The notes beneath the pieces were generated by a model. That model saw nothing but the letters and a program-made list of their open reading frames with translations. It had not been told where the DNA came from and made no database searches. From positions 22,552 to 86,551 of the forward strand of contig JAKAKW010000002.1 of NCBI GenBank assembly GCA_021824345.1: a DNA stretch of 64,000 nt. The letters run 5' to 3'. The DNA is from a bacterium (GTDB lineage Bacteria > Patescibacteriota > Minisyncoccia > Phycocordibacterales > UBA9973). The position numbers were made by a program, and so were the translations under genes. This document shows, piece after piece, positions 1 through 64,000 of the stretch (position 1 is the first letter of the stretch; each line of letters starts with the position of its first letter).

Positions 1-1
1 G

Positions 2-97
2 TTCTATATTATTTTTCCAGTTAAAGCCACCTTGCTCATCTTTTGTCAGTAAATCATCTACCTTGTCATATGTTTCTTCTTGCGGTGATATTTTCAT
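2..97 (-). CDS. Partial CDS (N-terminus only, runs off the window edge), hypothetical
   Basis: ATG at 97 overlaps the TGA of the 94-915 ORF (ATGA coupling); open frame MKISPQEETYDKVDDLLTKDEQGGFNWKNNIE to the edge. Confidence 0.55.
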   Translation of the reverse strand, partial: MKISPQEETYDKVDDLLTKDEQGGFNWKNNIE

Positions 98-915
98 ATT
101 GGAGAATAAGGATCAAAATCGTCATCCCTTCGGTTAGAATTGAACCGCTCGTTGAATATCTGTTCGCGGATCTTGTCTATGATAATATCTTTTGCAATTT
201 GAATATCAGTCATTCTCAGCTCTTCTAAAAAGTCATCAAGCAGATCGAACGATACAACATCAATTAGAAAATATTTGTTTATTTGGCGATCCTTTTTTAG
301 GTAAGAATAATCAACTCCTAGTTGAAAATTGTTTTCAATCTTTTCATACTTATTTGTGCTATCTTCGGCAACTCTGTATGTTCTTTTAAAAGAATCGAGA
401 ATGATTATAGGATAATCTAGACGATAGCTTTCATAATTGTAATTTTCAAGCGATATTAAGCTGTGAAGCGATCCATTCGTTCCATCATAAAAAATGTCTA
501 CATTTCCAGATTTGGCATTTAGTTTAGCAACAGGCTCATTCTTCAGATAGTGATGAGGTCTTGCTTTTAATTCTTCTGTTACCATAAGCTCGGTGTCTGC
601 ACAGTCTCTCATTATTTGATTTTCTTGAATAAGGTCTTTCGTTTTTTTCATATCCTTTTCCACGAACCACAATACATTGTCATTGTCTACATACTTACAC
701 TCTGCAAAAAGCCGGACAGAAAGTCTCTGACCGCTGTCGCCAATAGAAAATTTCTTTTGCGCCAATATATCAATTTCACGAGGTTTATCTGTAACAGGAT
801 CCGCATAATATTGTCCAACAGTTGCTTCCCACCCAAGAGACTCCAAATGTTTGGCAACCTTTAAATGAAAGCCGTTGCCACTTTTTTCTATTATTTTTAG
901 GATAGAATCATTCAT
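94..915 (-). CDS. Putative PD-(D/E)XK restriction-endonuclease-fold protein
   Basis: 273 aa; GF.LKVAKHL..GW, REIDILA and AECK motifs in nuclease spacing; defence-region context. Confidence 0.6.
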   Translation of the reverse strand: MNDSILKIIEKSGNGFHLKVAKHLESLGWEATVGQYYADPVTDKPREIDILAQKKFSIGDSGQRLSVRLFAECKYVDNDNVLWFVEKDMKKTKDLIQENQIMRDCADTELMVTEELKARPHHYLKNEPVAKLNAKSGNVDIFYDGTNGSLHSLISLENYNYESYRLDYPIIILDSFKRTYRVAEDSTNKYEKIENNFQLGVDYSYLKKDRQINKYFLIDVVSFDLLDDFLEELRMTDIQIAKDIIIDKIREQIFNERFNSNRRDDDFDPYSPI

Positions 916-928
916 TTTTCTAGTTTAC

Positions 929-1336
929 TCATTCATCCCTTAGAAAATCTTCAATATTATTTAATGTGTTTCTTTCTGTATTTAATAAATCCCTTCCCCA
1001 AACTCTTAAAACTTTCCATCCCTCTCTCCGTAATTTTGCCCTGTTTCTTTTGTCTCGCGCAATATTGCCCTCTATCTTTTCCCGCCAATACTTCTTCGGC
1101 AACCTGTTCTTTTCTTTTGCAAAATTCCTTCCGTGCCAGAAATCTCCGTCTATGAATATGGCTATCTTCTTGCGGGGCAGGGCGATATCAGGGGTTCCAG
1201 GGGCTTTTTTGTAATGCTTTTGGAAATAAATCTTCCTTTTCCTGAGCTCCTTGAATGCTATAAGCTCCGGCCTTGTGTTTTTAGAGCGTATTTTCGACAT
1301 TATTTCGCTCCGCTTCTTTTTTGTGAATACGTCCAT
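929..1336 (-). CDS. vsr: Very-short-patch repair endonuclease Vsr
   Basis: MDVFTKKKRSEIMSKIRSKNTRPE, PGTPDI, FIDGDFWHG, GWKVLRVW; divergent from a C5 MTase; start moved to ATG at 1336. Confidence 0.92.
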   Translation of the reverse strand: MDVFTKKKRSEIMSKIRSKNTRPELIAFKELRKRKIYFQKHYKKAPGTPDIALPRKKIAIFIDGDFWHGRNFAKEKNRLPKKYWREKIEGNIARDKRNRAKLRREGWKVLRVWGRDLLNTERNTLNNIEDFLRDE

Positions 1337-1366
1337 CGTTTTTCTGTCTTGCCAATGGCTATTGCC

Positions 1367-1425
1367 TTGCATTTCGGTTTTTGTTCGGTATAATAGGATT
1401 ATATACCTAATATTTTTTATCGCAA
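1367..1425. promoter_or_regulatory. Overlapping divergent sigma70 promoters with a TTCGG-N6-TTCGG direct repeat (candidate LexA operator)
   Basis: + strand TTGCAT(1367)-16-TATAAT(1389); - strand TTGCGA(1425-1420)-16-TATAAT(1403-1398); TTCGG at 1373 and 1384 in the + promoter spacer. Confidence 0.55.
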
Positions 1426-1426
1426 T

Positions 1427-3010
1427 ATGGAAACGTTAACAAAAAAGCAGAAGCAGGTTCTTGATTTCATAAACGCATACAGGGCGGAGAACGGCATTTC
1501 GCCCACGATCGAGGAAATAAGAAAAGGCCTGAAGCTGAAGGCGGTTTCTACCGTGCACGAGCACGTGAATGCCTTGAAGGAGAAAGGATACATATCCGGC
1601 GAGGAAAATTCTGCAAGAAGCCTTGTTCCTAAAAAGGCGATAAAGACGATAGTTGAAATCCCCATAGTGGGAAGAATAGCCGCGGGCGACCCTATTGAGG
1701 CTATTGAAGACTTTCAGGACACTGTTTCCATATCCGATCCTTCAATAAAAAGCCACAAAGATTATTACGCCTTGAAAGTGGCAGGCGATAGCATGATAGA
1801 AGAGGGAATATTCGACGGAGATATAGTGGTGATAAAAAAGCAGTCTTCGGCGGAAAACGGGCAGACGGTTGTTGCTATCATTGATGATGAAAAAGCCACC
1901 TTGAAGAAGCTATACAGGGAAAAAGACCGATTCAGGCTGCAGCCGGCAAATTCAAGGATGAAGCCTCTTTTTAGGACGGAAGTAGAGGTAAGGGGAGTTG
2001 TGGCGCAAATAATCAGAAACTTGGCTAATGCGCAAAATACCGCAGAGGAGAAAAAGGTGACAACAAGCAAATTCAGGACAATTGATTTATTCGCGGGGAT
2101 AGGAGGAATAAGGATAGGGTTCGAGAAGGCAGGGTTTAATACCGTCTTTGCAAACGATTTCGATGAACAGTGCAAGAAAACCTATGATTTGAATTTTCCT
2201 ACTTCTAAATTGGTGGTGGAAGACATAAGAAAACTAGGAATAGAGGATCTACCTGATTTTGATTTTCTCTTGGGCGGGTTTCCTTGCCAGGCCTTTTCCA
2301 TAGCGGGGTATAGGCAGGGCTTCAAGGATGAAAAGGGAAGAGGAAACTTGTTTTTTGATATTGCCAGGATAATTGAAGCGCGGAAGCCTGAAGGGTTCCT
2401 GTTGGAAAACGTTAAGAATCTTAAAAGCCACGACAATGGCAAGACTTTCAGAGTGATAGAAAAAACCTTGAAAGAATTGGGATATCACATACAAACAAAA
2501 GTTTTGAATACCATGGACTACGGCAATGTTCCGCAGAATAGGGAAAGGATATACATAGTCGGGTTCAAGGATAAAAATCGCGCGGATAGGTTTTCCTTCC
2601 CCGAGCCCGTAAAGCTTAGGAGGAAAGTCACCCATTTATTGGATAAGAAAGTTCCAGAAAAATATTACTATAACGGCAAGCCTCTTTATGAAAAGCTCAA
2701 GCATTTTGTAAAAGAAGAGGGAAAAGTATATCAGTGGAGGCGCCAGTATGTGAGAGAAAATAAGAGCGGAGTATGTCCGACCTTGACGGCGAATATGGGA
2801 ATGGGGGGGCATAATGTGCCCATTATCAAAGACAAGAAAGGAATACGGAAGCTTACTCCCCGGGAGTGCGCCCGCATACAGGGATTCTCCGATGATTACA
2901 AGCTTCCCGAAATTGCGGATTCCGCGCTATATAAGCAATTAGGGAATTCTGTCAGCGTGCCTGTTATAGAAGCAGTAGCCAAGCAGATGAAGAAAGTTCT
3001 AAACGGCTAA
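1427..3010 (+). CDS. LexA repressor fused to a DNA (cytosine-5)-methyltransferase
   Basis: N-half: wHTH (LTKKQKQVLDFI..SPTIEEI), cleavage site RIAAG, catalytic GDSM and ATLKK. C-half: C5-MTase motifs DLFAGIGG, GGFPCQ, ENVKNL, PQNRERIY, YKQLGNSV. One continuous ORF. Confidence 0.93.
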   Translation: METLTKKQKQVLDFINAYRAENGISPTIEEIRKGLKLKAVSTVHEHVNALKEKGYISGEENSARSLVPKKAIKTIVEIPIVGRIAAGDPIEAIEDFQDTVSISDPSIKSHKDYYALKVAGDSMIEEGIFDGDIVVIKKQSSAENGQTVVAIIDDEKATLKKLYREKDRFRLQPANSRMKPLFRTEVEVRGVVAQIIRNLANAQNTAEEKKVTTSKFRTIDLFAGIGGIRIGFEKAGFNTVFANDFDEQCKKTYDLNFPTSKLVVEDIRKLGIEDLPDFDFLLGGFPCQAFSIAGYRQGFKDEKGRGNLFFDIARIIEARKPEGFLLENVKNLKSHDNGKTFRVIEKTLKELGYHIQTKVLNTMDYGNVPQNRERIYIVGFKDKNRADRFSFPEPVKLRRKVTHLLDKKVPEKYYYNGKPLYEKLKHFVKEEGKVYQWRRQYVRENKSGVCPTLTANMGMGGHNVPIIKDKKGIRKLTPRECARIQGFSDDYKLPEIADSALYKQLGNSVSVPVIEAVAKQMKKVLNG

Positions 3011-3945
3011 GCCTTTCATTTTTTTGAACAGGTTTTCCATATCCTTTAAATCATCCCAATATACGAACATGTTATCATTATTAAAAGACATGCCTTTAAA
3101 GTTTTTACCCGCGGCTAGTTCCTGAAAATCATTCCTAGAGGCCCAGCCCCTTCTTTCAACTCGTATGCCGTTAAGAGCCGGAAAATCAGAAAATATTTCT
3201 TCTCCCCGGCCTCCCAAGCTCCTGAAAAATCTCTGCCCGGTGCTGGATTTTTTCCAATGCACTTTATAGCCTATGAATAATCCCGCTTGCCTGTCTCCCT
3301 CGAATTCATTTTTTGAAATCAGCATGAAATACTGCACGTCTTTTACCTGTATCTTGGTTTTTGGGGCAAAATAAGAACCTCCGGAAAACTTTATTTTCTT
3401 TACATCCTGCCCCTCATCTGTGTTTGAGGTTCCGATATAAAAATCCCTGTTCAGTTCTATACCTATACCATGTTTCTCGCAGTCCATCTTAAAGGCCACT
3501 TCATTTAAAAGGCCTTTAGTAATATCCATCATGGCCTCTATATCATATCTTGTTTTTCCGCTTGAATACAATGTAATAAAATTTTCATTTACCGCTTTCT
3601 TTGCCCAATTAAATTCCCCTATAATGCTTCCAGGGGGATTAAAATAGAGTTATCAAGGACAGATTGGCAATATTCCGAAATTTTTTTAAAACTAGTAAAT
3701 CCGTTTTTAATCGATCCGTTTCCCTGTGCGAGATTCTCAATCTTATTTGAGGAATTGGCTGATCCGCCTGCTACTCTCCTAAATTGGCCCAAGGATACGC
3801 TTTCATATCCGTAAGGTCCAAGTATTTCATTTACAATTTCAAATACTCTAGGCAGGGCGTTTTCTTCTTCAAAGAAAATGTTTGTGTCTTCCTTTATGCC
3901 CCGGTTTGCTATGTTATCAGGGATTTTTATTTTCTCATTATTCAT
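2999..3945 (-). pseudogene. Putative restriction endonuclease split by a 1-nt frameshift in a C5 run
   Basis: Upstream frame (ATG 3945, MNNEKIKIP) stops at 3619; downstream frame is open 3649-2999; one extra C in CCCCC (3633-3637) joins them (SILIPPGSIIGEF); C-part has DEGQD...KIQVK nuclease-like motif; convergent with the MTase. Confidence 0.55.
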
Positions 3946-3946
3946 T

Positions 3947-4043
3947 TGTCCCCGGGCCAGGAGATTATTATAACTATCCTGTCGGACGGGGAATATATGG
4001 GGAGTTTGCATAACAAGCTCCTTTTTATCAGGGAAATGAGATA
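3947..4043. repeat. Junction repeat copy R1
   Basis: TGTCC-ccgggcca-GGAGATTATTATAACtATCCtgtcGGAcGGGGAATATATGGGGAG...GGAAATGAGATA; matches the copies at 6345, 7332 and 8254. Confidence 0.9.
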
Positions 4044-4110
4044 GGATAGGGGCGCTTTTAATTATTGTTTTAATTATTGCGGTTCCAAGGCATTGAACCA
4101 TTACGATACC

Positions 4111-4139
4111 TTGACATATAGCATAAAATGCTGTATTAT
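4111..4139 (+). promoter_or_regulatory. Near-consensus sigma70 promoter for the REC/radical SAM unit
   Basis: TTGACA(4111)-17 nt-TATTAT(4134). Confidence 0.7.
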
Positions 4140-4178
4140 ATTTATAATTTCTGATCGTTGACAATCATCTCTTGTCTC

Positions 4179-4236
4179 GATTTGTTGATTAGTTTTTGTC
4201 TCCTTCTTAAAGGAGGTAGAAACTAATTAACAAATC
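4179..4236 (+). other. 27-bp RNA hairpin in the 5' leader
   Basis: GATTTGTTGATTAGTTTTTGTCTCCTT / AAGGAGGTAGAAACTAATTAACAAATC; all four non-Watson-Crick pairs are G-U. Confidence 0.75.
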
Positions 4237-4264
4237 TAAACAATCAATATAGGAGAAAATCTAA

Positions 4265-5056
4265 ATGGAAAAAAATATCAAAGTGTTCGCTTTAGGAAGC
4301 GAAAATGATACTGTATTACTTGCCTTGAAACAGGCACTTTCTATAACCGGCATAACTTTCATTAAGGACGTTGTAGAATCCGATCTAGTGGTTTCAACAT
4401 CAATTCACGACGTTGGCAGGATATATAATCCTGAGAAAAACTACGCTGTTGTCTCGATGGGGGAAAAGAAAACTGCTACATTACCTCGTAATGTAGAAAT
4501 TTTCAACGGCCCGCCTAATCTTCTTGAAATTCTGAAATATATTTCTTCAATTGAGGTCTCTCAAGAAGAAGAAATACAAAAAGCAGAATTACTTCCTGAT
4601 GCAAAAAAGATTCTTGTTGTTGACGATACTCTTAGGCATCGAAATAGCGCAAAGGATCTATTAAAAGGTCATATTTTGACAATAGTTGATGGATACGAAC
4701 TGGCGCTTGACGCTCTTTCGTCGCAGAAGTTTGATGTCGTTCTTACAGATCTTAAACTTCCCATGAGCTCTTCCATACTTTCCCCGAACGTATTTAAATG
4801 GGGTGAGCTGGAAAATTATGGAGTGTTTATCATGTTAGAGGCTGCAAGGGTTGGTGTAAAGCACATAGCAATTGTCACTGACCTAAATCATCATCTTGAT
4901 CCTTTTTCCGCCGCTTTTGATCACTTTTCTCAGTATTTGTTTAATATTAACGGCTCGGATGCAGTCATGATTCATGCCAACTTGGTTGATAACAAAAAAG
5001 GAGAGACGGTAAAAGATTGGGGAGAAGCACTATCACGGGTTATGTCTGCTGAATAA
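4265..5056 (+). CDS. Protein with C-terminal atypical response-regulator receiver domain
   Basis: KKILVVDD, FDVVLTDLKLP, IAIVT; unknown ~105-aa N-domain; AGGAG RBS. Confidence 0.7.
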   Translation: MEKNIKVFALGSENDTVLLALKQALSITGITFIKDVVESDLVVSTSIHDVGRIYNPEKNYAVVSMGEKKTATLPRNVEIFNGPPNLLEILKYISSIEVSQEEEIQKAELLPDAKKILVVDDTLRHRNSAKDLLKGHILTIVDGYELALDALSSQKFDVVLTDLKLPMSSSILSPNVFKWGELENYGVFIMLEAARVGVKHIAIVTDLNHHLDPFSAAFDHFSQYLFNINGSDAVMIHANLVDNKKGETVKDWGEALSRVMSAE

Positions 5057-5093
5057 AGTGACTTGTTAAATAACTATTTTAGGAGGAACAGAC

Positions 5094-6221
5094 GTGAAAA
5101 GACAACTCAAAAAATTCCAACTAGAAGGTTTTCCATCCAAGAAAGAAATCATTAAAGCAGAAAAAGAAATCTTTCCATTAGTCTTATCTCCTTCCGTGAG
5201 TGCGCTCTGTAATCTGAGGTGTATATACTGTTATACTCGTGCTGGAAAAAAATTACCCGGAGAATTAGATTTTGCAGATCATGCGAAAGCAATCAATGAA
5301 TTTACTGAGCTTAATAGGCACAACAAATACATGATTATTGCAATGATGGGGGAAACTTTTTTGGATAAAAGTCTTTATAATGTAAAGGGAAAAAATATTG
5401 TTGATCCTATTACAAAAAAGAACTTTGTATCCAAGTTTCCCATTATAGATTATGCAAATAGATGCGGTATCAAGGTGGTCTTTTTCACAAACACTACCGT
5501 AATAAATAAAAAGATAGCCGAAGAACTAAAGGGTAAAAATGTTTCCATCATAGGTAAACTTAACACACTCAATCCTAAATTACAGGAAGAAATGACGGGC
5601 GGAAAAGGATTCTTTGTTGAAGAAGAATGGGTAGACTACGAATATTTGGTTGGAGGCAAGAAAAAAAAGATAAAAATCCCGAAAGGTCTTAATGCTTTGA
5701 TTGAAGCAGGATTTAACAAAATCAACGAAAGAGGCAATACAAGTTTAGGAGTTGATATAATCCTTACTGAAAAAAATTACAAGGATGTTCCTAAGGTTGT
5801 AGAATTTTGTCTAGAGAATTTTATTCATCCTGTTTTAGATACAATGCTTCCTATAGGATCAGCGGCAGAAAATTATTTTGAGCTGAAACTAAAAACGGAA
5901 ACAAACAGATGGCTATACAAAAGATTGCTTCAGCTGCTAGGTTCAAATTTTGCCGAGGCGGAATTTACCGGCAATCCATGTTCAACTTTTCGCGCCGGCA
6001 TTGCCTATGATAATTTCGGTAATGTGCGAATGTGTTGCGGAGGTGAAGCTGACGGTATAGGCAATATCAAAAGGGATAGCCTTAAGGATATTTATCAAAA
6101 AATGATTAGATACAAGGGGAATTTCCTGTCTAATTTAAGAGAAAATAAACTTGGCAATGACGTATTTCCTGAATGTCCAGTAGCAAATTATTTTCGAAAA
6201 GAATTAGAGAAAAGTATCTAA
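5094..6221 (+). CDS. Radical SAM protein with C-terminal SPASM/twitch-like cysteines
   Basis: CNLRCIYC motif; C-terminal C..G...GNVRMCC...IGNI...CP; AGGAGG RBS before GTG. Confidence 0.88.
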   Translation: MKRQLKKFQLEGFPSKKEIIKAEKEIFPLVLSPSVSALCNLRCIYCYTRAGKKLPGELDFADHAKAINEFTELNRHNKYMIIAMMGETFLDKSLYNVKGKNIVDPITKKNFVSKFPIIDYANRCGIKVVFFTNTTVINKKIAEELKGKNVSIIGKLNTLNPKLQEEMTGGKGFFVEEEWVDYEYLVGGKKKKIKIPKGLNALIEAGFNKINERGNTSLGVDIILTEKNYKDVPKVVEFCLENFIHPVLDTMLPIGSAAENYFELKLKTETNRWLYKRLLQLLGSNFAEAEFTGNPCSTFRAGIAYDNFGNVRMCCGGEADGIGNIKRDSLKDIYQKMIRYKGNFLSNLRENKLGNDVFPECPVANYFRKELEKSI

Positions 6222-6238
6222 TTATATTAACTTCTTGA

Positions 6239-6270
6239 AGGCCGGACTGGTAAACAGTCTGGCCTTTTAT
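6239..6270 (+). terminator. Intrinsic terminator
   Basis: GGCCGGACTG-gtaaa-CAGTCTGGCC followed by TTTTAT, just after the radical SAM stop. Confidence 0.75.
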
Positions 6271-6288
6271 ATATCTTATCTTGGAGGC

Positions 6289-6439
6289 GGTTCGATTCCT
6301 GTCTGGTCAAAACCCCTTGCTATTGTTAGCTTAGAGAAAATCCGTGTCCCCGGCTCAGGAGATTATTATAACCATCCTATCGGATGGGGAATATATGGGA
6401 AGTTTGTATAATAAACTGTTGTTAATAAAGGAAATGACA
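6289..6439. repeat. Junction repeat copy R2 (core from 6345) with ~55-bp left flank shared with R3
   Basis: TCGATtCCtGTCTGGTCA...TTGTTAGCTTAGAGAAAATCCG-TGTCC-ccggctca-GGAGATTATTATAACCATCCtatcGGATGGGGAATATATGGG. Confidence 0.9.
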
Positions 6440-6494
6440 GCAATCTGAAAAAGATTAGTCTAAGGCTGTAAGATAGCTGTATAATAATAGAGAG

Positions 6495-7277
6495 ATGAAA
6501 ACAGCAATGCCACAAAAAGTAAAAAAAGTACTTGAAGAACTTTCAAATTTTTTTCAAGAAGTTCTAGGGAGAAATTTGGTTGGAATATATTTACACGGCT
6601 CATTAGCTATGGGGTGTTTTAATCCGGCTTCAAGCGATATAGATATTATTGCAGTTATAAAAGGCAAATTATCTTTACAGGCGAAGAATAAATTGCAGGC
6701 CGGAATTAGATTATCATCAAAAAAGTATCCACAGAACGAGTTTGAGATAAGCGTAGTGAAACAAGATGTATTGCGTAAGTTTAAATATCCTACGCCTTTT
6801 GAATTTCATTTTTCAAAATCATCTAAAAATGTAAGTGCCAAAAACAATACGGGTTACGATAATGACTTGGTTGCCCATTTTGCCATGGTTAAAAAGAGAG
6901 GACTCTGTTTATATGGAAAACCAATTAGGTCAATTTTTCCCAACATACCCAAAAAGTATTTTCTTAAGTCTATAGCGCAGGATGCCAAATGGAGTGCGGA
7001 AAATGTGCGCAAGGCAAAAGAGAAAGGAAAATGTCCTGTACCGACTTATGCCGTATTGAACTTTTGCCGGGCCATTGCTTTCATCAGAAGTAATGAGTTC
7101 TTTTCAAAGAAGGAAGGCGGTGAATGGGGTCTAAAGCATCTACCGAAGAAATATGCGCCAATAATAAAAGAGGCGTTAAAAAAATACAGGAAAAGAAATT
7201 CCGCAAAGACGGTTGATTCCGAACTATTGAAACAGTTTAGCGAATATTCTTGGAATGTAATAAAGAAATATTACTAG
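6495..7277 (+). CDS. Aminoglycoside adenylyltransferase-like nucleotidyltransferase (AadA/ANT-like, DUF4111-type C-terminus)
   Basis: LVGIYLHGSLAMG..NPASSDIDI polymerase-beta NTase motif; D.DL.AH, YAVLNFCR, SKKEGGEW. Confidence 0.8.
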   Translation: MKTAMPQKVKKVLEELSNFFQEVLGRNLVGIYLHGSLAMGCFNPASSDIDIIAVIKGKLSLQAKNKLQAGIRLSSKKYPQNEFEISVVKQDVLRKFKYPTPFEFHFSKSSKNVSAKNNTGYDNDLVAHFAMVKKRGLCLYGKPIRSIFPNIPKKYFLKSIAQDAKWSAENVRKAKEKGKCPVPTYAVLNFCRAIAFIRSNEFFSKKEGGEWGLKHLPKKYAPIIKEALKKYRKRNSAKTVDSELLKQFSEYSWNVIKKYY

Positions 7278-7278
7278 C

Positions 7279-7415
7279 TCGATCCCGGTCTGGTCAGAAT
7301 ACCTTGCCATTGTTAGCTTAGAGAAAATCCGTGTCCCGGCGGGAGGAGTTTATTATAACCATCCTTTCGGATGGGGAATATATGGGGAACTTATATAATA
7401 AATTGTTGTTTATAA
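7279..7415. repeat. Junction repeat copy R3 (core from 7332)
   Basis: TCGATCCCGGTCTGGTCAGAATACCTT...TTAGCTTAGAGAAAATCCG-TGTCC-cggcggga-GGAGtTTATTATAACCATCCtttcGGATGGGGAATATATGGGG. Confidence 0.9.
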
Positions 7416-7452
7416 ATTCCCTGAAAAATTCTTAAATGGTTTTTAGTAAAAA

Positions 7453-8091
7453 CTATTTGCCTAATTCTTGAGCTGATTTAGCAACTTCATCGTTGAACAT
7501 TCCTTGAATACCTGCTACGTATTTGTTCGCTTCTTCACCCGTAACCTCGGTTGATTCACCTGTGGCAAAATTTACCGCCTTAACAACATACCCGTTATTT
7601 TCGGCAGAAATGTCGTAAATAAATACATTCTCCGGGTCAAGGTCAGCCTCGACTTTCGCATTTTCTTGTAATTTGTCCAATGGTGTGAATGCGTCCATTT
7701 CATTAAAAGCTGATTTCTCACCTTTTATACCCGAGGTTTTATTCAAAACCATTCTGTCAGCTGAGCCATCAAGATTGTTATCGATAAGTAGTCGCCCTCC
7801 ATTCTTTTCTTCACTCATCATCCATTTTGCCTTTCCATTTTCATCATAACCCACGATTAATTTCTGACCATCGGGCGATACCCATTTCTCTACTTTTGTA
7901 TTTCCAATATTGCCTTTCTGGCCTTTCTCTGATATTTGCAAAACAATCTTTTGCTCATTCTGTTTAGCCAGAGCTTTTAGGTCATCTATGTTTTTTCCTC
8001 CTTTTTCTAAAGCTTGGGCAAACCCGGGAAGATTCATAAGTACGGACAATGCTACTACTTTTGATACAGTCTTTATCTTTTCAAAATTCAT
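7453..8091 (-). CDS. Hypothetical secreted protein
   Basis: 212 aa; signal peptide-like N-terminus ending AQA; DNNLDGSAD motif resembling a Ca-binding loop. Confidence 0.75.
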   Translation of the reverse strand: MNFEKIKTVSKVVALSVLMNLPGFAQALEKGGKNIDDLKALAKQNEQKIVLQISEKGQKGNIGNTKVEKWVSPDGQKLIVGYDENGKAKWMMSEEKNGGRLLIDNNLDGSADRMVLNKTSGIKGEKSAFNEMDAFTPLDKLQENAKVEADLDPENVFIYDISAENNGYVVKAVNFATGESTEVTGEEANKYVAGIQGMFNDEVAKSAQELGK

Positions 8092-8253
8092 AATATTTGC
8101 TAGTTATTCTTAAATTAAGATATGGTGATTGCGACGTTTTATTTATACAATTTTTTTGTAAATGATACAAGATAGCCAAGTGACTAGGACACTTCTAGTT
8201 ATAAGTACCATCTCCTAACGACAAAAGAGCCTTAGTTTATAAGGACGAAAATT

Positions 8254-8350
8254 TGTCCGCGGTCCAGGAGATTATTATAACCATTCTTTCGGATGGGGAA
8301 TATATGGGGAGCTTGTATAACAAGCTTCTTTTTATTAAGGAAATGAGATA
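8254..8350. repeat. Junction repeat copy R4
   Basis: TGTCC-gcggtcca-GGAGATTATTATAACCATtCtttcGGATGGGGAATATATGGGGAGCTTGTATAACAAGCTT...GGAAATGAGATA. Confidence 0.9.
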
Positions 8351-8379
8351 AAATAAAATATTTTAATTTCCAAGAACCT

Positions 8380-9468
8380 TCATACTGCTTGTTGGCTACC
8401 TTTTATTTTTTCAAACAAAGACCGTAGAAAGTTTAAATACATTTCTAATAATTTTTTATGAATATATTGAAAATCTTCTTTCAAATAAGATTCTGATAAT
8501 TTATTCTCCTTTAATACTTTTGAAAGTTTTTCCTCTGACTGAGGATGTGCGGCAATCCTTATTACTATATTATTCAAGGTCCTTAGCCCGTATAAATCTT
8601 CTCCCACCTTTATTTTTTTGGATAGAAGGTATAGATGCAATAAATTTATACTTCCAGAAAGTTCATTTAACCCATTTATTTCTTTTCTTGCCTGATCTAA
8701 AGAAAATCCATGTTTTGAGAGATCCTCAGCATTTAGATCCTGGATGAACACTCTCAAATCCATGCAACGCCCCATTAATTCTGCTAATTTAGTCGGGCCC
8801 TCAATCTGCGAAATTATTCGTTCAGAGTCTGGAAATAAAGTAAATTTAAATCGATTATCTTCCACAGCTAACAAATTTATTTTTTTTCTTAATTCTGAAA
8901 TCTCTTTTACAATTTCAGTATTGTTGTATTTTTTTTCCTGTTCTTCTTCTTTCTCAATTTCTTTTCTCTTTATATTTTTTGAATTATTCTCTATAAGTTC
9001 TTGCGCACGATCAGAACCTTCCTTTGAAATTTTCTCTTTAATTTTTTCTATATTAGAGCCTTTCCATTTTAAAATTTCTTTTACGAATATAATCTCTGAG
9101 CTTTTACCCTTTATACTTTCGAAATTTTTTGAATAATATTCAAGCTGGTCTTTTGGATTTTCTCTAAGAAGATATTGTAACGATAGAACTCTTATGTCGC
9201 GTCTTACATTTTCGTTTTCAAATATTTCCTTCAAAAGAAAAACAATTTTGTTTAAGGATTTTGTTCTTAACATATATCCTAACAATGTGGTAATAATAGA
9301 TTCATTGGGGTCTGACGAATTCAATTCTTTTAGAGTCAAAGTGAATACTCTATCTGAAATGAAGTGTTCTTCCAAATTGTTTTCATTTAGAAACTCCACA
9401 GCATAAGAAAAATTAATGTCCCTTGTCTCTTGTTTTGAAAGGATTTCGCGGAAAGCCAAGCAGAGCAA
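8380..9468 (-). CDS. Hypothetical helical protein, probably N-terminally truncated
   Basis: 362-aa AT-rich ORF; TTG start directly after an in-frame TGA, no RBS; no recognisable motif. Confidence 0.55.
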   Translation of the reverse strand: MLCLAFREILSKQETRDINFSYAVEFLNENNLEEHFISDRVFTLTLKELNSSDPNESIITTLLGYMLRTKSLNKIVFLLKEIFENENVRRDIRVLSLQYLLRENPKDQLEYYSKNFESIKGKSSEIIFVKEILKWKGSNIEKIKEKISKEGSDRAQELIENNSKNIKRKEIEKEEEQEKKYNNTEIVKEISELRKKINLLAVEDNRFKFTLFPDSERIISQIEGPTKLAELMGRCMDLRVFIQDLNAEDLSKHGFSLDQARKEINGLNELSGSINLLHLYLLSKKIKVGEDLYGLRTLNNIVIRIAAHPQSEEKLSKVLKENKLSESYLKEDFQYIHKKLLEMYLNFLRSLFEKIKGSQQAV

Positions 9469-9623
9469 TCAAAGTACGAGGTCAGCTGCGGCATCGCAAC
9501 CCCCAACCTGACTCAAGCGGAGAAGAAAGTTGAGAATTCTAGCCAATAAAATTGTAATTACCTACGCAATTTCAAAAAGGGAATACCAATCTAATAATAT
9601 TGATTCAAGACAATCACAAAACT

Positions 9624-11255
9624 TTATTCCATGATTTGGCCATCCCCGTCGTCAAGTTTGAATAAAAATTTCTGATTTTTTTTATCGAATGTAACGACCG
9701 GAAGGAGAACTTCCTCGAAGGTTGTTTTTTTATCTGCCATGAGTTCCCCGCTCAAAATTTTTGGTTTTATATCCTTGTAAAGAAATTCGATCATCTTTTT
9801 TCTTTCCTTACCTACTATACTTACTTCAGTCCCGTTAACCTTAAATCCAATGATATACAAATATACCTTCAAGACTGAAGGGAAAAATCCTTTTACATTA
9901 GACATAAAATCACCATTTATTTTTTCCCAGATTAGACCTATGATGGTTTCTGATAGTTTTTCAAATCCAGAAGTAAGGGAATGGAGTGGAATCGTCTCTC
10001 CCACAGTTTCCATTGCTAATATTCTTATTTTCCCATTGTATTCTTCCTTTACCTGGGCTAGGGATTCAATAAAACCACAAACAGTTTTTGCATAGGCAAA
10101 ATTTATGCTTGAACGGAATTCGTTGTCTTTTTTAACTTCCGTTTCATATATAGAGGCCTGTTTCCTCTTTAATGCTTCTTTATATTCTCGTATATAAGTA
10201 TGACCAAGAAAAAAACTTATTGTCTGGAGCCGAGATACAGCTTCTTTATGTTTGTTTTTTTCTTTACTTGAAAAAGCAAGTGACTGCGAGTAATCATTTA
10301 GTTTATCCAGTCCATTACAGATCTCTCTTCTCATTTCTACTGGACAATTATTTTCCCAATATCCTTTGATAGCATATTCTAAAGATTTTAAATAAACTGC
10401 CAAATATTTTTCATGTAGTCTGTCAAATTTACAGAAACTATAATCATTTCCGAATACACAAAAATTGTCTAGAAAATATGGTTCTGAAAATATTGCCTCA
10501 AAGGCATTAAGGGCTAGGGAAGTACCCCTATAATCAAGTTGACTATAAAAATATGAACTCTCTTCTCTAAACAATAATTCGATAATTCTGTCTAGTCCTA
10601 ATTGAGTATGGGCAGATGTGATTCTATATTTCTTGAATGTAGCTAGCAAATATAAAATAAAATCTATCCTCCCGGTTGCAATATATCTTGCTACTCTCTC
10701 TTCGCTTAAAATTACAGTTGTGACGGCATTGGCATAAATAGCATATTTTTCCTCATCGGAAAGGATATAATCCTTATCTCTTTGAAAAGGTATTGAGCTG
10801 ATACCAGCCAGTGCCTTCGTTATATTTTCAAGGTTGGCTCCCAGAATATCAATACAGACATCGATGTTATCAATTTTAGGTTTAGTTATTTCTCGTAGAA
10901 TAATGTTATAAAACTTTTCTGCACGCCTCTTGTTGAATAGCCCCTTCTTTCTTTTTCCGAAAAGTAGCAAACTTAATGGGGCAAAAATAAAACATAAGTA
11001 TCCTAAGAACTGCCAAAGAAATGTATTGTTCAAAAAAGAAAGGGGTAAACTAAAGAATTTTTGTTGGATAGTGATAGCAATGGCTATAGATACAAGCCCC
11101 CCAACACCCATGTACCATATTAAGTTTCTTTGCCATGAATCTCTAATTTTCAAAACAATGTCCCAAGATTTGTCTTTGAGTTGAAATACGGCAAAAATTA
11201 AACCGAAGGCGGCTACGGCCTCACCTAAAGAAAAATGTATTATGTTATCTGCCAT
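9624..11255 (-). CDS. Hypothetical protein with three N-terminal TM helices and a large soluble domain
   Basis: 543 aa; hydrophobic segments in the first ~100 aa; directly downstream of hsdR. Confidence 0.75.
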   Translation of the reverse strand: MADNIIHFSLGEAVAAFGLIFAVFQLKDKSWDIVLKIRDSWQRNLIWYMGVGGLVSIAIAITIQQKFFSLPLSFLNNTFLWQFLGYLCFIFAPLSLLLFGKRKKGLFNKRRAEKFYNIILREITKPKIDNIDVCIDILGANLENITKALAGISSIPFQRDKDYILSDEEKYAIYANAVTTVILSEERVARYIATGRIDFILYLLATFKKYRITSAHTQLGLDRIIELLFREESSYFYSQLDYRGTSLALNAFEAIFSEPYFLDNFCVFGNDYSFCKFDRLHEKYLAVYLKSLEYAIKGYWENNCPVEMRREICNGLDKLNDYSQSLAFSSKEKNKHKEAVSRLQTISFFLGHTYIREYKEALKRKQASIYETEVKKDNEFRSSINFAYAKTVCGFIESLAQVKEEYNGKIRILAMETVGETIPLHSLTSGFEKLSETIIGLIWEKINGDFMSNVKGFFPSVLKVYLYIIGFKVNGTEVSIVGKERKKMIEFLYKDIKPKILSGELMADKKTTFEEVLLPVVTFDKKNQKFLFKLDDGDGQIME

Positions 11256-11298
11256 TTCTTATAATAAACTCAACTAGAAATATCCTAATAACGAAATG

Positions 11299-13755
11299 TT
11301 AATTCACTAAAGCATATACCTTTTCTTTTAAACCCAGCACGAACCCGAAAAGCCCTCCGGGGTACTTGGCCTGGATGGCTTCCTTTTTTGCGTTCATATT
11401 AGGCAATAGGAATGCTTGCGACGATAGATTTTCCTCACCACTGGTTTTGTACTTCTCCATAATGTCACGAATGGCTTCGCCGATTTCCTTGCCATATTGG
11501 TCAAGTGTTTGAGTATTTGCGCGCATGAATTGTTTAACTCGGTCCTCACGAGTCAGAAGGGGAGCGTCAAATGCTATATGCGCTATAACGTCGAAAGCGT
11601 CACTATCCTCTAAGTTCTCTATGGATTTGATTAGTGGAATGTTCACGTGTTTAGTTTCTAGGTCGGTTATGAGTAGTTCGCGTTTCTCTGGGTCAAGCCA
11701 TATTTTACGGAGTTCATCAGTGGTGTGTACCATTTCGGTTATCCTTTCACCGGAATACTTGCGATACTCTGCTTTTGAGAGCTTGATGCCGTCGAATTCT
11801 ATCTCAACCTCCTCATCAATACTCACCTCAATGCCTTTGACTATAATTTTCTTAGGAGTACCCTTGAGCGGCTTCAGGCGGAATTCATAGGGTGTTTCTG
11901 CTTCTGATTCATGCGGTTCAAGACGCTTGCTCAAATTTTTGTAATCGGCGTGCTCAATTTGTACAGACACTTCACCATTTGTCGGCAAACCGAATATCCT
12001 AAATAGACCGTCGTTGTCGGTTTTACCGATCTTCTCCCAGCGCCCGAGCTTAACTTTCACCACAGCGCTTGCCACATGCTCTTCTGTCTTGTTATTGACC
12101 ACTACACCTGTGATTAGTTTATCAAAAGGCGGTATCGGTTCTTCTGGGGTCGTAGGAGGCACTGGCGGTTGAGGAGCTACGTCCCACTCGTCCAGGAGCC
12201 GGGTAGCGTTTGTAAAATCAATAACGCGGAAGAAACCCTTACCTTCAGAAAGACGAGAACCTCGTCCTAATATCTGTTTAAACAGCACCCGTGAAGCTAT
12301 AGGACGCATAAAGACGATATTTTGTACGTGGGGGATGTCTACCCCAGTAGAAAGCAAATCTACTGTTGTTGCAACGACTGGTAAGGTACGTTCTTTGTCT
12401 CGAAAGGCAGTTAAGTCATCTTTGTCCTCAGCTACAATACGGGTAGCGTAGTCCTCGCGTCCCTTTAGTTCGTTTAATTTATCTTGTACCGCCTGTGCGT
12501 GTGCCATATCAACACAGAAAACGATAGTTTTTCCATAAGGGTTTGTTTCGTCAATCAGCTCAACCACCTTTTTTGCCAGCAGACCTATTTGCTCGGGAAT
12601 AGTGACGGCGCGTTCGTATTCTGATGGTTCGTAGAAATCTTTAATATCTTCTGGTTCAACTTCATCGTCGTATATAATTTCTTCTGCTGCGGCGACGGAG
12701 AGCCCTTTACGGTACAGATTCGTAGTGACCTTGTAGATTTTGTACGGTACGAGATAGCCGTCTTCAATAGCTTGCCCTAGGGAATACTGGAATACCGGTT
12801 CACCGAAGTATTCGTATACGTCAATATTGTCTTCCCGGCGTGGAGTTGCTGTCATGCCGAAGTGTACAGCAGAAGTGAAGTGATCAAGAATTTCTCCCCA
12901 GTCACCAAATCGCGAGCGGTGACATTCATCAATGACAATCAGATCAAAAAAGTCAGCTGGTATCTGCTTGTAGAGATCATTCGCGAAGAGCGTCTGGTAT
13001 GTTGAGAAATAAACGTCCCGGTTGCGATTGAAGTCACCACCTTCTATCTTTGCGCGGCCTTCGCCAAATGGTTCAAAATCTCGGCTATAGGCATCATCGC
13101 GCAGAATTATACGGTCACAAAGAAAAAGGATACGATGCATCGTTTTTGATTTCATCAATTTCCAAACAATTTGAAAGGCAGTGAATGTTTTACCAGTGCC
13201 GGTGGCCATTGTAAGAAGTGTTGTACGATTTCCTTTGATAATGTTTCTAACTACTGCATTGATCGCGGTTTCTTGATATGAACGCGGGCGCTTGGTACCA
13301 CTAATGTGAAGCGGATATTCGAGTGCAGACAACTTAGCATTTTCTAACCCTTTCCATTCTATGTATGCTTTATACATATCTTCAGGCGATAGGAAAGAAG
13401 AAACTGACTCTGGCGCTTTATTTGTGCGCCGATCATATAGGTATGAGGACTTGCCGTTAGATATATAGGCAAATGGTACGTCAAGACGCTCAGCATAATT
13501 TTGCACCTGTTTAATATGTTTCATCAAGTCCTCGTCCTCTGCTTTTGCTTCAAGCACTGCTACTGTAACTTGGTTGAACTGGACCACATAATCAGCAAAG
13601 AGCGAAGTCGGAAGACGTTTATATTCTTCTCCTTCAACGTAAAAACGATCGTCAGAAATAGGGTAGTTGCGAAGAATATATTCCTCTTTCCACCCTGCCT
13701 CGTGTATTTTGGGATCTATTATTTTGACTCTTGTGTCGTCCTCTGAAAAGGTCAT
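11299..13755 (-). CDS. hsdR: Type I restriction enzyme R subunit (EcoEI/EcoAI-like) with an inserted Ig-like domain
   Basis: SEDDTRVKIIDP, ADY...LEAK nuclease; MATGTGKT, DECH, GMTATP, LSTGVD, QILGRGSR helicase motifs; EcoEI-type C-terminus (DAFDVIAHIAFD..LTREDR). Confidence 0.92.
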   Translation of the reverse strand: MTFSEDDTRVKIIDPKIHEAGWKEEYILRNYPISDDRFYVEGEEYKRLPTSLFADYVVQFNQVTVAVLEAKAEDEDLMKHIKQVQNYAERLDVPFAYISNGKSSYLYDRRTNKAPESVSSFLSPEDMYKAYIEWKGLENAKLSALEYPLHISGTKRPRSYQETAINAVVRNIIKGNRTTLLTMATGTGKTFTAFQIVWKLMKSKTMHRILFLCDRIILRDDAYSRDFEPFGEGRAKIEGGDFNRNRDVYFSTYQTLFANDLYKQIPADFFDLIVIDECHRSRFGDWGEILDHFTSAVHFGMTATPRREDNIDVYEYFGEPVFQYSLGQAIEDGYLVPYKIYKVTTNLYRKGLSVAAAEEIIYDDEVEPEDIKDFYEPSEYERAVTIPEQIGLLAKKVVELIDETNPYGKTIVFCVDMAHAQAVQDKLNELKGREDYATRIVAEDKDDLTAFRDKERTLPVVATTVDLLSTGVDIPHVQNIVFMRPIASRVLFKQILGRGSRLSEGKGFFRVIDFTNATRLLDEWDVAPQPPVPPTTPEEPIPPFDKLITGVVVNNKTEEHVASAVVKVKLGRWEKIGKTDNDGLFRIFGLPTNGEVSVQIEHADYKNLSKRLEPHESEAETPYEFRLKPLKGTPKKIIVKGIEVSIDEEVEIEFDGIKLSKAEYRKYSGERITEMVHTTDELRKIWLDPEKRELLITDLETKHVNIPLIKSIENLEDSDAFDVIAHIAFDAPLLTREDRVKQFMRANTQTLDQYGKEIGEAIRDIMEKYKTSGEENLSSQAFLLPNMNAKKEAIQAKYPGGLFGFVLGLKEKVYALVN

Positions 13756-13775
13756 ATTTTTATAAATTGCTATTT

Positions 13776-14456
13776 CTATCCTTCGCTTGGTTTTTTCTTT
13801 GATTCAGCGAGTGCTTTTAATTTTTCTGAACGAGTGCGCCGGTTTTCTCGATCAACATACCAGTCATCCACTAATTGTTCAATTAGGCCAATTAGAAGCT
13901 GGGCTTCTTCTGGCTCAACTTCAATGATGACGTTTATATCTTTTTCCATGTGTGCTCCAATATTCCCTACGCTTCTCACAGCATCAATACTAGTCCATGT
14001 GTCCGGATCAACTTTTTCTTCCAGAGCGTCAATCTCATCTTTCAAACGTGCCATTTTAATGTTCCAGAAGTCGCGTATCATCCCCTGGAGACATCGTCGT
14101 GCAAGCGTAGCCGATGCCTTTGGGCTTAGATCACGTATACGGCACGCTTCGTAGTAATTTTCTTGTATAGGTTTCGGTATATACTCTGGAAGTACTTTTG
14201 CCTCTGACTCCGGGAGTAAGCGCCACGTCTTTAGAGCTGCAGATTTTTTCCATTCACCATATTGCCAATAGGTACCGGTAAGCTCTGCAACAAGTGTTAG
14301 CTGTTGGCATTCTTTGTTAGGGCAAGTGACAGCAGAAATTCCGAAGCCAATATCCCCAAGGGTAGGTTTGGATATATTAATCTTATACCACATCGAATCT
14401 CGATTGGGATCAGTGATTGTTGTATGTCTTCCGCAAAATGGGCAAGTGTAGTTCAT
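13776..14456 (-). CDS. DUF4145 (HEPN-like) protein with N-terminal Zn ribbon
   Basis: CPFC...CPNKEC; SPKASATLARRCLQGMIRDFW; R..GN..AH (RSVGNIGAH). Confidence 0.8.
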   Translation of the reverse strand: MNYTCPFCGRHTTITDPNRDSMWYKINISKPTLGDIGFGISAVTCPNKECQQLTLVAELTGTYWQYGEWKKSAALKTWRLLPESEAKVLPEYIPKPIQENYYEACRIRDLSPKASATLARRCLQGMIRDFWNIKMARLKDEIDALEEKVDPDTWTSIDAVRSVGNIGAHMEKDINVIIEVEPEEAQLLIGLIEQLVDDWYVDRENRRTRSEKLKALAESKKKPSEG

Positions 14457-14467
14457 GAATAAATTTA

Positions 14468-16735
14468 TTATTTAATAAATGCTTGGCCTAGCACTGATGG
14501 ACGAAACCTAGCAAAATACTTTGCTTGTTTTGAAAACAATTCCCCTAACTCCTTGGACATGTCAAACATCTTGTCCAGAGTGTTTGCAATATACTTTTGT
14601 TTTTCAACGTCAAGTTTTCCATCCTTAAATGGAATTGGTATCTCAACTTTTCCAAGATTAGTGCGGCTAATTCTCTTTCGTGAAGAACCTGTGACCATTT
14701 GGTATACCTGAGATCGTGCATCATCTGAGTTTAGGAAGTAGTTAATGTAACGTGGGTCATAATCTTGTCCCAAGCGGACGATAGTACAATCAACCGCTGT
14801 GAGCATACGATGCCCTGTTTTTGGTACGATACATGATCGTCCGACCGGGTCAGGGAGTCGAGATACAAGAATATCTCCAGGCAAAATCTCTGTACAGTGT
14901 AAGCGCTGAAAAGTTTGCTCATTTACAAAACGCTTAGTTTCCTTATCTCGAAAGTCAATCACTCCTATGTTTCCGGTCTGTACCAGCCAATACCCTTGAG
15001 AAGATTGATCTTTACTCTCAATCCAGTTGCCGTCGTTGAAGAATGTACAAATGTCTGCAAGTGCAAAGCGTTCAACATCAGTATTGGAAAATGTTCTTTC
15101 TAATTCACTCTTAAGTGATGCTAATATTAATTTAATTTCTTTCTGCTTATCCTCTATTTTTATAATGATTTCAGCAGGCGGTAAGAGTACTTCATTCTCA
15201 ACACTACTAGGGTTCTTGGGTGAAATATCCCAGCCGTGCTCCTTTATGGTATCCACTGAAACGATCCACGATGTGTTAGATACCTCGCGACGTTTCCATT
15301 TCTCGAATATATCTTGTAAGTGCTCATCCTGTACCGTCTTCTTTTTCGTAAATTTACCTTGTACTTCGCCGTACCATATTTCCTTTGTCGCGCCTGTTTT
15401 CTCAAAGAAGACAAGGTTCGTTTTTACGCCCGCGCCCATCTGTGAGAATGTACCTTGCGGAAGTGAAATTATAGCGGAAACATTGAATTTTGTTAGAAGT
15501 TCTTCACGAATACGAGCCGTTGCGCCACCTCCGAACATAATGTTTCCTTCAGGTAAAATAATGCCACAGCGCCCTCCATTTTTAAGGCGTTTCATCACAT
15601 ATTGCAACGCAAGACCTTCAGTTGCCCCTATTTGGATAGGATAGTTGTTTTGTACTGCTTTTGATTCTTCCGCACCGAACGGTGGATTGGTAAGAATTAC
15701 ATCAACTTTCTCGCTTTCCGGCATATTATGCACGTCTTCCATGAATGTGTTGGTGCGTGTAAGGTTTGGAACGAGTATGTGATGGAGAATAAGGTTCATC
15801 GTACCTATGAGAAACGGTAGCGGTTTCTTTTCCTGCCCATATAGGGTGGAAGTTTGGAGAGTATTCCATGCACGCACGTCTTTCGCAGAGTTCTCGAACA
15901 TGTGGTTAAAACTCTCAACGAGGAAACCGCCAGAGCCAACAAATGGGTCCAGAACTGTTTCGCCTAACTTTGGGTTGACGATGCTTACCATAAGGCGTAT
16001 AAGCGGTCTTGGACTATAAAACTCTCCGGACCAGCCGCCCTCGCTACCCATCGCCTGCAGTATTTCTTCGTATACCTGTGAGAGCAGGTTTGTGTCTTGA
16101 AAATGATGCTTCTCTATTTTATCTAGCACATCGATAACATCCAACAAGTTGTGAGCAGAACGGACACGATTGCCCGGCAGTTCGCGAAAAATCTCTCCGA
16201 TTTTATCTCGGCGTGGATCTCCTTTCAGTGCTTGAAGATAAGGGAAGAGTTTTTGGTTTACAAAATGCATTAATTCATCCTTATCTTTCCAATCTTTCTT
16301 CGCCCATGCTGACCACTGGTACTCTGCATCGATGACCGGCTTGTACTTACGGCCTTCTGCCTCCTCGAGTTCTTTTAGTTGCGTCTCAACGCCTTCAAAT
16401 ATTTTTAGGAAGAGGATCCACGAGAACTGCTCGATATAATCCTTTGCCCCTACACCATCGTCACGACGAAGAATATCGCAAACATGCTTAATGTCCGCCT
16501 TTGTTAAACTCTCACGTTTAGAAACCATTTCTTTCTCTACTTTATGCGCCATCTCTGGGATTTTACCTTCAACGAATGTTTTTAGATCGCTTGTGGAAAT
16601 GCGCCATGTCCCCCCTACCTTCTTCGCAGATAGTTTTTTATTGTGAATGTAACGGAAAGCAGTCCGCTCACTCACGTGGAGCATATCTGCAACTTCTTCC
16701 AAGGTATAAAGGCGATCAGATGTATCTTTTGTCAT
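14468..16735 (-). CDS. hsdM: HTH (excisionase-like)-HsdM N6-adenine methyltransferase-single-TRD HsdS fusion
   Basis: N-term YTLEEVADMLHVSERT..GGTWRI; GEFYSPR, DPFVGSGGF, NPPF; one C-terminal TRD (GDILVSR..GRSC..IPIP..Q..IA); start moved to ATG 16735. Confidence 0.88.
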   Translation of the reverse strand: MTKDTSDRLYTLEEVADMLHVSERTAFRYIHNKKLSAKKVGGTWRISTSDLKTFVEGKIPEMAHKVEKEMVSKRESLTKADIKHVCDILRRDDGVGAKDYIEQFSWILFLKIFEGVETQLKELEEAEGRKYKPVIDAEYQWSAWAKKDWKDKDELMHFVNQKLFPYLQALKGDPRRDKIGEIFRELPGNRVRSAHNLLDVIDVLDKIEKHHFQDTNLLSQVYEEILQAMGSEGGWSGEFYSPRPLIRLMVSIVNPKLGETVLDPFVGSGGFLVESFNHMFENSAKDVRAWNTLQTSTLYGQEKKPLPFLIGTMNLILHHILVPNLTRTNTFMEDVHNMPESEKVDVILTNPPFGAEESKAVQNNYPIQIGATEGLALQYVMKRLKNGGRCGIILPEGNIMFGGGATARIREELLTKFNVSAIISLPQGTFSQMGAGVKTNLVFFEKTGATKEIWYGEVQGKFTKKKTVQDEHLQDIFEKWKRREVSNTSWIVSVDTIKEHGWDISPKNPSSVENEVLLPPAEIIIKIEDKQKEIKLILASLKSELERTFSNTDVERFALADICTFFNDGNWIESKDQSSQGYWLVQTGNIGVIDFRDKETKRFVNEQTFQRLHCTEILPGDILVSRLPDPVGRSCIVPKTGHRMLTAVDCTIVRLGQDYDPRYINYFLNSDDARSQVYQMVTGSSRKRISRTNLGKVEIPIPFKDGKLDVEKQKYIANTLDKMFDMSKELGELFSKQAKYFARFRPSVLGQAFIK

Positions 16736-16742
16736 GCTGGGT

Positions 16743-16812
16743 ATGATAGTCCAAGATAAATATTTTGTCAAGTTTTGGCAAGTATTGTAATACACTTGCC
16801 ATTTTATGACAA
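16743..16812 (-). promoter_or_regulatory. Leaderless promoter with overlapping inverted-repeat operator
   Basis: TTGACA(16771-16766)-17-TATCAT(16748-16743), 7 nt before ATG; IR TTGTCA-N5-TGGCAAGT-N10-ACTTGCCA-N5-TGACAA (16765-16812). Confidence 0.7.
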
Positions 16813-16851
16813 CTTTATATTTGACATGTTCCCGTCTTTTTATTTTCTAGA

Positions 16852-17245
16852 TCTCCCGCGCGCGTAGGAAAAATCCGATTTTATCCCAGTACTATTTTTG
16901 CTTTTCTACTTTGTTACTACTAGCTATTTCTTCATTTTACCCCTATTCGGATTGAATTTTGGTTTTCGGGCAGTTTTTTCAGGTAACCCGGGGGTATTTT
17001 TTCTTGCCCTGACAGCTCTAAGACGTTCCCGGCATTCCCTGAGTTTTTATTTTCCCTCACGCGCGCGAGAAAATCCAAATCTATCACAGTCATATTTTCA
17101 GGATTTTTCTTTGTTATCATTAGGTATTTTCCCATTCTACCCCAATTGTGATTGGCAGTGCCGTTTTTTGTCTCTTTTTGGACGAAATCTTTTTTAGTTG
17201 AGTTATAATTTATAGATCACCTCGCGCGCCCGCGTGCGTAGAATA
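16852..17245. repeat. Three imperfect direct repeats built on CGCGCGCG in a non-coding spacer
   Basis: CTCCCGCGCGCGTAGGAAAAATCC..ATCCCAGT (16852), CTCACGCGCGCGAGAAAATCC..ATCACAGT (17056), CTCGCGCGCCCGCGTG (17221). Confidence 0.6.
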
Positions 17246-17333
17246 GAAATTTATGAAAGAGCTATTTTTGTGTTTTACGTTGTAATTACTAGATATTTCT
17301 CGTTTTTTGCCTATTTCAATTGAATTCTTGCAA

Positions 17334-18281
17334 TTAAAGAGCATAACCAGGAGTTTTTGCGTAGGCCAACTGCCTCGTTCCGCCGTCCGCGAGCTCGTTC
17401 AGGGGGTGCTTGGTCATCTGCGATCGCAGGTGCTCCGCGCTGGCTGCCAGGTATATCGTGGTGGTCTTTATGTCGCTATGTCCCATCATTTTGGATAGGG
17501 AATAGATGTCGCACCCGCCCTCAAGCATCAGGGTTGCGAAAGTATGTCTCAGCTTGTGGACCGTAAACCTTATCTTCGATACCTCCCGTATTCTGTCTGT
17601 CAACACTTTCAGCCCGGAGTCTGTGAATCCCATGTTGCATCTGGATGACACGAAGAATTCCGGGCACGTTCTCCCTAGTTTTTTCCTTTCTTCCAGGTAT
17701 CTTTTCAGCGTCTGCGCCAGCGTGTAGCTCATCGGTATTATCCTATCCTTACTCCCTTTCCCTTGCCTTACGAAAATGGTCAGGTTTTCCAGGTCCACGT
17801 CCGTAAATTTAAGGTTTAGAAGCTCTTGTTTGCGCAGGCCGGCGAAGATGAAGGTAGAAAAGATCGCATGGTTGCGATAGCGCAGAAACTTTGTCCCATA
17901 AGGATAATTGTAAACAACCTCCAACAGCCGGAGCGCGTCCTGTTTGGTCAGCTTCGGCGGGAGCTTCTTCTCCAGCTTTGGCTTTTCAATGTCTATCACC
18001 GGATTCTTTTCCATGTAGCCCTGCTTTATGCACCAGCGGAAGAATACCAGCAGGGTTTTGTGGTAAATGATGAACGTATTTGTGGACCAGCTGCGCTGGA
18101 TCCGTCCGTAATAGAACAGCTCTCGCACATTCTCGTCCGTGACCTGGCTGATTTCCTTTACGCCGGCGGATCGGCAGTAATAGTTTATGATGCTCTTGTA
18201 TCTTTTAATGGTGGCTTTTGAATAGCCGCGAATGGAATCTGAATAGTCGCAAAATCTTTGCGCTAAAATTTCCATGTCCAT
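17334..18281 (-). CDS. Tyrosine recombinase/integrase (XerC/D-like)
   Basis: GLRKQEL (R), GKGSKDR (K), HKLRH, MGHSDIKTTTIY; ~130 bp from the tRNA-Lys 3' end; no IntI-specific insertion seen. Confidence 0.93.
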   Translation of the reverse strand: MDMEILAQRFCDYSDSIRGYSKATIKRYKSIINYYCRSAGVKEISQVTDENVRELFYYGRIQRSWSTNTFIIYHKTLLVFFRWCIKQGYMEKNPVIDIEKPKLEKKLPPKLTKQDALRLLEVVYNYPYGTKFLRYRNHAIFSTFIFAGLRKQELLNLKFTDVDLENLTIFVRQGKGSKDRIIPMSYTLAQTLKRYLEERKKLGRTCPEFFVSSRCNMGFTDSGLKVLTDRIREVSKIRFTVHKLRHTFATLMLEGGCDIYSLSKMMGHSDIKTTTIYLAASAEHLRSQMTKHPLNELADGGTRQLAYAKTPGYAL

Positions 18282-18412
18282 ATGTTTGTTTGGCGTTCGG
18301 CGGAGCGTTTTATCCTGGAAAATTCTTTTTGGCCTCTCGACCTGTTTACTGCGGGAACTGGTCTAGGAAACAGCCCTATTTTCCAAAATACCCTTATTTA
18401 GCTTATATAATG

Positions 18413-18485
18413 TCCGCCCACTCGGGATCGAACCGAGGACCTTCTCCTTAAAAGGGAGCTGCTCTACCATCTGAGCTATGGGCGG
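18413..18485 (-). tRNA. tRNA-Lys(TTT)
   Basis: CCGCCCA-TAGCTCAGATGGTAGAGC-A-GCTCC CTTTTAA GGAGA-AGGTC-CTCGG TTCGATC CCGAG-TGGGCGG-A; CCA not encoded. Confidence 0.93.
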
Positions 18486-18581
18486 AATTGAACTTATCGC
18501 AATGCCTGGCCTTTGCGCGCAAAGGGGAAGCATCGCGGAACAAGCCAAATATATAAGAAAATTACGGGAAAATCAAATTAT

Positions 18582-19130
18582 CTACCCTTGCTGTTTCAGC
18601 CAGTCGATCATTTTTTGGAACGTACCCGGCCCGGCATTGCCGTCTGCGGTGAGCCCTTGCGCTTTCTGGAAGGCCGATACGGCCGTGACAGTGCTTTTGC
18701 CGTAGTCGTTATCTGCCTTCAAGGACGAGTTTCCGTATACCTGCAGGAACTTTTGAACCGTACCTACGCGGGTGCCCTGGGATTTTTCTTTCATTACGAT
18801 ATTATCGCTGATCAGCTTCTGCAGTTGGCCTATCAGATCCTGATATTTATATGTTGTCGAAGGGGTCTGGCTCTGGGAAGGAGACGGGGCCGGCTGTTCC
18901 GCCGAAGGGGCGCCGGAGGCGGGCTGGTTTTCCGATTGCAAAGCCGCCAGCTGGTCTTGCAGACTGCTCACCTGGTCCTGTAATTCCTGGTTCTGCTTGG
19001 AAAGCTCGGCCTCTTTCTGTTTTTCCGCGCTCAAGCTTCCGGGTTCTAGAGTTGCGAAGGCCCAATATCCCACGATGGCCAAAGCGACCAAGACGATTAA
19101 AAGAATCAATGCCGATTTAAATTTTTTCAT
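18582..19130 (-). CDS. Membrane-anchored peptidoglycan-binding-domain protein
   Basis: N-terminal TM, coiled coil, Pro/Ser linker, PG_binding_1-like V..VQKFL..ADNDYGKST..AV..FQ...GLTADG.AGPGT. Confidence 0.85.
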   Translation of the reverse strand: MKKFKSALILLIVLVALAIVGYWAFATLEPGSLSAEKQKEAELSKQNQELQDQVSSLQDQLAALQSENQPASGAPSAEQPAPSPSQSQTPSTTYKYQDLIGQLQKLISDNIVMKEKSQGTRVGTVQKFLQVYGNSSLKADNDYGKSTVTAVSAFQKAQGLTADGNAGPGTFQKMIDWLKQQG

Positions 19131-19186
19131 CGCATTTTGATTATATCATTCTTGTGTGAAATGCAAAAATACTGTAACATTTAGAG

Positions 19187-19324
19187 ATGTTGAAGTTTAG
19201 GATAAACAAAACATTGATCTATCTTTTGATTTTTACCGTAGCCACCTCCGCAATTGCGTACAATCTGGTCGTGCGGGCGTATGACGACGCTTTTAATATC
19301 GGTTACTTGTCCGCCGGAATGTAA
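19187..19324 (+). CDS. Small (45 aa) single-TM protein not in the ORF track
   Basis: MLKFRINKTLIYLLIFTVATSAIAYNLVVRAYDDAFNIGYLSAGM; TAACAT -10 box 6 nt before ATG; fills the intergenic gap. Confidence 0.5.
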   Translation: MLKFRINKTLIYLLIFTVATSAIAYNLVVRAYDDAFNIGYLSAGM

Positions 19325-20931
19325 TTTTTTATCAAACCGTCCACCATTTCCGGCTGGCTCGGATACAGGAACGAAAGCCAGTGCTTGGCCATGGCGCCGT
19401 TTCCCTCGGCCAAATAAAGAAATGCAAGGTTTTCATAAGCGCCGGCATACGGATATTGCTGTTCCAGGGCTTCAATATATAACTCTCTTGCCTTGGCATA
19501 ATCGCCTAGCTTGAAATATACCAGGCCGAGATTATTCAAACCTTTTGAATATACAGGCTTGATGCTTCTTGAATGTTCCAGTTCCTGTTTTGCCTTTTCC
19601 AAATCCCCGTCAAGGATATATACCGCTCCGGCGTTGGAGGATGAAAGCACGCTGTCCGGAGCGCATTTTGCATCGGCAAGAAACAGCTGTTTTTCCGTGA
19701 GCCAATCGCTTTGGCGGTTGAAAGCGATAATCGTGTATGCAAGGAAAATGGCAATCGCAAGAAAAGCCGTTATCCAAAAGGCTCCGGTTTTGCCCCGCCT
19801 TGCCCGTTCAAATATCCAGCCGGATGTTTTCCACAGCAGAAAAATCACCAGGAAGCATATTCCCAGGGAGGGGAACAGGAAAAGGCGCTCCCCGGCGATG
19901 GTCCCTATTCCGAAGAAGAAATTGGAAACGGGCAGAAATGAAAAGATGAAAATTCCTGCGCCGAGCGAAACCGCCGGCTGTTTTTTTATGAACGCGAAGA
20001 ACAGAAAGACCATGAGGATGAAAAAAGCGAGGCCGAGCAGGGCGTCCGCGCTTTCAAAATTATGGATTACCGGTATCTGATTGAAGGAATAGTCGGAGCA
20101 AAGGTTTAAGGGTACGAATGTTTTTGAAACATACATCCACAGCACCTTCAAAGCGGTCGCTACGCGCGATATGGGATCTGCGTATAGAAGCGGATTTTCC
20201 ACCATGCTGGTTTTTACTCCGCCGATATAGTTTTGGGGAGTCAGGGCGAAAAAGCGGGCGAAGAAGTAGAAAGCGGCGGCAAGTATTGCGGCGTAAATCG
20301 GGCGGAAATTTTCTTTCCAGAATTTCCGGCCGAAGCTTTTTTCCCTGAAGAAAAGAATCAGAAAGACCAGCGGAACAGCCGCCACGGCGATTTCTTTTGA
20401 ACAGATTGCCAGGAATACCCATAGTCCCACGAGCCAGAATCTGGGCTTCTTTTCTCTGGCGGATTCGAGCATGGCCAGTATGGAAAAGAGCAGGGCCAAG
20501 ATATCCGCTCGGCCGGTAATATTCGCCACCGCTTCGGTATGAATGGGAAGGACAAGAAAAAGCAAAGCCGCCGCAAGCGCCGGAGCTTTGCTTTTGAATA
20601 TTCTTTCGGCCAAGAGATATATGAAGAAACAGGCCAATAAGTACAGCAAGATGTTTTCCAAATGAAACCAAGCGGGGCTTTGACCGAAAGCGGAAAGATC
20701 AAAAGCGAAATTTGCGATGGACAATGGGCGGTACAGCGCCGTGCCGCTGTCCCAATACGGATGCAAAAGTATTTGTCCGAGATTGCCGCCCGTCAGCCAA
20801 CTCGAGTTATCCAAAATATAGATATCGTCCTTTACAAAGTTTCCCGCCAGAGACTGGCCGTAGATTAAAATGACCAGAAAGAAAAAAAGGAAGAATATGG
20901 CCCGCTTCTTTTTCAGCATGTCTTTCAGCAT
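19303..20931 (-). CDS. TMTC-like GT-C glycosyltransferase (DUF1736) with TPR repeats
   Basis: F..DD, YRPL, PIHTEAVANITGRADIL, SKE, ENP, LCSDY, AGERLF.PS; multiple TM helices; C-terminal TPRs. Confidence 0.82.
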   Translation of the reverse strand: MLKDMLKKKRAIFFLFFFLVILIYGQSLAGNFVKDDIYILDNSSWLTGGNLGQILLHPYWDSGTALYRPLSIANFAFDLSAFGQSPAWFHLENILLYLLACFFIYLLAERIFKSKAPALAAALLFLVLPIHTEAVANITGRADILALLFSILAMLESAREKKPRFWLVGLWVFLAICSKEIAVAAVPLVFLILFFREKSFGRKFWKENFRPIYAAILAAAFYFFARFFALTPQNYIGGVKTSMVENPLLYADPISRVATALKVLWMYVSKTFVPLNLCSDYSFNQIPVIHNFESADALLGLAFFILMVFLFFAFIKKQPAVSLGAGIFIFSFLPVSNFFFGIGTIAGERLFLFPSLGICFLVIFLLWKTSGWIFERARRGKTGAFWITAFLAIAIFLAYTIIAFNRQSDWLTEKQLFLADAKCAPDSVLSSSNAGAVYILDGDLEKAKQELEHSRSIKPVYSKGLNNLGLVYFKLGDYAKARELYIEALEQQYPYAGAYENLAFLYLAEGNGAMAKHWLSFLYPSQPEMVDGLIKNYIPADK

Positions 20932-21011
20932 CCATTTATGATATCACTTTTTTGGTGTATATTGGGATGACGGAATCGTTCCGGCGGCTGTCGGGACGGA
21001 CAACAGGAACT

Positions 21012-23243
21012 ATGGCCAAAACAGGCAAAAACTTCATATTAAAAAGCCCGTTTGCTCCCGCTGGGGACCAGCCCAAGGCTATTGCCGAACTCTCAAAAGG
21101 ATTGCAAAAAGGAATGCGAAAGCAGACCTTGCTCGGCGCCACCGGCACGGGCAAGACTTTTACCATGGCCAACGTGATTGCGGAATATGACAAGCCGACC
21201 CTGGTCATCGCGCACAACAAAACCCTGGCCGCCCAACTGGCCCAGGAATTTCGCGAATTTTTTCCGGATGCCGCCGTGCACTATTTCGTTTCATACTACG
21301 ACTATTATCAGCCGGAAGCGTATATGCCGGTGTCGGACACATATATAGAGAAGGACGCGCAGATAAATCAGGAGATCGACCGCCTGCGCCACGCCAGCAC
21401 CCAGGCTCTGCTTACCCGGCGGGACGTGATCATTGTGGCGAGCGTTTCCTGCATCTACGGATTGGGATCTCCGGAGGAATATGAGCGGGTAAACTTGAAA
21501 CTGGAGGTCGGCATGAAGGCGGACCGCACGGCCCTGATGAAAAAACTCATCAGCATATACTTTGAACGCACCAATGCAGACCTTCTGCCGGGCACCTTCC
21601 GTGCAATCGGTTCGCGGGTGGAATTCATGCCCGTATCCGAGACGGTAATGTATCAGGCGGAGCTTGAGGGAGGAAAAATTTCCAAGATTTTGAAAGTAGA
21701 CCCGGTGTCTTCGCATGTGCTGTCAGAGGAAAAAAGCGTTTTTATTTTCCCCGCCAAGCATTTCATCACGGAAGAGTCCGCAAAGAAAAGAGCGGTCGCC
21801 GATATCCGGGCTGAACTGAAGCAGCAGCTTAAAAAGTTTGAAAAAGAAGGAAAACTTTTAGAGGCTGAACGCTTAAAACGCAGGACGAATTATGATTTGG
21901 CAATGATCCAGGAAATCGGCTATTGCAACGGCATAGAAAATTATTCCAGGCATCTTTCCGGGAAGTCCCCCGGCCAGCCTCCGGAGACGCTGCTGTCATA
22001 TTTTCCGCACGCAAGTGCTGGAACAGGCAAGAACCTTTCTCTTCGGGGTGTCTCGCAGCGCGTCGGCGCGAGAGGCAGCGCCGGCCCAGCGGGGCCAGAC
22101 AGCGACCCCGAAAAGGAAGGCTCCTTACCTGTTCCGGATTTCCTTACGATCATAGACGAATCACATGTGACCTTGCCCCAGCTTTCCGGCATGTATGCCG
22201 GGGACGCATCCCGCAAAGAAACCTTGGTGGAGTATGGCTTCCGCCTGCCGAGCGCCAAGGACAATCGTCCTTTAAAATATGAGGAATTTCAGGAACGTAT
22301 AGGACCGGTGATTTACACCAGTGCCACGCCGGGAGAACAGGAGAGGGAAGAAAGCGCCCAGATAGTGGAGCAAATAATACGGCCGACAGGGCTTTTGGAT
22401 CCGGAGATATCCGTTCGTCCGATCAGTGAAAAAGGGAAATACCCCGGCCAGATACAGGATTTCATCGCGGAGGCAGAGAAGACAGTAAAGAATGGATTTA
22501 GGGTGTTGGCGACCACTCTCACCAAAAAAATGGCGGAGGATTTGTCCGCATATCTTAAAGAAAGAAAAATCAAGGCCGAATATTTGCATAGCGAGATAAA
22601 GACCATATACCGCATCCGCATTATCACCAAATTCCGCAAAGGCGAGTTTGACATTCTGGTGGGAGTGAACCTGTTGCGCGAGGGATTGGATCTTCCGGAG
22701 GTCGCCCTGATCGGAATCTTGGATGCGGACAAGGAAGGATTCCTCCGCTCTGAAACCGCCCTTGTCCAAACCATTGGCCGGGCCGCCCGGAATTCCGAAG
22801 GGCGGGTGATTCTTTATGCGGATGTTCCGACCGGTTCAATGCAGAGGGCTATAGAAGAAACCAACCGCCGGCGGGAGATCCAGATTGCGTACAACAAAAA
22901 ACATGGCATCACCCCGAAAACGATCATGAAGAATATCAAGGACATTGCCCAGGAACTGGAAAGCGAACACGACAAGGCGGTGGGGGCGGAGCTGTCTCTT
23001 GATACCGAGCTGTTTAAAAAAATATATGCCAAAGAGCTCGGGAATAAAGGGAAGACAGAGAGCCAAACACTCCGGAACGCGGCCCTGTCGGATGATGAAA
23101 GGGACAAGCTGGTGTATGAAAAAATAATCAAGATAAAAGAAAAAGACATGAGGAAAGCGGTAAAAGAGCTGGATTTTGAAACCGCGGCCATTCTTCGGGA
23201 CGAAATTTCCGCGCTGAAAGAGAAAATGGAAAAAGCCGAGTAG
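21012..23243 (+). CDS. uvrB: Excinuclease ABC subunit B
   Basis: GATGTGKT, AHNKTLAAQL, YYDYYQPEAY, DESH, GFRLPSA, QTIGRAARN; contains a ~40-codon palindromic insert. Confidence 0.97.
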   Translation: MAKTGKNFILKSPFAPAGDQPKAIAELSKGLQKGMRKQTLLGATGTGKTFTMANVIAEYDKPTLVIAHNKTLAAQLAQEFREFFPDAAVHYFVSYYDYYQPEAYMPVSDTYIEKDAQINQEIDRLRHASTQALLTRRDVIIVASVSCIYGLGSPEEYERVNLKLEVGMKADRTALMKKLISIYFERTNADLLPGTFRAIGSRVEFMPVSETVMYQAELEGGKISKILKVDPVSSHVLSEEKSVFIFPAKHFITEESAKKRAVADIRAELKQQLKKFEKEGKLLEAERLKRRTNYDLAMIQEIGYCNGIENYSRHLSGKSPGQPPETLLSYFPHASAGTGKNLSLRGVSQRVGARGSAGPAGPDSDPEKEGSLPVPDFLTIIDESHVTLPQLSGMYAGDASRKETLVEYGFRLPSAKDNRPLKYEEFQERIGPVIYTSATPGEQEREESAQIVEQIIRPTGLLDPEISVRPISEKGKYPGQIQDFIAEAEKTVKNGFRVLATTLTKKMAEDLSAYLKERKIKAEYLHSEIKTIYRIRIITKFRKGEFDILVGVNLLREGLDLPEVALIGILDADKEGFLRSETALVQTIGRAARNSEGRVILYADVPTGSMQRAIEETNRRREIQIAYNKKHGITPKTIMKNIKDIAQELESEHDKAVGAELSLDTELFKKIYAKELGNKGKTESQTLRNAALSDDERDKLVYEKIIKIKEKDMRKAVKELDFETAAILRDEISALKEKMEKAE
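22018..22137. repeat. In-frame palindromic element in uvrB
   Basis: Arms GGAACAGGCAAGAACCTTTCTCTTCGGGGT / ACCCCGAAAAGGAAGGCTCCTTACCTGTTCC; encodes a non-UvrB low-complexity peptide before FLTIIDESH. Confidence 0.8.
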
Positions 23244-23316
23244 CCGTGCTATACTAAACGGAGTTTAATATGTAGATACACACCCCCATGGAACAATGCG
23301 GGGTGCGATTGTCGTT

Positions 23317-26007
23317 ATGCCAAAGAAAACGGCCGAGAGCCGAAAAAACCAAGAAAATAAAGGGTCAATTGCCCGCCAGGGAGGAGAACACTCACATGAT
23401 GAATCCGGACGGATAGTGATAAAGGGCGCCCGCACTCACAATCTCAAGAGCATAAATGTGGAGATGCCCCGCAACAAAATGATCGTACTGACGGGGGTAT
23501 CCGGATCGGGCAAAAGTTCTCTCGCTTTTGACACCGTCTTTGCCGAAGGCCAGCGCCGTTACGTGGAGTCGCTTTCTTCTTATGCCCGCCAGTTTCTGAA
23601 TCAGATGCCCAAGCCCGACGTGGATGAAATCAGCGGACTCTCTCCGGCCATTTCCATAGATCAAAAATCCCGTTCCAACAATCCGCGTTCCACAGTGGCG
23701 ACCATTACGGAAATATACGACTATCTGCGCGTGATGTACGCTCGCATCGGCCATCCGCACTGCCCGGTGTGCGGAGAGGAAATCAAAAAGCTTTCCAATG
23801 AGGAAATTTTCAACTTCATCATGGGCAAGTTGAAGGATTTTGAGAAGAAGAACAAGCGAAAGGTAATGGGCGTTGAATGGAACGAGACCGAAATGAGCAT
23901 TTTTTCTCCGGTCGTGCGAGGCCGCAAAGGCGAGTATTATCAATTGCTTTACGACTTGCTGGGCAAGGGCTTTTCCGAGGTGCGCCTGGACGGGACAATA
24001 AAGAAACTTCGCGAACAGATCGTACTTTCCAAGAATAAGGCGCACAATATTGATGTGCTGGTGGATCGTTTCTCTCTGCATGAATTTGACGCGGACAAGG
24101 AAGGAAGCGCGATGCGCTTGTCCGAAGCCATTGAGCGGGCCCTGCTTGAATCCGAGGGGCTGGTGGCCATCAAAATAGGGGAGGAAGAGGAGTTTATCAT
24201 GTCTGCCAAGTTCGCCTGCAAGAACGACGGATTTTCTTTTCCGGAAGTGGAGCCCCGGCTTTTTTCTTTCAACTCTCCGTACGGAGCCTGCCCCTCTTGC
24301 AACGGGCTGGGCACCAAATACTTCGGCGGGACGGAGCTGTGCGACGAATGCCGCGGCGCCCGCTTGCGCTCCGAGGCTTTGCACGTATATTTATATGCCG
24401 GGCCCGAACATTCTTCCGCCAAGGAAAATAGAAAAAATATTTTAGACCTGTCTTCCTTGTCCATCGCCGAGGCGGCTGAATTTTTTAAGAAGCTGAAGCT
24501 GTCTGAAAAAGAGCGGGAGATATCTCTGCCGGTGGTAAAGGAAATAGAGGCCCGCCTCCAATTCATGCTGGACGTGGGTTTGGATTATCTGCAATTGTCC
24601 CGCAAGGCAAACACCCTTTCCGGCGGAGAGGCCCAGCGCATAAGGCTGGCCAGCCAATTGGGTTCCCGGCTGGTGGGCGCCCTGTATGTGCTCGACGAAC
24701 CCACTATCGGCCTGCATCAGCGCGACAACGACCGGCTGATCCGAACTCTTTTAAACTTGCGGGACTTGGGCAACACCATTTTGGTGGTGGAGCACGACGA
24801 AGACACGATTTATGCTTCCGATTATATCGTAGATATAGGGCCGAAGGCGGGAGTGCACGGCGGAGAAGTGGTGGTTTCCGGATATTTGGACGATCTGCTT
24901 ACCGCAAAAAAGAACGCGAGCGAATCCCGCACTCTTTCGTATTTGCGGGGAGAAGAAAAAATATTAGTGCCGGAAAAGCGGCGGAGCGGGAAAGGCGCTC
25001 TGCGGGTGGCGGGAGGAAAAATTTTCAACATCAAGAACATGAATGTGGATATTCCGCTCGGAGTGATGAGCGTGATCACCGGCGTGTCCGGGAGCGGAAA
25101 AAGCTCCCTTATGTATGAGATTATATACAAAAACCTGCAAGCCAGATTTGAGCGCAAATATCGTTCCGCGCAGACGTTCAATTGCGCTTCTTTTTCGGGC
25201 ACGGAGTATCTCTCTCGGGCCATACTCATAGACCAGTCGCCCATCGGCAGAACTCCCCGCTCCAATCTTGCCACCTACACGGGCGCTTTTACTCATATCC
25301 GGGAGCTTTTTGCCGCCACTGAAGACGCCAGGCTGAGAGGATGGAAGCTGAATCGATTTTCTTTCAATGTTAAAGGGGGCCGGTGCGAGGCCTGCGAAGG
25401 GAACGGCATGATCGCGGTGGAAATGCACTTCTTGCCGACGGTATACGTTACTTGCGACGTGTGCGGAGGCAAGCGCTTTGACAAAGAAACCCTGACGGTA
25501 AAATACAAGAAGAAAAATATTTATGAGGTGCTGAAAATGACAGTCGAAGAAGGATTGGAATTTTTCAAAGACATTCCCGCCATTGCCGACCGCTTGCATA
25601 CTCTGTTTGACGTGGGGCTCGGATATCTTGAACTCGGCCAGCCAGCCACCACTTTGTCCGGCGGAGAGGCGCAAAGAGTGAAAATATCCAGCGAGCTGTA
25701 CCGCCCGCATCTGGAAAAGACCATATATCTCTTGGACGAACCGACTGTCGGCCTGCATTATGACGATGTGGCAAAGCTTCTGGAGGTTCTCGGAAAGCTT
25801 GTTGCGCACGGCAATACAGTGGTGCTCATCGAGCACAACCTGGACATTGTGAAGAGCGCGGATTATATAATAGATATCGGGCCGGAAGGGGGAGTGGGTG
25901 GTGGAACGCTCGTCGCCAAGGGTACGCCGGAGGATGTGGCCAATAATTCCAAGAGTTATACCGGACAGTATCTGAAAAAAGTTCTAAGAAATGCGGGAAG
26001 AATATGA
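23317..26007 (+). CDS. uvrA: Excinuclease ABC subunit A
   Basis: GARTHNLK, two GVSGSGKSS Walker A, two LSGGEAQR, Zn fingers; alternative start 23296. Confidence 0.97.
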   Translation: MPKKTAESRKNQENKGSIARQGGEHSHDESGRIVIKGARTHNLKSINVEMPRNKMIVLTGVSGSGKSSLAFDTVFAEGQRRYVESLSSYARQFLNQMPKPDVDEISGLSPAISIDQKSRSNNPRSTVATITEIYDYLRVMYARIGHPHCPVCGEEIKKLSNEEIFNFIMGKLKDFEKKNKRKVMGVEWNETEMSIFSPVVRGRKGEYYQLLYDLLGKGFSEVRLDGTIKKLREQIVLSKNKAHNIDVLVDRFSLHEFDADKEGSAMRLSEAIERALLESEGLVAIKIGEEEEFIMSAKFACKNDGFSFPEVEPRLFSFNSPYGACPSCNGLGTKYFGGTELCDECRGARLRSEALHVYLYAGPEHSSAKENRKNILDLSSLSIAEAAEFFKKLKLSEKEREISLPVVKEIEARLQFMLDVGLDYLQLSRKANTLSGGEAQRIRLASQLGSRLVGALYVLDEPTIGLHQRDNDRLIRTLLNLRDLGNTILVVEHDEDTIYASDYIVDIGPKAGVHGGEVVVSGYLDDLLTAKKNASESRTLSYLRGEEKILVPEKRRSGKGALRVAGGKIFNIKNMNVDIPLGVMSVITGVSGSGKSSLMYEIIYKNLQARFERKYRSAQTFNCASFSGTEYLSRAILIDQSPIGRTPRSNLATYTGAFTHIRELFAATEDARLRGWKLNRFSFNVKGGRCEACEGNGMIAVEMHFLPTVYVTCDVCGGKRFDKETLTVKYKKKNIYEVLKMTVEEGLEFFKDIPAIADRLHTLFDVGLGYLELGQPATTLSGGEAQRVKISSELYRPHLEKTIYLLDEPTVGLHYDDVAKLLEVLGKLVAHGNTVVLIEHNLDIVKSADYIIDIGPEGGVGGGTLVAKGTPEDVANNSKSYTGQYLKKVLRNAGRI

Positions 26008-26021
26008 ACAAGAAAAAAAGA

Positions 26022-26102
26022 GGTGGGAGGCCTTGCCTCCCACCAAAAAAGATGTGTTCTGCCAGAACATAAAATAAAAAGTGGGAGGCAAGGCCTCCCA
26101 CC
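26022..26102. repeat. Composite palindromic element (same family as 40025-40122, opposite orientation)
   Basis: GTGGGAGGCCTTGCCTCCCAC-spacer-GTGGGAGGCAAGGCCTCCCAC; spacer TGTGTTCTGCCAGAACATAAAATAA resembles the reverse complement of the 40 kb copy's spacer. Confidence 0.8.
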
Positions 26103-26124
26103 GGGCCTCGCTGACTTCAAAATC

Positions 26125-27432
26125 ATGAGAGCAGAAACATTTAAAAAATATAATTTGCCTGACAAGCCCGGAGTGTATTTTTTTCTGAAAGGGAAGCAGA
26201 TCCTATACATCGGCAAAGCAACTTCGCTCAAGAGCAGGGTGAAAAGCTATTTCTCCCGCGATCTTTTTGAAACCCGCGGTCCGCTTTTGGTGGAGATGCT
26301 CGCCAAGGCTACTCGCATTGAATGGCAAGCAACCGACAGCGTACTGGAAGCGCTGATCCTTGAAGCCAAACTGATCAAAAAGCGCCAGCCGAAATACAAT
26401 ACGGATCAGAAATCTGACAAAAGCTGGAACTATGTCTGTATTACCAAAGACCCTCTGCCGAAAGTGGTGCTGAAAAGAGAGCGCCAGCTTGAATTTGATG
26501 AAGAGAAAGCATATCGCGCGAGCTACGGGCCGTTCACCCAGGGCGGTCAGCTGCGCGAAGCTCTGAAAATCATTCGGCGCATCTTTCCTTATCTGGATGG
26601 CAGTTCAAAGCAGGGTTATGAGTTTTACAAACAGCTGGGTTTGGCGCCGGATTTGGCAAAAAAGAAAGCGTATTTGGAAAATATAAAAAATATCAGGCTT
26701 CTTTTTGAAGGAAAAAAGAAGAAAATTCTGAAAGACCTGGAGAAGAAGATGAAGGAATTTGCCAAAAGGAGTGAGTTTGAAATGGCCGGAGAATTCAAGC
26801 GCCAGCTTTTCGCCCTTAAGCATATAAATGACATCGCTTTGCTCAAGAACGAAAGCACGGCTTCGCAAAGATATGTTTTTCCTCAGGTCCTCGGTTCTCC
26901 TCGCCATAGGTCTGCTCCTGCGGAGCTGGAAGCTCGGCCAGACCATTCGGAAAGACATATCTTTGCTTTTCCGTTTAGGATTGAGGCATATGACGTTGCC
27001 CACATGGGCGGGAAGAATATGGTGGGGGTGATGACGGTGGTGGAAGACGGGCAGGCGGTAAAAAGCCAGTATCGCAAATTCAAAATCCGTACCAGGGAAG
27101 ATGCCGATGATACCGGCGCATTGCAGGAGGTGCTCTCCCGCCGCTGGGCGCACGAAGAGTGGCAATATCCGAACCTTATAGTGGTGGACGGCAGTACGGC
27201 GCAGATAAATGCGGCAGAAAAGGTTTTGCGGGAGGCCGGCTTGCCCGCAAAAGGCGCCGGCATTCCCGTTCTCTCCGTAGTCAAGGACGAGCGCCATCGC
27301 CCCAAGGCCATAAAAGGGGACAGAACCCTGGCCCGCAAGTATGAAGCTGAGGTTCTCCTTGCCAACAGCGAGGCTCACCGCTTTGCCATCGCCTACCACA
27401 AGAATCTCCGCAACCGGAATTTTTTGAACTAG
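26125..27432 (+). CDS. uvrC: Excinuclease ABC subunit C (short form, no C-terminal HhH)
   Basis: LPDKPGVY..YIGKA..L..RV.SYF GIY-YIG; RIEAYDVAH, YRKFKI, PNLIVVDG, EAHRFAI; start moved to ATG 26125. Confidence 0.93.
   Translation: MRAETFKKYNLPDKPGVYFFLKGKQILYIGKATSLKSRVKSYFSRDLFETRGPLLVEMLAKATRIEWQATDSVLEALILEAKLIKKRQPKYNTDQKSDKSWNYVCITKDPLPKVVLKRERQLEFDEEKAYRASYGPFTQGGQLREALKIIRRIFPYLDGSSKQGYEFYKQLGLAPDLAKKKAYLENIKNIRLLFEGKKKKILKDLEKKMKEFAKRSEFEMAGEFKRQLFALKHINDIALLKNESTASQRYVFPQVLGSPRHRSAPAELEARPDHSERHIFAFPFRIEAYDVAHMGGKNMVGVMTVVEDGQAVKSQYRKFKIRTREDADDTGALQEVLSRRWAHEEWQYPNLIVVDGSTAQINAAEKVLREAGLPAKGAGIPVLSVVKDERHRPKAIKGDRTLARKYEAEVLLANSEAHRFAIAYHKNLRNRNFLN
26857..26974. repeat. In-frame palindromic element in uvrC
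   Basis: Arms GCAAAGATATGTTTTTCC (26865) / GGAAAGACATATCTTTGC (26949); lies between the UVR and RNase H-like domains. Confidence 0.8.
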
Positions 27433-27457
27433 GGCGTAGGGTACCCCTCCGCCCTAG
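27429..27457. repeat. Short palindromic repeat, GGGCGGAGGGTA(A/C)CCCTCCGCCC family
   Basis: Related copies at 29252-29274, 43493-43527 and 57269-57311. Confidence 0.7.
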
Positions 27458-27488
27458 AATTTTGGTGTAAAGATGGTACTATTAATTT

Positions 27489-29228
27489 ATGACGGCTGAA
27501 ACCAGGCAATGCCAAAACTGCAAGCAAAACTTCGCCATCGCGCCCGATGATTTTTCCTTTTATGAGAAAATCCGCGTTCCTCCGCCGACTTTCTGTCCGG
27601 GGTGTCGGATGCAGAGACGGCTGGCGTATAGGAATACGCATGCATTTTACAAACGGAAGGATAGTTTTTCCGGAAAAGAAATGATTTCCATGTATTCTCC
27701 GGACAAGAACTTAACGGTCATAGACAGGAAGGCCTGGTGGGGAGATAGTTGGGATCCGATAAATTATGGCATTAATTATGATTTTACTAAATCTTTTTTT
27801 TCTCAGTGGAAAGAGTTTCGCGATAAATTTCCCCTGCAAAATTTACAGCAGACAAAATCAGTGAATAGCGAATATTGCAATGTGGCCGAAGAAAGCAAAG
27901 ATTGTTATCTTATATCAGCTTCTTGGAAAAATGAGAGAGTGTTGTATTCCGATTCTATTACTGAAATAAAAGATTCAGCGGATCTGCATGTTGTACGCAG
28001 GAGCCAGTTTTCGTATGAAGATACGGTATGTGCCGACTCTTACCAGCTTTTTTATAGCGAGGACTCTCATAATTGTGTAAATTCATATTTCCTTTTTGAT
28101 TGTCGAAACTGCACTGATTGTTTCATGTGCTCGGGCTTAAGAAGTAAGAGTCACTGTTTTTATAATCAACAATTAAACAAGGAGGAATATCAAAAGAAAA
28201 TGTCTAAAATGGATGTCGGCTCTCATACTCTAATTGAGAATCTGAAGAAAGATTTTGAGGGCATGAAATTGAAATCAATCCGCAAGTTCGCGCACATAGT
28301 AAATTCTTATGATGTTACAGGCGATAATATAGTAAACGCAAAGAATTGCCATATGTGTTTCGACTTGATGAGCGAATTGCAAGATTGCAAATATTCCTTT
28401 TGGGGCGTGCAAGGGAAAGACATATTTGATTGCGGTCCCGGGTTCGGGGTAGTGGAACTGATGTACGAAACCTTCGATGCGGGTCCTGGCGGGAAGAGCA
28501 TCCTTCTGAGCCACAGTATCCACACCTCCGAAAATGTGGAGTATAGTTTTTATTGCCACGATTGCTCTAATATCTTCGCTTGTTTCGGTCTTCGGAACAA
28601 GAGTTACTGCATATTTAACAAGCAGTATTCAAAAGACGAGTATAACGAATTGAGAGAGAAAATTATAAATCATATGAACGAAATGCCATACAAGGACGGC
28701 AAAGAAAACGTTTATAAATATGGCGAATTCTTTCCAGCGGATCTTTCTCCTTTCTGCTATAACGAAACAGTTGCCCAGGATCATTTTCCTATAAAAAAAG
28801 AGGATGCTTTGAAAACCGGCCTTTCCTGGAAAGATATGGAGACGCGCAACTATGTGCCCACTCTTTTTTCAAAAGACATTCCGGATAATATAAAGGATGT
28901 TCCTGACACTATCTTGAGTGAAGTAATAGAATGCGCGCATAAGGGCGCATGTTCTGACAGGTGCACCACTGCTTTTAGAGTTATTCCAAACGAGCTGACT
29001 TTTTATAGAAAGTTCAATATTCCGATTCCTAGGTTATGTTATGGGTGTCGTCATTATGCCAGATTGCACAAGCGCAATCCCATGAAACTCTGGCACAGGC
29101 AGTGCATGTGCGACAAATCCGGCCATGATCATTCAGACAAGTGTCCGAATGAATTTGAAACCAGCTATTCACCCAAGCGGCCGGAAGCGGTATACTGCGA
29201 GCAATGCTATCAAAAAGAAGTTTATTAA
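27489..29228 (+). CDS. Cys-rich protein with N- and C-terminal Zn-ribbon-like motifs (paralogue of the 57-64 kb array)
   Basis: C..C...F.I...DF.FY.K...P.PT.CP.CR; central C/S/N-rich repeats; C-terminus YCEQCYQKEVY. Confidence 0.85.
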   Translation: MTAETRQCQNCKQNFAIAPDDFSFYEKIRVPPPTFCPGCRMQRRLAYRNTHAFYKRKDSFSGKEMISMYSPDKNLTVIDRKAWWGDSWDPINYGINYDFTKSFFSQWKEFRDKFPLQNLQQTKSVNSEYCNVAEESKDCYLISASWKNERVLYSDSITEIKDSADLHVVRRSQFSYEDTVCADSYQLFYSEDSHNCVNSYFLFDCRNCTDCFMCSGLRSKSHCFYNQQLNKEEYQKKMSKMDVGSHTLIENLKKDFEGMKLKSIRKFAHIVNSYDVTGDNIVNAKNCHMCFDLMSELQDCKYSFWGVQGKDIFDCGPGFGVVELMYETFDAGPGGKSILLSHSIHTSENVEYSFYCHDCSNIFACFGLRNKSYCIFNKQYSKDEYNELREKIINHMNEMPYKDGKENVYKYGEFFPADLSPFCYNETVAQDHFPIKKEDALKTGLSWKDMETRNYVPTLFSKDIPDNIKDVPDTILSEVIECAHKGACSDRCTTAFRVIPNELTFYRKFNIPIPRLCYGCRHYARLHKRNPMKLWHRQCMCDKSGHDHSDKCPNEFETSYSPKRPEAVYCEQCYQKEVY

Positions 29229-29743
29229 ATACCGGCGAAGAAAAAAAACAAGGGCGGAGGGTACCCCTCCGCCCCAGAAGGAGTGAAAATGTCGTGGTGT
29301 TGCACAATATTCGCAGTTCCGAAAATGTCGGGGCGATGTTGCGTACATGCGACGCGGCCGGGGCGGGGAAGGTATATTTAGCCGGCTATACTCCGGCGCC
29401 GACCGACCGCTTCGGCCGGCCGAATAAAAAGATTGCCAAGTCCGCTCTTGGAGCGGAGAAGTTCGTGCCTTGGGAACATAAGAAAACAATCACCGCGCTT
29501 CTTGCCAAGTTGAAAAAGGAAGGATATCAGATCGTCGGCGTGGAGCAGGCGCCGAGTTCCGTGAACTACAAAAAAATTCCGCTGAAAAAGAAAAACGCGT
29601 TTATCATGGGCGCGGAAGTGGCCGGCATTCCCGAAAGCGTGTTAAAAAAATGCGACGTAATCTCCGAGATTCCAATGTATGGGAAAAAAGAGTCGCTGAA
29701 TGTCTCCGTGGCGCTCGGGGTAATGCTGTTCGGGCGCTTATAG
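29204..29743 (+). CDS. TrmH/SpoU-family RNA 2'-O-methyltransferase (start uncertain)
   Basis: LHNIRSSENVGAMLRT.DA, GAEVAGI, IPMYGKKESLNVSVA. Confidence 0.88.
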   Translation: MLSKRSLLNTGEEKKQGRRVPLRPRRSENVVVLHNIRSSENVGAMLRTCDAAGAGKVYLAGYTPAPTDRFGRPNKKIAKSALGAEKFVPWEHKKTITALLAKLKKEGYQIVGVEQAPSSVNYKKIPLKKKNAFIMGAEVAGIPESVLKKCDVISEIPMYGKKESLNVSVALGVMLFGRL

Positions 29744-29784
29744 ATTGCGATGCGCGGCGCCCCGGCCTAGGCCGGGGCGCCGCT

Positions 29785-30696
29785 TCATTTCTGATGCACC
29801 GGACAAAAATGGGCGCTTCGTCCATTTATCACTTTCCGGACAATCTTTCCGCGGCAGCCGGGCTTTCTGCATTTTTCTCCGGTGCGCCGGTAGGCCTGGT
29901 GCTGGGATTGGAATTTTCCCGGCTTCCCGTATACGTTGCGATAGTCGGACATCGAGTCTCCTCCGAAATTTATGCCTTTTTTCAAAGTCGCTTTCATGGC
30001 TTTGAACATTTTTTGCAATTCAGGTTCCGTGACGGCCGAGACCCTTCGTTCCGGGCGCACTCCGGCTCGCCACAAAATTTCATCCGAATATATATTGCCG
30101 ATGCCGGCGATAATCGTCTGGTCCATCAGCGTCGTTTTAATCTTTCCGTTTGGTTTTTTCAACAGCCTCTCCTTAAATTTTCCGAAGGTGAAATTTTTTT
30201 CCAGCGGTTCCGGGCCTATTCCGAATAGGTGCTTGCTGTCATGAGCCATTTTCGTATTGAGAAGGGTAATCTTGCCGAACTTTCGCATGTCCGAAAGGGC
30301 CAGCTGTTTTCCTCCCGAGAGGGTGAAGACCACATGCAGAAAACGGTTGAACGGATCCGCCAAGGGTCCGCGGGGGCTTGCCGGAACCCATTTGTTTTCT
30401 TTCACTGAGAATTTGTATTTTCCGCAAAGCAAATGGCCGGTCATCTTCAAATGCACCAGCATAGTGTGCTTGCCGGAAAGGTTTATCAGAATATTTTTTG
30501 CCCGGCGCTCTACGGACAGGATTTTTTTGCCGGTCACTCCCTTTTTAAACCCGGCGAAATACTTCGGATTTGAAATAGTGTCGCCCTTTCGTTTGTCTTT
30601 GGTGGAAAGGTCGGTCCAGACGTCCAGAATAAAGCGTCCCGCGATTTCTTTTTGCAGTCCTCTTTTGGTCGTTTCCACTTCCGGCAGTTCAGGCAT
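29785..30696 (-). CDS. mutM: Formamidopyrimidine-DNA glycosylase
   Basis: MPELPEVET, RRAK, HLKMTG, D.RKFG, AGIGNIYSDE, C-terminal Zn finger. Confidence 0.96.
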   Translation of the reverse strand: MPELPEVETTKRGLQKEIAGRFILDVWTDLSTKDKRKGDTISNPKYFAGFKKGVTGKKILSVERRAKNILINLSGKHTMLVHLKMTGHLLCGKYKFSVKENKWVPASPRGPLADPFNRFLHVVFTLSGGKQLALSDMRKFGKITLLNTKMAHDSKHLFGIGPEPLEKNFTFGKFKERLLKKPNGKIKTTLMDQTIIAGIGNIYSDEILWRAGVRPERRVSAVTEPELQKMFKAMKATLKKGINFGGDSMSDYRNVYGKPGKFQSQHQAYRRTGEKCRKPGCRGKIVRKVINGRSAHFCPVHQK

Positions 30697-30749
30697 GGCA
30701 TTAATTACACAACATTTTTAAAAATGGGAGGCAAGGCCTCCCCCTGTTT

Positions 30750-31316
30750 TTATTTGCCTCCGAGAATCTTTAGAGCCTCTTTTATTTTCCCGTTCGTGCT
30801 TCCTTCCGCGGAGACTTTTTTCAGCGCTTCGCGCGCTTCTCCCTCGCGATACCCGAGCGAGCGCAGAGCTTCCAAGGCATCCAGCTCTTCGTGCAGGGAA
30901 TTTTCCTCTCCGGCCGTTTCAATCTTGTCGCGCAGTTCCAACACGATTTTTTCCGCCGTTTTCTTTCCGATGCCGGATACCCGGGTGAGATAGGCGGTGT
31001 CGCCGGAGCTGACCGCTTTTTCCAAAGTGTCCACGCTGGCAATACCCAGGATGCCCAAAGCGCTTTTTGGACCTATGCCGGGCACATTCATGAGCATTTC
31101 AAAAAATTCAAGTTCTTTTCTGTCGGGGAATCCGTAAAGTTCCAATGCGTCCTCTCTGACATAAGTGTGGATCCAAAGAAAAATCTTGTCTTCCGCCTTG
31201 CCCGCCCTGGACAAAGTGTCCGACGAAACGCTTATTTTATACCCTATGCCGTTTGTCTCCACTATGAGGAATTTGTTCGTTTTGAGCTTTAGATTTCCGC
31301 TTATGCTTCCTATCAT
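30750..31316 (-). CDS. ruvA: Holliday junction branch migration protein RuvA
   Basis: MIGSISG, GIGY, VREDALELYGF, VPGIGPKSA, GIGKKTAEKIVLEL, ALRSLGY. Confidence 0.95.
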   Translation of the reverse strand: MIGSISGNLKLKTNKFLIVETNGIGYKISVSSDTLSRAGKAEDKIFLWIHTYVREDALELYGFPDRKELEFFEMLMNVPGIGPKSALGILGIASVDTLEKAVSSGDTAYLTRVSGIGKKTAEKIVLELRDKIETAGEENSLHEELDALEALRSLGYREGEAREALKKVSAEGSTNGKIKEALKILGGK

Positions 31317-31370
31317 GCCTATATTTTAGCATCATTTGCAAATTCTCGCTTCTTCTGTTAGATTATACCC

Positions 31371-31622
31371 ATGCCAATAACCAAATCAGCAAAGAAGGCG
31401 ATCCGCGGTTCCGCTCGAAAGCGGGCTTATAACGAGCGCAATAAGCGGGCCGTAAAGGAAGCCGTAAAGAAACTCGAAAAGCTGGCAAAAGAGGACAAAT
31501 CCAAAGCGGCGGAAAACCTGTCCCAGGCGTATGCCGCCATTGATAAAGCGGCCAAGCGGGGAGTAATAAAGAAAAACACCGCGGCCCGCAAAAAGTCCCG
31601 TCTTGCCAGGCTGTCCAGATAA
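31371..31622 (+). CDS. rpsT: 30S ribosomal protein S20
   Basis: MPITKSAKKA.R, IDKAAKRGVIKKNTAARKKSRL. Confidence 0.96.
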   Translation: MPITKSAKKAIRGSARKRAYNERNKRAVKEAVKKLEKLAKEDKSKAAENLSQAYAAIDKAAKRGVIKKNTAARKKSRLARLSR

Positions 31623-31649
31623 TTTTGCGCAAACCTAATTAAGGCTTAA

Positions 31650-31680
31650 AAGAAAAACCCTCCAATGGAGGGTTTTTCTT
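31650..31680. terminator. Bidirectional intrinsic terminator
   Basis: AAGAAAAACCCTCCA-A-TGGAGGGTTTTTCTT between convergent genes. Confidence 0.8.
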
Positions 31681-34600
31681 TTAAGCATGATGTTCTCCCG
31701 AAGGCGGGGCGACTATTACCGCCGCCGATCCATAAGCGGATCTTTCGTACAACCATCGAATCGCCGCAACCAGAAGAAGAATCAAAAGGATCAAGAGCAG
31801 CCAGCCGAGCAAGGTGGCGGGCAGGAAGCCCGTGCCGAAGATTGCCGCCGCTCCGAGCGATACGCCCCTGTCTTCCACCAGGTTTTCAAGATAAGCGAAC
31901 ACTTCCTGCTGGTCTCCGGTTCTCTGTATGGTATAAGCAAGGTCCGCGGTAACCACCACATTTTTGCCGGTTACGGCGCTGTCCAGCACCAGGACTGTAA
32001 CTTGAATGCTTCCTTCCTGCTGGGGAGCAAGGTTGCCGATATTGGCGATCACCATGTTATTTTGCGCGGAGTAAGTTCCGAGAGAAGTGCTGCGCCACTC
32101 AAGCTCTTTCGGCAAGGCCACTCTCAGAAGCACGTTGGTCAGGTTTTCCGTGGAAACATTTTTGTAATAGATGATATAGCTGACCGTGTCTCCCTTGTAT
32201 ATGATTTGGGTGTTGGTTGAGATGGAAAGGAATACGAGAGAAGGCTGAGCAGTCCCTCCGGTGACGGAAGAAGTATTGCTGGAAGTGTTGCTTACCACCG
32301 TGGTGTATCTATACACCGTATTGGATCCCGTATCGTTGGTATACACTATCGTGCTTCCGGTGCGGAAAGTATATATGGTTCCCCTGGAAGTGCCGTATGA
32401 GTTTACGACGACGGCCCGGAAATAATACGTGGTATTCGGAGCCAGGCCGGAAACGCCGGAGAAGAACGGCACCGAAGATACATTGCCCATCGGCTGGGAG
32501 TTGGTGGTAAGTCCGAGAGACTGAGTAGTTCCGTATTCAAAGTATCCGGTAGTGCTGGCATTTACATTGCTTCCGATTACCGCCGTTCCGTTCAAAGTTG
32601 CGGAGGTCTGGCCGATATTGCTGGCCGGCATGGTAATGGCTGTCGGGGCGCAGGTGCCGGTGGTAGAGCAGTCTCCGGGATTGATATATGACCCGGTGGT
32701 AGTAAAGGTGTAAGTATTTCCATATACCACATTGCCGTTTGAATCTCTGGCCGCGGCGCGATAGCGATAAGTAGTATTAGGGGAAAGACTGTAAATAGAC
32801 TGGTTGAAGTTTCCGCCTCCGCTGTATTGGCTGGTTTCGTTTGTTCTATTGTTCAAGTAACCGTTCGGGCCCCATTCAAACCATCTTGAAACGTAGTTGT
32901 TATAACTGTATCCGCTGGTGCTGATGTATCCATTCAAAGTGGCGGAAGTGTCAGTCACTCCGGTGGCGGAATAGGTGCTTACATACAGTTGGTTGTTATT
33001 ATTGCAGTTTCCGTAGTTGTTGTAGTAATTGCAGTTTCCGTTATTGTTGGTGGTGAAGCTTATCTGGTTTCCATATACAATCTGCCCGCTGTCGCCCTGG
33101 GCCACCGCGCGGTAGTAGTAAGTGGTATTCGGAGCCAGGCCGGAGAGGTAATAAGTGAAGCTGGTGCCTCCGGTAGACCCGTAGCTATTCTGGTTGGTTT
33201 GGTTATAGAAGTTTGAATTGGTGCCCCATTGGAACCAAGCCGTGGTGTTGTTCCCGCCGTTCGAGGTGACATATCCGTTCAAAGTTGCGCTGCCGTAGTC
33301 CACATTGGAAGCGTTCTGGGTGCTGACAGTAGGAGTGGTGTTGTTATTATTGTTGGTGTAAATGGTCACCGAACTGCTGGCAGACTGGCCCGAGCTGTTC
33401 TGGCAGGAAATGCTGTAAGTGGTAGTGCCGTAGAGCGTTCCGGTATTGAAGCTTCCGCTGGTGCCCCTGCTTCCGGACCACCCGTTGGTTCCTCCGCTGG
33501 CGCTGCAGGAGGTCGCGTTCTGAGAAGTCCAGCGCACGGTAGTGGAGCCGTTGTTATTTAGATTCGTATTATCCGCGGTAATGTTCACGCTCACCGGGTT
33601 GTTTTGCTGGTTCACGTATACGGTGACTGAATTTGTGGCTACCGCTCCGCTTGAACCTCCGCAGGTAATGGTGAAAGTAGAAGTCTGATACAAGGCTCCC
33701 GTGCTGGCGGAACCTGACATAGGCTTATTGCCGGACCAATTTCCTCCGCTTCCCGTACAATATGTGGCGTTCTGGGAATTCCAATTAAGGGTGGAGGAGT
33801 TTCCATAATCAACTGTTGTCGGATTGGCAGTAATAGTAACCGTCGGGTTGTTCGGAACATTTGTCATGCAGGCGGTGCCGTTCCAGGTGGTTCCATAGGC
33901 GCAGGAAGAGGTTGCCACCTTGCTGTCCAAGACAGAGCCTGAATTCTTCAGATAATAGATAGTGGAAGGATAGGCTACCCACGCGGTAATATTTCCGTTA
34001 GCCTGAGAGGAAAGGGTATTTCCGGTATTGCCGTCCACTACCGTTACGCTGTTTGCATTCTGGGTATTCCAGGAAGCGTTTACCGTACAAGTGCTCGCCC
34101 CGGTAGGAATGGTGCAAGAAGTGGGGGAAACCGTAAGGGTGCCTGTTGCGATGGGCTGGTTGCCGACGTTAACGGTCGCGGATCCGTATGCCACTGCGCC
34201 CGTGGAACCGTAACAATTAATGTTGTATGTAGTACTCTGAGTAAGAGCTCCGGTATTAAAACTTCCGGAAATGCTTTGCTGTCCGTTCGGCGCGTTCGTG
34301 CCTCCGGTGAAACTGCAGTAAGAGGCGTTTTGGGAAGTCCAGTTTATGGTAGAAGTTCCATTGTACTGCACGCTGGTCGGGTTGGCCGTTATGGTAACCG
34401 TAGGATTGTTAGGAACATTCGTCATGCAGGCGGTGCCGTTCCAGCTGGTTCCATAGGCGCAAGACGCGTTGGCGGTCTTCTGATCCAAAGTAACGCCGTT
34501 GTTTTTCAGATAATAAGTCGTGGAAGGATATGCCACCCACACCGTCTGGTAAGAGCTGTTCGGGGAAGTGGAAAGCACGTTGCCCGTATTTCCATCTACA

Positions 34601-36369
34601 ACTGAAACATTGTTTTCATTCTGCGTGCTCCAAGAAGCGTTTACCGTACAAGTGCTCTGTCCCGACTGAATAGTGCAGGAAACGGGGGAAACCGTAAGGG
34701 TGCCGGTGGCAACAGGCTGATTGCCGACGGTTACCGTGACGGAATCATAAGCCACCGCGCCGGTGGAATTATAACAATTGATGCTGTAAGTGGTACCGCT
34801 TTTTAGATTACCGCTATTGAAACTGCCGTAAGTATTTTGTTTTCCGCTCGGTGCGTTCGTGCCTCCGGTGAAACTACAGTAAGTGGCGTTTTGGGAAGTC
34901 CAGTTTATGGTAGAAGTTCCATTGTACTGCACGCTGGTCGGGTTGGCGGAAAGAGCTACCGTCGGGTTGCTCTGAGGGCCTACACTGACGGTAACCGATT
35001 GGCTGGCAGACTGTCCGTTTGAACCGTAACAAGTTATTCCGTAATTAGTATCAGCAGTCAGAGCCCCGGTGTTGAAAGAGCCGCCGGTTCCTTTTGAACC
35101 GCCCCAGTTTGTTCCGTTGCCGTAGGCGACGCAACTGCTTGCGCTCAAAGAGGACCAGGTGATGGTGGAAGATCCGCCATACTGAACGCTGGAAGGATTG
35201 GCGGAGATGGTGACGCTTACCGTAGGATTGGGCTGTCTGCTGACGTTGACCGTGACCGAGTTGGAAGCTGATTGGCCGGCGCTGTTGTAGCAGGTGATTC
35301 CGTAAGTAACAGTGGAAGTGAGGGAACCGGTGCTCTGGCTGCCGGAAGTGTTTATACTTCCGCCCCAGCTGTTCGCTCCGCCGGTGGCTGTGCAAGAAGT
35401 GGCGTACTGAGAAGACCAGCGGATGATTGTGGAACCTCCGTAGGAAAGATTGGTGTTGTCTGCGGAAATGCTCGCGGTAGGCGCCTGAATCTGCGGGTCC
35501 ACGGTGATAGTTACCGAATCGGAAGCGGATTTCCCTGCGCTGTTCTGGCAGGTGATGCTGTAAGTAGTGCTTGCGGTAAGATTGCCGGTGTAAGAGCTTC
35601 CATTCAGATTTTTGTTTCCTGCCCATCCGGCAGAACCGCCGTTAGCGATGCAGGAGCTGGCATACTGGGAGCTCCAAGTAATGGTGGTTCCGGTGTTGTA
35701 CGGTATGCGGGTCTGATTGGCGGAGATGCTGACAATCGGATCGGGAAGAGAATTTACTATTACCGTCGCCGACTGGGTGGGGGAGGTGCCTCCGGGCCCG
35801 GTGCAGTTGATGGAATAGGTGGTGGTGCTGGTGAGATTATTTGCATAAAAAGTTCCGCCTGTGCCCACGGTTCCCGCCCAATTGCTTGAGCCTCCGGTGG
35901 CGTTGCAGGAAGTGGCGTTCTGCGAACTCCAGGTGATGGCGGAAGAACCGCCATTCGCTACATTTGAAGGATTGGCGGAGATGGTGGCGGTGGGAGCGGA
36001 AACGGGACAGGCGGGAGTTTGAAAATTATTTATGTTCAGATAACTTGTGCCATAGTTGTTTGTCACTTCCAGCCTATAGTAGTAGGTGGTGCTTTCAGAG
36101 AGACCGTCAATATACTGCTGAATAGGAAAACTGCCTTGCGTATTGAAGGTCTGTACGGTCGTAGGAATGCCCGCTCCGCTTTGTACCTGGCTATAGCTGG
36201 TTCCGTATGTAAACCTGGCCCTAGTAGGCGGAGTTCCGGTGTCTACCGTACCTGTCAGAGTTGCGCTATGACAGGTCATTGCATAGGCCGGAGTCGCGAC
36301 GGAAAACGCCCCAACAAGGGTAACTATGCTGAGCACCGATATTACGCACAATTTTATTTTCCTATTCAT
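31681..36369 (-). CDS. Large Ser/Thr/Asn-rich cell-surface protein (FN3/Ig-like repeats, DUF11-like domain, C-terminal TM)
   Basis: Signal peptide; repeats of ISANP..V..G....I.W.SQNATSC and ATLNG...F.WG...L.PNTTYYYRA; GDTVSY.I.YKN...LPKEL; TM near the C-terminus. Confidence 0.88.
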   Translation of the reverse strand: MNRKIKLCVISVLSIVTLVGAFSVATPAYAMTCHSATLTGTVDTGTPPTRARFTYGTSYSQVQSGAGIPTTVQTFNTQGSFPIQQYIDGLSESTTYYYRLEVTNNYGTSYLNINNFQTPACPVSAPTATISANPSNVANGGSSAITWSSQNATSCNATGGSSNWAGTVGTGGTFYANNLTSTTTYSINCTGPGGTSPTQSATVIVNSLPDPIVSISANQTRIPYNTGTTITWSSQYASSCIANGGSAGWAGNKNLNGSSYTGNLTASTTYSITCQNSAGKSASDSVTITVDPQIQAPTASISADNTNLSYGGSTIIRWSSQYATSCTATGGANSWGGSINTSGSQSTGSLTSTVTYGITCYNSAGQSASNSVTVNVSRQPNPTVSVTISANPSSVQYGGSSTITWSSLSASSCVAYGNGTNWGGSKGTGGSFNTGALTADTNYGITCYGSNGQSASQSVTVSVGPQSNPTVALSANPTSVQYNGTSTINWTSQNATYCSFTGGTNAPSGKQNTYGSFNSGNLKSGTTYSINCYNSTGAVAYDSVTVTVGNQPVATGTLTVSPVSCTIQSGQSTCTVNASWSTQNENNVSVVDGNTGNVLSTSPNSSYQTVWVAYPSTTYYLKNNGVTLDQKTANASCAYGTSWNGTACMTNVPNNPTVTITANPTSVQYNGTSTINWTSQNASYCSFTGGTNAPNGQQSISGSFNTGALTQSTTYNINCYGSTGAVAYGSATVNVGNQPIATGTLTVSPTSCTIPTGASTCTVNASWNTQNANSVTVVDGNTGNTLSSQANGNITAWVAYPSTIYYLKNSGSVLDSKVATSSCAYGTTWNGTACMTNVPNNPTVTITANPTTVDYGNSSTLNWNSQNATYCTGSGGNWSGNKPMSGSASTGALYQTSTFTITCGGSSGAVATNSVTVYVNQQNNPVSVNITADNTNLNNNGSTTVRWTSQNATSCSASGGTNGWSGSRGTSGSFNTGTLYGTTTYSISCQNSSGQSASSSVTIYTNNNNNTTPTVSTQNASNVDYGSATLNGYVTSNGGNNTTAWFQWGTNSNFYNQTNQNSYGSTGGTSFTYYLSGLAPNTTYYYRAVAQGDSGQIVYGNQISFTTNNNGNCNYYNNYGNCNNNNQLYVSTYSATGVTDTSATLNGYISTSGYSYNNYVSRWFEWGPNGYLNNRTNETSQYSGGGNFNQSIYSLSPNTTYRYRAAARDSNGNVVYGNTYTFTTTGSYINPGDCSTTGTCAPTAITMPASNIGQTSATLNGTAVIGSNVNASTTGYFEYGTTQSLGLTTNSQPMGNVSSVPFFSGVSGLAPNTTYYFRAVVVNSYGTSRGTIYTFRTGSTIVYTNDTGSNTVYRYTTVVSNTSSNTSSVTGGTAQPSLVFLSISTNTQIIYKGDTVSYIIYYKNVSTENLTNVLLRVALPKELEWRSTSLGTYSAQNNMVIANIGNLAPQQEGSIQVTVLVLDSAVTGKNVVVTADLAYTIQRTGDQQEVFAYLENLVEDRGVSLGAAAIFGTGFLPATLLGWLLLILLILLLVAAIRWLYERSAYGSAAVIVAPPSGEHHA

Positions 36370-36534
36370 ATATTTCTGATAATTTACCGATAATTATTGA
36401 TTTTACTAATTTGGCACAAGTAGAAAATCTGACCTGATTTCTACTCTTCAAAATCATGGATAACTGCGAACTACTTTCATGACTTTGAAGAGTACAGGAA
36501 GAAAAGTAATATGTTCTGTACTCCTCTTCCTGAA

Positions 36535-37287
36535 TTAGAAACTTAGTTGAGCCCCTATACCCAGCATTCTCCCGACCGTTTGCAGGAAGATCTTGAACAC
36601 TGGACCCGTAACTCCACTAGGCGGTGTTCCCCCGGTTGTAGCAACCTGATGGCCATTGTCATCATGGTTGTGGTGTGTAACCAGGAGGGCAATTCCTATA
36701 CCCAAGGCTGTTGCCGCAACAATTGCTACAATAACTTCAAGCCAAGGAAAGCTATTTGACACCGCGGTTGCAGATGATTCACTGGAAGTTTTTTCCCTAG
36801 GAATTTGAATGCCATCTATTTTTTTTGTCAAAGATGACACGTATCCTTCTAAACTTACAATTTTGTTTTGCAGAAGGTTTAACTCTTCCGCGATCAATTG
36901 AAGTTTGGGATCCTGCACAAACTTAACTTCATTATTGACGATCACTCTTTTTACTACAAGGACGCGTGAACGGTCAATGTAGTCCGGAAACTCGGAGAAG
37001 TTACCACATGCATAGACTGTCCCCTTGCCTATTTTTTTTCCTGGAGTAAAAAAATCAGCGGAATCTACGTCTACAATCAAGCCTGGTCTTGCCAAACCTG
37101 TCGTAAATTTCCCTGAGGCCCCCTCCGTAATAACCTTAGTTTCATAGAGAAGTTTTAAGGTTATTTTGCCTTGGGCCCCGTTGTAATTAATATTCATTGG
37201 ATCTGCCCCCCAATTGATATATTGAGCAGAAGCAGTTCCAAGAAAAAAAAAGGTAACAAAGGTAAAAAATAAAAGATTTACTTTCAT
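36535..37287 (-). CDS. Hypothetical exported/membrane protein
   Basis: Signal peptide, coiled coil, TM helix near the C-terminus; AT-richer than neighbours. Confidence 0.7.
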   Translation of the reverse strand: MKVNLLFFTFVTFFFLGTASAQYINWGADPMNINYNGAQGKITLKLLYETKVITEGASGKFTTGLARPGLIVDVDSADFFTPGKKIGKGTVYACGNFSEFPDYIDRSRVLVVKRVIVNNEVKFVQDPKLQLIAEELNLLQNKIVSLEGYVSSLTKKIDGIQIPREKTSSESSATAVSNSFPWLEVIVAIVAATALGIGIALLVTHHNHDDNGHQVATTGGTPPSGVTGPVFKIFLQTVGRMLGIGAQLSF

Positions 37288-37501
37288 TTTTAAACACCTT
37301 CCTTTCTAATTTATTGTTATAAAATAACATTATTTATTTCATTAAATTTTCCATAGAATAGCATTTTCGGCCTAAAATGTCAAGGGCACGTGCGGGGCGC
37401 ATACAAAGGCGGGAAAGGGCCCTAAAAACAGCCTAAAAAACTGGGAAATTGCCTGAAAAATGAAAATCGCTCCAGGCTGTGGCCGGAGCGATTTTCGTTT
37501 T

Positions 37502-37903
37502 TCATTTTCTTTTTTCCAATTCAATTTCTTTCCTGGTCCGGTCGAATTTAACGACGAAATTGTCGAAGAATCCATTTTGTCCGGCTATTCCATAGGGCAT
37601 TTCATTCTCTGTCATGTTTAGCATGAATCCAGCTTCAATTTCAAAATTTTGTCTTCCTACTCGCATAATTATCTTATGGAGATAGTAAGGAGAAATCTTT
37701 CCTCCAGCCCCAAGCGCTTCGCCTGTTCTTCCCTTTTGAATGTCTAAGCCCAATTCTATTCCTGTTTGAGAACTGAAAACGCAAAAATCAGCTCCAGAAT
37801 CAATGAGAACATCCTGATGTAAAGCGCGAAGCGGAGTTATTAAAGTAATTTCTATAACCGGACGAAATATCCCGGGATAGCATTCCGTATATTTCCACCT
37901 CAT
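37502..37903 (-). CDS. Retropepsin-like aspartyl protease
   Basis: LIDSGAD catalytic motif, GIAGQNGFF (G.LG...F-like); ATG 37903 coupled to the upstream stop. Confidence 0.8.
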   Translation of the reverse strand: MRWKYTECYPGIFRPVIEITLITPLRALHQDVLIDSGADFCVFSSQTGIELGLDIQKGRTGEALGAGGKISPYYLHKIIMRVGRQNFEIEAGFMLNMTENEMPYGIAGQNGFFDNFVVKFDRTRKEIELEKRK

Positions 37904-38097
37904 AGGATGCCTATATAGGCATCGTGTGTCTTTGGCACATAATTCATAATAGGGGATTTGTATCCCTTTTTTTCCGCTTTTGTTAGAGCAGAATGCAGAG
38001 TTCTGCCGGAAGCCAAAACAGTCACCTGATCGCCGGCTAAGGCGACCCATTTTCCAGGGTAATCTTTATACATTTGTGTCCAATCTATCGCTTTCAT
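37900..38097 (-). CDS. DUF5678-like small protein
   Basis: YPGKWVAL...VLASG...AL..A..KG...P. Confidence 0.78.
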   Translation of the reverse strand: MKAIDWTQMYKDYPGKWVALAGDQVTVLASGRTLHSALTKAEKKGYKSPIMNYVPKTHDAYIGIL

Positions 38098-38168
38098 TTC
38101 CGGATTATATGTTCATTTGACGCTTGCTTGCAACGCTTAATCCGTGCTCTGGTTATGTAAAAGAAGAA

Positions 38169-38203
38169 GCCGGACTGGCGAGGTCAGACCTCGCCAGTCC
38201 GGC
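38169..38203. terminator. Perfect GC-rich hairpin at the end of the ECF/ABC operon
   Basis: GCCGGACTGGCGAGGTC-A-GACCTCGCCAGTCCGGC followed on the - strand by TTCTTCTTTT. Confidence 0.65.
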
Positions 38204-38221
38204 ATACGTGTCTTTTTCTTT

Positions 38222-38698
38222 TTACTGCTGCCCTTGGGGATTTCCGGGCGGTACCGCCGGACGAATCTGAATGGAATTGGCGCTGACACTGCCGTCGGAG
38301 TTGGTTGAACCGAGCACATTCACTTCTTCGCCGACCGAAAGGTCGCTTGCGGCCGCCGCGGCTGTCTTCATCACCTGCGTACTTCCGTTATAGAAGATTA
38401 TTTTTGATCCTCCGTCGCGAGTTTTGATGGTGATGCTCTCTGCATCCTTGGCTATGATAGTTCCCGCATCCATTCCTCCTGCTCCTCTGCTGACAAAAGT
38501 TCCGCTCCCGCTTCCGGCGAACCTTCCGGCGAAGTTTCCTCCGCTAAAATTCCCGGTGCGAGTTCCGTTTTGGGTAAATGTCGGTCCGGAAGTTCCGGCC
38601 TGTCCTTTTCCGACCATCATCCCCGCGTAAAACGCGAGCGCCAAAACGATAATTCCGACCGCAATGTAAACCACTTTCTTATTATTTGTATTTTGCAT
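38222..38698 (-). CDS. Membrane-anchored DUF5666-like OB-fold protein
   Basis: TM, Gly-rich linker, G.I..KD..SITIK..DGGSKII...DL.VG..V.V.G..N.DGSV.A..IQ. Confidence 0.72.
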   Translation of the reverse strand: MQNTNNKKVVYIAVGIIVLALAFYAGMMVGKGQAGTSGPTFTQNGTRTGNFSGGNFAGRFAGSGSGTFVSRGAGGMDAGTIIAKDAESITIKTRDGGSKIIFYNGSTQVMKTAAAAASDLSVGEEVNVLGSTNSDGSVSANSIQIRPAVPPGNPQGQQ

Positions 38699-38794
38699 GA
38701 CTTTTTTGATTAATTAATAATGCTTTGCAAGAAAACAATATATGCATCGCGAATCATTGCGCGATGAGCGGGGCATATATTGTTTTCTTGCTTG

Positions 38795-40018
38795 CTATTC
38801 ATAACGTAACGCATCTATCGGGCTCATTTCCGCCGCTTTCTTGGCAGGGTAGTAGCCGAAAACTATGCCGATGGCCGCCGAAACCCCGAAAGCGAGCAAC
38901 ACCGAATCAAGAGAAACGCTGGTATCCAAAACTCCGAGCTTGGTAATGGCAAAAGACCCGAGCCATCCGAGCGCCACCCCTATCAATCCGCCCAAGAAAG
39001 TAAGCATTACCGCTTCAGTCAGAAATTGCCTGTTTATATCCTTCTTCTTTGCTCCAATCGCCTTGCGCAGGCCGATCTCCCGGGTGCGTTCGGTGACGGT
39101 GGTGAGCATCATGTTCATAATGCCGATGCCGCCGACCAAAAGGGAAATGCCGGCAACGGCCGCCAAAAGGGTGGTGAATGTTCCGGTTACGGAAGAGGCG
39201 GTGGCGATTATGTCAGACTGATTCAAAGTATTGAAGTCGGCGCTGGCCGGGTTGGAAATATGGTGCCTCTCCAACAGCAGGGAAGTTATATCATTCTGCA
39301 CCTGGGTGGTATTTTGCGCGTCGTTCGCCGATACGTTAATGGTATTCACATACTTGTTGCCTGATAAAAGCAATTGCGCGGTAGAAATGGGAACGTAAAT
39401 CACGTCGTCCGCATTTGAAAATCCCGATCCTCCTTTTGATACCGTAACTCCTATTACCCTGAAAGGCTGTCCTTTGATGCGAATTTGCTGGCCCACCGCT
39501 TCTGACCCTGTTCCAAAAAGATCGTCGCTGGTGGTGGGTCCGAGCACCGCCACTCTGGCATTCCCGGCCACGTCTTGATCGCTGATGAAAGAGCCATCCG
39601 CCACTTCTACGTTTCGGACAGTGGTATAGGAACTGGTTACTCCGTCCACGGAGGTGTTGGTATTGGTGCCCGGGGCGGTAACCTGATATCTGCCGGACAC
39701 TTGCGGAGCGACCGCCTCTATATTCGTCACATTGGCCGCGATAGCATTTGCATCGTCTATGGTAAGCGACTGCGCCGAACCTCGGCCGGCCGATACCTGG
39801 AAGCCTGGCCCGCGTTCCGTTCCGGGCATCACGATGATCAGGTTTGAACCGATCGATTGAATGCTTGCTTGGATGGAGTTTTGGGCGCCCTGCCCGATAG
39901 CGGTCATGGCGATAACCGAAGCGATGCCGATAATTATGCCGAGCATGGTAAGCCCCGAACGGACTTTGTTGCCCGACAGCGCCGCATACGTTTGTTGCAA
40001 GAGGTCGTAAGTTTTCAT
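38795..40018 (-). CDS. MacB/YknZ-type ABC transporter permease
   Basis: NKVRSGLTMLGIIIG, GGIGIMNMML..VTERTREIGLRKAIGA, PIDALRYE. Confidence 0.93.
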   Translation of the reverse strand: MKTYDLLQQTYAALSGNKVRSGLTMLGIIIGIASVIAMTAIGQGAQNSIQASIQSIGSNLIIVMPGTERGPGFQVSAGRGSAQSLTIDDANAIAANVTNIEAVAPQVSGRYQVTAPGTNTNTSVDGVTSSYTTVRNVEVADGSFISDQDVAGNARVAVLGPTTSDDLFGTGSEAVGQQIRIKGQPFRVIGVTVSKGGSGFSNADDVIYVPISTAQLLLSGNKYVNTINVSANDAQNTTQVQNDITSLLLERHHISNPASADFNTLNQSDIIATASSVTGTFTTLLAAVAGISLLVGGIGIMNMMLTTVTERTREIGLRKAIGAKKKDINRQFLTEAVMLTFLGGLIGVALGWLGSFAITKLGVLDTSVSLDSVLLAFGVSAAIGIVFGYYPAKKAAEMSPIDALRYE

Positions 40019-40839
40019 TTTTTTGCGGGAAGCGTGGGAAGCCTTGCTTCCCCCTTATTATTTTTGTGGTCTGGCAGGACACGTATTTTAGAGGGGGAAG
40101 CAAGGCTTCCCACCGTTCCCGCCGTTTCTTCCTCCGCATTATGATTGGCCACTCTTTTTACATGCGTTCCGCGCTCTTCCAATAATCCATCCTTTATAAA
40201 AAGAATTCTGTCGGCGTGTTCCGCTATGTCCTGTTCGTGGGTTATGAGTACCACTGTCCTTCCAAGTTCGGTGTTTAATTTTTGAAAAGTGCCCAACACT
40301 ATTTCGCTTGTTTTTGAATCCAAGTTTCCCGTCGGTTCGTCCGCCAGAATAAGGGATGGTTGATTTACCAAGGCCCGGGCGATGGCCACGCGTTGAATCT
40401 GTCCTCCGGAAAGCTGGTTTGAAAGGTGCGTAAAGTATTCTTTATCCAATCCGGCGGAGGCGAGCGCTTTTTCAGCTCTTTTTTCCCGCTCTTCAGCATT
40501 TATGCCGTCATATACCAAGGGCAGCATCACGTTTGCCATAACCGTAGTGCGGGGAAGGAGGTTGAATGCCTGGAATACGAATCCGATTTTATTCTTTCGA
40601 ATGTCCGCCAGTTCATCATCGGAAAGAGTGGAAACATCTTTTCCGTCCAAAAGATATTTCCCATTGGTCGGAGTGTCCAGGCATCCGAGAATGTGCATAA
40701 GGGTGGATTTTCCGCTGCCCGACGGCCCCATGATGGCCACAAACTCGCCGTCTTTTATCGTGAAAGACACTCCTCGGAGCGCTGAGAATTCCACGTCTTC
40801 CGTCTTGTATACTTTTGTAATGTTTTGTACTTCTATCAT
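40015..40839 (-). CDS. ABC transporter ATP-binding protein (LolD/MacB type), C-terminus extended by a palindromic element
   Basis: GPSGSGKST, LSGGQ.QRVAIARAL, ADEPTGNLD, ITHE. Confidence 0.94.
   Translation of the reverse strand: MIEVQNITKVYKTEDVEFSALRGVSFTIKDGEFVAIMGPSGSGKSTLMHILGCLDTPTNGKYLLDGKDVSTLSDDELADIRKNKIGFVFQAFNLLPRTTVMANVMLPLVYDGINAEEREKRAEKALASAGLDKEYFTHLSNQLSGGQIQRVAIARALVNQPSLILADEPTGNLDSKTSEIVLGTFQKLNTELGRTVVLITHEQDIAEHADRILFIKDGLLEERGTHVKRVANHNAEEETAGTVGSLASPSKIRVLPDHKNNKGEARLPTLPAKK
40025..40122. repeat. Composite palindromic element translated as the ATPase C-terminal tail
   Basis: GCGGGAA.CGTGGGAAGCCTTGCTTCCCCC...GGGGGAAGCAAGGCTTCCCAC.GTTCCCGC. Confidence 0.8.
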
Positions 40840-42473
40840 CTTCCCAATCTTGTCGCTCCTCCTCTTGCGGCATTAAGTATGCTTGGCGCGGAAGCGGAGC
40901 TGGTACTGCTTCCGGAAATTGTTTTGGTTACGATTTTGTCTCCCTCTTTCAGTCCGGATATGATTTCAGTGGAAGTGCTGTCGGAAATTCCGGTTTGCAC
41001 CGACACATCTTTCGGCGGAATCGCGGAAGGAGATCCTTGCTGGCCGAGAGCCGGATCGGGCAGAGCTGAGTCAAACATCTCCACATAGCTTGCGCCATTT
41101 GACGTTTTTACCGCTCCGTTCGGTACGGTGAGAACGTCTTGTTTTACAGCCGTGATTATGGCGGCATTCACAGTCATGCCCGGTTTTACCCGCTGGTCTT
41201 CCGTATCAAAAGAAATTTTTACGTCATAGCTCACCACTCCCTGAGAAACGGTGCCGATTGTGTCTATTTCCGCCACTTTTCCGGCCACGGTCAGATCCGG
41301 TAGCGCGTCGAAAGTCAGAGTTGCTTTTTGCCCGAGCTGTATCTTTGCGGCGTCCACTTCGTTTAGGGAAATAACCGCTGTCTTATCGGCAGTGATGATG
41401 GTGCCTATGGCAGTTCCGGTGCTGGCGTTATCTCCGACCTTTCCGTCTACCGCGGCCATTATTCCGCTGAAGGGCGCCGTGACATAATAATCCGCCAAAT
41501 TGCTCTTTGCGTCATCCAGGGCGTTCTGCGCTTTTTGTACCGAAAGCTGGCTGGACTGGATGTCCAAACCGGCGGTTGACTGCGAATCCCTCGCCGATTG
41601 GATGCTCGCCTGATCCGCAAGCAGGCTGGTTATGTCGGAGTTCACGGTATCGGCATAACCGGAGAGCGAACTCTGGGTGGAAGTATAGTTGCTGGCGCGG
41701 TTGGTGCTAATGGACAGATAATCCGCCAAGTCGCGGGTGCTTTTCACGGCATTAAAGAGCAGTTTTGAGGCGGACAGGGTTTCTTGCAGCATTTTGTCTA
41801 TCTCCGCATTGGAAGAACTGCTGTTGATGTTCGCATAGTTCAGCGTGGCCTGATCGAAGGCGCTGTTCGCCTTGTAGTATGCATCTTCCGCCGCCGTGCG
41901 ATAGCCGGCGCCGGTGTTTCCGCCGTTTGACCTCGCCGTATCCAAAGACATTGTTTTTTCCGCCAAGACACTTTGAACGTCATCTACAATAGAGGGTTCG
42001 TCCTGGAACGCCGAAGCGATGCCGCTTAATGCCGCGGTATACGCTTTTTCCAAACCCTGGTTCAAGTTCTGGCTGGAATTCTGGAGTTCCAGCTGTTGCA
42101 GGGACAATTTTGCGCTGTCCAAGCTCACTTGCGCGTCTCGCACTGTTTTTTCCGCGTCCGTGGTATCTATGGAAAAAAGAGTCTGCCCCTCCCGCACACT
42201 GTCTCCCGGATTTACTCCGACATAGGTTATGGTTCCGGATACTTTCGGCTTAATGTCGATTTGGTTTTCCGCAGACACTTGGCCGGATCCTTCCACGGAG
42301 GATACGATAGTTCCGCGGCTTACCGTGCCGAGCGCATATAATGTTTCTCCCGCCGTGCTGGTGGCATTTTTATATATCGCGTATCCGGCATATATGACGG
42401 CGATTGCCGCAACAATGCTTATGATCTTGTGCGCCCAAACAAACAGCTTTATTTTTTGAAAAAATTTAATCAT
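40836..42473 (-). CDS. Efflux periplasmic adaptor (MFP, MacA/YknX-like)
   Basis: N-terminal TM, SG.V, lipoyl-like G..V..GQ.L, long helical hairpin, APFSG, KPGMT, VPN.AV, GL.EGD. Confidence 0.9.
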   Translation of the reverse strand: MIKFFQKIKLFVWAHKIISIVAAIAVIYAGYAIYKNATSTAGETLYALGTVSRGTIVSSVEGSGQVSAENQIDIKPKVSGTITYVGVNPGDSVREGQTLFSIDTTDAEKTVRDAQVSLDSAKLSLQQLELQNSSQNLNQGLEKAYTAALSGIASAFQDEPSIVDDVQSVLAEKTMSLDTARSNGGNTGAGYRTAAEDAYYKANSAFDQATLNYANINSSSSNAEIDKMLQETLSASKLLFNAVKSTRDLADYLSISTNRASNYTSTQSSLSGYADTVNSDITSLLADQASIQSARDSQSTAGLDIQSSQLSVQKAQNALDDAKSNLADYYVTAPFSGIMAAVDGKVGDNASTGTAIGTIITADKTAVISLNEVDAAKIQLGQKATLTFDALPDLTVAGKVAEIDTIGTVSQGVVSYDVKISFDTEDQRVKPGMTVNAAIITAVKQDVLTVPNGAVKTSNGASYVEMFDSALPDPALGQQGSPSAIPPKDVSVQTGISDSTSTEIISGLKEGDKIVTKTISGSSTSSASAPSILNAARGGATRLGR

Positions 42474-42485
42474 GGCTGTGCGTTT

Positions 42486-43004
42486 CTAGTTGCCGGACGG
42501 AGTTGTTCCGGAACTGTTGTTAAAGATCAGGTTCGGGTCGGGCATTACCCGGATCAAACTGGCCGCAATTTGCCCGTTTTGGTTTGGATTTCCGATAACC
42601 ACAACGAAATCGCCCGTTTTAAGATTTGAGGAGCTTATATTTTCCCTTCGTTCCCGTATATCCGTTCCGTTTCCGATCAAAACGGTTTTCTCGGTATTGT
42701 CTTTATCCTCCACAATAATGACAGGCAAGGACACTTTGACTATTTTCCCGGTTGCGCCGTAAGCATTCGGCAGGTTTCCGCTTTCCGGTCCGAAACCCGG
42801 GAAAAGGCGCCCTCGCTGCATAGCTCCGAAATTTCTTTCATAATTTCTCTGCCAGGCGTCTCCGAAGGAAGCTCGGCGGAAGCCCAGGTTCATGCCCGCG
42901 GCAAACACGACCAGGAGCACCAGTAATGCGCCGATGCCGATCAAAACGCCGACAACGATTTTCGATTCAAACACTTTTTTTATTTCTTCGCTTATTTTTT
43001 TCAT
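42486..43004 (-). CDS. Membrane-anchored hypothetical protein (DUF5666-like)
   Basis: TM then GKIVKV...LKTGDFVVVIG.PN.NGQI.A.LIRV. Confidence 0.7.
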   Translation of the reverse strand: MKKISEEIKKVFESKIVVGVLIGIGALLVLLVVFAAGMNLGFRRASFGDAWQRNYERNFGAMQRGRLFPGFGPESGNLPNAYGATGKIVKVSLPVIIVEDKDNTEKTVLIGNGTDIRERRENISSSNLKTGDFVVVIGNPNQNGQIAASLIRVMPDPNLIFNNSSGTTPSGN

Positions 43005-43038
43005 CTTTTTTGACGAGGCATGCCCCCGCCGGTGATTT

Positions 43039-43440
43039 TTAAAATGATAATGCCGCCCCTTCTATATGTTTGCCCGCCTGTCTGGCCGACAGGAAGAATA
43101 TAAAAAGCAGAGACAGGGAAAACGCCATGCTTACGACCGGCATGGATTCAAGAAGAGACATTGAGAATTCGTTGAAATGGGAAAGCACTGTCTGCCCGTT
43201 TGAAAAGGCAAGGGATAGGTATTCATAGAAGCCGGAACCGGACATGGTTTTGAGAGTGGCGCCGATGGCCGGAACAGCCGCCACAAAGGAAGCCAGGCCC
43301 AATCCGGAAAGCAACCATAATTTCCGCCGAGCGGTTCTTTTTTCCCGCACTTTAATTGCGAGCCATATCCCGCCGGACAGGTCCTCTTCCGGCTCATATT
43401 TGGCTTCCGCCATAAGTTTTCTGAATTTTTCTTCCCTCAT
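43039..43440 (-). CDS. Putative anti-sigma membrane protein
   Basis: Directly downstream of the ECF sigma; short cytoplasmic N-terminus and two TM helices. Confidence 0.6.
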   Translation of the reverse strand: MREEKFRKLMAEAKYEPEEDLSGGIWLAIKVREKRTARRKLWLLSGLGLASFVAAVPAIGATLKTMSGSGFYEYLSLAFSNGQTVLSHFNEFSMSLLESMPVVSMAFSLSLLFIFFLSARQAGKHIEGAALSF

Positions 43441-43540
43441 ATATTACATATATACGGGAAAGATCTTCATTTTGGTGCATTGGAGTAAAAAAGTAGAAGG
43501 GCGGAGGGTAACCCTCCGCCCTTCTACGCCCATCGGCTTG

Positions 43541-44083
43541 TTAAAGCATTTTGCGCAGGGATATGAGCGCCCGCCTATGCGAGCTTTTTACCGTATTCAG
43601 CGGCATTTTCATTACTTCTCCGATTTCTTTGAAAGTCATTTCTTCCTGATAATAGAGAACAAGTATTGCCTTGTAGTTTTCGGGAAGTTTTTCCAGGACC
43701 TGTTCCAGCAGCTTTTTGTCTTCAATTTTTGCCAAGGCTTCATCCGGCAAGAGCTCTTCGTCGGGAAGGTCCGCAAACGGCTCTTCATCCGTTCCAAGGT
43801 CTGAAAAGGACGGTATTTTCTTTCTTCGCAAATAGTCCGTAGCGGTATTTCTGGCGATGGCGAAAAGCCAGGTCTTAAAACATGCCTTTTTAGGATTAAA
43901 TTTTTTCAAGTGTTTCCACGCCTTCAAAAACGTGTCTTGAGTCAGATCTGAAGCATTTTCCCTGCCAGCCAAGCGGGCGCAAACATTAAAAACGGGCGAA
44001 GCATATTTTTCCACCAATTCCCGGAAATAGTCGTCGTTTCCGTTCCGGCATTCCAGAACTTTTTCTTCGTCTGACTTTTCCAT
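43541..44083 (-). CDS. ECF RNA polymerase sigma factor (SigW-like)
   Basis: DLTQDTFLKAW, FKTWLFAIARN...DYLR, LP..Y..IL.L.Y..EMTFKEI...PLNTVKS..RA. Confidence 0.93.
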   Translation of the reverse strand: MEKSDEEKVLECRNGNDDYFRELVEKYASPVFNVCARLAGRENASDLTQDTFLKAWKHLKKFNPKKACFKTWLFAIARNTATDYLRRKKIPSFSDLGTDEEPFADLPDEELLPDEALAKIEDKKLLEQVLEKLPENYKAILVLYYQEEMTFKEIGEVMKMPLNTVKSSHRRALISLRKML

Positions 44084-44170
44084 GAGGGTAACAATACCAC
44101 GCCGTCAATGCCGCAGGGCATTTTATTAGAACGCAAATTGGTCACAACTCTCGCCCTTGCAGCAGCTCGG

Positions 44171-44365
44171 GCTCGGTCGCACCATTTGCTTCGCAAATGG
44201 TGCTCCCGGCAGGAATCTCCCCCTACGGGGGCGGGTGCTTTTCCATTCGCTGGCGGTTTACCGCCAGCTCATAAGGAAAAGCCTTTCGATTCCCGCACGC
44301 GGGCAAAGCAGTTTGCCCGCTCGGTCGCACCATTTGCTTCGCAAATGGTGCTCCCGGCAGGAATC
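44171..44365. repeat. 47-bp direct repeat (44171-44217, 44319-44365) duplicating the tRNA-Arg 3' end and its trailer
   Basis: GCTCGGTCGCACCATTTGCTTCGCAAATGGTGCTCCCGGCAGGAATC twice, 148 bp apart. Confidence 0.9.
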
Positions 44366-44420
44366 GAACCTGCATCACAACTTCCGCAAAGTTGCATTCT
44401 ATCCATTGAACTACGGGAGC
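44346..44420 (-). tRNA. tRNA-Arg(GCG)
   Basis: GCTCCCG-TAGTTCAATGGATAGAAT-G-CAACT TTGCGGA AGTTG-TGAT-GCAGG TTCGATT CCTGC-CGGGAGC-A-CCA. Confidence 0.92.
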
Positions 44421-44513
44421 GTTCAAGCGTTTTAAGCGCTTGCCTGCCTGCCGGCAGGCTAATTTAAGTTAGCAGTTTTCCGGAGAAAAATCCACTGTAA
44501 TTTTCGTTGGAAG

Positions 44514-45026
44514 CTAGAATCCCAAAAATTCCATCACCGCGTCCGAGAAATGCTCTTTCATCTTTTCCTCCTCCACGTCGTGGTTTCTGAAAATATTCCG
44601 GATATTGTCCGCCAATTCTTCTTCTATCGGAACGGAAAGTATGGGCATCAGCCACCCTTCGGATTTTATGAACAAAGTCGGCCGTATTTCCTCTTCCGGC
44701 AGGCTTCCATGCAGTTCCCGCTCTTCGTCGGTCGGATTTTTTTGCACCCAGAAAGATTTGATTTTTTCGTAAGGGTAGATGCGGTTCTTGATTTTAAAAC
44801 CCATTCGGTTCAGTTCGTAGGTAATGTTCTCCGGTTCCTTTACGGAAAAGAAAGCCATGAGCACTCCGCTTACCACAAGAAGAAGGGCGAAAAAGAAGTT
44901 TCCAAAAAGAATTGAGGCAATCGCTCCCGCCACCACCACTATTCCCAACGCCCAAAACCAGTCCGGAGTTTTTTCTTTCAATTCATATTCCAGAGCCGAC
45001 CATTGCAATTTATTCGGCATGTCCAT
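44514..45026 (-). CDS. Membrane protein (DUF5673-like)
   Basis: W.ALEY..KEKT.DWFW, two TM helices, PH-like G.KI....YPY..IKSFW. Confidence 0.75.
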   Translation of the reverse strand: MDMPNKLQWSALEYELKEKTPDWFWALGIVVVAGAIASILFGNFFFALLLVVSGVLMAFFSVKEPENITYELNRMGFKIKNRIYPYEKIKSFWVQKNPTDEERELHGSLPEEEIRPTLFIKSEGWLMPILSVPIEEELADNIRNIFRNHDVEEEKMKEHFSDAVMEFLGF

Positions 45027-45126
45027 ATTATGGTAATTATAACAACAAGCGGGATGTTAAACAAATGCAAAAGGGCATTTGTTTGGAGCCTGGGCGCCGT
45101 TATTCGGCGATAATCATCATATCGTG

Positions 45127-46662
45127 ATGCAAAATTTGGAAAAGTTAAAGAAAAGCTGGAAAGAGGGGAAGTATTTGTGCGTAGGACTGGATACGGATCC
45201 GGCCAAGATTCCCGATTTTCTGGCCGGGAGCGCGAGTGACATACCCGCGGCCATGCTTGATTTCAATAAGCGAATTATAGATTCCACCCGCGATCTGGTG
45301 TGCGCCTATAAGCTTAATTCCGCTTTTTACGAAAAATACCGGCAGGGGATGAAAGTGATGAAAGACACCGTAGATTATATAAAAGAAACCGCCCCGGAAG
45401 CTTTTGTTATCGCGGATGCCAAGCGCGGAGATATCGGCAATACCAATCTCGGATATGAATATTTCATCAATGATGGAAAACCCGATTCATTGCTCGGATT
45501 TGACTCTGTTTCTGCCGGAGAATGGTCCATGGGATTTGATGCGATGACCATGCACGGGTATCTCGGCCGGGAGGCTAACGGGCCCTTCCTTTCGCACAAT
45601 GATAAGTTTTTCTTCATACTCGGCAAGACTTCCAATCCCGGATCCGGAGAATTTCAGGATCTGGAAACGGAAGGACTGCCTCTGTATCTGCGAGTGGCAA
45701 AAAACGTGAAAAAAGATTGGAACGCGAATGGAAACTGCGGGCTTGTAGTCGGTGCCCCTTACCCGGAACACCTTATGCGCGCAAGGAATATGGCTGGAGA
45801 AGGCGTCGTTTTTCTGGTGCCGGGCGTGGGAGCTCAGGGCGGGAACTTGAAAGACGTAATTCAGTGCGGAATGAATTCGCAAAACGAAGGAGTGATAGTG
45901 AATATGAGCCGGTCGGTCATTTATGCCTCAGCAGGGGAAGATTTTGCCGAAGCGGCCCGCGATCAGGCGATGAAGTTCAATAAGGAAGCGAAAGATTTCC
46001 TGAAGCTGCCCAAGCGTCTTTGGCCGGAGGAAAGAGCCGAAACATATAAAAAGCGAACCATGGAAATTTTTGAAAAAACCGGAGCTTTGATTGCCGGCGG
46101 GCATTTTGTATATCAAACCAAAACTCACGGCGACACTTATATGACCAAGGACCGCCTTCTGCAGGACCCGATAGTGATAAACGAAGTGGGAATGATGCTG
46201 GCGGATATGATCAAAGAAAAAGACATAGAAACAGTGGCCGTGCCGGCCGTGGGCGGAATCGTTCTCGGCCACGTGGTTGCCAAGTACTTAAGCTATTTCA
46301 AGGGTAAAACGGTGAACAGCGTATTTATTGAAAAGTCCGGCAAGGACGCGGGAGGGCGGGATACTTTCAAGATTACCCGCGGATACGATAAATTCCTGTC
46401 GGGCAAAAAAGTGGCGGTAGTTGAAGACACGGTAAATACCGGCTACAGCGTAAAGAGGGTCATTGATTGCGTGAAGGATGCAGGGGGAAAGGTTGAGACG
46501 CTGGCGGTAATTTTTAATCGCGGATCGGCGGGAGAAGATCTGGAAAAAGAAACAAAGATGATCAGCCTTGTAAAAATGAATTTGAAGAAATACGATCCAA
46601 ATGACTGCCCTCTATGCAAAGCGGGAGTGCCGATTAATACCGACTTCGGCCACGGGAAGTAA
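45127..46662 (+). CDS. pyrF: Bifunctional OMP decarboxylase / orotate phosphoribosyltransferase (PyrF-PyrE fusion)
   Basis: LCVGLD, YKLNSAFY, DAKRGDIGNT, TSNPGS, PGVGAQGG, SRSVIYAS; then GHF..H..Y..K and VVEDTVNTGYSV PRPP motif; start at ATG 45127. Confidence 0.9.
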   Translation: MQNLEKLKKSWKEGKYLCVGLDTDPAKIPDFLAGSASDIPAAMLDFNKRIIDSTRDLVCAYKLNSAFYEKYRQGMKVMKDTVDYIKETAPEAFVIADAKRGDIGNTNLGYEYFINDGKPDSLLGFDSVSAGEWSMGFDAMTMHGYLGREANGPFLSHNDKFFFILGKTSNPGSGEFQDLETEGLPLYLRVAKNVKKDWNANGNCGLVVGAPYPEHLMRARNMAGEGVVFLVPGVGAQGGNLKDVIQCGMNSQNEGVIVNMSRSVIYASAGEDFAEAARDQAMKFNKEAKDFLKLPKRLWPEERAETYKKRTMEIFEKTGALIAGGHFVYQTKTHGDTYMTKDRLLQDPIVINEVGMMLADMIKEKDIETVAVPAVGGIVLGHVVAKYLSYFKGKTVNSVFIEKSGKDAGGRDTFKITRGYDKFLSGKKVAVVEDTVNTGYSVKRVIDCVKDAGGKVETLAVIFNRGSAGEDLEKETKMISLVKMNLKKYDPNDCPLCKAGVPINTDFGHGK

Positions 46663-46711
46663 CGTTGAAGAAAGCGGAAGCCCTGTCTCCCGCTTTCTTT
46701 CACTTTCCACG

Positions 46712-47287
46712 CTAGTTTTTTCTGCCGTAGAGTCCGGTAAGCTCAAAATTTTCCAAAATGTGTCTTTCCATCGCTTTTTCAAGCGCTTCTTTGCCAGAAG
46801 AAGGCGGCAGAGAGAGTTTTTTATCCAGAGCGTAAAGCTTGAAAATATAGCGGTGCGTTCCGGCCGGAGGACAGGGCGCCACGAAGCCGGGCTTGCCCAA
46901 GCTGGTCGTTCCCTGCACCGATCCTTCCGGCGGATTGTCGGTGGAAAGAACGGAAGTTTTCGGATCTATGTTCCAGATCACCCAATGCACAAATGTGCCG
47001 GAAGGCGCGTCCGGATCGTCCGCAATTATAGCCAGGCTTTTGGTTTCCGCAGGTACGCCGGAAACTCTAAGCGGTATGGCTTGAGCGGTCCCGTAGCAAG
47101 AGTATTGCTCGGGAATCTTGCCATTGTTTGAAAAGGCGTCGCTTTCTATTTTCATGGCATTGTTCGGAGTCAGGCTGTTAACATTATTTATGACGTATGA
47201 ACCGTTATTTTCTTTCCGGACAAAAAGAAGCCAAATGGCTGCCAGCGCCAAGCAAATCGCTGCAGCTATTAGGATTTTCTTCTTCAT
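46712..47287 (-). CDS. YbhB/YbcL (PEBP/RKIP-like) protein with N-terminal anchor
   Basis: DDPDAPSGTFVHW, PCPP.GTHRYIFKLYALD; start moved to ATG 47287. Confidence 0.9.
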   Translation of the reverse strand: MKKKILIAAAICLALAAIWLLFVRKENNGSYVINNVNSLTPNNAMKIESDAFSNNGKIPEQYSCYGTAQAIPLRVSGVPAETKSLAIIADDPDAPSGTFVHWVIWNIDPKTSVLSTDNPPEGSVQGTTSLGKPGFVAPCPPAGTHRYIFKLYALDKKLSLPPSSGKEALEKAMERHILENFELTGLYGRKN

Positions 47288-47288
47288 T

Positions 47289-48428
47289 TTAATTTGAGGC
47301 GGAAACGATTCTGGCGTTTCCGGGCACATCGTTGTGCGGAGTATAGCTGAAAGACAGAAGCTTGTATCTGTTGAGAAGCGAACCGATGAAAACTTGGTCG
47401 AACATTTTTGCTTTCGGTTCGTCTGAAAGGCGGGAAAATCCGCCGAAGACCGCGAAGTATGCGGGGCCGGTTGAGGTATAAGCGATGCCTGCGTAGTTGA
47501 GATGATAATCAACCGAGCCTGATTTTGCCACGATACCCAAAGTGTCGGGAATAGTGGGGAAGGCTTTGTCTAAAACTCCCGGATCAACTCGCGGTACGGA
47601 CATAATGTTGAAAATTCCGATGCTGAGAGAGCCGGCAGTGTACTCCAAATGCTTCATTACCTTTATAGTCAGTCCGCAAGTGGTGTAATTGCCGGACAAT
47701 CCGGATCCTGTACTAAATTTTATCGTTGAACTGTTTACCCCGTAGGTTTTTTGCATGTATTTTGTGAACGCGTCCGCTCCTCCCGCCTTTTCAAACATCA
47801 TGTCGGCGGTGAGGTTGTTGGACCAGTTGTTGGTCTGCTTTATGAGCATGTAAAGGGGGGCCGATTGGAGCTGGTATTTTAAGCCCCGGCCGTAATAGGG
47901 GACGGAGGAATAGTTTACGGAAAAGTTCGGATCAATCGGAGCCCCGGAATCTTCCTTGAGTGATGCTGTTATCGATGAAGCGACATCGGCCGGATCTGTT
48001 TTCCAATTGAAATAAAAGTTTGGCGAGAATACGAAGCGGGAAATGGTTATATGACGCTCATTGCTTATTTTTTTTACAATTGAACGAAGGTTTTCAATCA
48101 CAAAATGCGGGTCGCCTCCGCCGTTCAGATATAAAGTGGTGCCGTCTAGGAAAGTATCGGTGGTGTAACGGAAATTCTTGCCAATGGTGTTTAGAGCAAA
48201 ATCAAAAGTATAAAGCTTTGAAATTGAAGCCGGGATGACCCGTACGCTGTCGCTGTCATTATATCCCGCTATCCTGCCCGCGGAATTATACGCGCAAAAG
48301 ACTTCCTTATTGAGCGGAAGGCCGTATACTTTTGCCAGGGAAGTGAAGGTGTCCGTGATGCCGGAAGCGTGGGCGGAGAAAAAAGGTGAAAGCAGCAGTA
48401 TTATGGTTGCGGCGGCGATTTTCTTCAT
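47289..48428 (-). CDS. dacB: D-alanyl-D-alanine carboxypeptidase/endopeptidase (PBP4, peptidase S13)
   Basis: Signal peptide; PASISK (SxxK), GGGDP, SNN, GSGLS, AKSG. Confidence 0.8.
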   Translation of the reverse strand: MKKIAAATIILLLSPFFSAHASGITDTFTSLAKVYGLPLNKEVFCAYNSAGRIAGYNDSDSVRVIPASISKLYTFDFALNTIGKNFRYTTDTFLDGTTLYLNGGGDPHFVIENLRSIVKKISNERHITISRFVFSPNFYFNWKTDPADVASSITASLKEDSGAPIDPNFSVNYSSVPYYGRGLKYQLQSAPLYMLIKQTNNWSNNLTADMMFEKAGGADAFTKYMQKTYGVNSSTIKFSTGSGLSGNYTTCGLTIKVMKHLEYTAGSLSIGIFNIMSVPRVDPGVLDKAFPTIPDTLGIVAKSGSVDYHLNYAGIAYTSTGPAYFAVFGGFSRLSDEPKAKMFDQVFIGSLLNRYKLLSFSYTPHNDVPGNARIVSASN

Positions 48429-48991
48429 GATTTATTTTGCGCTTCTAAGAGCAGTACAGGATACCCTTTCAGAATTTGAGCTTGTTCCACGTCTTTTATG
48501 CCCAGATCTTCCAGAAACTTTTTACATGCTTGTTTTGCCTCCACTGGATTTTTAAAATTTCCTTTTGCTTCTGCTTCTATGAAATCTCCAAGATCTTTTA
48601 TCCGATCTAGGGCGACTTCAATGTCTCCGCACATCCAATATTCCCTTCGTTTGTCAATGATGGCGGATTTTTTAAAATCAAGGAACCCCAAAATTTTTCT
48701 GAAAGCTTCCGGATCTGAAATTTCTGTTTCATATTCCTCCGCATATTCCTGTTCCCCAGTGTCTTTTTTGTTCACTGCCCTGTCGTATTCAAATATTGTT
48801 TTATCCGGATTAGTTCTTATCCTCATCCATTCAATCGGATGGGGTTTGTGGGCGAAGAAATCCCGATGGGGCGGTACATAATAATCATCAATCTGGGTGA
48901 TTGATTTTATCAGTTTTCCTTTTGAGGCGACCTTCTTTTTGATTTCCTCAAAATTGTCTATCTTTACTTTGATTTCAACTTCTATGTTCAT
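48425..48991 (-). CDS. CYTH-domain protein (class IV adenylate cyclase-like)
   Basis: IEVEIK, Q.D.YY, RIR, E.ET, K.REY, D.I..LG.FIEAE. Confidence 0.88.
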   Translation of the reverse strand: MNIEVEIKVKIDNFEEIKKKVASKGKLIKSITQIDDYYVPPHRDFFAHKPHPIEWMRIRTNPDKTIFEYDRAVNKKDTGEQEYAEEYETEISDPEAFRKILGFLDFKKSAIIDKRREYWMCGDIEVALDRIKDLGDFIEAEAKGNFKNPVEAKQACKKFLEDLGIKDVEQAQILKGYPVLLLEAQNKS

Positions 48992-48994
48992 TGT

Positions 48995-49273
48995 TTATTG
49001 CCTCCCGGATCTTTGCTCTTGGTCCCGCCTCTCCCGTTCTTTTCTTTGCTCTTCCTCTTCTTTTCTCCTTTTTTCTTCTTGGTCAGCGCGCGCCAGATTT
49101 TCTTTTGCAAGCCGAAGCCCTTCCTCTGCTTTCCGCACCTCTCCCTTGGCTTCCTCTTCCTTTATCTTCGCTCTTTCCATTTCTCTGCTGGCCTCAACTG
49201 CTCTGTCTTTCCGAAGGCGAAGCTCGTCTTCCCACCATCTTACTTTCTCCTTTAGTTCGTATGTGTCTGCCAT
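48995..49273 (-). CDS. Small charged coiled-coil protein
   Basis: 92 aa, E/R/K-rich; co-oriented and 3 nt from the next gene. Confidence 0.6.
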   Translation of the reverse strand: MADTYELKEKVRWWEDELRLRKDRAVEASREMERAKIKEEEAKGEVRKAEEGLRLAKENLARADQEEKRRKEEEEQRKERERRDQEQRSGRQ

Positions 49274-49362
49274 AAGAAATATAGATTATTGATAATTTTC
49301 ATATTATAGCATGTTGATTATTTTCATATGAAAAGGCATCGATTTTGGGATATAATGGACAC

Positions 49363-50403
49363 ATGAGCACAAAAGCATATGCGGCCAGCGGGCCGAAGGA
49401 AAAATTAGAACCGTTTTCTATTGAGAGAAGAAAACCCGGTCCAAAGGACGTGAAAATAGACATTCTGTACTGCGGAGTATGCCATTCCGACATTCACGAG
49501 GCAAGAGATGAATGGGGAGGAACCGTTTACCCCGTGGTTCCCGGCCATGAAATTGTGGGCAAAGTTTCAGCTGTCGGCTCCGAGGTAAAAAAGTTCAAAG
49601 AAGGAGATATCGTCGGCGTGGGATGCTTGGTGGATTCATGCAGGACCTGCGAGAATTGCAAACAGGGCTTGGAACAATACTGTCTTCCGGGAGGAACTTT
49701 TACTTACAACAGCATGGATAAAAAAACCGGCGGGGTTACCTACGGAGGATATTCCAAAGACATCGTGGTAGACGAGGATTTCGTATTGCGAGTCACCCAC
49801 AAAGATTCAATTGAGAAAGTTGCTCCGCTTCTTTGCGCCGGCATTACCACTTACTCTCCGCTTCGCCATTGGAAAGCGGGGAAAGGAAGCAAGGTGGGGG
49901 TTGTCGGCTTGGGTGGGCTCGGCCACATGGCAGTGAAGCTGGCATCTTCCTTCGGAGCCGACGTCACCATGTTCAGCACCTCTCCTTCAAAAGAAAAAGA
50001 CGCGGAAAAGCTGGGCGCCCATCATTTTATTTTGACTAAAGATCCAGAATCGGTTAAAAAAGCCGCCGGGAGTTTTGATTTTATTCTGGATACCGTCTCC
50101 GCGCCCCATGACTATAATATGTATCTGAATATGTTAAAAATGGGAGGGCAGATGGTGTGCGTGGGTCTTCCGCCCGTGCCTGCAGAGATTAATATGAGTG
50201 GCTTGATTCACGCCAGAAGGGGATTGAACGGTTCTTTAATCGGAGGACTGCCCGAGACGCAGGAGATGCTTGATTATTGCGCGGAGCATAATATTCTGCC
50301 GGAAGTGGAAATGATCCGCATGGACCAAATCAATGAAGCATATGATCGGGTGGTAAAGGGAGACGTAAAATACCGCTTTGTTATAGATATGAGAACGCTG
50401 TAA
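49363..50403 (+). CDS. NAD(P)-dependent Zn alcohol/aldehyde dehydrogenase (YahK/AdhC family)
   Basis: CGVCHSD, PGHEIVG, C..C..C.......C, PLLCAGITTYSPL, GLGGLGH, VKYRFVID; start ATG 49363. Confidence 0.93.
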   Translation: MSTKAYAASGPKEKLEPFSIERRKPGPKDVKIDILYCGVCHSDIHEARDEWGGTVYPVVPGHEIVGKVSAVGSEVKKFKEGDIVGVGCLVDSCRTCENCKQGLEQYCLPGGTFTYNSMDKKTGGVTYGGYSKDIVVDEDFVLRVTHKDSIEKVAPLLCAGITTYSPLRHWKAGKGSKVGVVGLGGLGHMAVKLASSFGADVTMFSTSPSKEKDAEKLGAHHFILTKDPESVKKAAGSFDFILDTVSAPHDYNMYLNMLKMGGQMVCVGLPPVPAEINMSGLIHARRGLNGSLIGGLPETQEMLDYCAEHNILPEVEMIRMDQINEAYDRVVKGDVKYRFVIDMRTL

Positions 50404-50408
50404 AAGTT

Positions 50409-51036
50409 TGCGGAGGCGGTGAGATACTCACCCCGGATGAAGTTTCAATCTACGGGCCACTCGGGTTAAGTGCCGAAGGGTTCAAGCCACGCAAGGGTAT
50501 TTTAGCGCGGTTTGACTACTGGAAACAAGGCACTCGGGTCTATATACGTTTTGCGGCAATTGGCTTGTAAAAGTAAAGAAATTGTTCTAGTGACCAAAAA
50601 CAACTGCCGTTTTCAATAGAGGTAGCGTGCCGAACCTCTCTATTCTTTTCTCCTGTATATAAAGCTGTGTGGAGTGAAATAATGTACTCGTCTAGTGATG
50701 AAAAAATCCGCTCGCTTTTGTCTACCTTCTCGCCCTGCCTATCGCGGATCTTCTCGGCGTAGATGATATCGCCATCCGCAAGAGATTCAAAGGAGAATTT
50801 CTGACCCTTATTGATAACGAACGAGCCTGTCTCATTATAGGCTCCAGGACAAAGCACCTGTTCGGGTTTCAAAAATATTTTTTTCTTTTTAAAGATATAA
50901 AGCTGAAGTGCTCGACGGCAATTACCTTCTTTCCAATCGCCTAACAACTCTTCTTGAGTGCCGAATGGACCTTCGTTAAAATTGTAAGCGAATTCTTTTG
51001 TCATAGGCACTCGGGTCACCCGATAAAAAAACTTTG
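50409..51036. mobile_element. Mini-island at the tRNA-Ser 3' end
   Basis: tRNA-3'-end-like remnant GCGGAGGCGGTGAGAT at 50410 vs GCGGAGGGTAGAGGACT in the tRNA; AGGCACTCGGGTC at 50528 and 51005. Confidence 0.55.
50540..51004 (-). CDS. NlpC/P60-like papain-fold protein
   Basis: GNCRR...DGDIIY...LHTALY...VRHAT (Cys/His/His order); ATG 51004; bracketed by 13-bp direct repeats. Confidence 0.6.
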   Translation of the reverse strand: MTKEFAYNFNEGPFGTQEELLGDWKEGNCRRALQLYIFKKKKIFLKPEQVLCPGAYNETGSFVINKGQKFSFESLADGDIIYAEKIRDRQGEKVDKSERIFSSLDEYIISLHTALYTGEKNREVRHATSIENGSCFWSLEQFLYFYKPIAAKRI

Positions 51037-51121
51037 GGCGGAGGGTAGAGGACTCGAACCTCTAAGGGCTTTCGCCCGCTTGTTTTCAAGACAAGTGCCT
51101 TACCATTCGGCGCAACCCTCC
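51037..51121 (-). tRNA. tRNA-Ser(TGA)
   Basis: GGAGGGT-TGCGCCGAATGGTAAGGC-A-CTTGT CTTGAAA ACAAG-long variable arm GGGCGAAAGCCC-AGAGG TTCGAGT CCTCT-ACCCTCC-G. Confidence 0.93.
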
Positions 51122-51178
51122 ATTCCGACACCGCAAAAGGTTTCGGCGATGTCCATAATTTATGATAACAAATTCAAG

Positions 51179-51445
51179 TTATCTCTTCTTCGGCACGAAG
51201 ATTTTTTCGAGGATTCTCTTTACATCGCCCCAATTCTTCTTGGCGATCCAGAAGAGGTAGATTATTTCCAGTATTCCAAAAGTGTTTACTATGAGCAGGA
51301 CAACGAACCACACCTTGTGGTTCTTGTGGGCGGCCGTCCAGAGGGCAAATCCTTTCCAAAATACGGTCCACACCAGGATGGGGAAGAATATCCAGCTGTT
51401 CATAATGCCTATTATTGGATTAAATGATGTCATGATGAAAATCAT
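51179..51445 (-). CDS. DUF5652-like small membrane protein (start may be 51433)
   Basis: W...WKG.ALW.AA....K.WFV..L.VNT.GILEIIYLF. Confidence 0.8.
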   Translation of the reverse strand: MIFIMTSFNPIIGIMNSWIFFPILVWTVFWKGFALWTAAHKNHKVWFVVLLIVNTFGILEIIYLFWIAKKNWGDVKRILEKIFVPKKR

Positions 51446-51480
51446 ACCAGAAAGTCGGTTTTTATGCTAGCATCAAGCCA

Positions 51481-51864
51481 ATGAGATATCTGGGGATAGA
51501 TTACGGGGAAAAGAGAATAGGCCTGGCCCTGTCGGACGAAGCCGGGAAAATGGCTTTTCCAAAGGAAGTATTGGAAAACGGCCCGAAGGCAATTGGACAA
51601 ATTGGGCAAATGGTAAAAGAGGAAAGCGTGGGCGGGATAATAGTCGGCGAGTCTGTAAATTCTTCCGGCCGGCCGAACTATATCATGAAAGCCATAGAAG
51701 AATTTGCGGAAAAGGCGAGAGCGGAGCTTTGTTTGCCGGTGAATATGCAGAAGGAATTTTTTACCACCGTGGAGGCCAGGCGGCTTGCCGGCTCTGAATC
51801 TCCGGCTGATGCCAACGCCGCCGCTTTGATACTTCAGCGGTATTTGGATAAAATAAACAAATGA
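51481..51864 (+). CDS. ruvX: YqgF/RuvX RNase H-fold nuclease
   Basis: YLGIDYGEKRIGLALSD, IIVG, E..TT.EA, D..AAALILQ.YLD. Confidence 0.92.
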   Translation: MRYLGIDYGEKRIGLALSDEAGKMAFPKEVLENGPKAIGQIGQMVKEESVGGIIVGESVNSSGRPNYIMKAIEEFAEKARAELCLPVNMQKEFFTTVEARRLAGSESPADANAAALILQRYLDKINK

Positions 51865-52193
51865 GCATAAGTTTGGATGATTTCAAAAAAGTGGAGATAA
51901 AGGCCGGGAAGATCCTGTCGGCGGAGAAGATTCCGGATACGGACAAGCTTTTGAAGCTTTCTGTGGATATGGGGGAAGAATCTCCGAGGCAGATAATTTC
52001 CGGAATCTCGGCGTATTTTCCGGATTGTTCGGTTTTAGTGGGCAAGAAATGCATGTTCGTAGCAAATCTTGAACCGAGAACCATACGCGGATATGAAAGC
52101 AATGGCATGCTTTTCGCTCTTTCCACTCCGGACGGGAAATTTTCTCTGCTTGAACCGAGTGATGACATCCCGGCAGGGACCGTGGCGGTGTAG
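51861..52193 (+). CDS. tRNA-binding OB-fold protein (Trbp111/MetG C-terminal-like)
   Basis: DDFKKVEIKAG.I, DKLL.L.VD.G, RQI.SGI, NL.PR..RG.ES.GM. Confidence 0.88.
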   Translation: MSISLDDFKKVEIKAGKILSAEKIPDTDKLLKLSVDMGEESPRQIISGISAYFPDCSVLVGKKCMFVANLEPRTIRGYESNGMLFALSTPDGKFSLLEPSDDIPAGTVAV

Positions 52194-52259
52194 AAAAGAA
52201 AGCGGCGGGCGCCGCCCGGGCGTAGCCGGGCGGCGCCCTTTGTCGTATAATATACGCAT

Positions 52260-53099
52260 ATGTTCAAAAGCTCGCATATAGGCATTTCTTTTTCCGACTC
52301 GGCCGTGAACTTCATAAAGCTTTCAAAAAAGAAAGGCGAATTTTTCCTGGACAATTATGAGGAGATAAAACTTCCTCCGGGCGCGGTGGCGGACGGAAAG
52401 GCTGAAAATTTTAAAGCGGTGGCCTCGGCCATAAGCTCCCTGCGGCAGAAATACGGCATAAAGTTCGCCCGAGTCGTCCTGCCGGAAGAAGAGCAGGATA
52501 TTTTTACAGACTATCTTGATGATTGGAAAGAGGCTTTGAACGGCACCGGAGTGTATGTTCAATCGTATGAACCCCTTGGACAGGCGCTTTTGCGGGCGGT
52601 TATAAAAAAAGGCGATCGCGGAACATACATGGTAGTGAACGTAAACGAAGGGAGCACTGATGTGTTTGTGGCGGATCAGGGGAGAGTGGTGCTCGGCTCC
52701 GTATTAGACACCGGGGGAGAAATGCTCGTGCGCATCGCAGAAAAAGAAAGCATCAGGCGCAGTTCCGGGCTTAGCCGGAGCGTAGTCGTGGCTGAAATAT
52801 CGTCATCCCTGATCGGGGGGATAACCATCCTCCGCGAAGAATTATCAAAAATTTTTATGAACTGGAATAATCTGCGCTACGAGGACGGGAGCAGAATGCC
52901 GGAAATCAGAAAGATCATACTTTGCGGAAAGAGCGCGCACCTGAAAGGCTTAGATGAGTTTCTTTCGGTCAGTTTTAAGATCAAAGCAGAGCTGGCAAAC
53001 GTTTGGACCAATGTTTTTGATCCCGCGGAAAGAGTTCCGGATCTGACTTTCCGGGAATCTCTATCCTACGCCGGCGCTATCGGCGCGGCCCTGAAGTAA
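52260..53099 (+). CDS. PilM-like (actin-fold) type IV pilus assembly protein
   Basis: IGI..SD..V, LP.G.V.DG, IILCG..A.L.GL, YA.AIG.AL. Confidence 0.72.
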   Translation: MFKSSHIGISFSDSAVNFIKLSKKKGEFFLDNYEEIKLPPGAVADGKAENFKAVASAISSLRQKYGIKFARVVLPEEEQDIFTDYLDDWKEALNGTGVYVQSYEPLGQALLRAVIKKGDRGTYMVVNVNEGSTDVFVADQGRVVLGSVLDTGGEMLVRIAEKESIRRSSGLSRSVVVAEISSSLIGGITILREELSKIFMNWNNLRYEDGSRMPEIRKIILCGKSAHLKGLDEFLSVSFKIKAELANVWTNVFDPAERVPDLTFRESLSYAGAIGAALK

Positions 53100-53180
53100 C
53101 CGAATACTCCGCCGATTTGAAGGCCAGAGATTTTCCGCATTGTTTTCGGCCGTTTTTATGCTAAATTTAGGAATACCTAC

Positions 53181-53254
53181 GCGCGCTTAGCTCAGTTGGT
53201 TAGAGCGTCCCGTTTACACCGGGAAGGTCCAGGGTTCGAATCCTTGAGCGCGCA
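53181..53254 (+). tRNA. tRNA-Val(TAC)
   Basis: GCGCGCT-TAGCTCAGTTGGTTAGAGC-G-TCCCG TTTACAC CGGGA-AGGTC-CAGGG TTCGAAT CCTTG-AGCGCGC-A. Confidence 0.95.
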
Positions 53255-53258
53255 CCCC

Positions 53259-53333
53259 GCCCCTGTAGTTAAATGGATATAACTGCGGACTTCTAAGCCG
53301 CTATTCGAGGTTCGATTCCTCGCGGGGGCACCA
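53259..53333 (+). tRNA. tRNA-Arg(TCT)
   Basis: GCCCCTG-TAGTTAAATGGATATAAC-T-GCGGA CTTCTAA GCCGC-TATT-CGAGG TTCGATT CCTCG-CGGGGGC-A-CCA. Confidence 0.93.
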
Positions 53334-54019
53334 TGAAAAGATTTGCAAGCCGGTATTCAATATACAAAGACAAGAAAAATCTGGCGCGACTGGCCGCGAG
53401 TGTCCTCTTTCTCGCTGTCAGCATTTTCGCCACGTATTTTGCCATATTGTATGCGACTGATCACGCAAGCTTCCCCGTAACTGACATAATATTAAGCAAT
53501 ATTCCAACATACAACGTTGATGCGATATTTTTGTATGGGCCGGTGATATTCTGGACGGTGATCGGCGTATATCTGATATTTTTTGCTCCGGAAAAGATTC
53601 CTTTCTCCTTAAAGACGATCGCTCTTTTTCTCCTAATCCGTTCCGCATTTCTTTGCATGACTCATATCGGGCCTTTCCCTTCTCACGCCTTGATACGCGG
53701 GGGAGGAATCATAGGGGTGTTCAATTCCGGAGACGATTTGTTCTTTTCAAGCCATACCGGCTTGCCGTTTCTTATGGCCCTAATATTATGGGACAAAAAA
53801 CCATGGCGCATTTTCTGCATAATCGGCTCGATATTCTTCGGCATTATAGTGCTCATGGCCCATTTGCATTATTCCATAGACGTCTTTGCCGCCTTTTTCA
53901 TAACTTATGCCATTTATCGCATTGCTTTCCGATTCTTGAAGAGGGAGAAATTGCTTTTTGATAAGCATGTGGAGAACGATCCCGTCGTATCTGCGCTTAA
54001 TTCCGCCGATTTGGAATAA
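53333..54019 (+). CDS. PAP2-superfamily membrane phosphotransferase (sphingomyelin/IPC-synthase-like)
   Basis: Multiple TM helices; DDLFFSSHT and HLHYSIDV motifs. Confidence 0.8.
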   Translation: MKRFASRYSIYKDKKNLARLAASVLFLAVSIFATYFAILYATDHASFPVTDIILSNIPTYNVDAIFLYGPVIFWTVIGVYLIFFAPEKIPFSLKTIALFLLIRSAFLCMTHIGPFPSHALIRGGGIIGVFNSGDDLFFSSHTGLPFLMALILWDKKPWRIFCIIGSIFFGIIVLMAHLHYSIDVFAAFFITYAIYRIAFRFLKREKLLFDKHVENDPVVSALNSADLE

Positions 54020-54049
54020 ATCTTCCTGCAGGTATACTATATTGTAATC

Positions 54050-55369
54050 ATGCCAGAGAAAGAAATGCCGGTTCCGCTTTCCGTTGAAGACAAAGCCCTT
54101 ATCGAACGAGTGGCCAAAGACGCCGTACGCAATCTTGAGAAATGCTACCAGCCGGGTTTCGGCGTTTTTCCCACAGGCGACCCGAATGACGTTTTTTACA
54201 ACATGCTCTGGTCTCGCGATTTCTCTCATGCCGGCGGATATTTTGCTGTTGGAAATATCAATGCCCTTCTGGATTCATTAAACACGATTTTTTCTTTTCA
54301 GAAGAAGGACGGATCTTTGCCATACAGAGTTGAGAAAAAGAGATTCATACTTGAGTACTTCCTTCGCGTTTTGTTCGGGATTGACCCCGGCGCCTTGAGG
54401 AAAATCGGGATTGACTTTGTGACCAGAAGGAAAAAGAGGCCCATATATGAAGGAGAACGAGGTAATAATGCGGAAGATACCATTCCTTCCGTAATTTCGT
54501 CAATCGGGGAATTTTTTATGGCTTCCAAAGAGAGAAGAGAGTTTGCGGAGAATAATTATGAAAAGATCAGGTTGGCCATTGAAAATTTCATAAAAAGGAT
54601 CGATCCGGAAGACGGCCTGGAAAGCTCTGGGGTGAATAATCCAGATTGGGCGGACAGCATAAAACGCGGAGGAAAAAAATTAAGTACGGTAAACATTCGT
54701 TGGGAAATCGCTCTGGAGAGGGCTGAAAAAATTTCGGCGGAGCTGGGAATGGGGGAAGCGAAAAAATACGATGCGCTGGCAAAAAAAGCAAGGAAAGGAA
54801 TAATGGACAAATTATATAACGAGAAGGATCACTATTTCAGAACCGGAGAAGGGGAAGAAAGAATGGATGCCGTTGCGTCAATTCTCGGCTGCCTTCATAT
54901 CTTGCCGGTGGAAGAATCTGTAAGAGTGCAGGAGTCAATGAGGAAGCGCTTGTCCTGCAAGTCCGGCCTAAGAAATTTTTATCCTCCATATCCCAAAAAA
55001 CGCCTTTCCTTTATCCTGCGTATCATCGGCATGGGCGGATATCACAATGAAGCGGTGTGGCCCTGGGTTGCCGCGGTCAATATCCATGCAAAAATTAAAA
55101 TAGCGCAAGAACATCCGGACAAGGAAGTCAGAGAGCAATACAGAAATGAATCAGTGCGGGACTTGCTCAACCTTGCCGCGCTTTTTGAGTCAGCCGGGGG
55201 AGCTTATGAAGTATTCGACCCCGACAGGCCCGAGCAATATCGGAAGCTTCGGACCGGAATAATGAAGTATCAGGTTCCAAAGAATTTCATGGGAAACCTC
55301 GCTTCTTATCAGAGCGTTTATCATCGTTTAAAAAAGCTGGGCTGGATTTCCAGCGACATATCAAAATGA
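54050..55369 (+). CDS. (alpha/alpha)6 glycoside hydrolase-like protein (amylo-alpha-1,6-glucosidase/invertase-like)
   Basis: LWSRD, Q..DG.LP, DWADS, YHN..VWPW, YE. Confidence 0.72.
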   Translation: MPEKEMPVPLSVEDKALIERVAKDAVRNLEKCYQPGFGVFPTGDPNDVFYNMLWSRDFSHAGGYFAVGNINALLDSLNTIFSFQKKDGSLPYRVEKKRFILEYFLRVLFGIDPGALRKIGIDFVTRRKKRPIYEGERGNNAEDTIPSVISSIGEFFMASKERREFAENNYEKIRLAIENFIKRIDPEDGLESSGVNNPDWADSIKRGGKKLSTVNIRWEIALERAEKISAELGMGEAKKYDALAKKARKGIMDKLYNEKDHYFRTGEGEERMDAVASILGCLHILPVEESVRVQESMRKRLSCKSGLRNFYPPYPKKRLSFILRIIGMGGYHNEAVWPWVAAVNIHAKIKIAQEHPDKEVREQYRNESVRDLLNLAALFESAGGAYEVFDPDRPEQYRKLRTGIMKYQVPKNFMGNLASYQSVYHRLKKLGWISSDISK

Positions 55370-56484
55370 AAATTGCTTATTTCAACGGCTCATTCAAGAA
55401 AGAGGACGGCGTGGTGAGGGTTATTTTGGCGCTGGTGGAGCAGGCAAAAAAACAGGGAGTGGAGACGGCAATAGTCGCAACCAAGTCAAAAGACACTGAA
55501 GTCTCTCCGGTTCCATTAATGGAGATAAATTCGGTGGAAATTCCTTTCTATAGGGATTACTCCCTGGCTTTTCCCGGGATCAAAGGTTTTGAAAAAAAGC
55601 TTGACGAATGGAAGCCGGATATTATCCACATAAACAGCCCCGATACTGTCGGATGGGCTGGTTTGAAATATGCGAAAAAAAATAATATTCCCATAGTGGC
55701 CACTTTTCACACGTATTTTTCTCGATACCTCAGATATTATCACCTATCATTTGCCGAGTCCTTCGCATGGCATCTTCAAAAAAAACTTTATAAGCGCGTC
55801 AGTTTTACTACCGCTCCCTCAACCTCCACGGCCGAAGATATAAAAAAGCACGGCGTACCGAACGTGTATCCGGTTCCCTGGGGCGTGGATTTCAAAAGTT
55901 TTAACCCCGCCTTTCGGTCCCAAGAGTGGCGAACGAAAATTTTCGGGGAAAGCAACAAGGAAAAAGCGATAATACTCTGCATATGTCGGCTGGTATCATA
56001 TAAAGATACCCGGATTCTCTCCGAGGTATACAAGCTCCTTAAGAAAAACAATAAAGATTTTTCTATGGTAATTGCGGGCAACGGACCGGAAAAAGAAAAA
56101 ATGAAATCCGCGATGCCGGAAGCCATTTTTCTCGGGCATCTTGAAGGCAAGGAACTTTCCGAGGCGTACGCTTCGTCAGATATTTTTCTTTTTCCGTCCC
56201 AAACGGAAACATTCGGAAATGTGAATGTGGAAGCCATTGCGTCCGGCCTGCCGCTGGTGGTGGCGAATTCCGGAGGTCCGGCAATGTTTGTCCAACGAGG
56301 CAACGGGTTTGCCGTCCGCCCGGGAGATGCAAATGATTTTTATGAAAAAGTATGCGTAATTTTAGATGATCAAGATTTGCGAAGAAAAATGAGCCAAGCC
56401 AGCCTGGAATACTCCAAGCAGTTCACCTGGGAAAAGACTTTCAGCGAACTGATGTCTCTATATTCGAAGTTTTTAAAAAAATAA
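55366..56484 (+). CDS. GT4 glycosyltransferase (MgtA/PimB-like)
   Basis: DGV, PDIIH, HT, GVD...F.P, YASSDIFLFPS.TETFGNV..EA.ASGLP. Confidence 0.9.
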   Translation: MKIAYFNGSFKKEDGVVRVILALVEQAKKQGVETAIVATKSKDTEVSPVPLMEINSVEIPFYRDYSLAFPGIKGFEKKLDEWKPDIIHINSPDTVGWAGLKYAKKNNIPIVATFHTYFSRYLRYYHLSFAESFAWHLQKKLYKRVSFTTAPSTSTAEDIKKHGVPNVYPVPWGVDFKSFNPAFRSQEWRTKIFGESNKEKAIILCICRLVSYKDTRILSEVYKLLKKNNKDFSMVIAGNGPEKEKMKSAMPEAIFLGHLEGKELSEAYASSDIFLFPSQTETFGNVNVEAIASGLPLVVANSGGPAMFVQRGNGFAVRPGDANDFYEKVCVILDDQDLRRKMSQASLEYSKQFTWEKTFSELMSLYSKFLKK

Positions 56485-56529
56485 AAATGCCCTCCTTTTA
56501 AATGGCATTTTTGTGTTAACATATTCCAT

Positions 56530-57243
56530 ATGAAAATCCTCTACGAAGACGAAGACGTACTGGCCGTAGAAAAGCCCTCCGGGCTCATGGTGCATCCGGA
56601 TGGCCGCAGTTCTGAACCCGCTGTGACCGATTGGGTTTTGAAGCATTATCCGGAATTGAAAGGAGTGGGGGAGCCGGTGACATTCGGGGAGGAGGAAATA
56701 GACCGCCCCGGGATAGTGCACCGGCTGGACCGCGAAACTTCCGGCGTTTTGCTTATTATGAAAAATCCGAAAGCCTTCGCGTATTTCAAGAAGCAGTTCA
56801 TGGAAAGGAAAATAAAGAAGAGATACGCGGCAATAGTATACGGACATGTGAAAAGCGACAGGGGGAAAGTGGACAAGCCCATCGGCCGAAGCCCTTCGGA
56901 TTTTCGCCGCAAACTTGCGGGCCGGGGCGCGAAAGGGGAGCTTCGAGAGGCCGTAACAGAATATAGCGTATTGAAAAGATTTGAAGACAAGGCCGGCGGA
57001 AAATACAGTTTCTTGGAAGTCCGCCCCCGCACCGGGCGAACCCATCAGATCCGAGTGCACATGAAATTTCTGAACCACCCGGTAGTGTGCGACTCCCTGT
57101 ATGCCTCGAAAAACGCATGTCCCTCCGAGCTTGGGCGCCTGGCGCTTCATGCGGAGTCCATAGAATTCAAAACTCCTCACGGCAAAACGGTGAAAGTGGA
57201 ATCGCCCTTGCCGGCGGAATTCAAAAAATTCTCCGGGCTATAA
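56530..57243 (+). CDS. RluA/RluD-family pseudouridine synthase
   Basis: KPSGL.VHP, HRLDRETSG, TGRTHQIRVH, LHA. Confidence 0.93.
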   Translation: MKILYEDEDVLAVEKPSGLMVHPDGRSSEPAVTDWVLKHYPELKGVGEPVTFGEEEIDRPGIVHRLDRETSGVLLIMKNPKAFAYFKKQFMERKIKKRYAAIVYGHVKSDRGKVDKPIGRSPSDFRRKLAGRGAKGELREAVTEYSVLKRFEDKAGGKYSFLEVRPRTGRTHQIRVHMKFLNHPVVCDSLYASKNACPSELGRLALHAESIEFKTPHGKTVKVESPLPAEFKKFSGL

Positions 57244-57268
57244 TATTGGTGCGGAGGGAAGACGGAGA

Positions 57269-57311
57269 GGGCGGAGGGTAACCCCTGCCTGCCGGCAGGC
57301 AGGCTCCGCCC
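57269..57311. repeat. Nested palindromes: CCTGCCTGCCGGCAGGCAGG (57284-57303) inside GGGCGGAGGGTAACC/CTCCGCCC
   Basis: Removing the 20-mer restores the intact element seen at 43499-43521. Confidence 0.8.
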
Positions 57312-57345
57312 TATGAATTTTCTGCAAGCGTGGTAGAGTTAATTC

Positions 57346-59097
57346 ATGCAAAGCGAAATCAGAGAATGCGCAAAGTGCGGGAAAAACTTCACCATAGAAA
57401 CGGACGATTTTGCATTTTACGAAAAGCTTGGCGTTCCTGCGCCGACATGGTGTCCTCACTGCAGATTTATTCGCAAAGCATCATTTATTAATGAGCGTTT
57501 TTTGTACAAAAGGAACTGCGGGCACTGCGGCAAGTCAATAGTTTCCATGTATCACCCGGATATCCAAATTTCTGCGTTGTGCGCGAAGTGCTATTTGAGC
57601 GATGTTTGGGATGCGCGAGACTACGGGCGGGAATATGATTTTTCAAGAAATTTCTTTGAACAATTCAAGGAGCTGAAATATGCCGTTCCTCAGCGAGCTC
57701 TTGATCAGAATGAAAGGAACGGGGAAGGCTGCGAGTATTCAAACTTATGCTATTCCAGCAAAGGCATCTATCTTTCTTATGATGTTATCGGGAGCGAATA
57801 CATTAAATATTCCAGCCACGTCCTGAAGCGCAATAAAAACTGCTTGGACAGCATGATTATCACCGGCAATGATCGCGGGTACGAACTTGTGCGCTCAGCG
57901 GATAATTTTAATTCTTCCTTTCTGGTGGATTGCGACCAATGCGTGGAATCAAATTTTTTGTATGATTGTTTGAATTGCGTAAATTGCTGCCTATCCTCTA
58001 ATCTGCGGAATAAAAGTTATTATTTTAGAAATAAGCAATTGACAAAAGAAGAATACGATAAAGCTCTGGATATGCTGAAGCTTGGAACGCATTCAGGACA
58101 ATTGAAGACAAAAAACGAATTCAAAGAAATGTCGAAGAAGGCTATCCATCGATATGCCCACATAAAAAATTGTGTTAACTCAGTGGGAGATTTACTGGAA
58201 AATTCAAAAAATATTTATCACGGTTATGCCCTTGCAGACGGGTCGGAAAACACCAAGTATGCCTATATGGGAGGAGGGGTTGCAAAAGATTCTCAAGATC
58301 TTATTTATACGGGACGAATTGAAGAATGCTATGAATTTACGTTGGGTGGCCGAGGAGGAAGCCGAATAATTTTTTCCCTGAGTTGCGCTGGCGGAAACAA
58401 GAACTTGTTTTATTGCGACAGTTGCAGAGGATGCTCCGATTGTTTTGGCTGTATTAGTCTCGTGAAAAAACAATATTGTGTCTTTAATAAACAATACTCA
58501 AAAGAGGAATATGGCGCCCTGGTGGAAAAAATAAAAAAACACATGTGTGAAATGCCGTATATAGATATGAAAGGCATGGTATATAAATTCGGAGAGTGTT
58601 TCCCGACAGAAATATCTATATTTGCCTACAATGAAACTATTGCATTTGAAGAAACACCTCTTTCTAAAGAAGAATCGCTTGCCGAAGGATATAGATGGAG
58701 GGAAACGGAAGAAAAGAAATATACAGCCACTGTGCAAGCTGAAAACTTGCCGGATAATATTAATGATGTGAAAGACGGTATTTGTAATGAAACTCTGGAG
58801 TGTCCGAATAAGGGGACAATGGAAACCCAATGCACTTCCGCATACAGAATATTACCCGACGAACTCGTTTTCTATCGGCAGATGAATTTACCATTGCCCA
58901 GACTATGCCCGAACTGCCGCTATTACGAGAGAAAAAAATGGATAAATCATTTTGAATTCTATAAGCGCCAATGCATGTGCGATCTGGAAAGTCACGGCCA
59001 TGCCGGAGCTTGTCCGAATCAGTTTGAGACAATGTACGCTCCCGAGCGCCCGGAAAAGATATTCTGCGATTCGTGCTATAAAAAAGAAGTGTATTAA
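57346..59097 (+). CDS. Cys-rich Zn-ribbon/repeat protein, tandem copy 1
   Basis: MQSE.R.C..C..., PT.CP.CR, C-terminus FCDSCYKKEVY. Confidence 0.85.
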   Translation: MQSEIRECAKCGKNFTIETDDFAFYEKLGVPAPTWCPHCRFIRKASFINERFLYKRNCGHCGKSIVSMYHPDIQISALCAKCYLSDVWDARDYGREYDFSRNFFEQFKELKYAVPQRALDQNERNGEGCEYSNLCYSSKGIYLSYDVIGSEYIKYSSHVLKRNKNCLDSMIITGNDRGYELVRSADNFNSSFLVDCDQCVESNFLYDCLNCVNCCLSSNLRNKSYYFRNKQLTKEEYDKALDMLKLGTHSGQLKTKNEFKEMSKKAIHRYAHIKNCVNSVGDLLENSKNIYHGYALADGSENTKYAYMGGGVAKDSQDLIYTGRIEECYEFTLGGRGGSRIIFSLSCAGGNKNLFYCDSCRGCSDCFGCISLVKKQYCVFNKQYSKEEYGALVEKIKKHMCEMPYIDMKGMVYKFGECFPTEISIFAYNETIAFEETPLSKEESLAEGYRWRETEEKKYTATVQAENLPDNINDVKDGICNETLECPNKGTMETQCTSAYRILPDELVFYRQMNLPLPRLCPNCRYYERKKWINHFEFYKRQCMCDLESHGHAGACPNQFETMYAPERPEKIFCDSCYKKEVY

Positions 59098-59148
59098 AGC
59101 CGTCGAGGTCTTTCCTCGGCAGTAGAATAAATGTGTCATAATAAATAA

Positions 59149-60897
59149 ATGCAAAGCGAAACCAGAAAATGCGGTTTTTGCGGAAAAGATTTTGAAATCC
59201 TGCCAAAGGACTTCGCCTTTTATGCGCAGATAAAAACCCCTCCGCCGACTTGGTGTCCGACATGCCGGTGCATGAGGCGTATGGTCCACAGGAACGAACG
59301 GCATTTATACAAGCGCACCTGCGACGTAACCGGCAAAAATATCATTTCAATATATCGCCCCGACTGTCCGTATGCGGTATGCGACAAGGATTACTATTTC
59401 TCGGAAAAGTTTGATCCGTTTTCTTATGGAGTGAAATACGATCCCGGCCGAAAATTCTTTGAACAGTTTTATGAATTCGCCAAAAAGGTTCCTCTGGCTT
59501 CGCTTTTCGTGCGCAAGTCGGAAAATTGCGCATATAACCAGGATATGGGAGGTTCAAAGAATTGCTATTTATGTTTCCGAACCCACAATTCCGAGAATAT
59601 GCTGTATACCTATCGGGGAAACCATTCCAGCTATTGCGTGGATTGTTTCCAGGCGATTGAGCACTCTGAATTTTTATATGAATGCGTCAATGTCTCTTCC
59701 TGCGGCAACAGCCGTTTCCTGCACTATTGCGAAAAGTGTTCCGACTCCGATTTTTTGTACAATTGCACGGGCTGCGTAGACTGTTTTATGTGCACAGATC
59801 TTAGAAACAAGCAGTGCTGTTTTAAAAACCAACAATATTCCCGGGAAGAATATGAAAAGATACGCGACTCGTACGGTATCCATACGCGCGCGGGCCAATC
59901 AAAAGCTCTGAAAGAATTTGAAGATTTCCTGAAAGAGCATCCGCGGAGAAACCTGACCGTCGTGAGGTCGGTAAACGTGTCAGGCGACATGATTTTTGAT
60001 TCCAAAAACTGCTCCGACGTATTTTTTGTGCGAGATCTGCAAAACTGTTCCCATATATGGGATTCCCACCGGTTCAGCGATTCCATGGACACTTATTCCG
60101 GCATGTCTACCGAGCTTACGTATGAAGCCACGGCCACTACCGGGCACAGCCACAATTGCCATTTCTGCGTAAGAGTTTATGACGGTTCTCGCGACTGCGA
60201 ATACAGTTGGTTCCTCCAGGCGTGCTCAAATTGCTTCGCCTGCGTGGGGCTTAGAAATGCGGAATACTGCATCTTTAATGTTAAATATTCCAAAGAAAAA
60301 TATGAAAAGTTGGTCGGGGAAATTAAATTGCGGATGGCGGAAGACAAGGAGTACGGAGAATTTTTTCCTCTCTATACTTCTCCTTTCCCGTATAACGATA
60401 CGGTGGCCCAGGAATTTTTCCCTTTTGATGAACAAAGCGCTACCGAGAAGAACTTGAAATGGGGCGAGATGGGAGAGAAAAACTACAAGCCTACCATTGA
60501 CGAAGAAAGTATTCCCGGGACCATAGAAGAAACCTCCGATTCTATTTTAAGCGAAGTCATCCGTTGTAATCATGAAGGGAAATGCACCCACGGTTGTACA
60601 AAGGCTTTCAACATAACCGCCGACGAGCTTTCCTTTTACAAGAGGAAAAATATTCCTATTCCAATTCTGTGCCCGAACTGCCGCCATTATCGCCGGTTGG
60701 AATATCGCAATCCCACAAGTTTGAGAAGCACGGTATGCATGTGCCAGGGGAGCAATCCAGCCGGCGGCAAATACAAAAATACTTCTACCCATTCGCACGG
60801 ACCCGCTCCCTGCGGCAAAAAAATCCAGACCGCAATCAAAGACGGTTCCGGTTATATAATTTACTGCGAGGAATGTTATAAAAAAGAAGTGTATTAA
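59149..60897 (+). CDS. Cys-rich Zn-ribbon/repeat protein, tandem copy 2
   Basis: Same architecture; C-terminus YCEECYKKEVY. Confidence 0.85.
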   Translation: MQSETRKCGFCGKDFEILPKDFAFYAQIKTPPPTWCPTCRCMRRMVHRNERHLYKRTCDVTGKNIISIYRPDCPYAVCDKDYYFSEKFDPFSYGVKYDPGRKFFEQFYEFAKKVPLASLFVRKSENCAYNQDMGGSKNCYLCFRTHNSENMLYTYRGNHSSYCVDCFQAIEHSEFLYECVNVSSCGNSRFLHYCEKCSDSDFLYNCTGCVDCFMCTDLRNKQCCFKNQQYSREEYEKIRDSYGIHTRAGQSKALKEFEDFLKEHPRRNLTVVRSVNVSGDMIFDSKNCSDVFFVRDLQNCSHIWDSHRFSDSMDTYSGMSTELTYEATATTGHSHNCHFCVRVYDGSRDCEYSWFLQACSNCFACVGLRNAEYCIFNVKYSKEKYEKLVGEIKLRMAEDKEYGEFFPLYTSPFPYNDTVAQEFFPFDEQSATEKNLKWGEMGEKNYKPTIDEESIPGTIEETSDSILSEVIRCNHEGKCTHGCTKAFNITADELSFYKRKNIPIPILCPNCRHYRRLEYRNPTSLRSTVCMCQGSNPAGGKYKNTSTHSHGPAPCGKKIQTAIKDGSGYIIYCEECYKKEVY

Positions 60898-60899
60898 TT

Positions 60900-62600
60900 A
60901 TGCAAAGCGAAATTCGGCAATGTGAAAAGTGCGAGCAGAGCTTCACTATTGAACCTGATGATTTCGCTTACTATAAAAAGATCGGGGTGCTTGTGCCAAA
61001 ACTGTGTCCGGTGTGCCGGGCGCGGCTACGGCTTACTTTCCGCAATGAGCGTTTCTTTTATCATCGCAAGTGCGACAGCTGCGGGAAGGAGATGATTACC
61101 ATGTACAACTCCGACAAATCTTTCCCCGTATGGTGCCATGAATGCTGGTGGAGCGATAAGCTGGATGCGGAAGATTATGGTCTGGAGTATGATCATGCCA
61201 AGCCCTTTTTTGATCAGGTAAAGGAGCTGTGGAACAAGGTTCCGAAGCTCGGCATGGTTTCCACCAACGGAGAAACTTCAAGTTTTCTGAATTATGCGGC
61301 GGATAACAAAAATTGCTACATGATCATTGAGTGTTCAAACAACGAGAATTGCATAAATTGTTACTGGATCCAGTTGTCCAAGGATCTGACAGACTGTTCT
61401 TTCACCCAAAATGTGGAGCTTTCATACGAAGTTGACGATAGTTACGATTCCAGCGGCTTGCAATATTCAAAGGGGTGTTACAACTGCCTGGACAGCGCGT
61501 TTCTTATGGACTGCCGGGGATGCTCCCACTGCCTGGGATGCGTCAATCAGCGCAATCGGCAATACTATATTTTCAACCGTCCGTATTCAAAGGAAGAGTA
61601 CGAGAAAAAGTTGGAGTCTTTACGCCTGGATACCCATTCAGGGGTGGAAGAATTCAAAAGAAGGTTCGCGGATTTTGTAAAAGACAAGCCGAGAAAATTT
61701 GCGGAGATTACCAACGTGATTAATTCCACCGGCACATATTTGAAGGATGTAAAAAATGTCAAAAATTGTTTTCATTCTTACACTGCCGAAGATTGCGCCA
61801 ACTCGGAACATGTGTGGCGGGAAGCTAAAGATTGCGTGGACTGTTCCACTGCCGGCCGTTCCGCTGAACTTGTTTTTAATACCTTAAACACCGGCTTGGG
61901 AGCTTTCGATGTGATATGCGGTTCCATGTGCTGGGGTTCGCAACATATGGAATATTCCGTATATTGTCCAAGTTCCCAATATTGCTTGGGGTGCACCGGC
62001 GCGAAGAACAAAAAATATTGCATTTTAAACAAGCAATATTCAAAAGGAGAGTATGAAAAACTGCGCGCCGAGATAGTCGCCAGATTAAAGAAAGAAGAAA
62101 TTTACGGCGATTTCTTTCCCGCCGAGCTTTCTCCGTTCGGCTACAACGAATCTTCCGCCATTGACGAATTTCCGCTTGAAAAGGAGGAGGCAATCGCGCA
62201 AGGTTTCAAGTGGGAAGATGCCGAGCGGGGGACATACGGCAAAGAAACAATAAATTGGGACAACTTTCCGGATTCTATACGCGACCTTCCTAAAGATTTT
62301 AACGTGAACAAAGAAGTGTTCGTGTGCGTAAAATGCAAAAAGAACTACCGAGTAATCGGAAACGAACTCGCCTTTTACCGCCGAATGGGAATTCCTGTTC
62401 CGCGCGAGTGTCCCGAGTGCCGGCATGTTCGCCGTTTCCGCGCTCGCGGACCGAACAAACTCTGGCGCCGGCAGTGTATGTGCAACAAAGAAAATCATGG
62501 CCATAAAGGCGTTTGTCCGAACGAATTTGAGACGAATTACGCGCCGAAAGGGCCGGATATCATATACTGCGAAAGTTGCTATAATAAAGAGGTATATTGA
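60900..62600 (+). CDS. Cys-rich Zn-ribbon/repeat protein, tandem copy 3
   Basis: Same architecture; C-terminus YCESCYNKEVY. Confidence 0.85.
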   Translation: MQSEIRQCEKCEQSFTIEPDDFAYYKKIGVLVPKLCPVCRARLRLTFRNERFFYHRKCDSCGKEMITMYNSDKSFPVWCHECWWSDKLDAEDYGLEYDHAKPFFDQVKELWNKVPKLGMVSTNGETSSFLNYAADNKNCYMIIECSNNENCINCYWIQLSKDLTDCSFTQNVELSYEVDDSYDSSGLQYSKGCYNCLDSAFLMDCRGCSHCLGCVNQRNRQYYIFNRPYSKEEYEKKLESLRLDTHSGVEEFKRRFADFVKDKPRKFAEITNVINSTGTYLKDVKNVKNCFHSYTAEDCANSEHVWREAKDCVDCSTAGRSAELVFNTLNTGLGAFDVICGSMCWGSQHMEYSVYCPSSQYCLGCTGAKNKKYCILNKQYSKGEYEKLRAEIVARLKKEEIYGDFFPAELSPFGYNESSAIDEFPLEKEEAIAQGFKWEDAERGTYGKETINWDNFPDSIRDLPKDFNVNKEVFVCVKCKKNYRVIGNELAFYRRMGIPVPRECPECRHVRRFRARGPNKLWRRQCMCNKENHGHKGVCPNEFETNYAPKGPDIIYCESCYNKEVY

Positions 62601-62602
62601 CT

Positions 62603-64000
62603 ATGGGATCTGAAACAAAAACTTGCCAAAACTGCAAAAAGGATTTCACAATTGAGCCGGAAGACTTTAATTTCTATCAAAAAATGCAGGTTCCTCCGCC
62701 GACCTTCTGCCCGCTCTGCCGGGCGCAGAGACGGTTCGCTTTTAGGAACGAGCGCACTTTATATAAGGTAAAAAGTGCATGGAGCGGCAAGGAAATATTC
62801 TCTATGTTTTCTCCCGCTTCCGGTATTACCGTTTATGAGAATGAAGTCTGGCAGGGAGACGAATGGGATCCTATGAGCTTCGGGCGGGAATATGATTTTT
62901 CAAAATCTTTTTTTGAACAATTTTTTGAGCTTGTGAAAGAAGTTCCATTCAGGAATTTAAACGCCCTTTTTACGGTTAATAGCCCTTACACCAATAACAT
63001 CAGCTATCCGAAGAATAGTTACTTGGTATTCAATGCCAAATCTCCCGAAGACTGTATGTATTCGCATGCTATCAATGATTCAAAATGGTGCGCAGACTGC
63101 TCTCACGTATCGAGGTGCGAATATTGTTACGAATGTTTCTGGACGACTGATTGTTCAAACTGTACTTTTTCATCCAGTTGTGAAAGTTCTTACAATATGA
63201 TGTTCTGCAAAAATTGCTCCTGTTGCCATGACTGTTTCGGATGCGCAAATTTACGCAATGCATCATACTATATTTACAACAAGAAATTCTCCAAGGAAGG
63301 GTATTCCGAAAAAATCAAATCTTTGCAACTCAAGTCATTCAATAATGTTGAAAAGATAAAGAAAGAAGCGGAAGAATTCTGGCTTAAGTTTCCGAATAAA
63401 TACTTGCAAGGGTTTCAGAACACGAAAGTGTCCGGAAACTATATTGAACATTCCAAAGAAGTGCAAAACTCCTTTATGGTTCGCGAAGGACAGAATCTGC
63501 ATTACTGCCAATATCTTCAGGAACTTCCGGGTTGTAAAGATTGTTGGGACTATTCCATCTGGGGAGACAATAGCCAGTTTCTTTATGAATGCCACGCTTC
63601 CGGATTCGGAGCCCAGAATTTAAAATTTTGCCTGTTTGGACAAGAAGACGTACGAGATATGGAATATTGCATATTCTGCACCAGGGGATCCGCTGAGCTT
63701 TTTGGCTGCGTAGGGTTAAAAAAGAAGCAGTATTGCATTTTGAACAAGCAATATTCCAAAGAAGAATATATTGGCTTAGTGAAAAAGATTAAAAAGCAAA
63801 TGGACGAAGTTCCATATGTAGACCAAAAAGGCAGGGTATATAAATACGGAGAATATTTCCCCGTTGAGCTTTCTCCATTTTCATACAACACTACCATGGC
63901 CCAAGAATATTTCCCTATTACCGTAAAAAACGCTGAAGAGGAGGGATACTTTTGGGAAAATGCTGCGGAGAGAAGCTACAACCCTGACTATAAACATACC
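62603..64000 (+). CDS. Cys-rich Zn-ribbon/repeat protein, tandem copy 4 (partial, runs off the edge; absent from the ORF track)
   Basis: ATG 62603: MGSETKTCQNCKKDFTIEPEDFNFYQKMQVPPPTFCPLCRAQRRFAFRNER... Confidence 0.85.
   Translation, partial: MGSETKTCQNCKKDFTIEPEDFNFYQKMQVPPPTFCPLCRAQRRFAFRNERTLYKVKSAWSGKEIFSMFSPASGITVYENEVWQGDEWDPMSFGREYDFSKSFFEQFFELVKEVPFRNLNALFTVNSPYTNNISYPKNSYLVFNAKSPEDCMYSHAINDSKWCADCSHVSRCEYCYECFWTTDCSNCTFSSSCESSYNMMFCKNCSCCHDCFGCANLRNASYYIYNKKFSKEGYSEKIKSLQLKSFNNVEKIKKEAEEFWLKFPNKYLQGFQNTKVSGNYIEHSKEVQNSFMVREGQNLHYCQYLQELPGCKDCWDYSIWGDNSQFLYECHASGFGAQNLKFCLFGQEDVRDMEYCIFCTRGSAELFGCVGLKKKQYCILNKQYSKEEYIGLVKKIKKQMDEVPYVDQKGRVYKYGEYFPVELSPFSYNTTMAQEYFPITVKNAEEEGYFWENAAERSYNPDYKHT

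Follow-up and report, generated by a model that had tools for sequence, protein, structure and literature searches.

Integrons consist of the integrase IntI, which carries a specific insertion, an attI site and attC sites with the consensus RYYYAAC ... GTTRRRY. The closest known systems to the locus described here are CIME accretion and the ssrA islands of Dehalococcoides. In published descriptions of CIMEs and of tandem ICE/IME accretion, units without integration genes keep their att sites and pile up at the 3′ end of the target gene, and a neighbouring autonomous element can carry a CIME along (PMC5704250). In the Dehalococcoides ssrA islands, the gene of the large serine recombinase (LSR) DsiB was described as overlapping the att site at its 3′ end. 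These islands occur in tandem, 15 were reported without an integration module, and DsiB was suggested to be complete only on the circle or beside the 3′ gene fragment of an adjacent island (PMC3146451). Tycheposons of Prochlorococcus were described as small integrative elements that carry cargo along with replication or packaging genes and assemble islands starting at the tRNA end; 910 of 937 use tyrosine recombinases and leave partial tRNA repeats (bioRxiv 10.1101/2020.12.28.424599).

The window, the whole stretch of DNA analysed, comprises 64,000 nucleotides. It holds four of the 11 same-strand repeats of an array spanning 15 kb of the genome under study (G000:C10:15480-30804); the other seven lie upstream. 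The original prediction had placed four same-strand TGTCC copies at 3947, 6345, 7332 and 8254, spaced by 2398, 987 and 922 bp. These positions were borne out and the count of four was too low. A search of the genome returned the 11 copies at E ≤ 1.6e-27, with the next match at E 0.02, and no further copies were found elsewhere in the genome. An exact-pattern scan of genome contigs for the repeat gave no match because the DNA is too diverged, and a peptide profile was used successfully instead. No viral contig matched the stump or the LSR described below. Contigs from four DNA contig sets of one study, which may be the source of this DNA, break at repeats; three contig joints, with 21-25 bp on each side, do not connect one repeat with another and are uninformative about circles. 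The array was the longest examined, the others reaching up to 5 units. Most of its units measure 0.5-2.5 kb, the size of one or two genes, and their cargo includes a toxin-antitoxin pair, a NUDIX protein, a deaminase, an AadA-like protein and restriction genes.

Judged by sequence comparison, the repeat core is the severed C-terminus of an LSR, approximately 30 codons in length. In locus P0023 the LSR sequence continues in frame into the stump, with 65% identity to LSR residues 447-503, and it likewise runs in frame into the stump in L100, L107 and L091. Differences among the 11 copies are distributed 154/112/494 over the three codon positions, and pN/pS is 0.07 in frame vs 1.6 and 3.4 in the other forward frames; this codon pattern shows strong purifying selection on the stump coding sequence. 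The eight letters of TGTCC-N8-GG had been read as a core that differs at each junction. Six of the 11 copies share an identical N8, which is the start of the coding stump, and the pattern by itself occurs 188 times in the genome. Purifying selection, together with a frame often opened by TTG or GTG, could also be expected of a free-standing small protein gene or a structured RNA repeated for its own function. Such a reading is hardly credible, as the first codon is merely the recombination core and the frame continues LSR sequence. Single-strand folding was also weak (z of -1.0 to -2.0) and Rfam matched only the tRNA.

Intact LSR elements of 6-11 kb were located at tRNA-Lys in relatives, and the LSR gene is split by its own attP on insertion at the tRNA 3′ end. 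In L093 and L101 the intact element adjoins tRNA-Lys and its LSR has the Pfam Resolvase, Recombinase and Zn ribbon domains. The order of an intact element is stump, cargo, replication genes, then LSR fused to the antisense tRNA end; AAA_25 or GP3_package genes are carried. Targets comprise tRNA-Lys and other tRNAs, among them an intron-split tRNA-Asn(GTT) in L053 (read by eye). None of 43 full-length clade members ends in this stump; the circular form was thus not observed as one complete protein. An AlphaFold model of the L100 LSR with its stump had pLDDT under 50 for residues 453-521 and was uninformative. In the genome under study no LSR of the cognate clade was found, its three LSRs being 22-28% identical to the clade, and the island contained no detectable LSR remnant. 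Of 25 non-redundant loci combining the repeat with tRNA-Lys, 22 gave no recombinase match in the stretch from the last repeat to the tRNA, 2 had an LSR there and 1 had a tyrosine integrase of the type found in the window.

The window opens within unit 7, a 4673 bp unit that starts upstream and occupies 1-3945. It encodes Vsr, a LexA-C5 methyltransferase fusion and, split over 2999-3571 and 3619-3945, a probable restriction gene, and ends with an ATG directly on the junction, without a conserved arm. Cargo of the intact L053 LSR element matches the methyltransferase at 77% identity; the probable restriction gene was compared with the L053 restriction gene and is not homologous to it. Repeats 8 to 11 (R1 to R4 in the original prediction) are all on the plus strand. 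Repeat 8 (3946-4044) consists of the LSR attP right arm and orphan LSR C-terminal codons, 32 aa followed by a stop. Unit 8 cargo (4045-6288, plus strand) encodes a REC-like protein (4265-5056) and a radical SAM protein (5094-6221). This unit had been credited with its own promoter and terminator; a promoter-like site (4111-4139) and a terminator-like hairpin (6237-6267) were located; such sites as a whole are no more frequent than expected by chance. The cassette ends in a 55-bp arm, termed type A (6289-6343, plus strand), which starts with a mirror copy of a tRNA T-loop and is not LSR-coding. Repeat 9 (6344-6448), an attP right arm with a 34-aa LSR tail stump, is followed by an AadA/ANT-like nucleotidyltransferase (6495-7277, plus strand) that scores under every NCBIfam cut-off, and by a second 55-bp type A arm (7276-7330, plus strand), which shares 88-90% identity with the two other full-length type A arms. 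Repeat 10 (7331-7435) has a 34-aa stump, the most diverged of the copies, and heads a protein of 212 aa that begins like a signal peptide and matches no Pfam family (7453-8091, minus strand). A 55-bp type B arm (8198-8252, plus strand) closes this unit and mirrors the stump arm imperfectly about a terminator-like hairpin; the array has 5 type B copies, 76-95% identical. Repeat 11 (8253-8351), an attP right arm with a 32-aa LSR tail stump, precedes unit 11 cargo (8380-16795, minus strand), comprising two unknown genes and a type I restriction-modification operon that is 69-72% identical at the nucleotide level to cargo behind the stump in L091. A tyrosine integrase element (17334-18409, minus strand) follows, with the integrase at 17334-18281 and its own conserved arm reaching the tRNA. 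The tRNA-side half-site (18410-18434, plus strand) has its TGTCC core at 18411, and the insertion target, tRNA-Lys(TTT), lies at 18412-18485 on the minus strand, beside the array as predicted. The cargo annotations made earlier held, and PADLOC gave weak matches only.

The original prediction had the tyrosine integrase stacking the cassettes, with the repeat as its site. The enzyme was correctly distinguished from IntI: it scored 111.9 bits against TIGR02249 (cut-off 265), matched in two stretches, had a XerA-like best match and has a spacing of ~92 aa from the catalytic R to HxxR. Its adjacency to stumps here and in L124 and L089, where orthologs 74-76% identical are found, favours this explanation and counts against an LSR. 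A distal tRNA repeat of the integrase was not found in G000 or L124, and TGTCCGC is common to repeat 11 and the tRNA. Against these points, the repeat is LSR coding sequence, the 3′ end of the gene, and was absent from all 15 ortholog loci examined (8 of them under 7.1 kb). Orthologs sit at several different tRNAs, and ordinary tRNA direct repeats of 26-68 bp were present at 7/7 long ortholog loci. Across 211 genomes of the genus, the integrase occurred in 9 and the repeat in 25; both occurred only in G242, on different contigs. The reported resemblance of tRNA-adjacent DNA to the flanks of repeats 9 and 10 gave no significant blastn match, and a similar flank is kept in repeat-free tyrosine-integrase elements (L218, L219). 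Stacking by this enzyme is very improbable; by these comparisons, the tyrosine integrase is a separate, conventional element.

The arms and the tRNA half-site were compared with known LSR sites. A TTATAA at -17..-12 in 10/11 LSR-coded arms mirrors the stump TTATAA at +23..+28, and the matching motif in the tRNA is 5 bp closer to the core than in the stumps. Differences in motif distance of this kind distinguish attP from attB (PMC3783163), and the sites described here have such a 5-bp shift. The shifted motif would be the one bound by the zinc-ribbon domain. Helical phasing of the mirrored T-loop motif was also assessed; no period stood out (period 11, p ~0.36). The left junction, the stump, is intact in 10/11 units, and the right ends are mostly new non-LSR arms, not the original attL. 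Two kinds of shared 55-bp non-LSR arm account for the ends at eight of the 10 internal junctions, with one further partial arm, and these conserved arms are attached to unrelated cargo. An LSR-coded arm was detected by HMM at 0/43 internal junctions; one short case, in L107, was seen by eye.

The recombinase-less cassettes were also matched between hosts. An L090/L092 cassette is 94.5% identical over 1310 bp, vs 70-73% for its flanks, and an L089/L085 cassette is 88% identical over 1250 bp, vs 65-74%. Both matches begin at a junction. Recombinase-less cassettes with junction-exact ends that are 88-95% identical between flanks of 65-74% identity thus move as units. In L090 a cassette is followed by a full LSR element and then the tRNA; as read from the sequence, this arrangement would be the intermediate predicted by the mechanism below, and it is the only clear composite seen.

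Since each unit is headed by a cut-off LSR tail, the stack likely grew by repeated site-specific deliveries and not via the adjoining tyrosine integrase. The repeats are probably severed LSR tails left at insertion junctions, and the eleven recombinase-less cassettes were probably delivered successively to the tRNA-Lys 3′ end by visiting LSR elements. The earlier proposals, that the cassettes are non-autonomous and that site-specific recombination stacks them at the 3′ end of tRNA-Lys, were judged right; the core measures ~5 bp. A composite circle of cassette and LSR element would integrate via the cassette's stump, which would then act as the LSR tail. The LSR element would later excise at the internal junction, the cassette, arm and tRNA staying behind, and arm plus tRNA would form a regenerated attB for the next delivery. 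All proposed steps would keep to the usual rules for attP x attB and for attL x attR recombination. Such delivery would explain the absent LSR debris, the selection on every stump and the growth at the tRNA end. The regenerated attB fits less well with the P-like TTATAA motif, which is carried by the five type B arms and occurs in 9/37 internal arms vs 2.0 expected.

This motif, the conserved 55-bp arms on unrelated cargo and the exact ends of the moving cassettes would also suit cassettes that excise and integrate as stand-alone circles at LSR sites, an element elsewhere in the cell then providing the LSR in trans. Related LSRs, with 50-65% identity, have several tRNAs as targets, and cross-action between them is conceivable. 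Protein-level selection on the stump beyond the site is left unaccounted for, because a circle without the LSR would not translate the tail. An internal cassette also has the same right arm at both junctions, a pairing that is not recombined (PMC3783163). Stand-alone circles are rather unlikely. A lower probability still, well short of likely, is given to each unit having begun as a complete LSR element of 6-11 kb and then lost sequence by deletion where it stood (a classical CIME), with the array as an immobile scar record. In-place deletion is the standard route as presented in PMC5704250, the restriction cargo of units 7 and 11 is homologous to LSR-type element cargo, unit 5 is without an ORF as unit 7 is without an end arm, and L091 and L107 retain ~100 bp of LSR 3′ end. 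Throughout the 11 units, however, there is no LSR, primase or packaging-gene remnant, the shared non-LSR arms recur at most internal junctions, and cassette ends are identical in hosts whose flanks have diverged. Decay in place is probably true of units 7 and 11 but not of the whole array.

Successive delivery by LSR elements would make the array a gene store resembling an integron but assembled by another class of enzyme, and a route for bacteria with genomes under 1 Mb to gain defence, metabolic and resistance-like genes stepwise without an integron. Such arrays can be sought with the 30-codon tail as a simple marker. The arrays bear on how LSR elements stack even though attL is no normal integration target, and on whether exchanging the C-terminus determines direction, an idea put forward for DsiB in 2011 (PMC3146451). 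We tentatively propose a CPR serine-recombinase analogue of the integron, in which LSR couriers may drop precisely bounded cassettes at tRNA ends, the right arm may rebuild the landing site and the cassette head may serve as a spare recombinase C-terminus, so that the excision point would decide both cargo and enzyme tail. Among the titles and abstract openings of the papers found in the literature searched, which excluded most subscription journals, none describes such arrays in CPR.

The array resembles CIMEs in having units without integration genes stacked at a target-gene 3′ end. Integration and transfer genes have been lost, with no LSR remnant in the island and no recombinase match at most tRNA-Lys loci. 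Mobilisation in cis, as in CIMEs, may be reflected in the L090 composite and in cross-host cassette identity; no circle was observed. In contrast to CIMEs as described, the units are small and up to 11 in number, and the recombinase is a serine enzyme acting at a core of ~5 bp; a conserved recombinase tail heads the units, and dedicated arms of non-recombinase sequence take the place of a decayed attL at the other end. The ssrA islands were described with a tmRNA target, a direct repeat of 20 bp that is cut within the T-loop, and a module of six genes (PMC3146451). Here the target is a tRNA 3′ terminus, there is no long direct repeat and the orphan tail is under purifying selection; insertion at ssrA, the 20-bp repeat and the six-gene DsiB module were not found, a different gene set lying beside the LSR. 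As in integrons, the array is polar, its cassettes are small, unrelated to one another and mobile as units, and they are separated by one kind of site with little core homology. The array differs in having no IntI and no attC (0/22 repeat-strand combinations match the attC consensus, as had been predicted), genes in both orientations, at least one unit with its own promoter-like site, and a serine recombinase encoded outside the array. As in the tycheposons described, intact elements here carry AAA_25 or GP3_package genes with cargo at a tRNA end; tycheposon island material was described as debris and flanking DNA (bioRxiv 10.1101/2020.12.28.424599), whereas the array is built of precisely bounded cassettes.

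The four repeat copies were confirmed in the window at the positions originally predicted, but belong to a larger array of which they make up the right-hand end. Searched with a profile of the repeat, the source genome (G000, 833 kb) yielded 11 copies, all on the same strand of contig C10 at 15,480-30,804 (E ≤ 1.6e-27), the next match having an E value of 0.02. The window spans positions 22,552-86,551 of this contig. The resulting units, numbered towards tRNA-Lys(TTT), measure 1607, 788, 1045, 1062, 511, 1331, 4673, 2398, 987, 922 and 10,157 bp from junction to junction, with GC content falling from 0.48-0.49 in the flanks to 0.375 over units 1-10. Among the upstream cargo are a HAD hydrolase, a BrnT/CopG toxin-antitoxin pair, a NUDIX enzyme, a cytidine deaminase and an SDR; no ORF was found in unit 5. 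The 8 nt following TGTCC in each copy had been taken for a variable crossover region, a role that is discounted because 6 of the 11 copies are identical there. Within unit 7 a probable restriction gene is split over two reading frames (window 2999-3945). A near-perfect hairpin of ∼28 bp (−33.5 kcal/mol, window 4179-4239) lies between the unit 8 promoter and the REC gene, close 5′ of the start codon, and may be an attenuator or structured leader. Elsewhere in the window, five paralogous genes form a family at 27496-29231 and 57353-63916, and a long gene at 33356-35988 contains internal repeats of ∼255 bp.

The repeat is, by its substitution pattern, coding sequence. A peptide of ∼30 residues is nearly identical across all 11 copies in one frame, with 154, 112 and 494 pairwise differences at codon positions 1, 2 and 3. 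For codons 11-29 pN/pS was 0.07 in frame, compared with 1.6 and 3.4 for the two alternative forward frames; reverse frames of the repeat gave 2.1, 0.28 and 3.3. The peptide profile matched 25 of 211 other genomes of the genus, including the unpublished G059, almost all with one copy. Twenty regions, from 19 of these 25 genomes and from G100, were retrieved for tRNA context, and 16 of them show the peptide facing the 3′ end of a called tRNA (11 tRNA-Lys(TTT), 4 tRNA-His, one of them in G059, and 1 called tRNA-Ala). Nothing else reported here depends on G059. The tRNA-Ala call, in locus L053, was rejected, as reading by eye gives an intron-split tRNA-Asn. The orientation of tRNA-Lys and its cassette block with respect to holA, and to uvrB when that gene is there, varies among genomes of the genus, being one way in L042, L043, L050 and L052 and the opposite way in L047, L051 and L057.

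Sequence comparison identifies the peptide as the C-terminal tail of a large serine recombinase (LSR); an orphan copy of this tail, hereafter the stump, heads each unit. Over residues 447-503 of the L053 LSR, protein P0023 shows 65% identity before running on into the peptide, and LSR sequence also passes in frame into the peptide in L100, L107 and L091; the L100 enzyme is of a more distant clade, which makes that join a probable tandem chimera. Elements of 6-11 kb that are intact or nearly so were found in ten cases, with the order stump, cargo (often genes for restriction or other defence-type functions), membrane or packaging-like genes on the reverse strand, a replication gene and the LSR. 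The LSR end is the antisense of a tRNA 3′ end in 8 of the 10, L100 and L182 being truncated by the locus edge. Of 11 LSR-coded left arms, 10 carry TTATAA at −17 to −12, mirroring TTATAA at +23 to +28 in the stump, and the tRNA arm motif lies 5 bp closer to the core than its counterpart in the stump, a shift matching the attP versus attB motif offset described in PMC3783163. The mirrored motif and this offset argue that attP is inside the LSR gene, such that integration would put the tail at the far end.

Against a complete picture, this tail terminates none of 43 full-length LSRs of the clade, many of which end instead in tRNA antisense and several in tails of other kinds. P0074, P0078, P0089, P0091, P0098 and the L182 enzyme end in other tail families with an ‘RT’ motif, which suggests that elements of different families join in tandem and that their tails are interchangeable. 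G000 has three other LSR genes (C8:14651-16468, C2:19447-21042 and C10:161880-163292), two of which read into the antisense of tRNA-Ser and tRNA-Glu, with the same split-gene design and other tails.

LSR 3′ coding sequence was detected left of 0/43 internal, 4/39 tRNA and 2/100 outermost junctions. In G000 two 55-bp right arms, borne by unrelated cargo, end the units instead: type A is common to three junctions, with 17 bp retained at a fourth, and type B to five. A mirrored tRNA T-loop motif was present in 41 of 137 arm clusters (3.4 expected) and behind just 1 of 44 G000 tRNAs. Type B mirrors not this motif but the stump arm, about a terminator-like hairpin. Only one of its five copies is significant alone in a shuffle test, but the best alignments stop at −55 or −56 in four copies and at −53 in the fifth.

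Scans of public genomes and metagenomes yielded 128 stump loci, the record titles of one scan being for the most part Patescibacteria groups. Loci with a stump in common were collapsed to 104, the longer overlapping locus being kept and some arrays (e.g., L126) thereby removed. Stumps, always on one strand, numbered one in 86 loci, two in 12, three in 3, four in 1 and five in 2. A tRNA faces the last stump in 35 loci, 25 of them Lys(TTT); the other 69, many of them short, have no called tRNA downstream. Between last stump and tRNA-Lys, 22 of the 25 have no recombinase match, two an LSR and one the tyrosine integrase discussed below. L090 and L092 share a cassette with 94.5% identity over 1310 bp (flanks 70-73%), and L089 and L085 share another with 88% identity over 1250 bp (flanks 65-74%); both matches begin exactly at the junction. 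The first cassette precedes a complete LSR element and then the tRNA in L090, and four further cassettes in L092. The right arm of the L089/L085 cassette is constant in three loci, with a different next unit in each. The arrays are general, and their units move with exact ends. Hairpin mini-elements of ∼100-200 bp mirroring the host's own tRNA 3′ end (L124:1376-1578, L092:4398-4480, L143, L096 and L077) use the cassettes' own insertion junction, with or without a following stump.

The tyrosine integrase adjoining tRNA-Lys, originally proposed to stack the cassettes, is not supported in that role. A search for its orthologs at E ≤ 1e-80 identified 15 loci, from 6 of 400 genomes in the order and 9 of 211 in the genus; these adjoin tRNA-Thr, Lys, Ser, Glu or Ile, and none has a stump. 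All seven ortholog loci of at least 18 kb carry a conventional tRNA repeat of 26-68 bp (in L219, 43 bp of tRNA-Lys), the remaining eight loci being short. Among ortholog-bearing genomes G242 alone has both integrase and stump, on different contigs. Against this, the same integrase occurs together with stumps in L124 and L089, and no distal tRNA repeat for it was found in G000. The integrase is more simply a bystander, a common hotspot being a simpler account than a common mechanism. Three CGCGCGCG-containing motifs lie 3′ of the gene (window 16840-17240), and are possibly iterons or remains of the integrase element's origin.

While the comparisons establish the nature of the repeat, its target, the donor elements and exact-ended cassette movement, we infer the mode of delivery. 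A composite element would bring a cassette to the tRNA end and its LSR part would then re-excise, leaving an arm-tRNA junction that would act as a new attB, which is consistent with known LSR directionality. It would also account for the selection seen on every stump, since each of them could serve as the recombinase's tail once on a circle. For units 7 and 11, decayed elements are the likelier reading. G000, the assembly of which may be incomplete, yielded no LSR of the clade, and the array therefore appears to be waiting or frozen.

No description of such arrays in CPR was found in literature searches at listing level. The predicted likeness to integrons stands for behaviour, in that the G000 array works like an integron array, but not for membership, on which it falls outside integrons. 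The closest known systems are CIME accretion (PMC5704250) and the Dehalococcoides ssrA islands, in which dsiB overlaps attL (PMC3146451), with tycheposons a looser parallel (10.1101/2020.12.28.424599).
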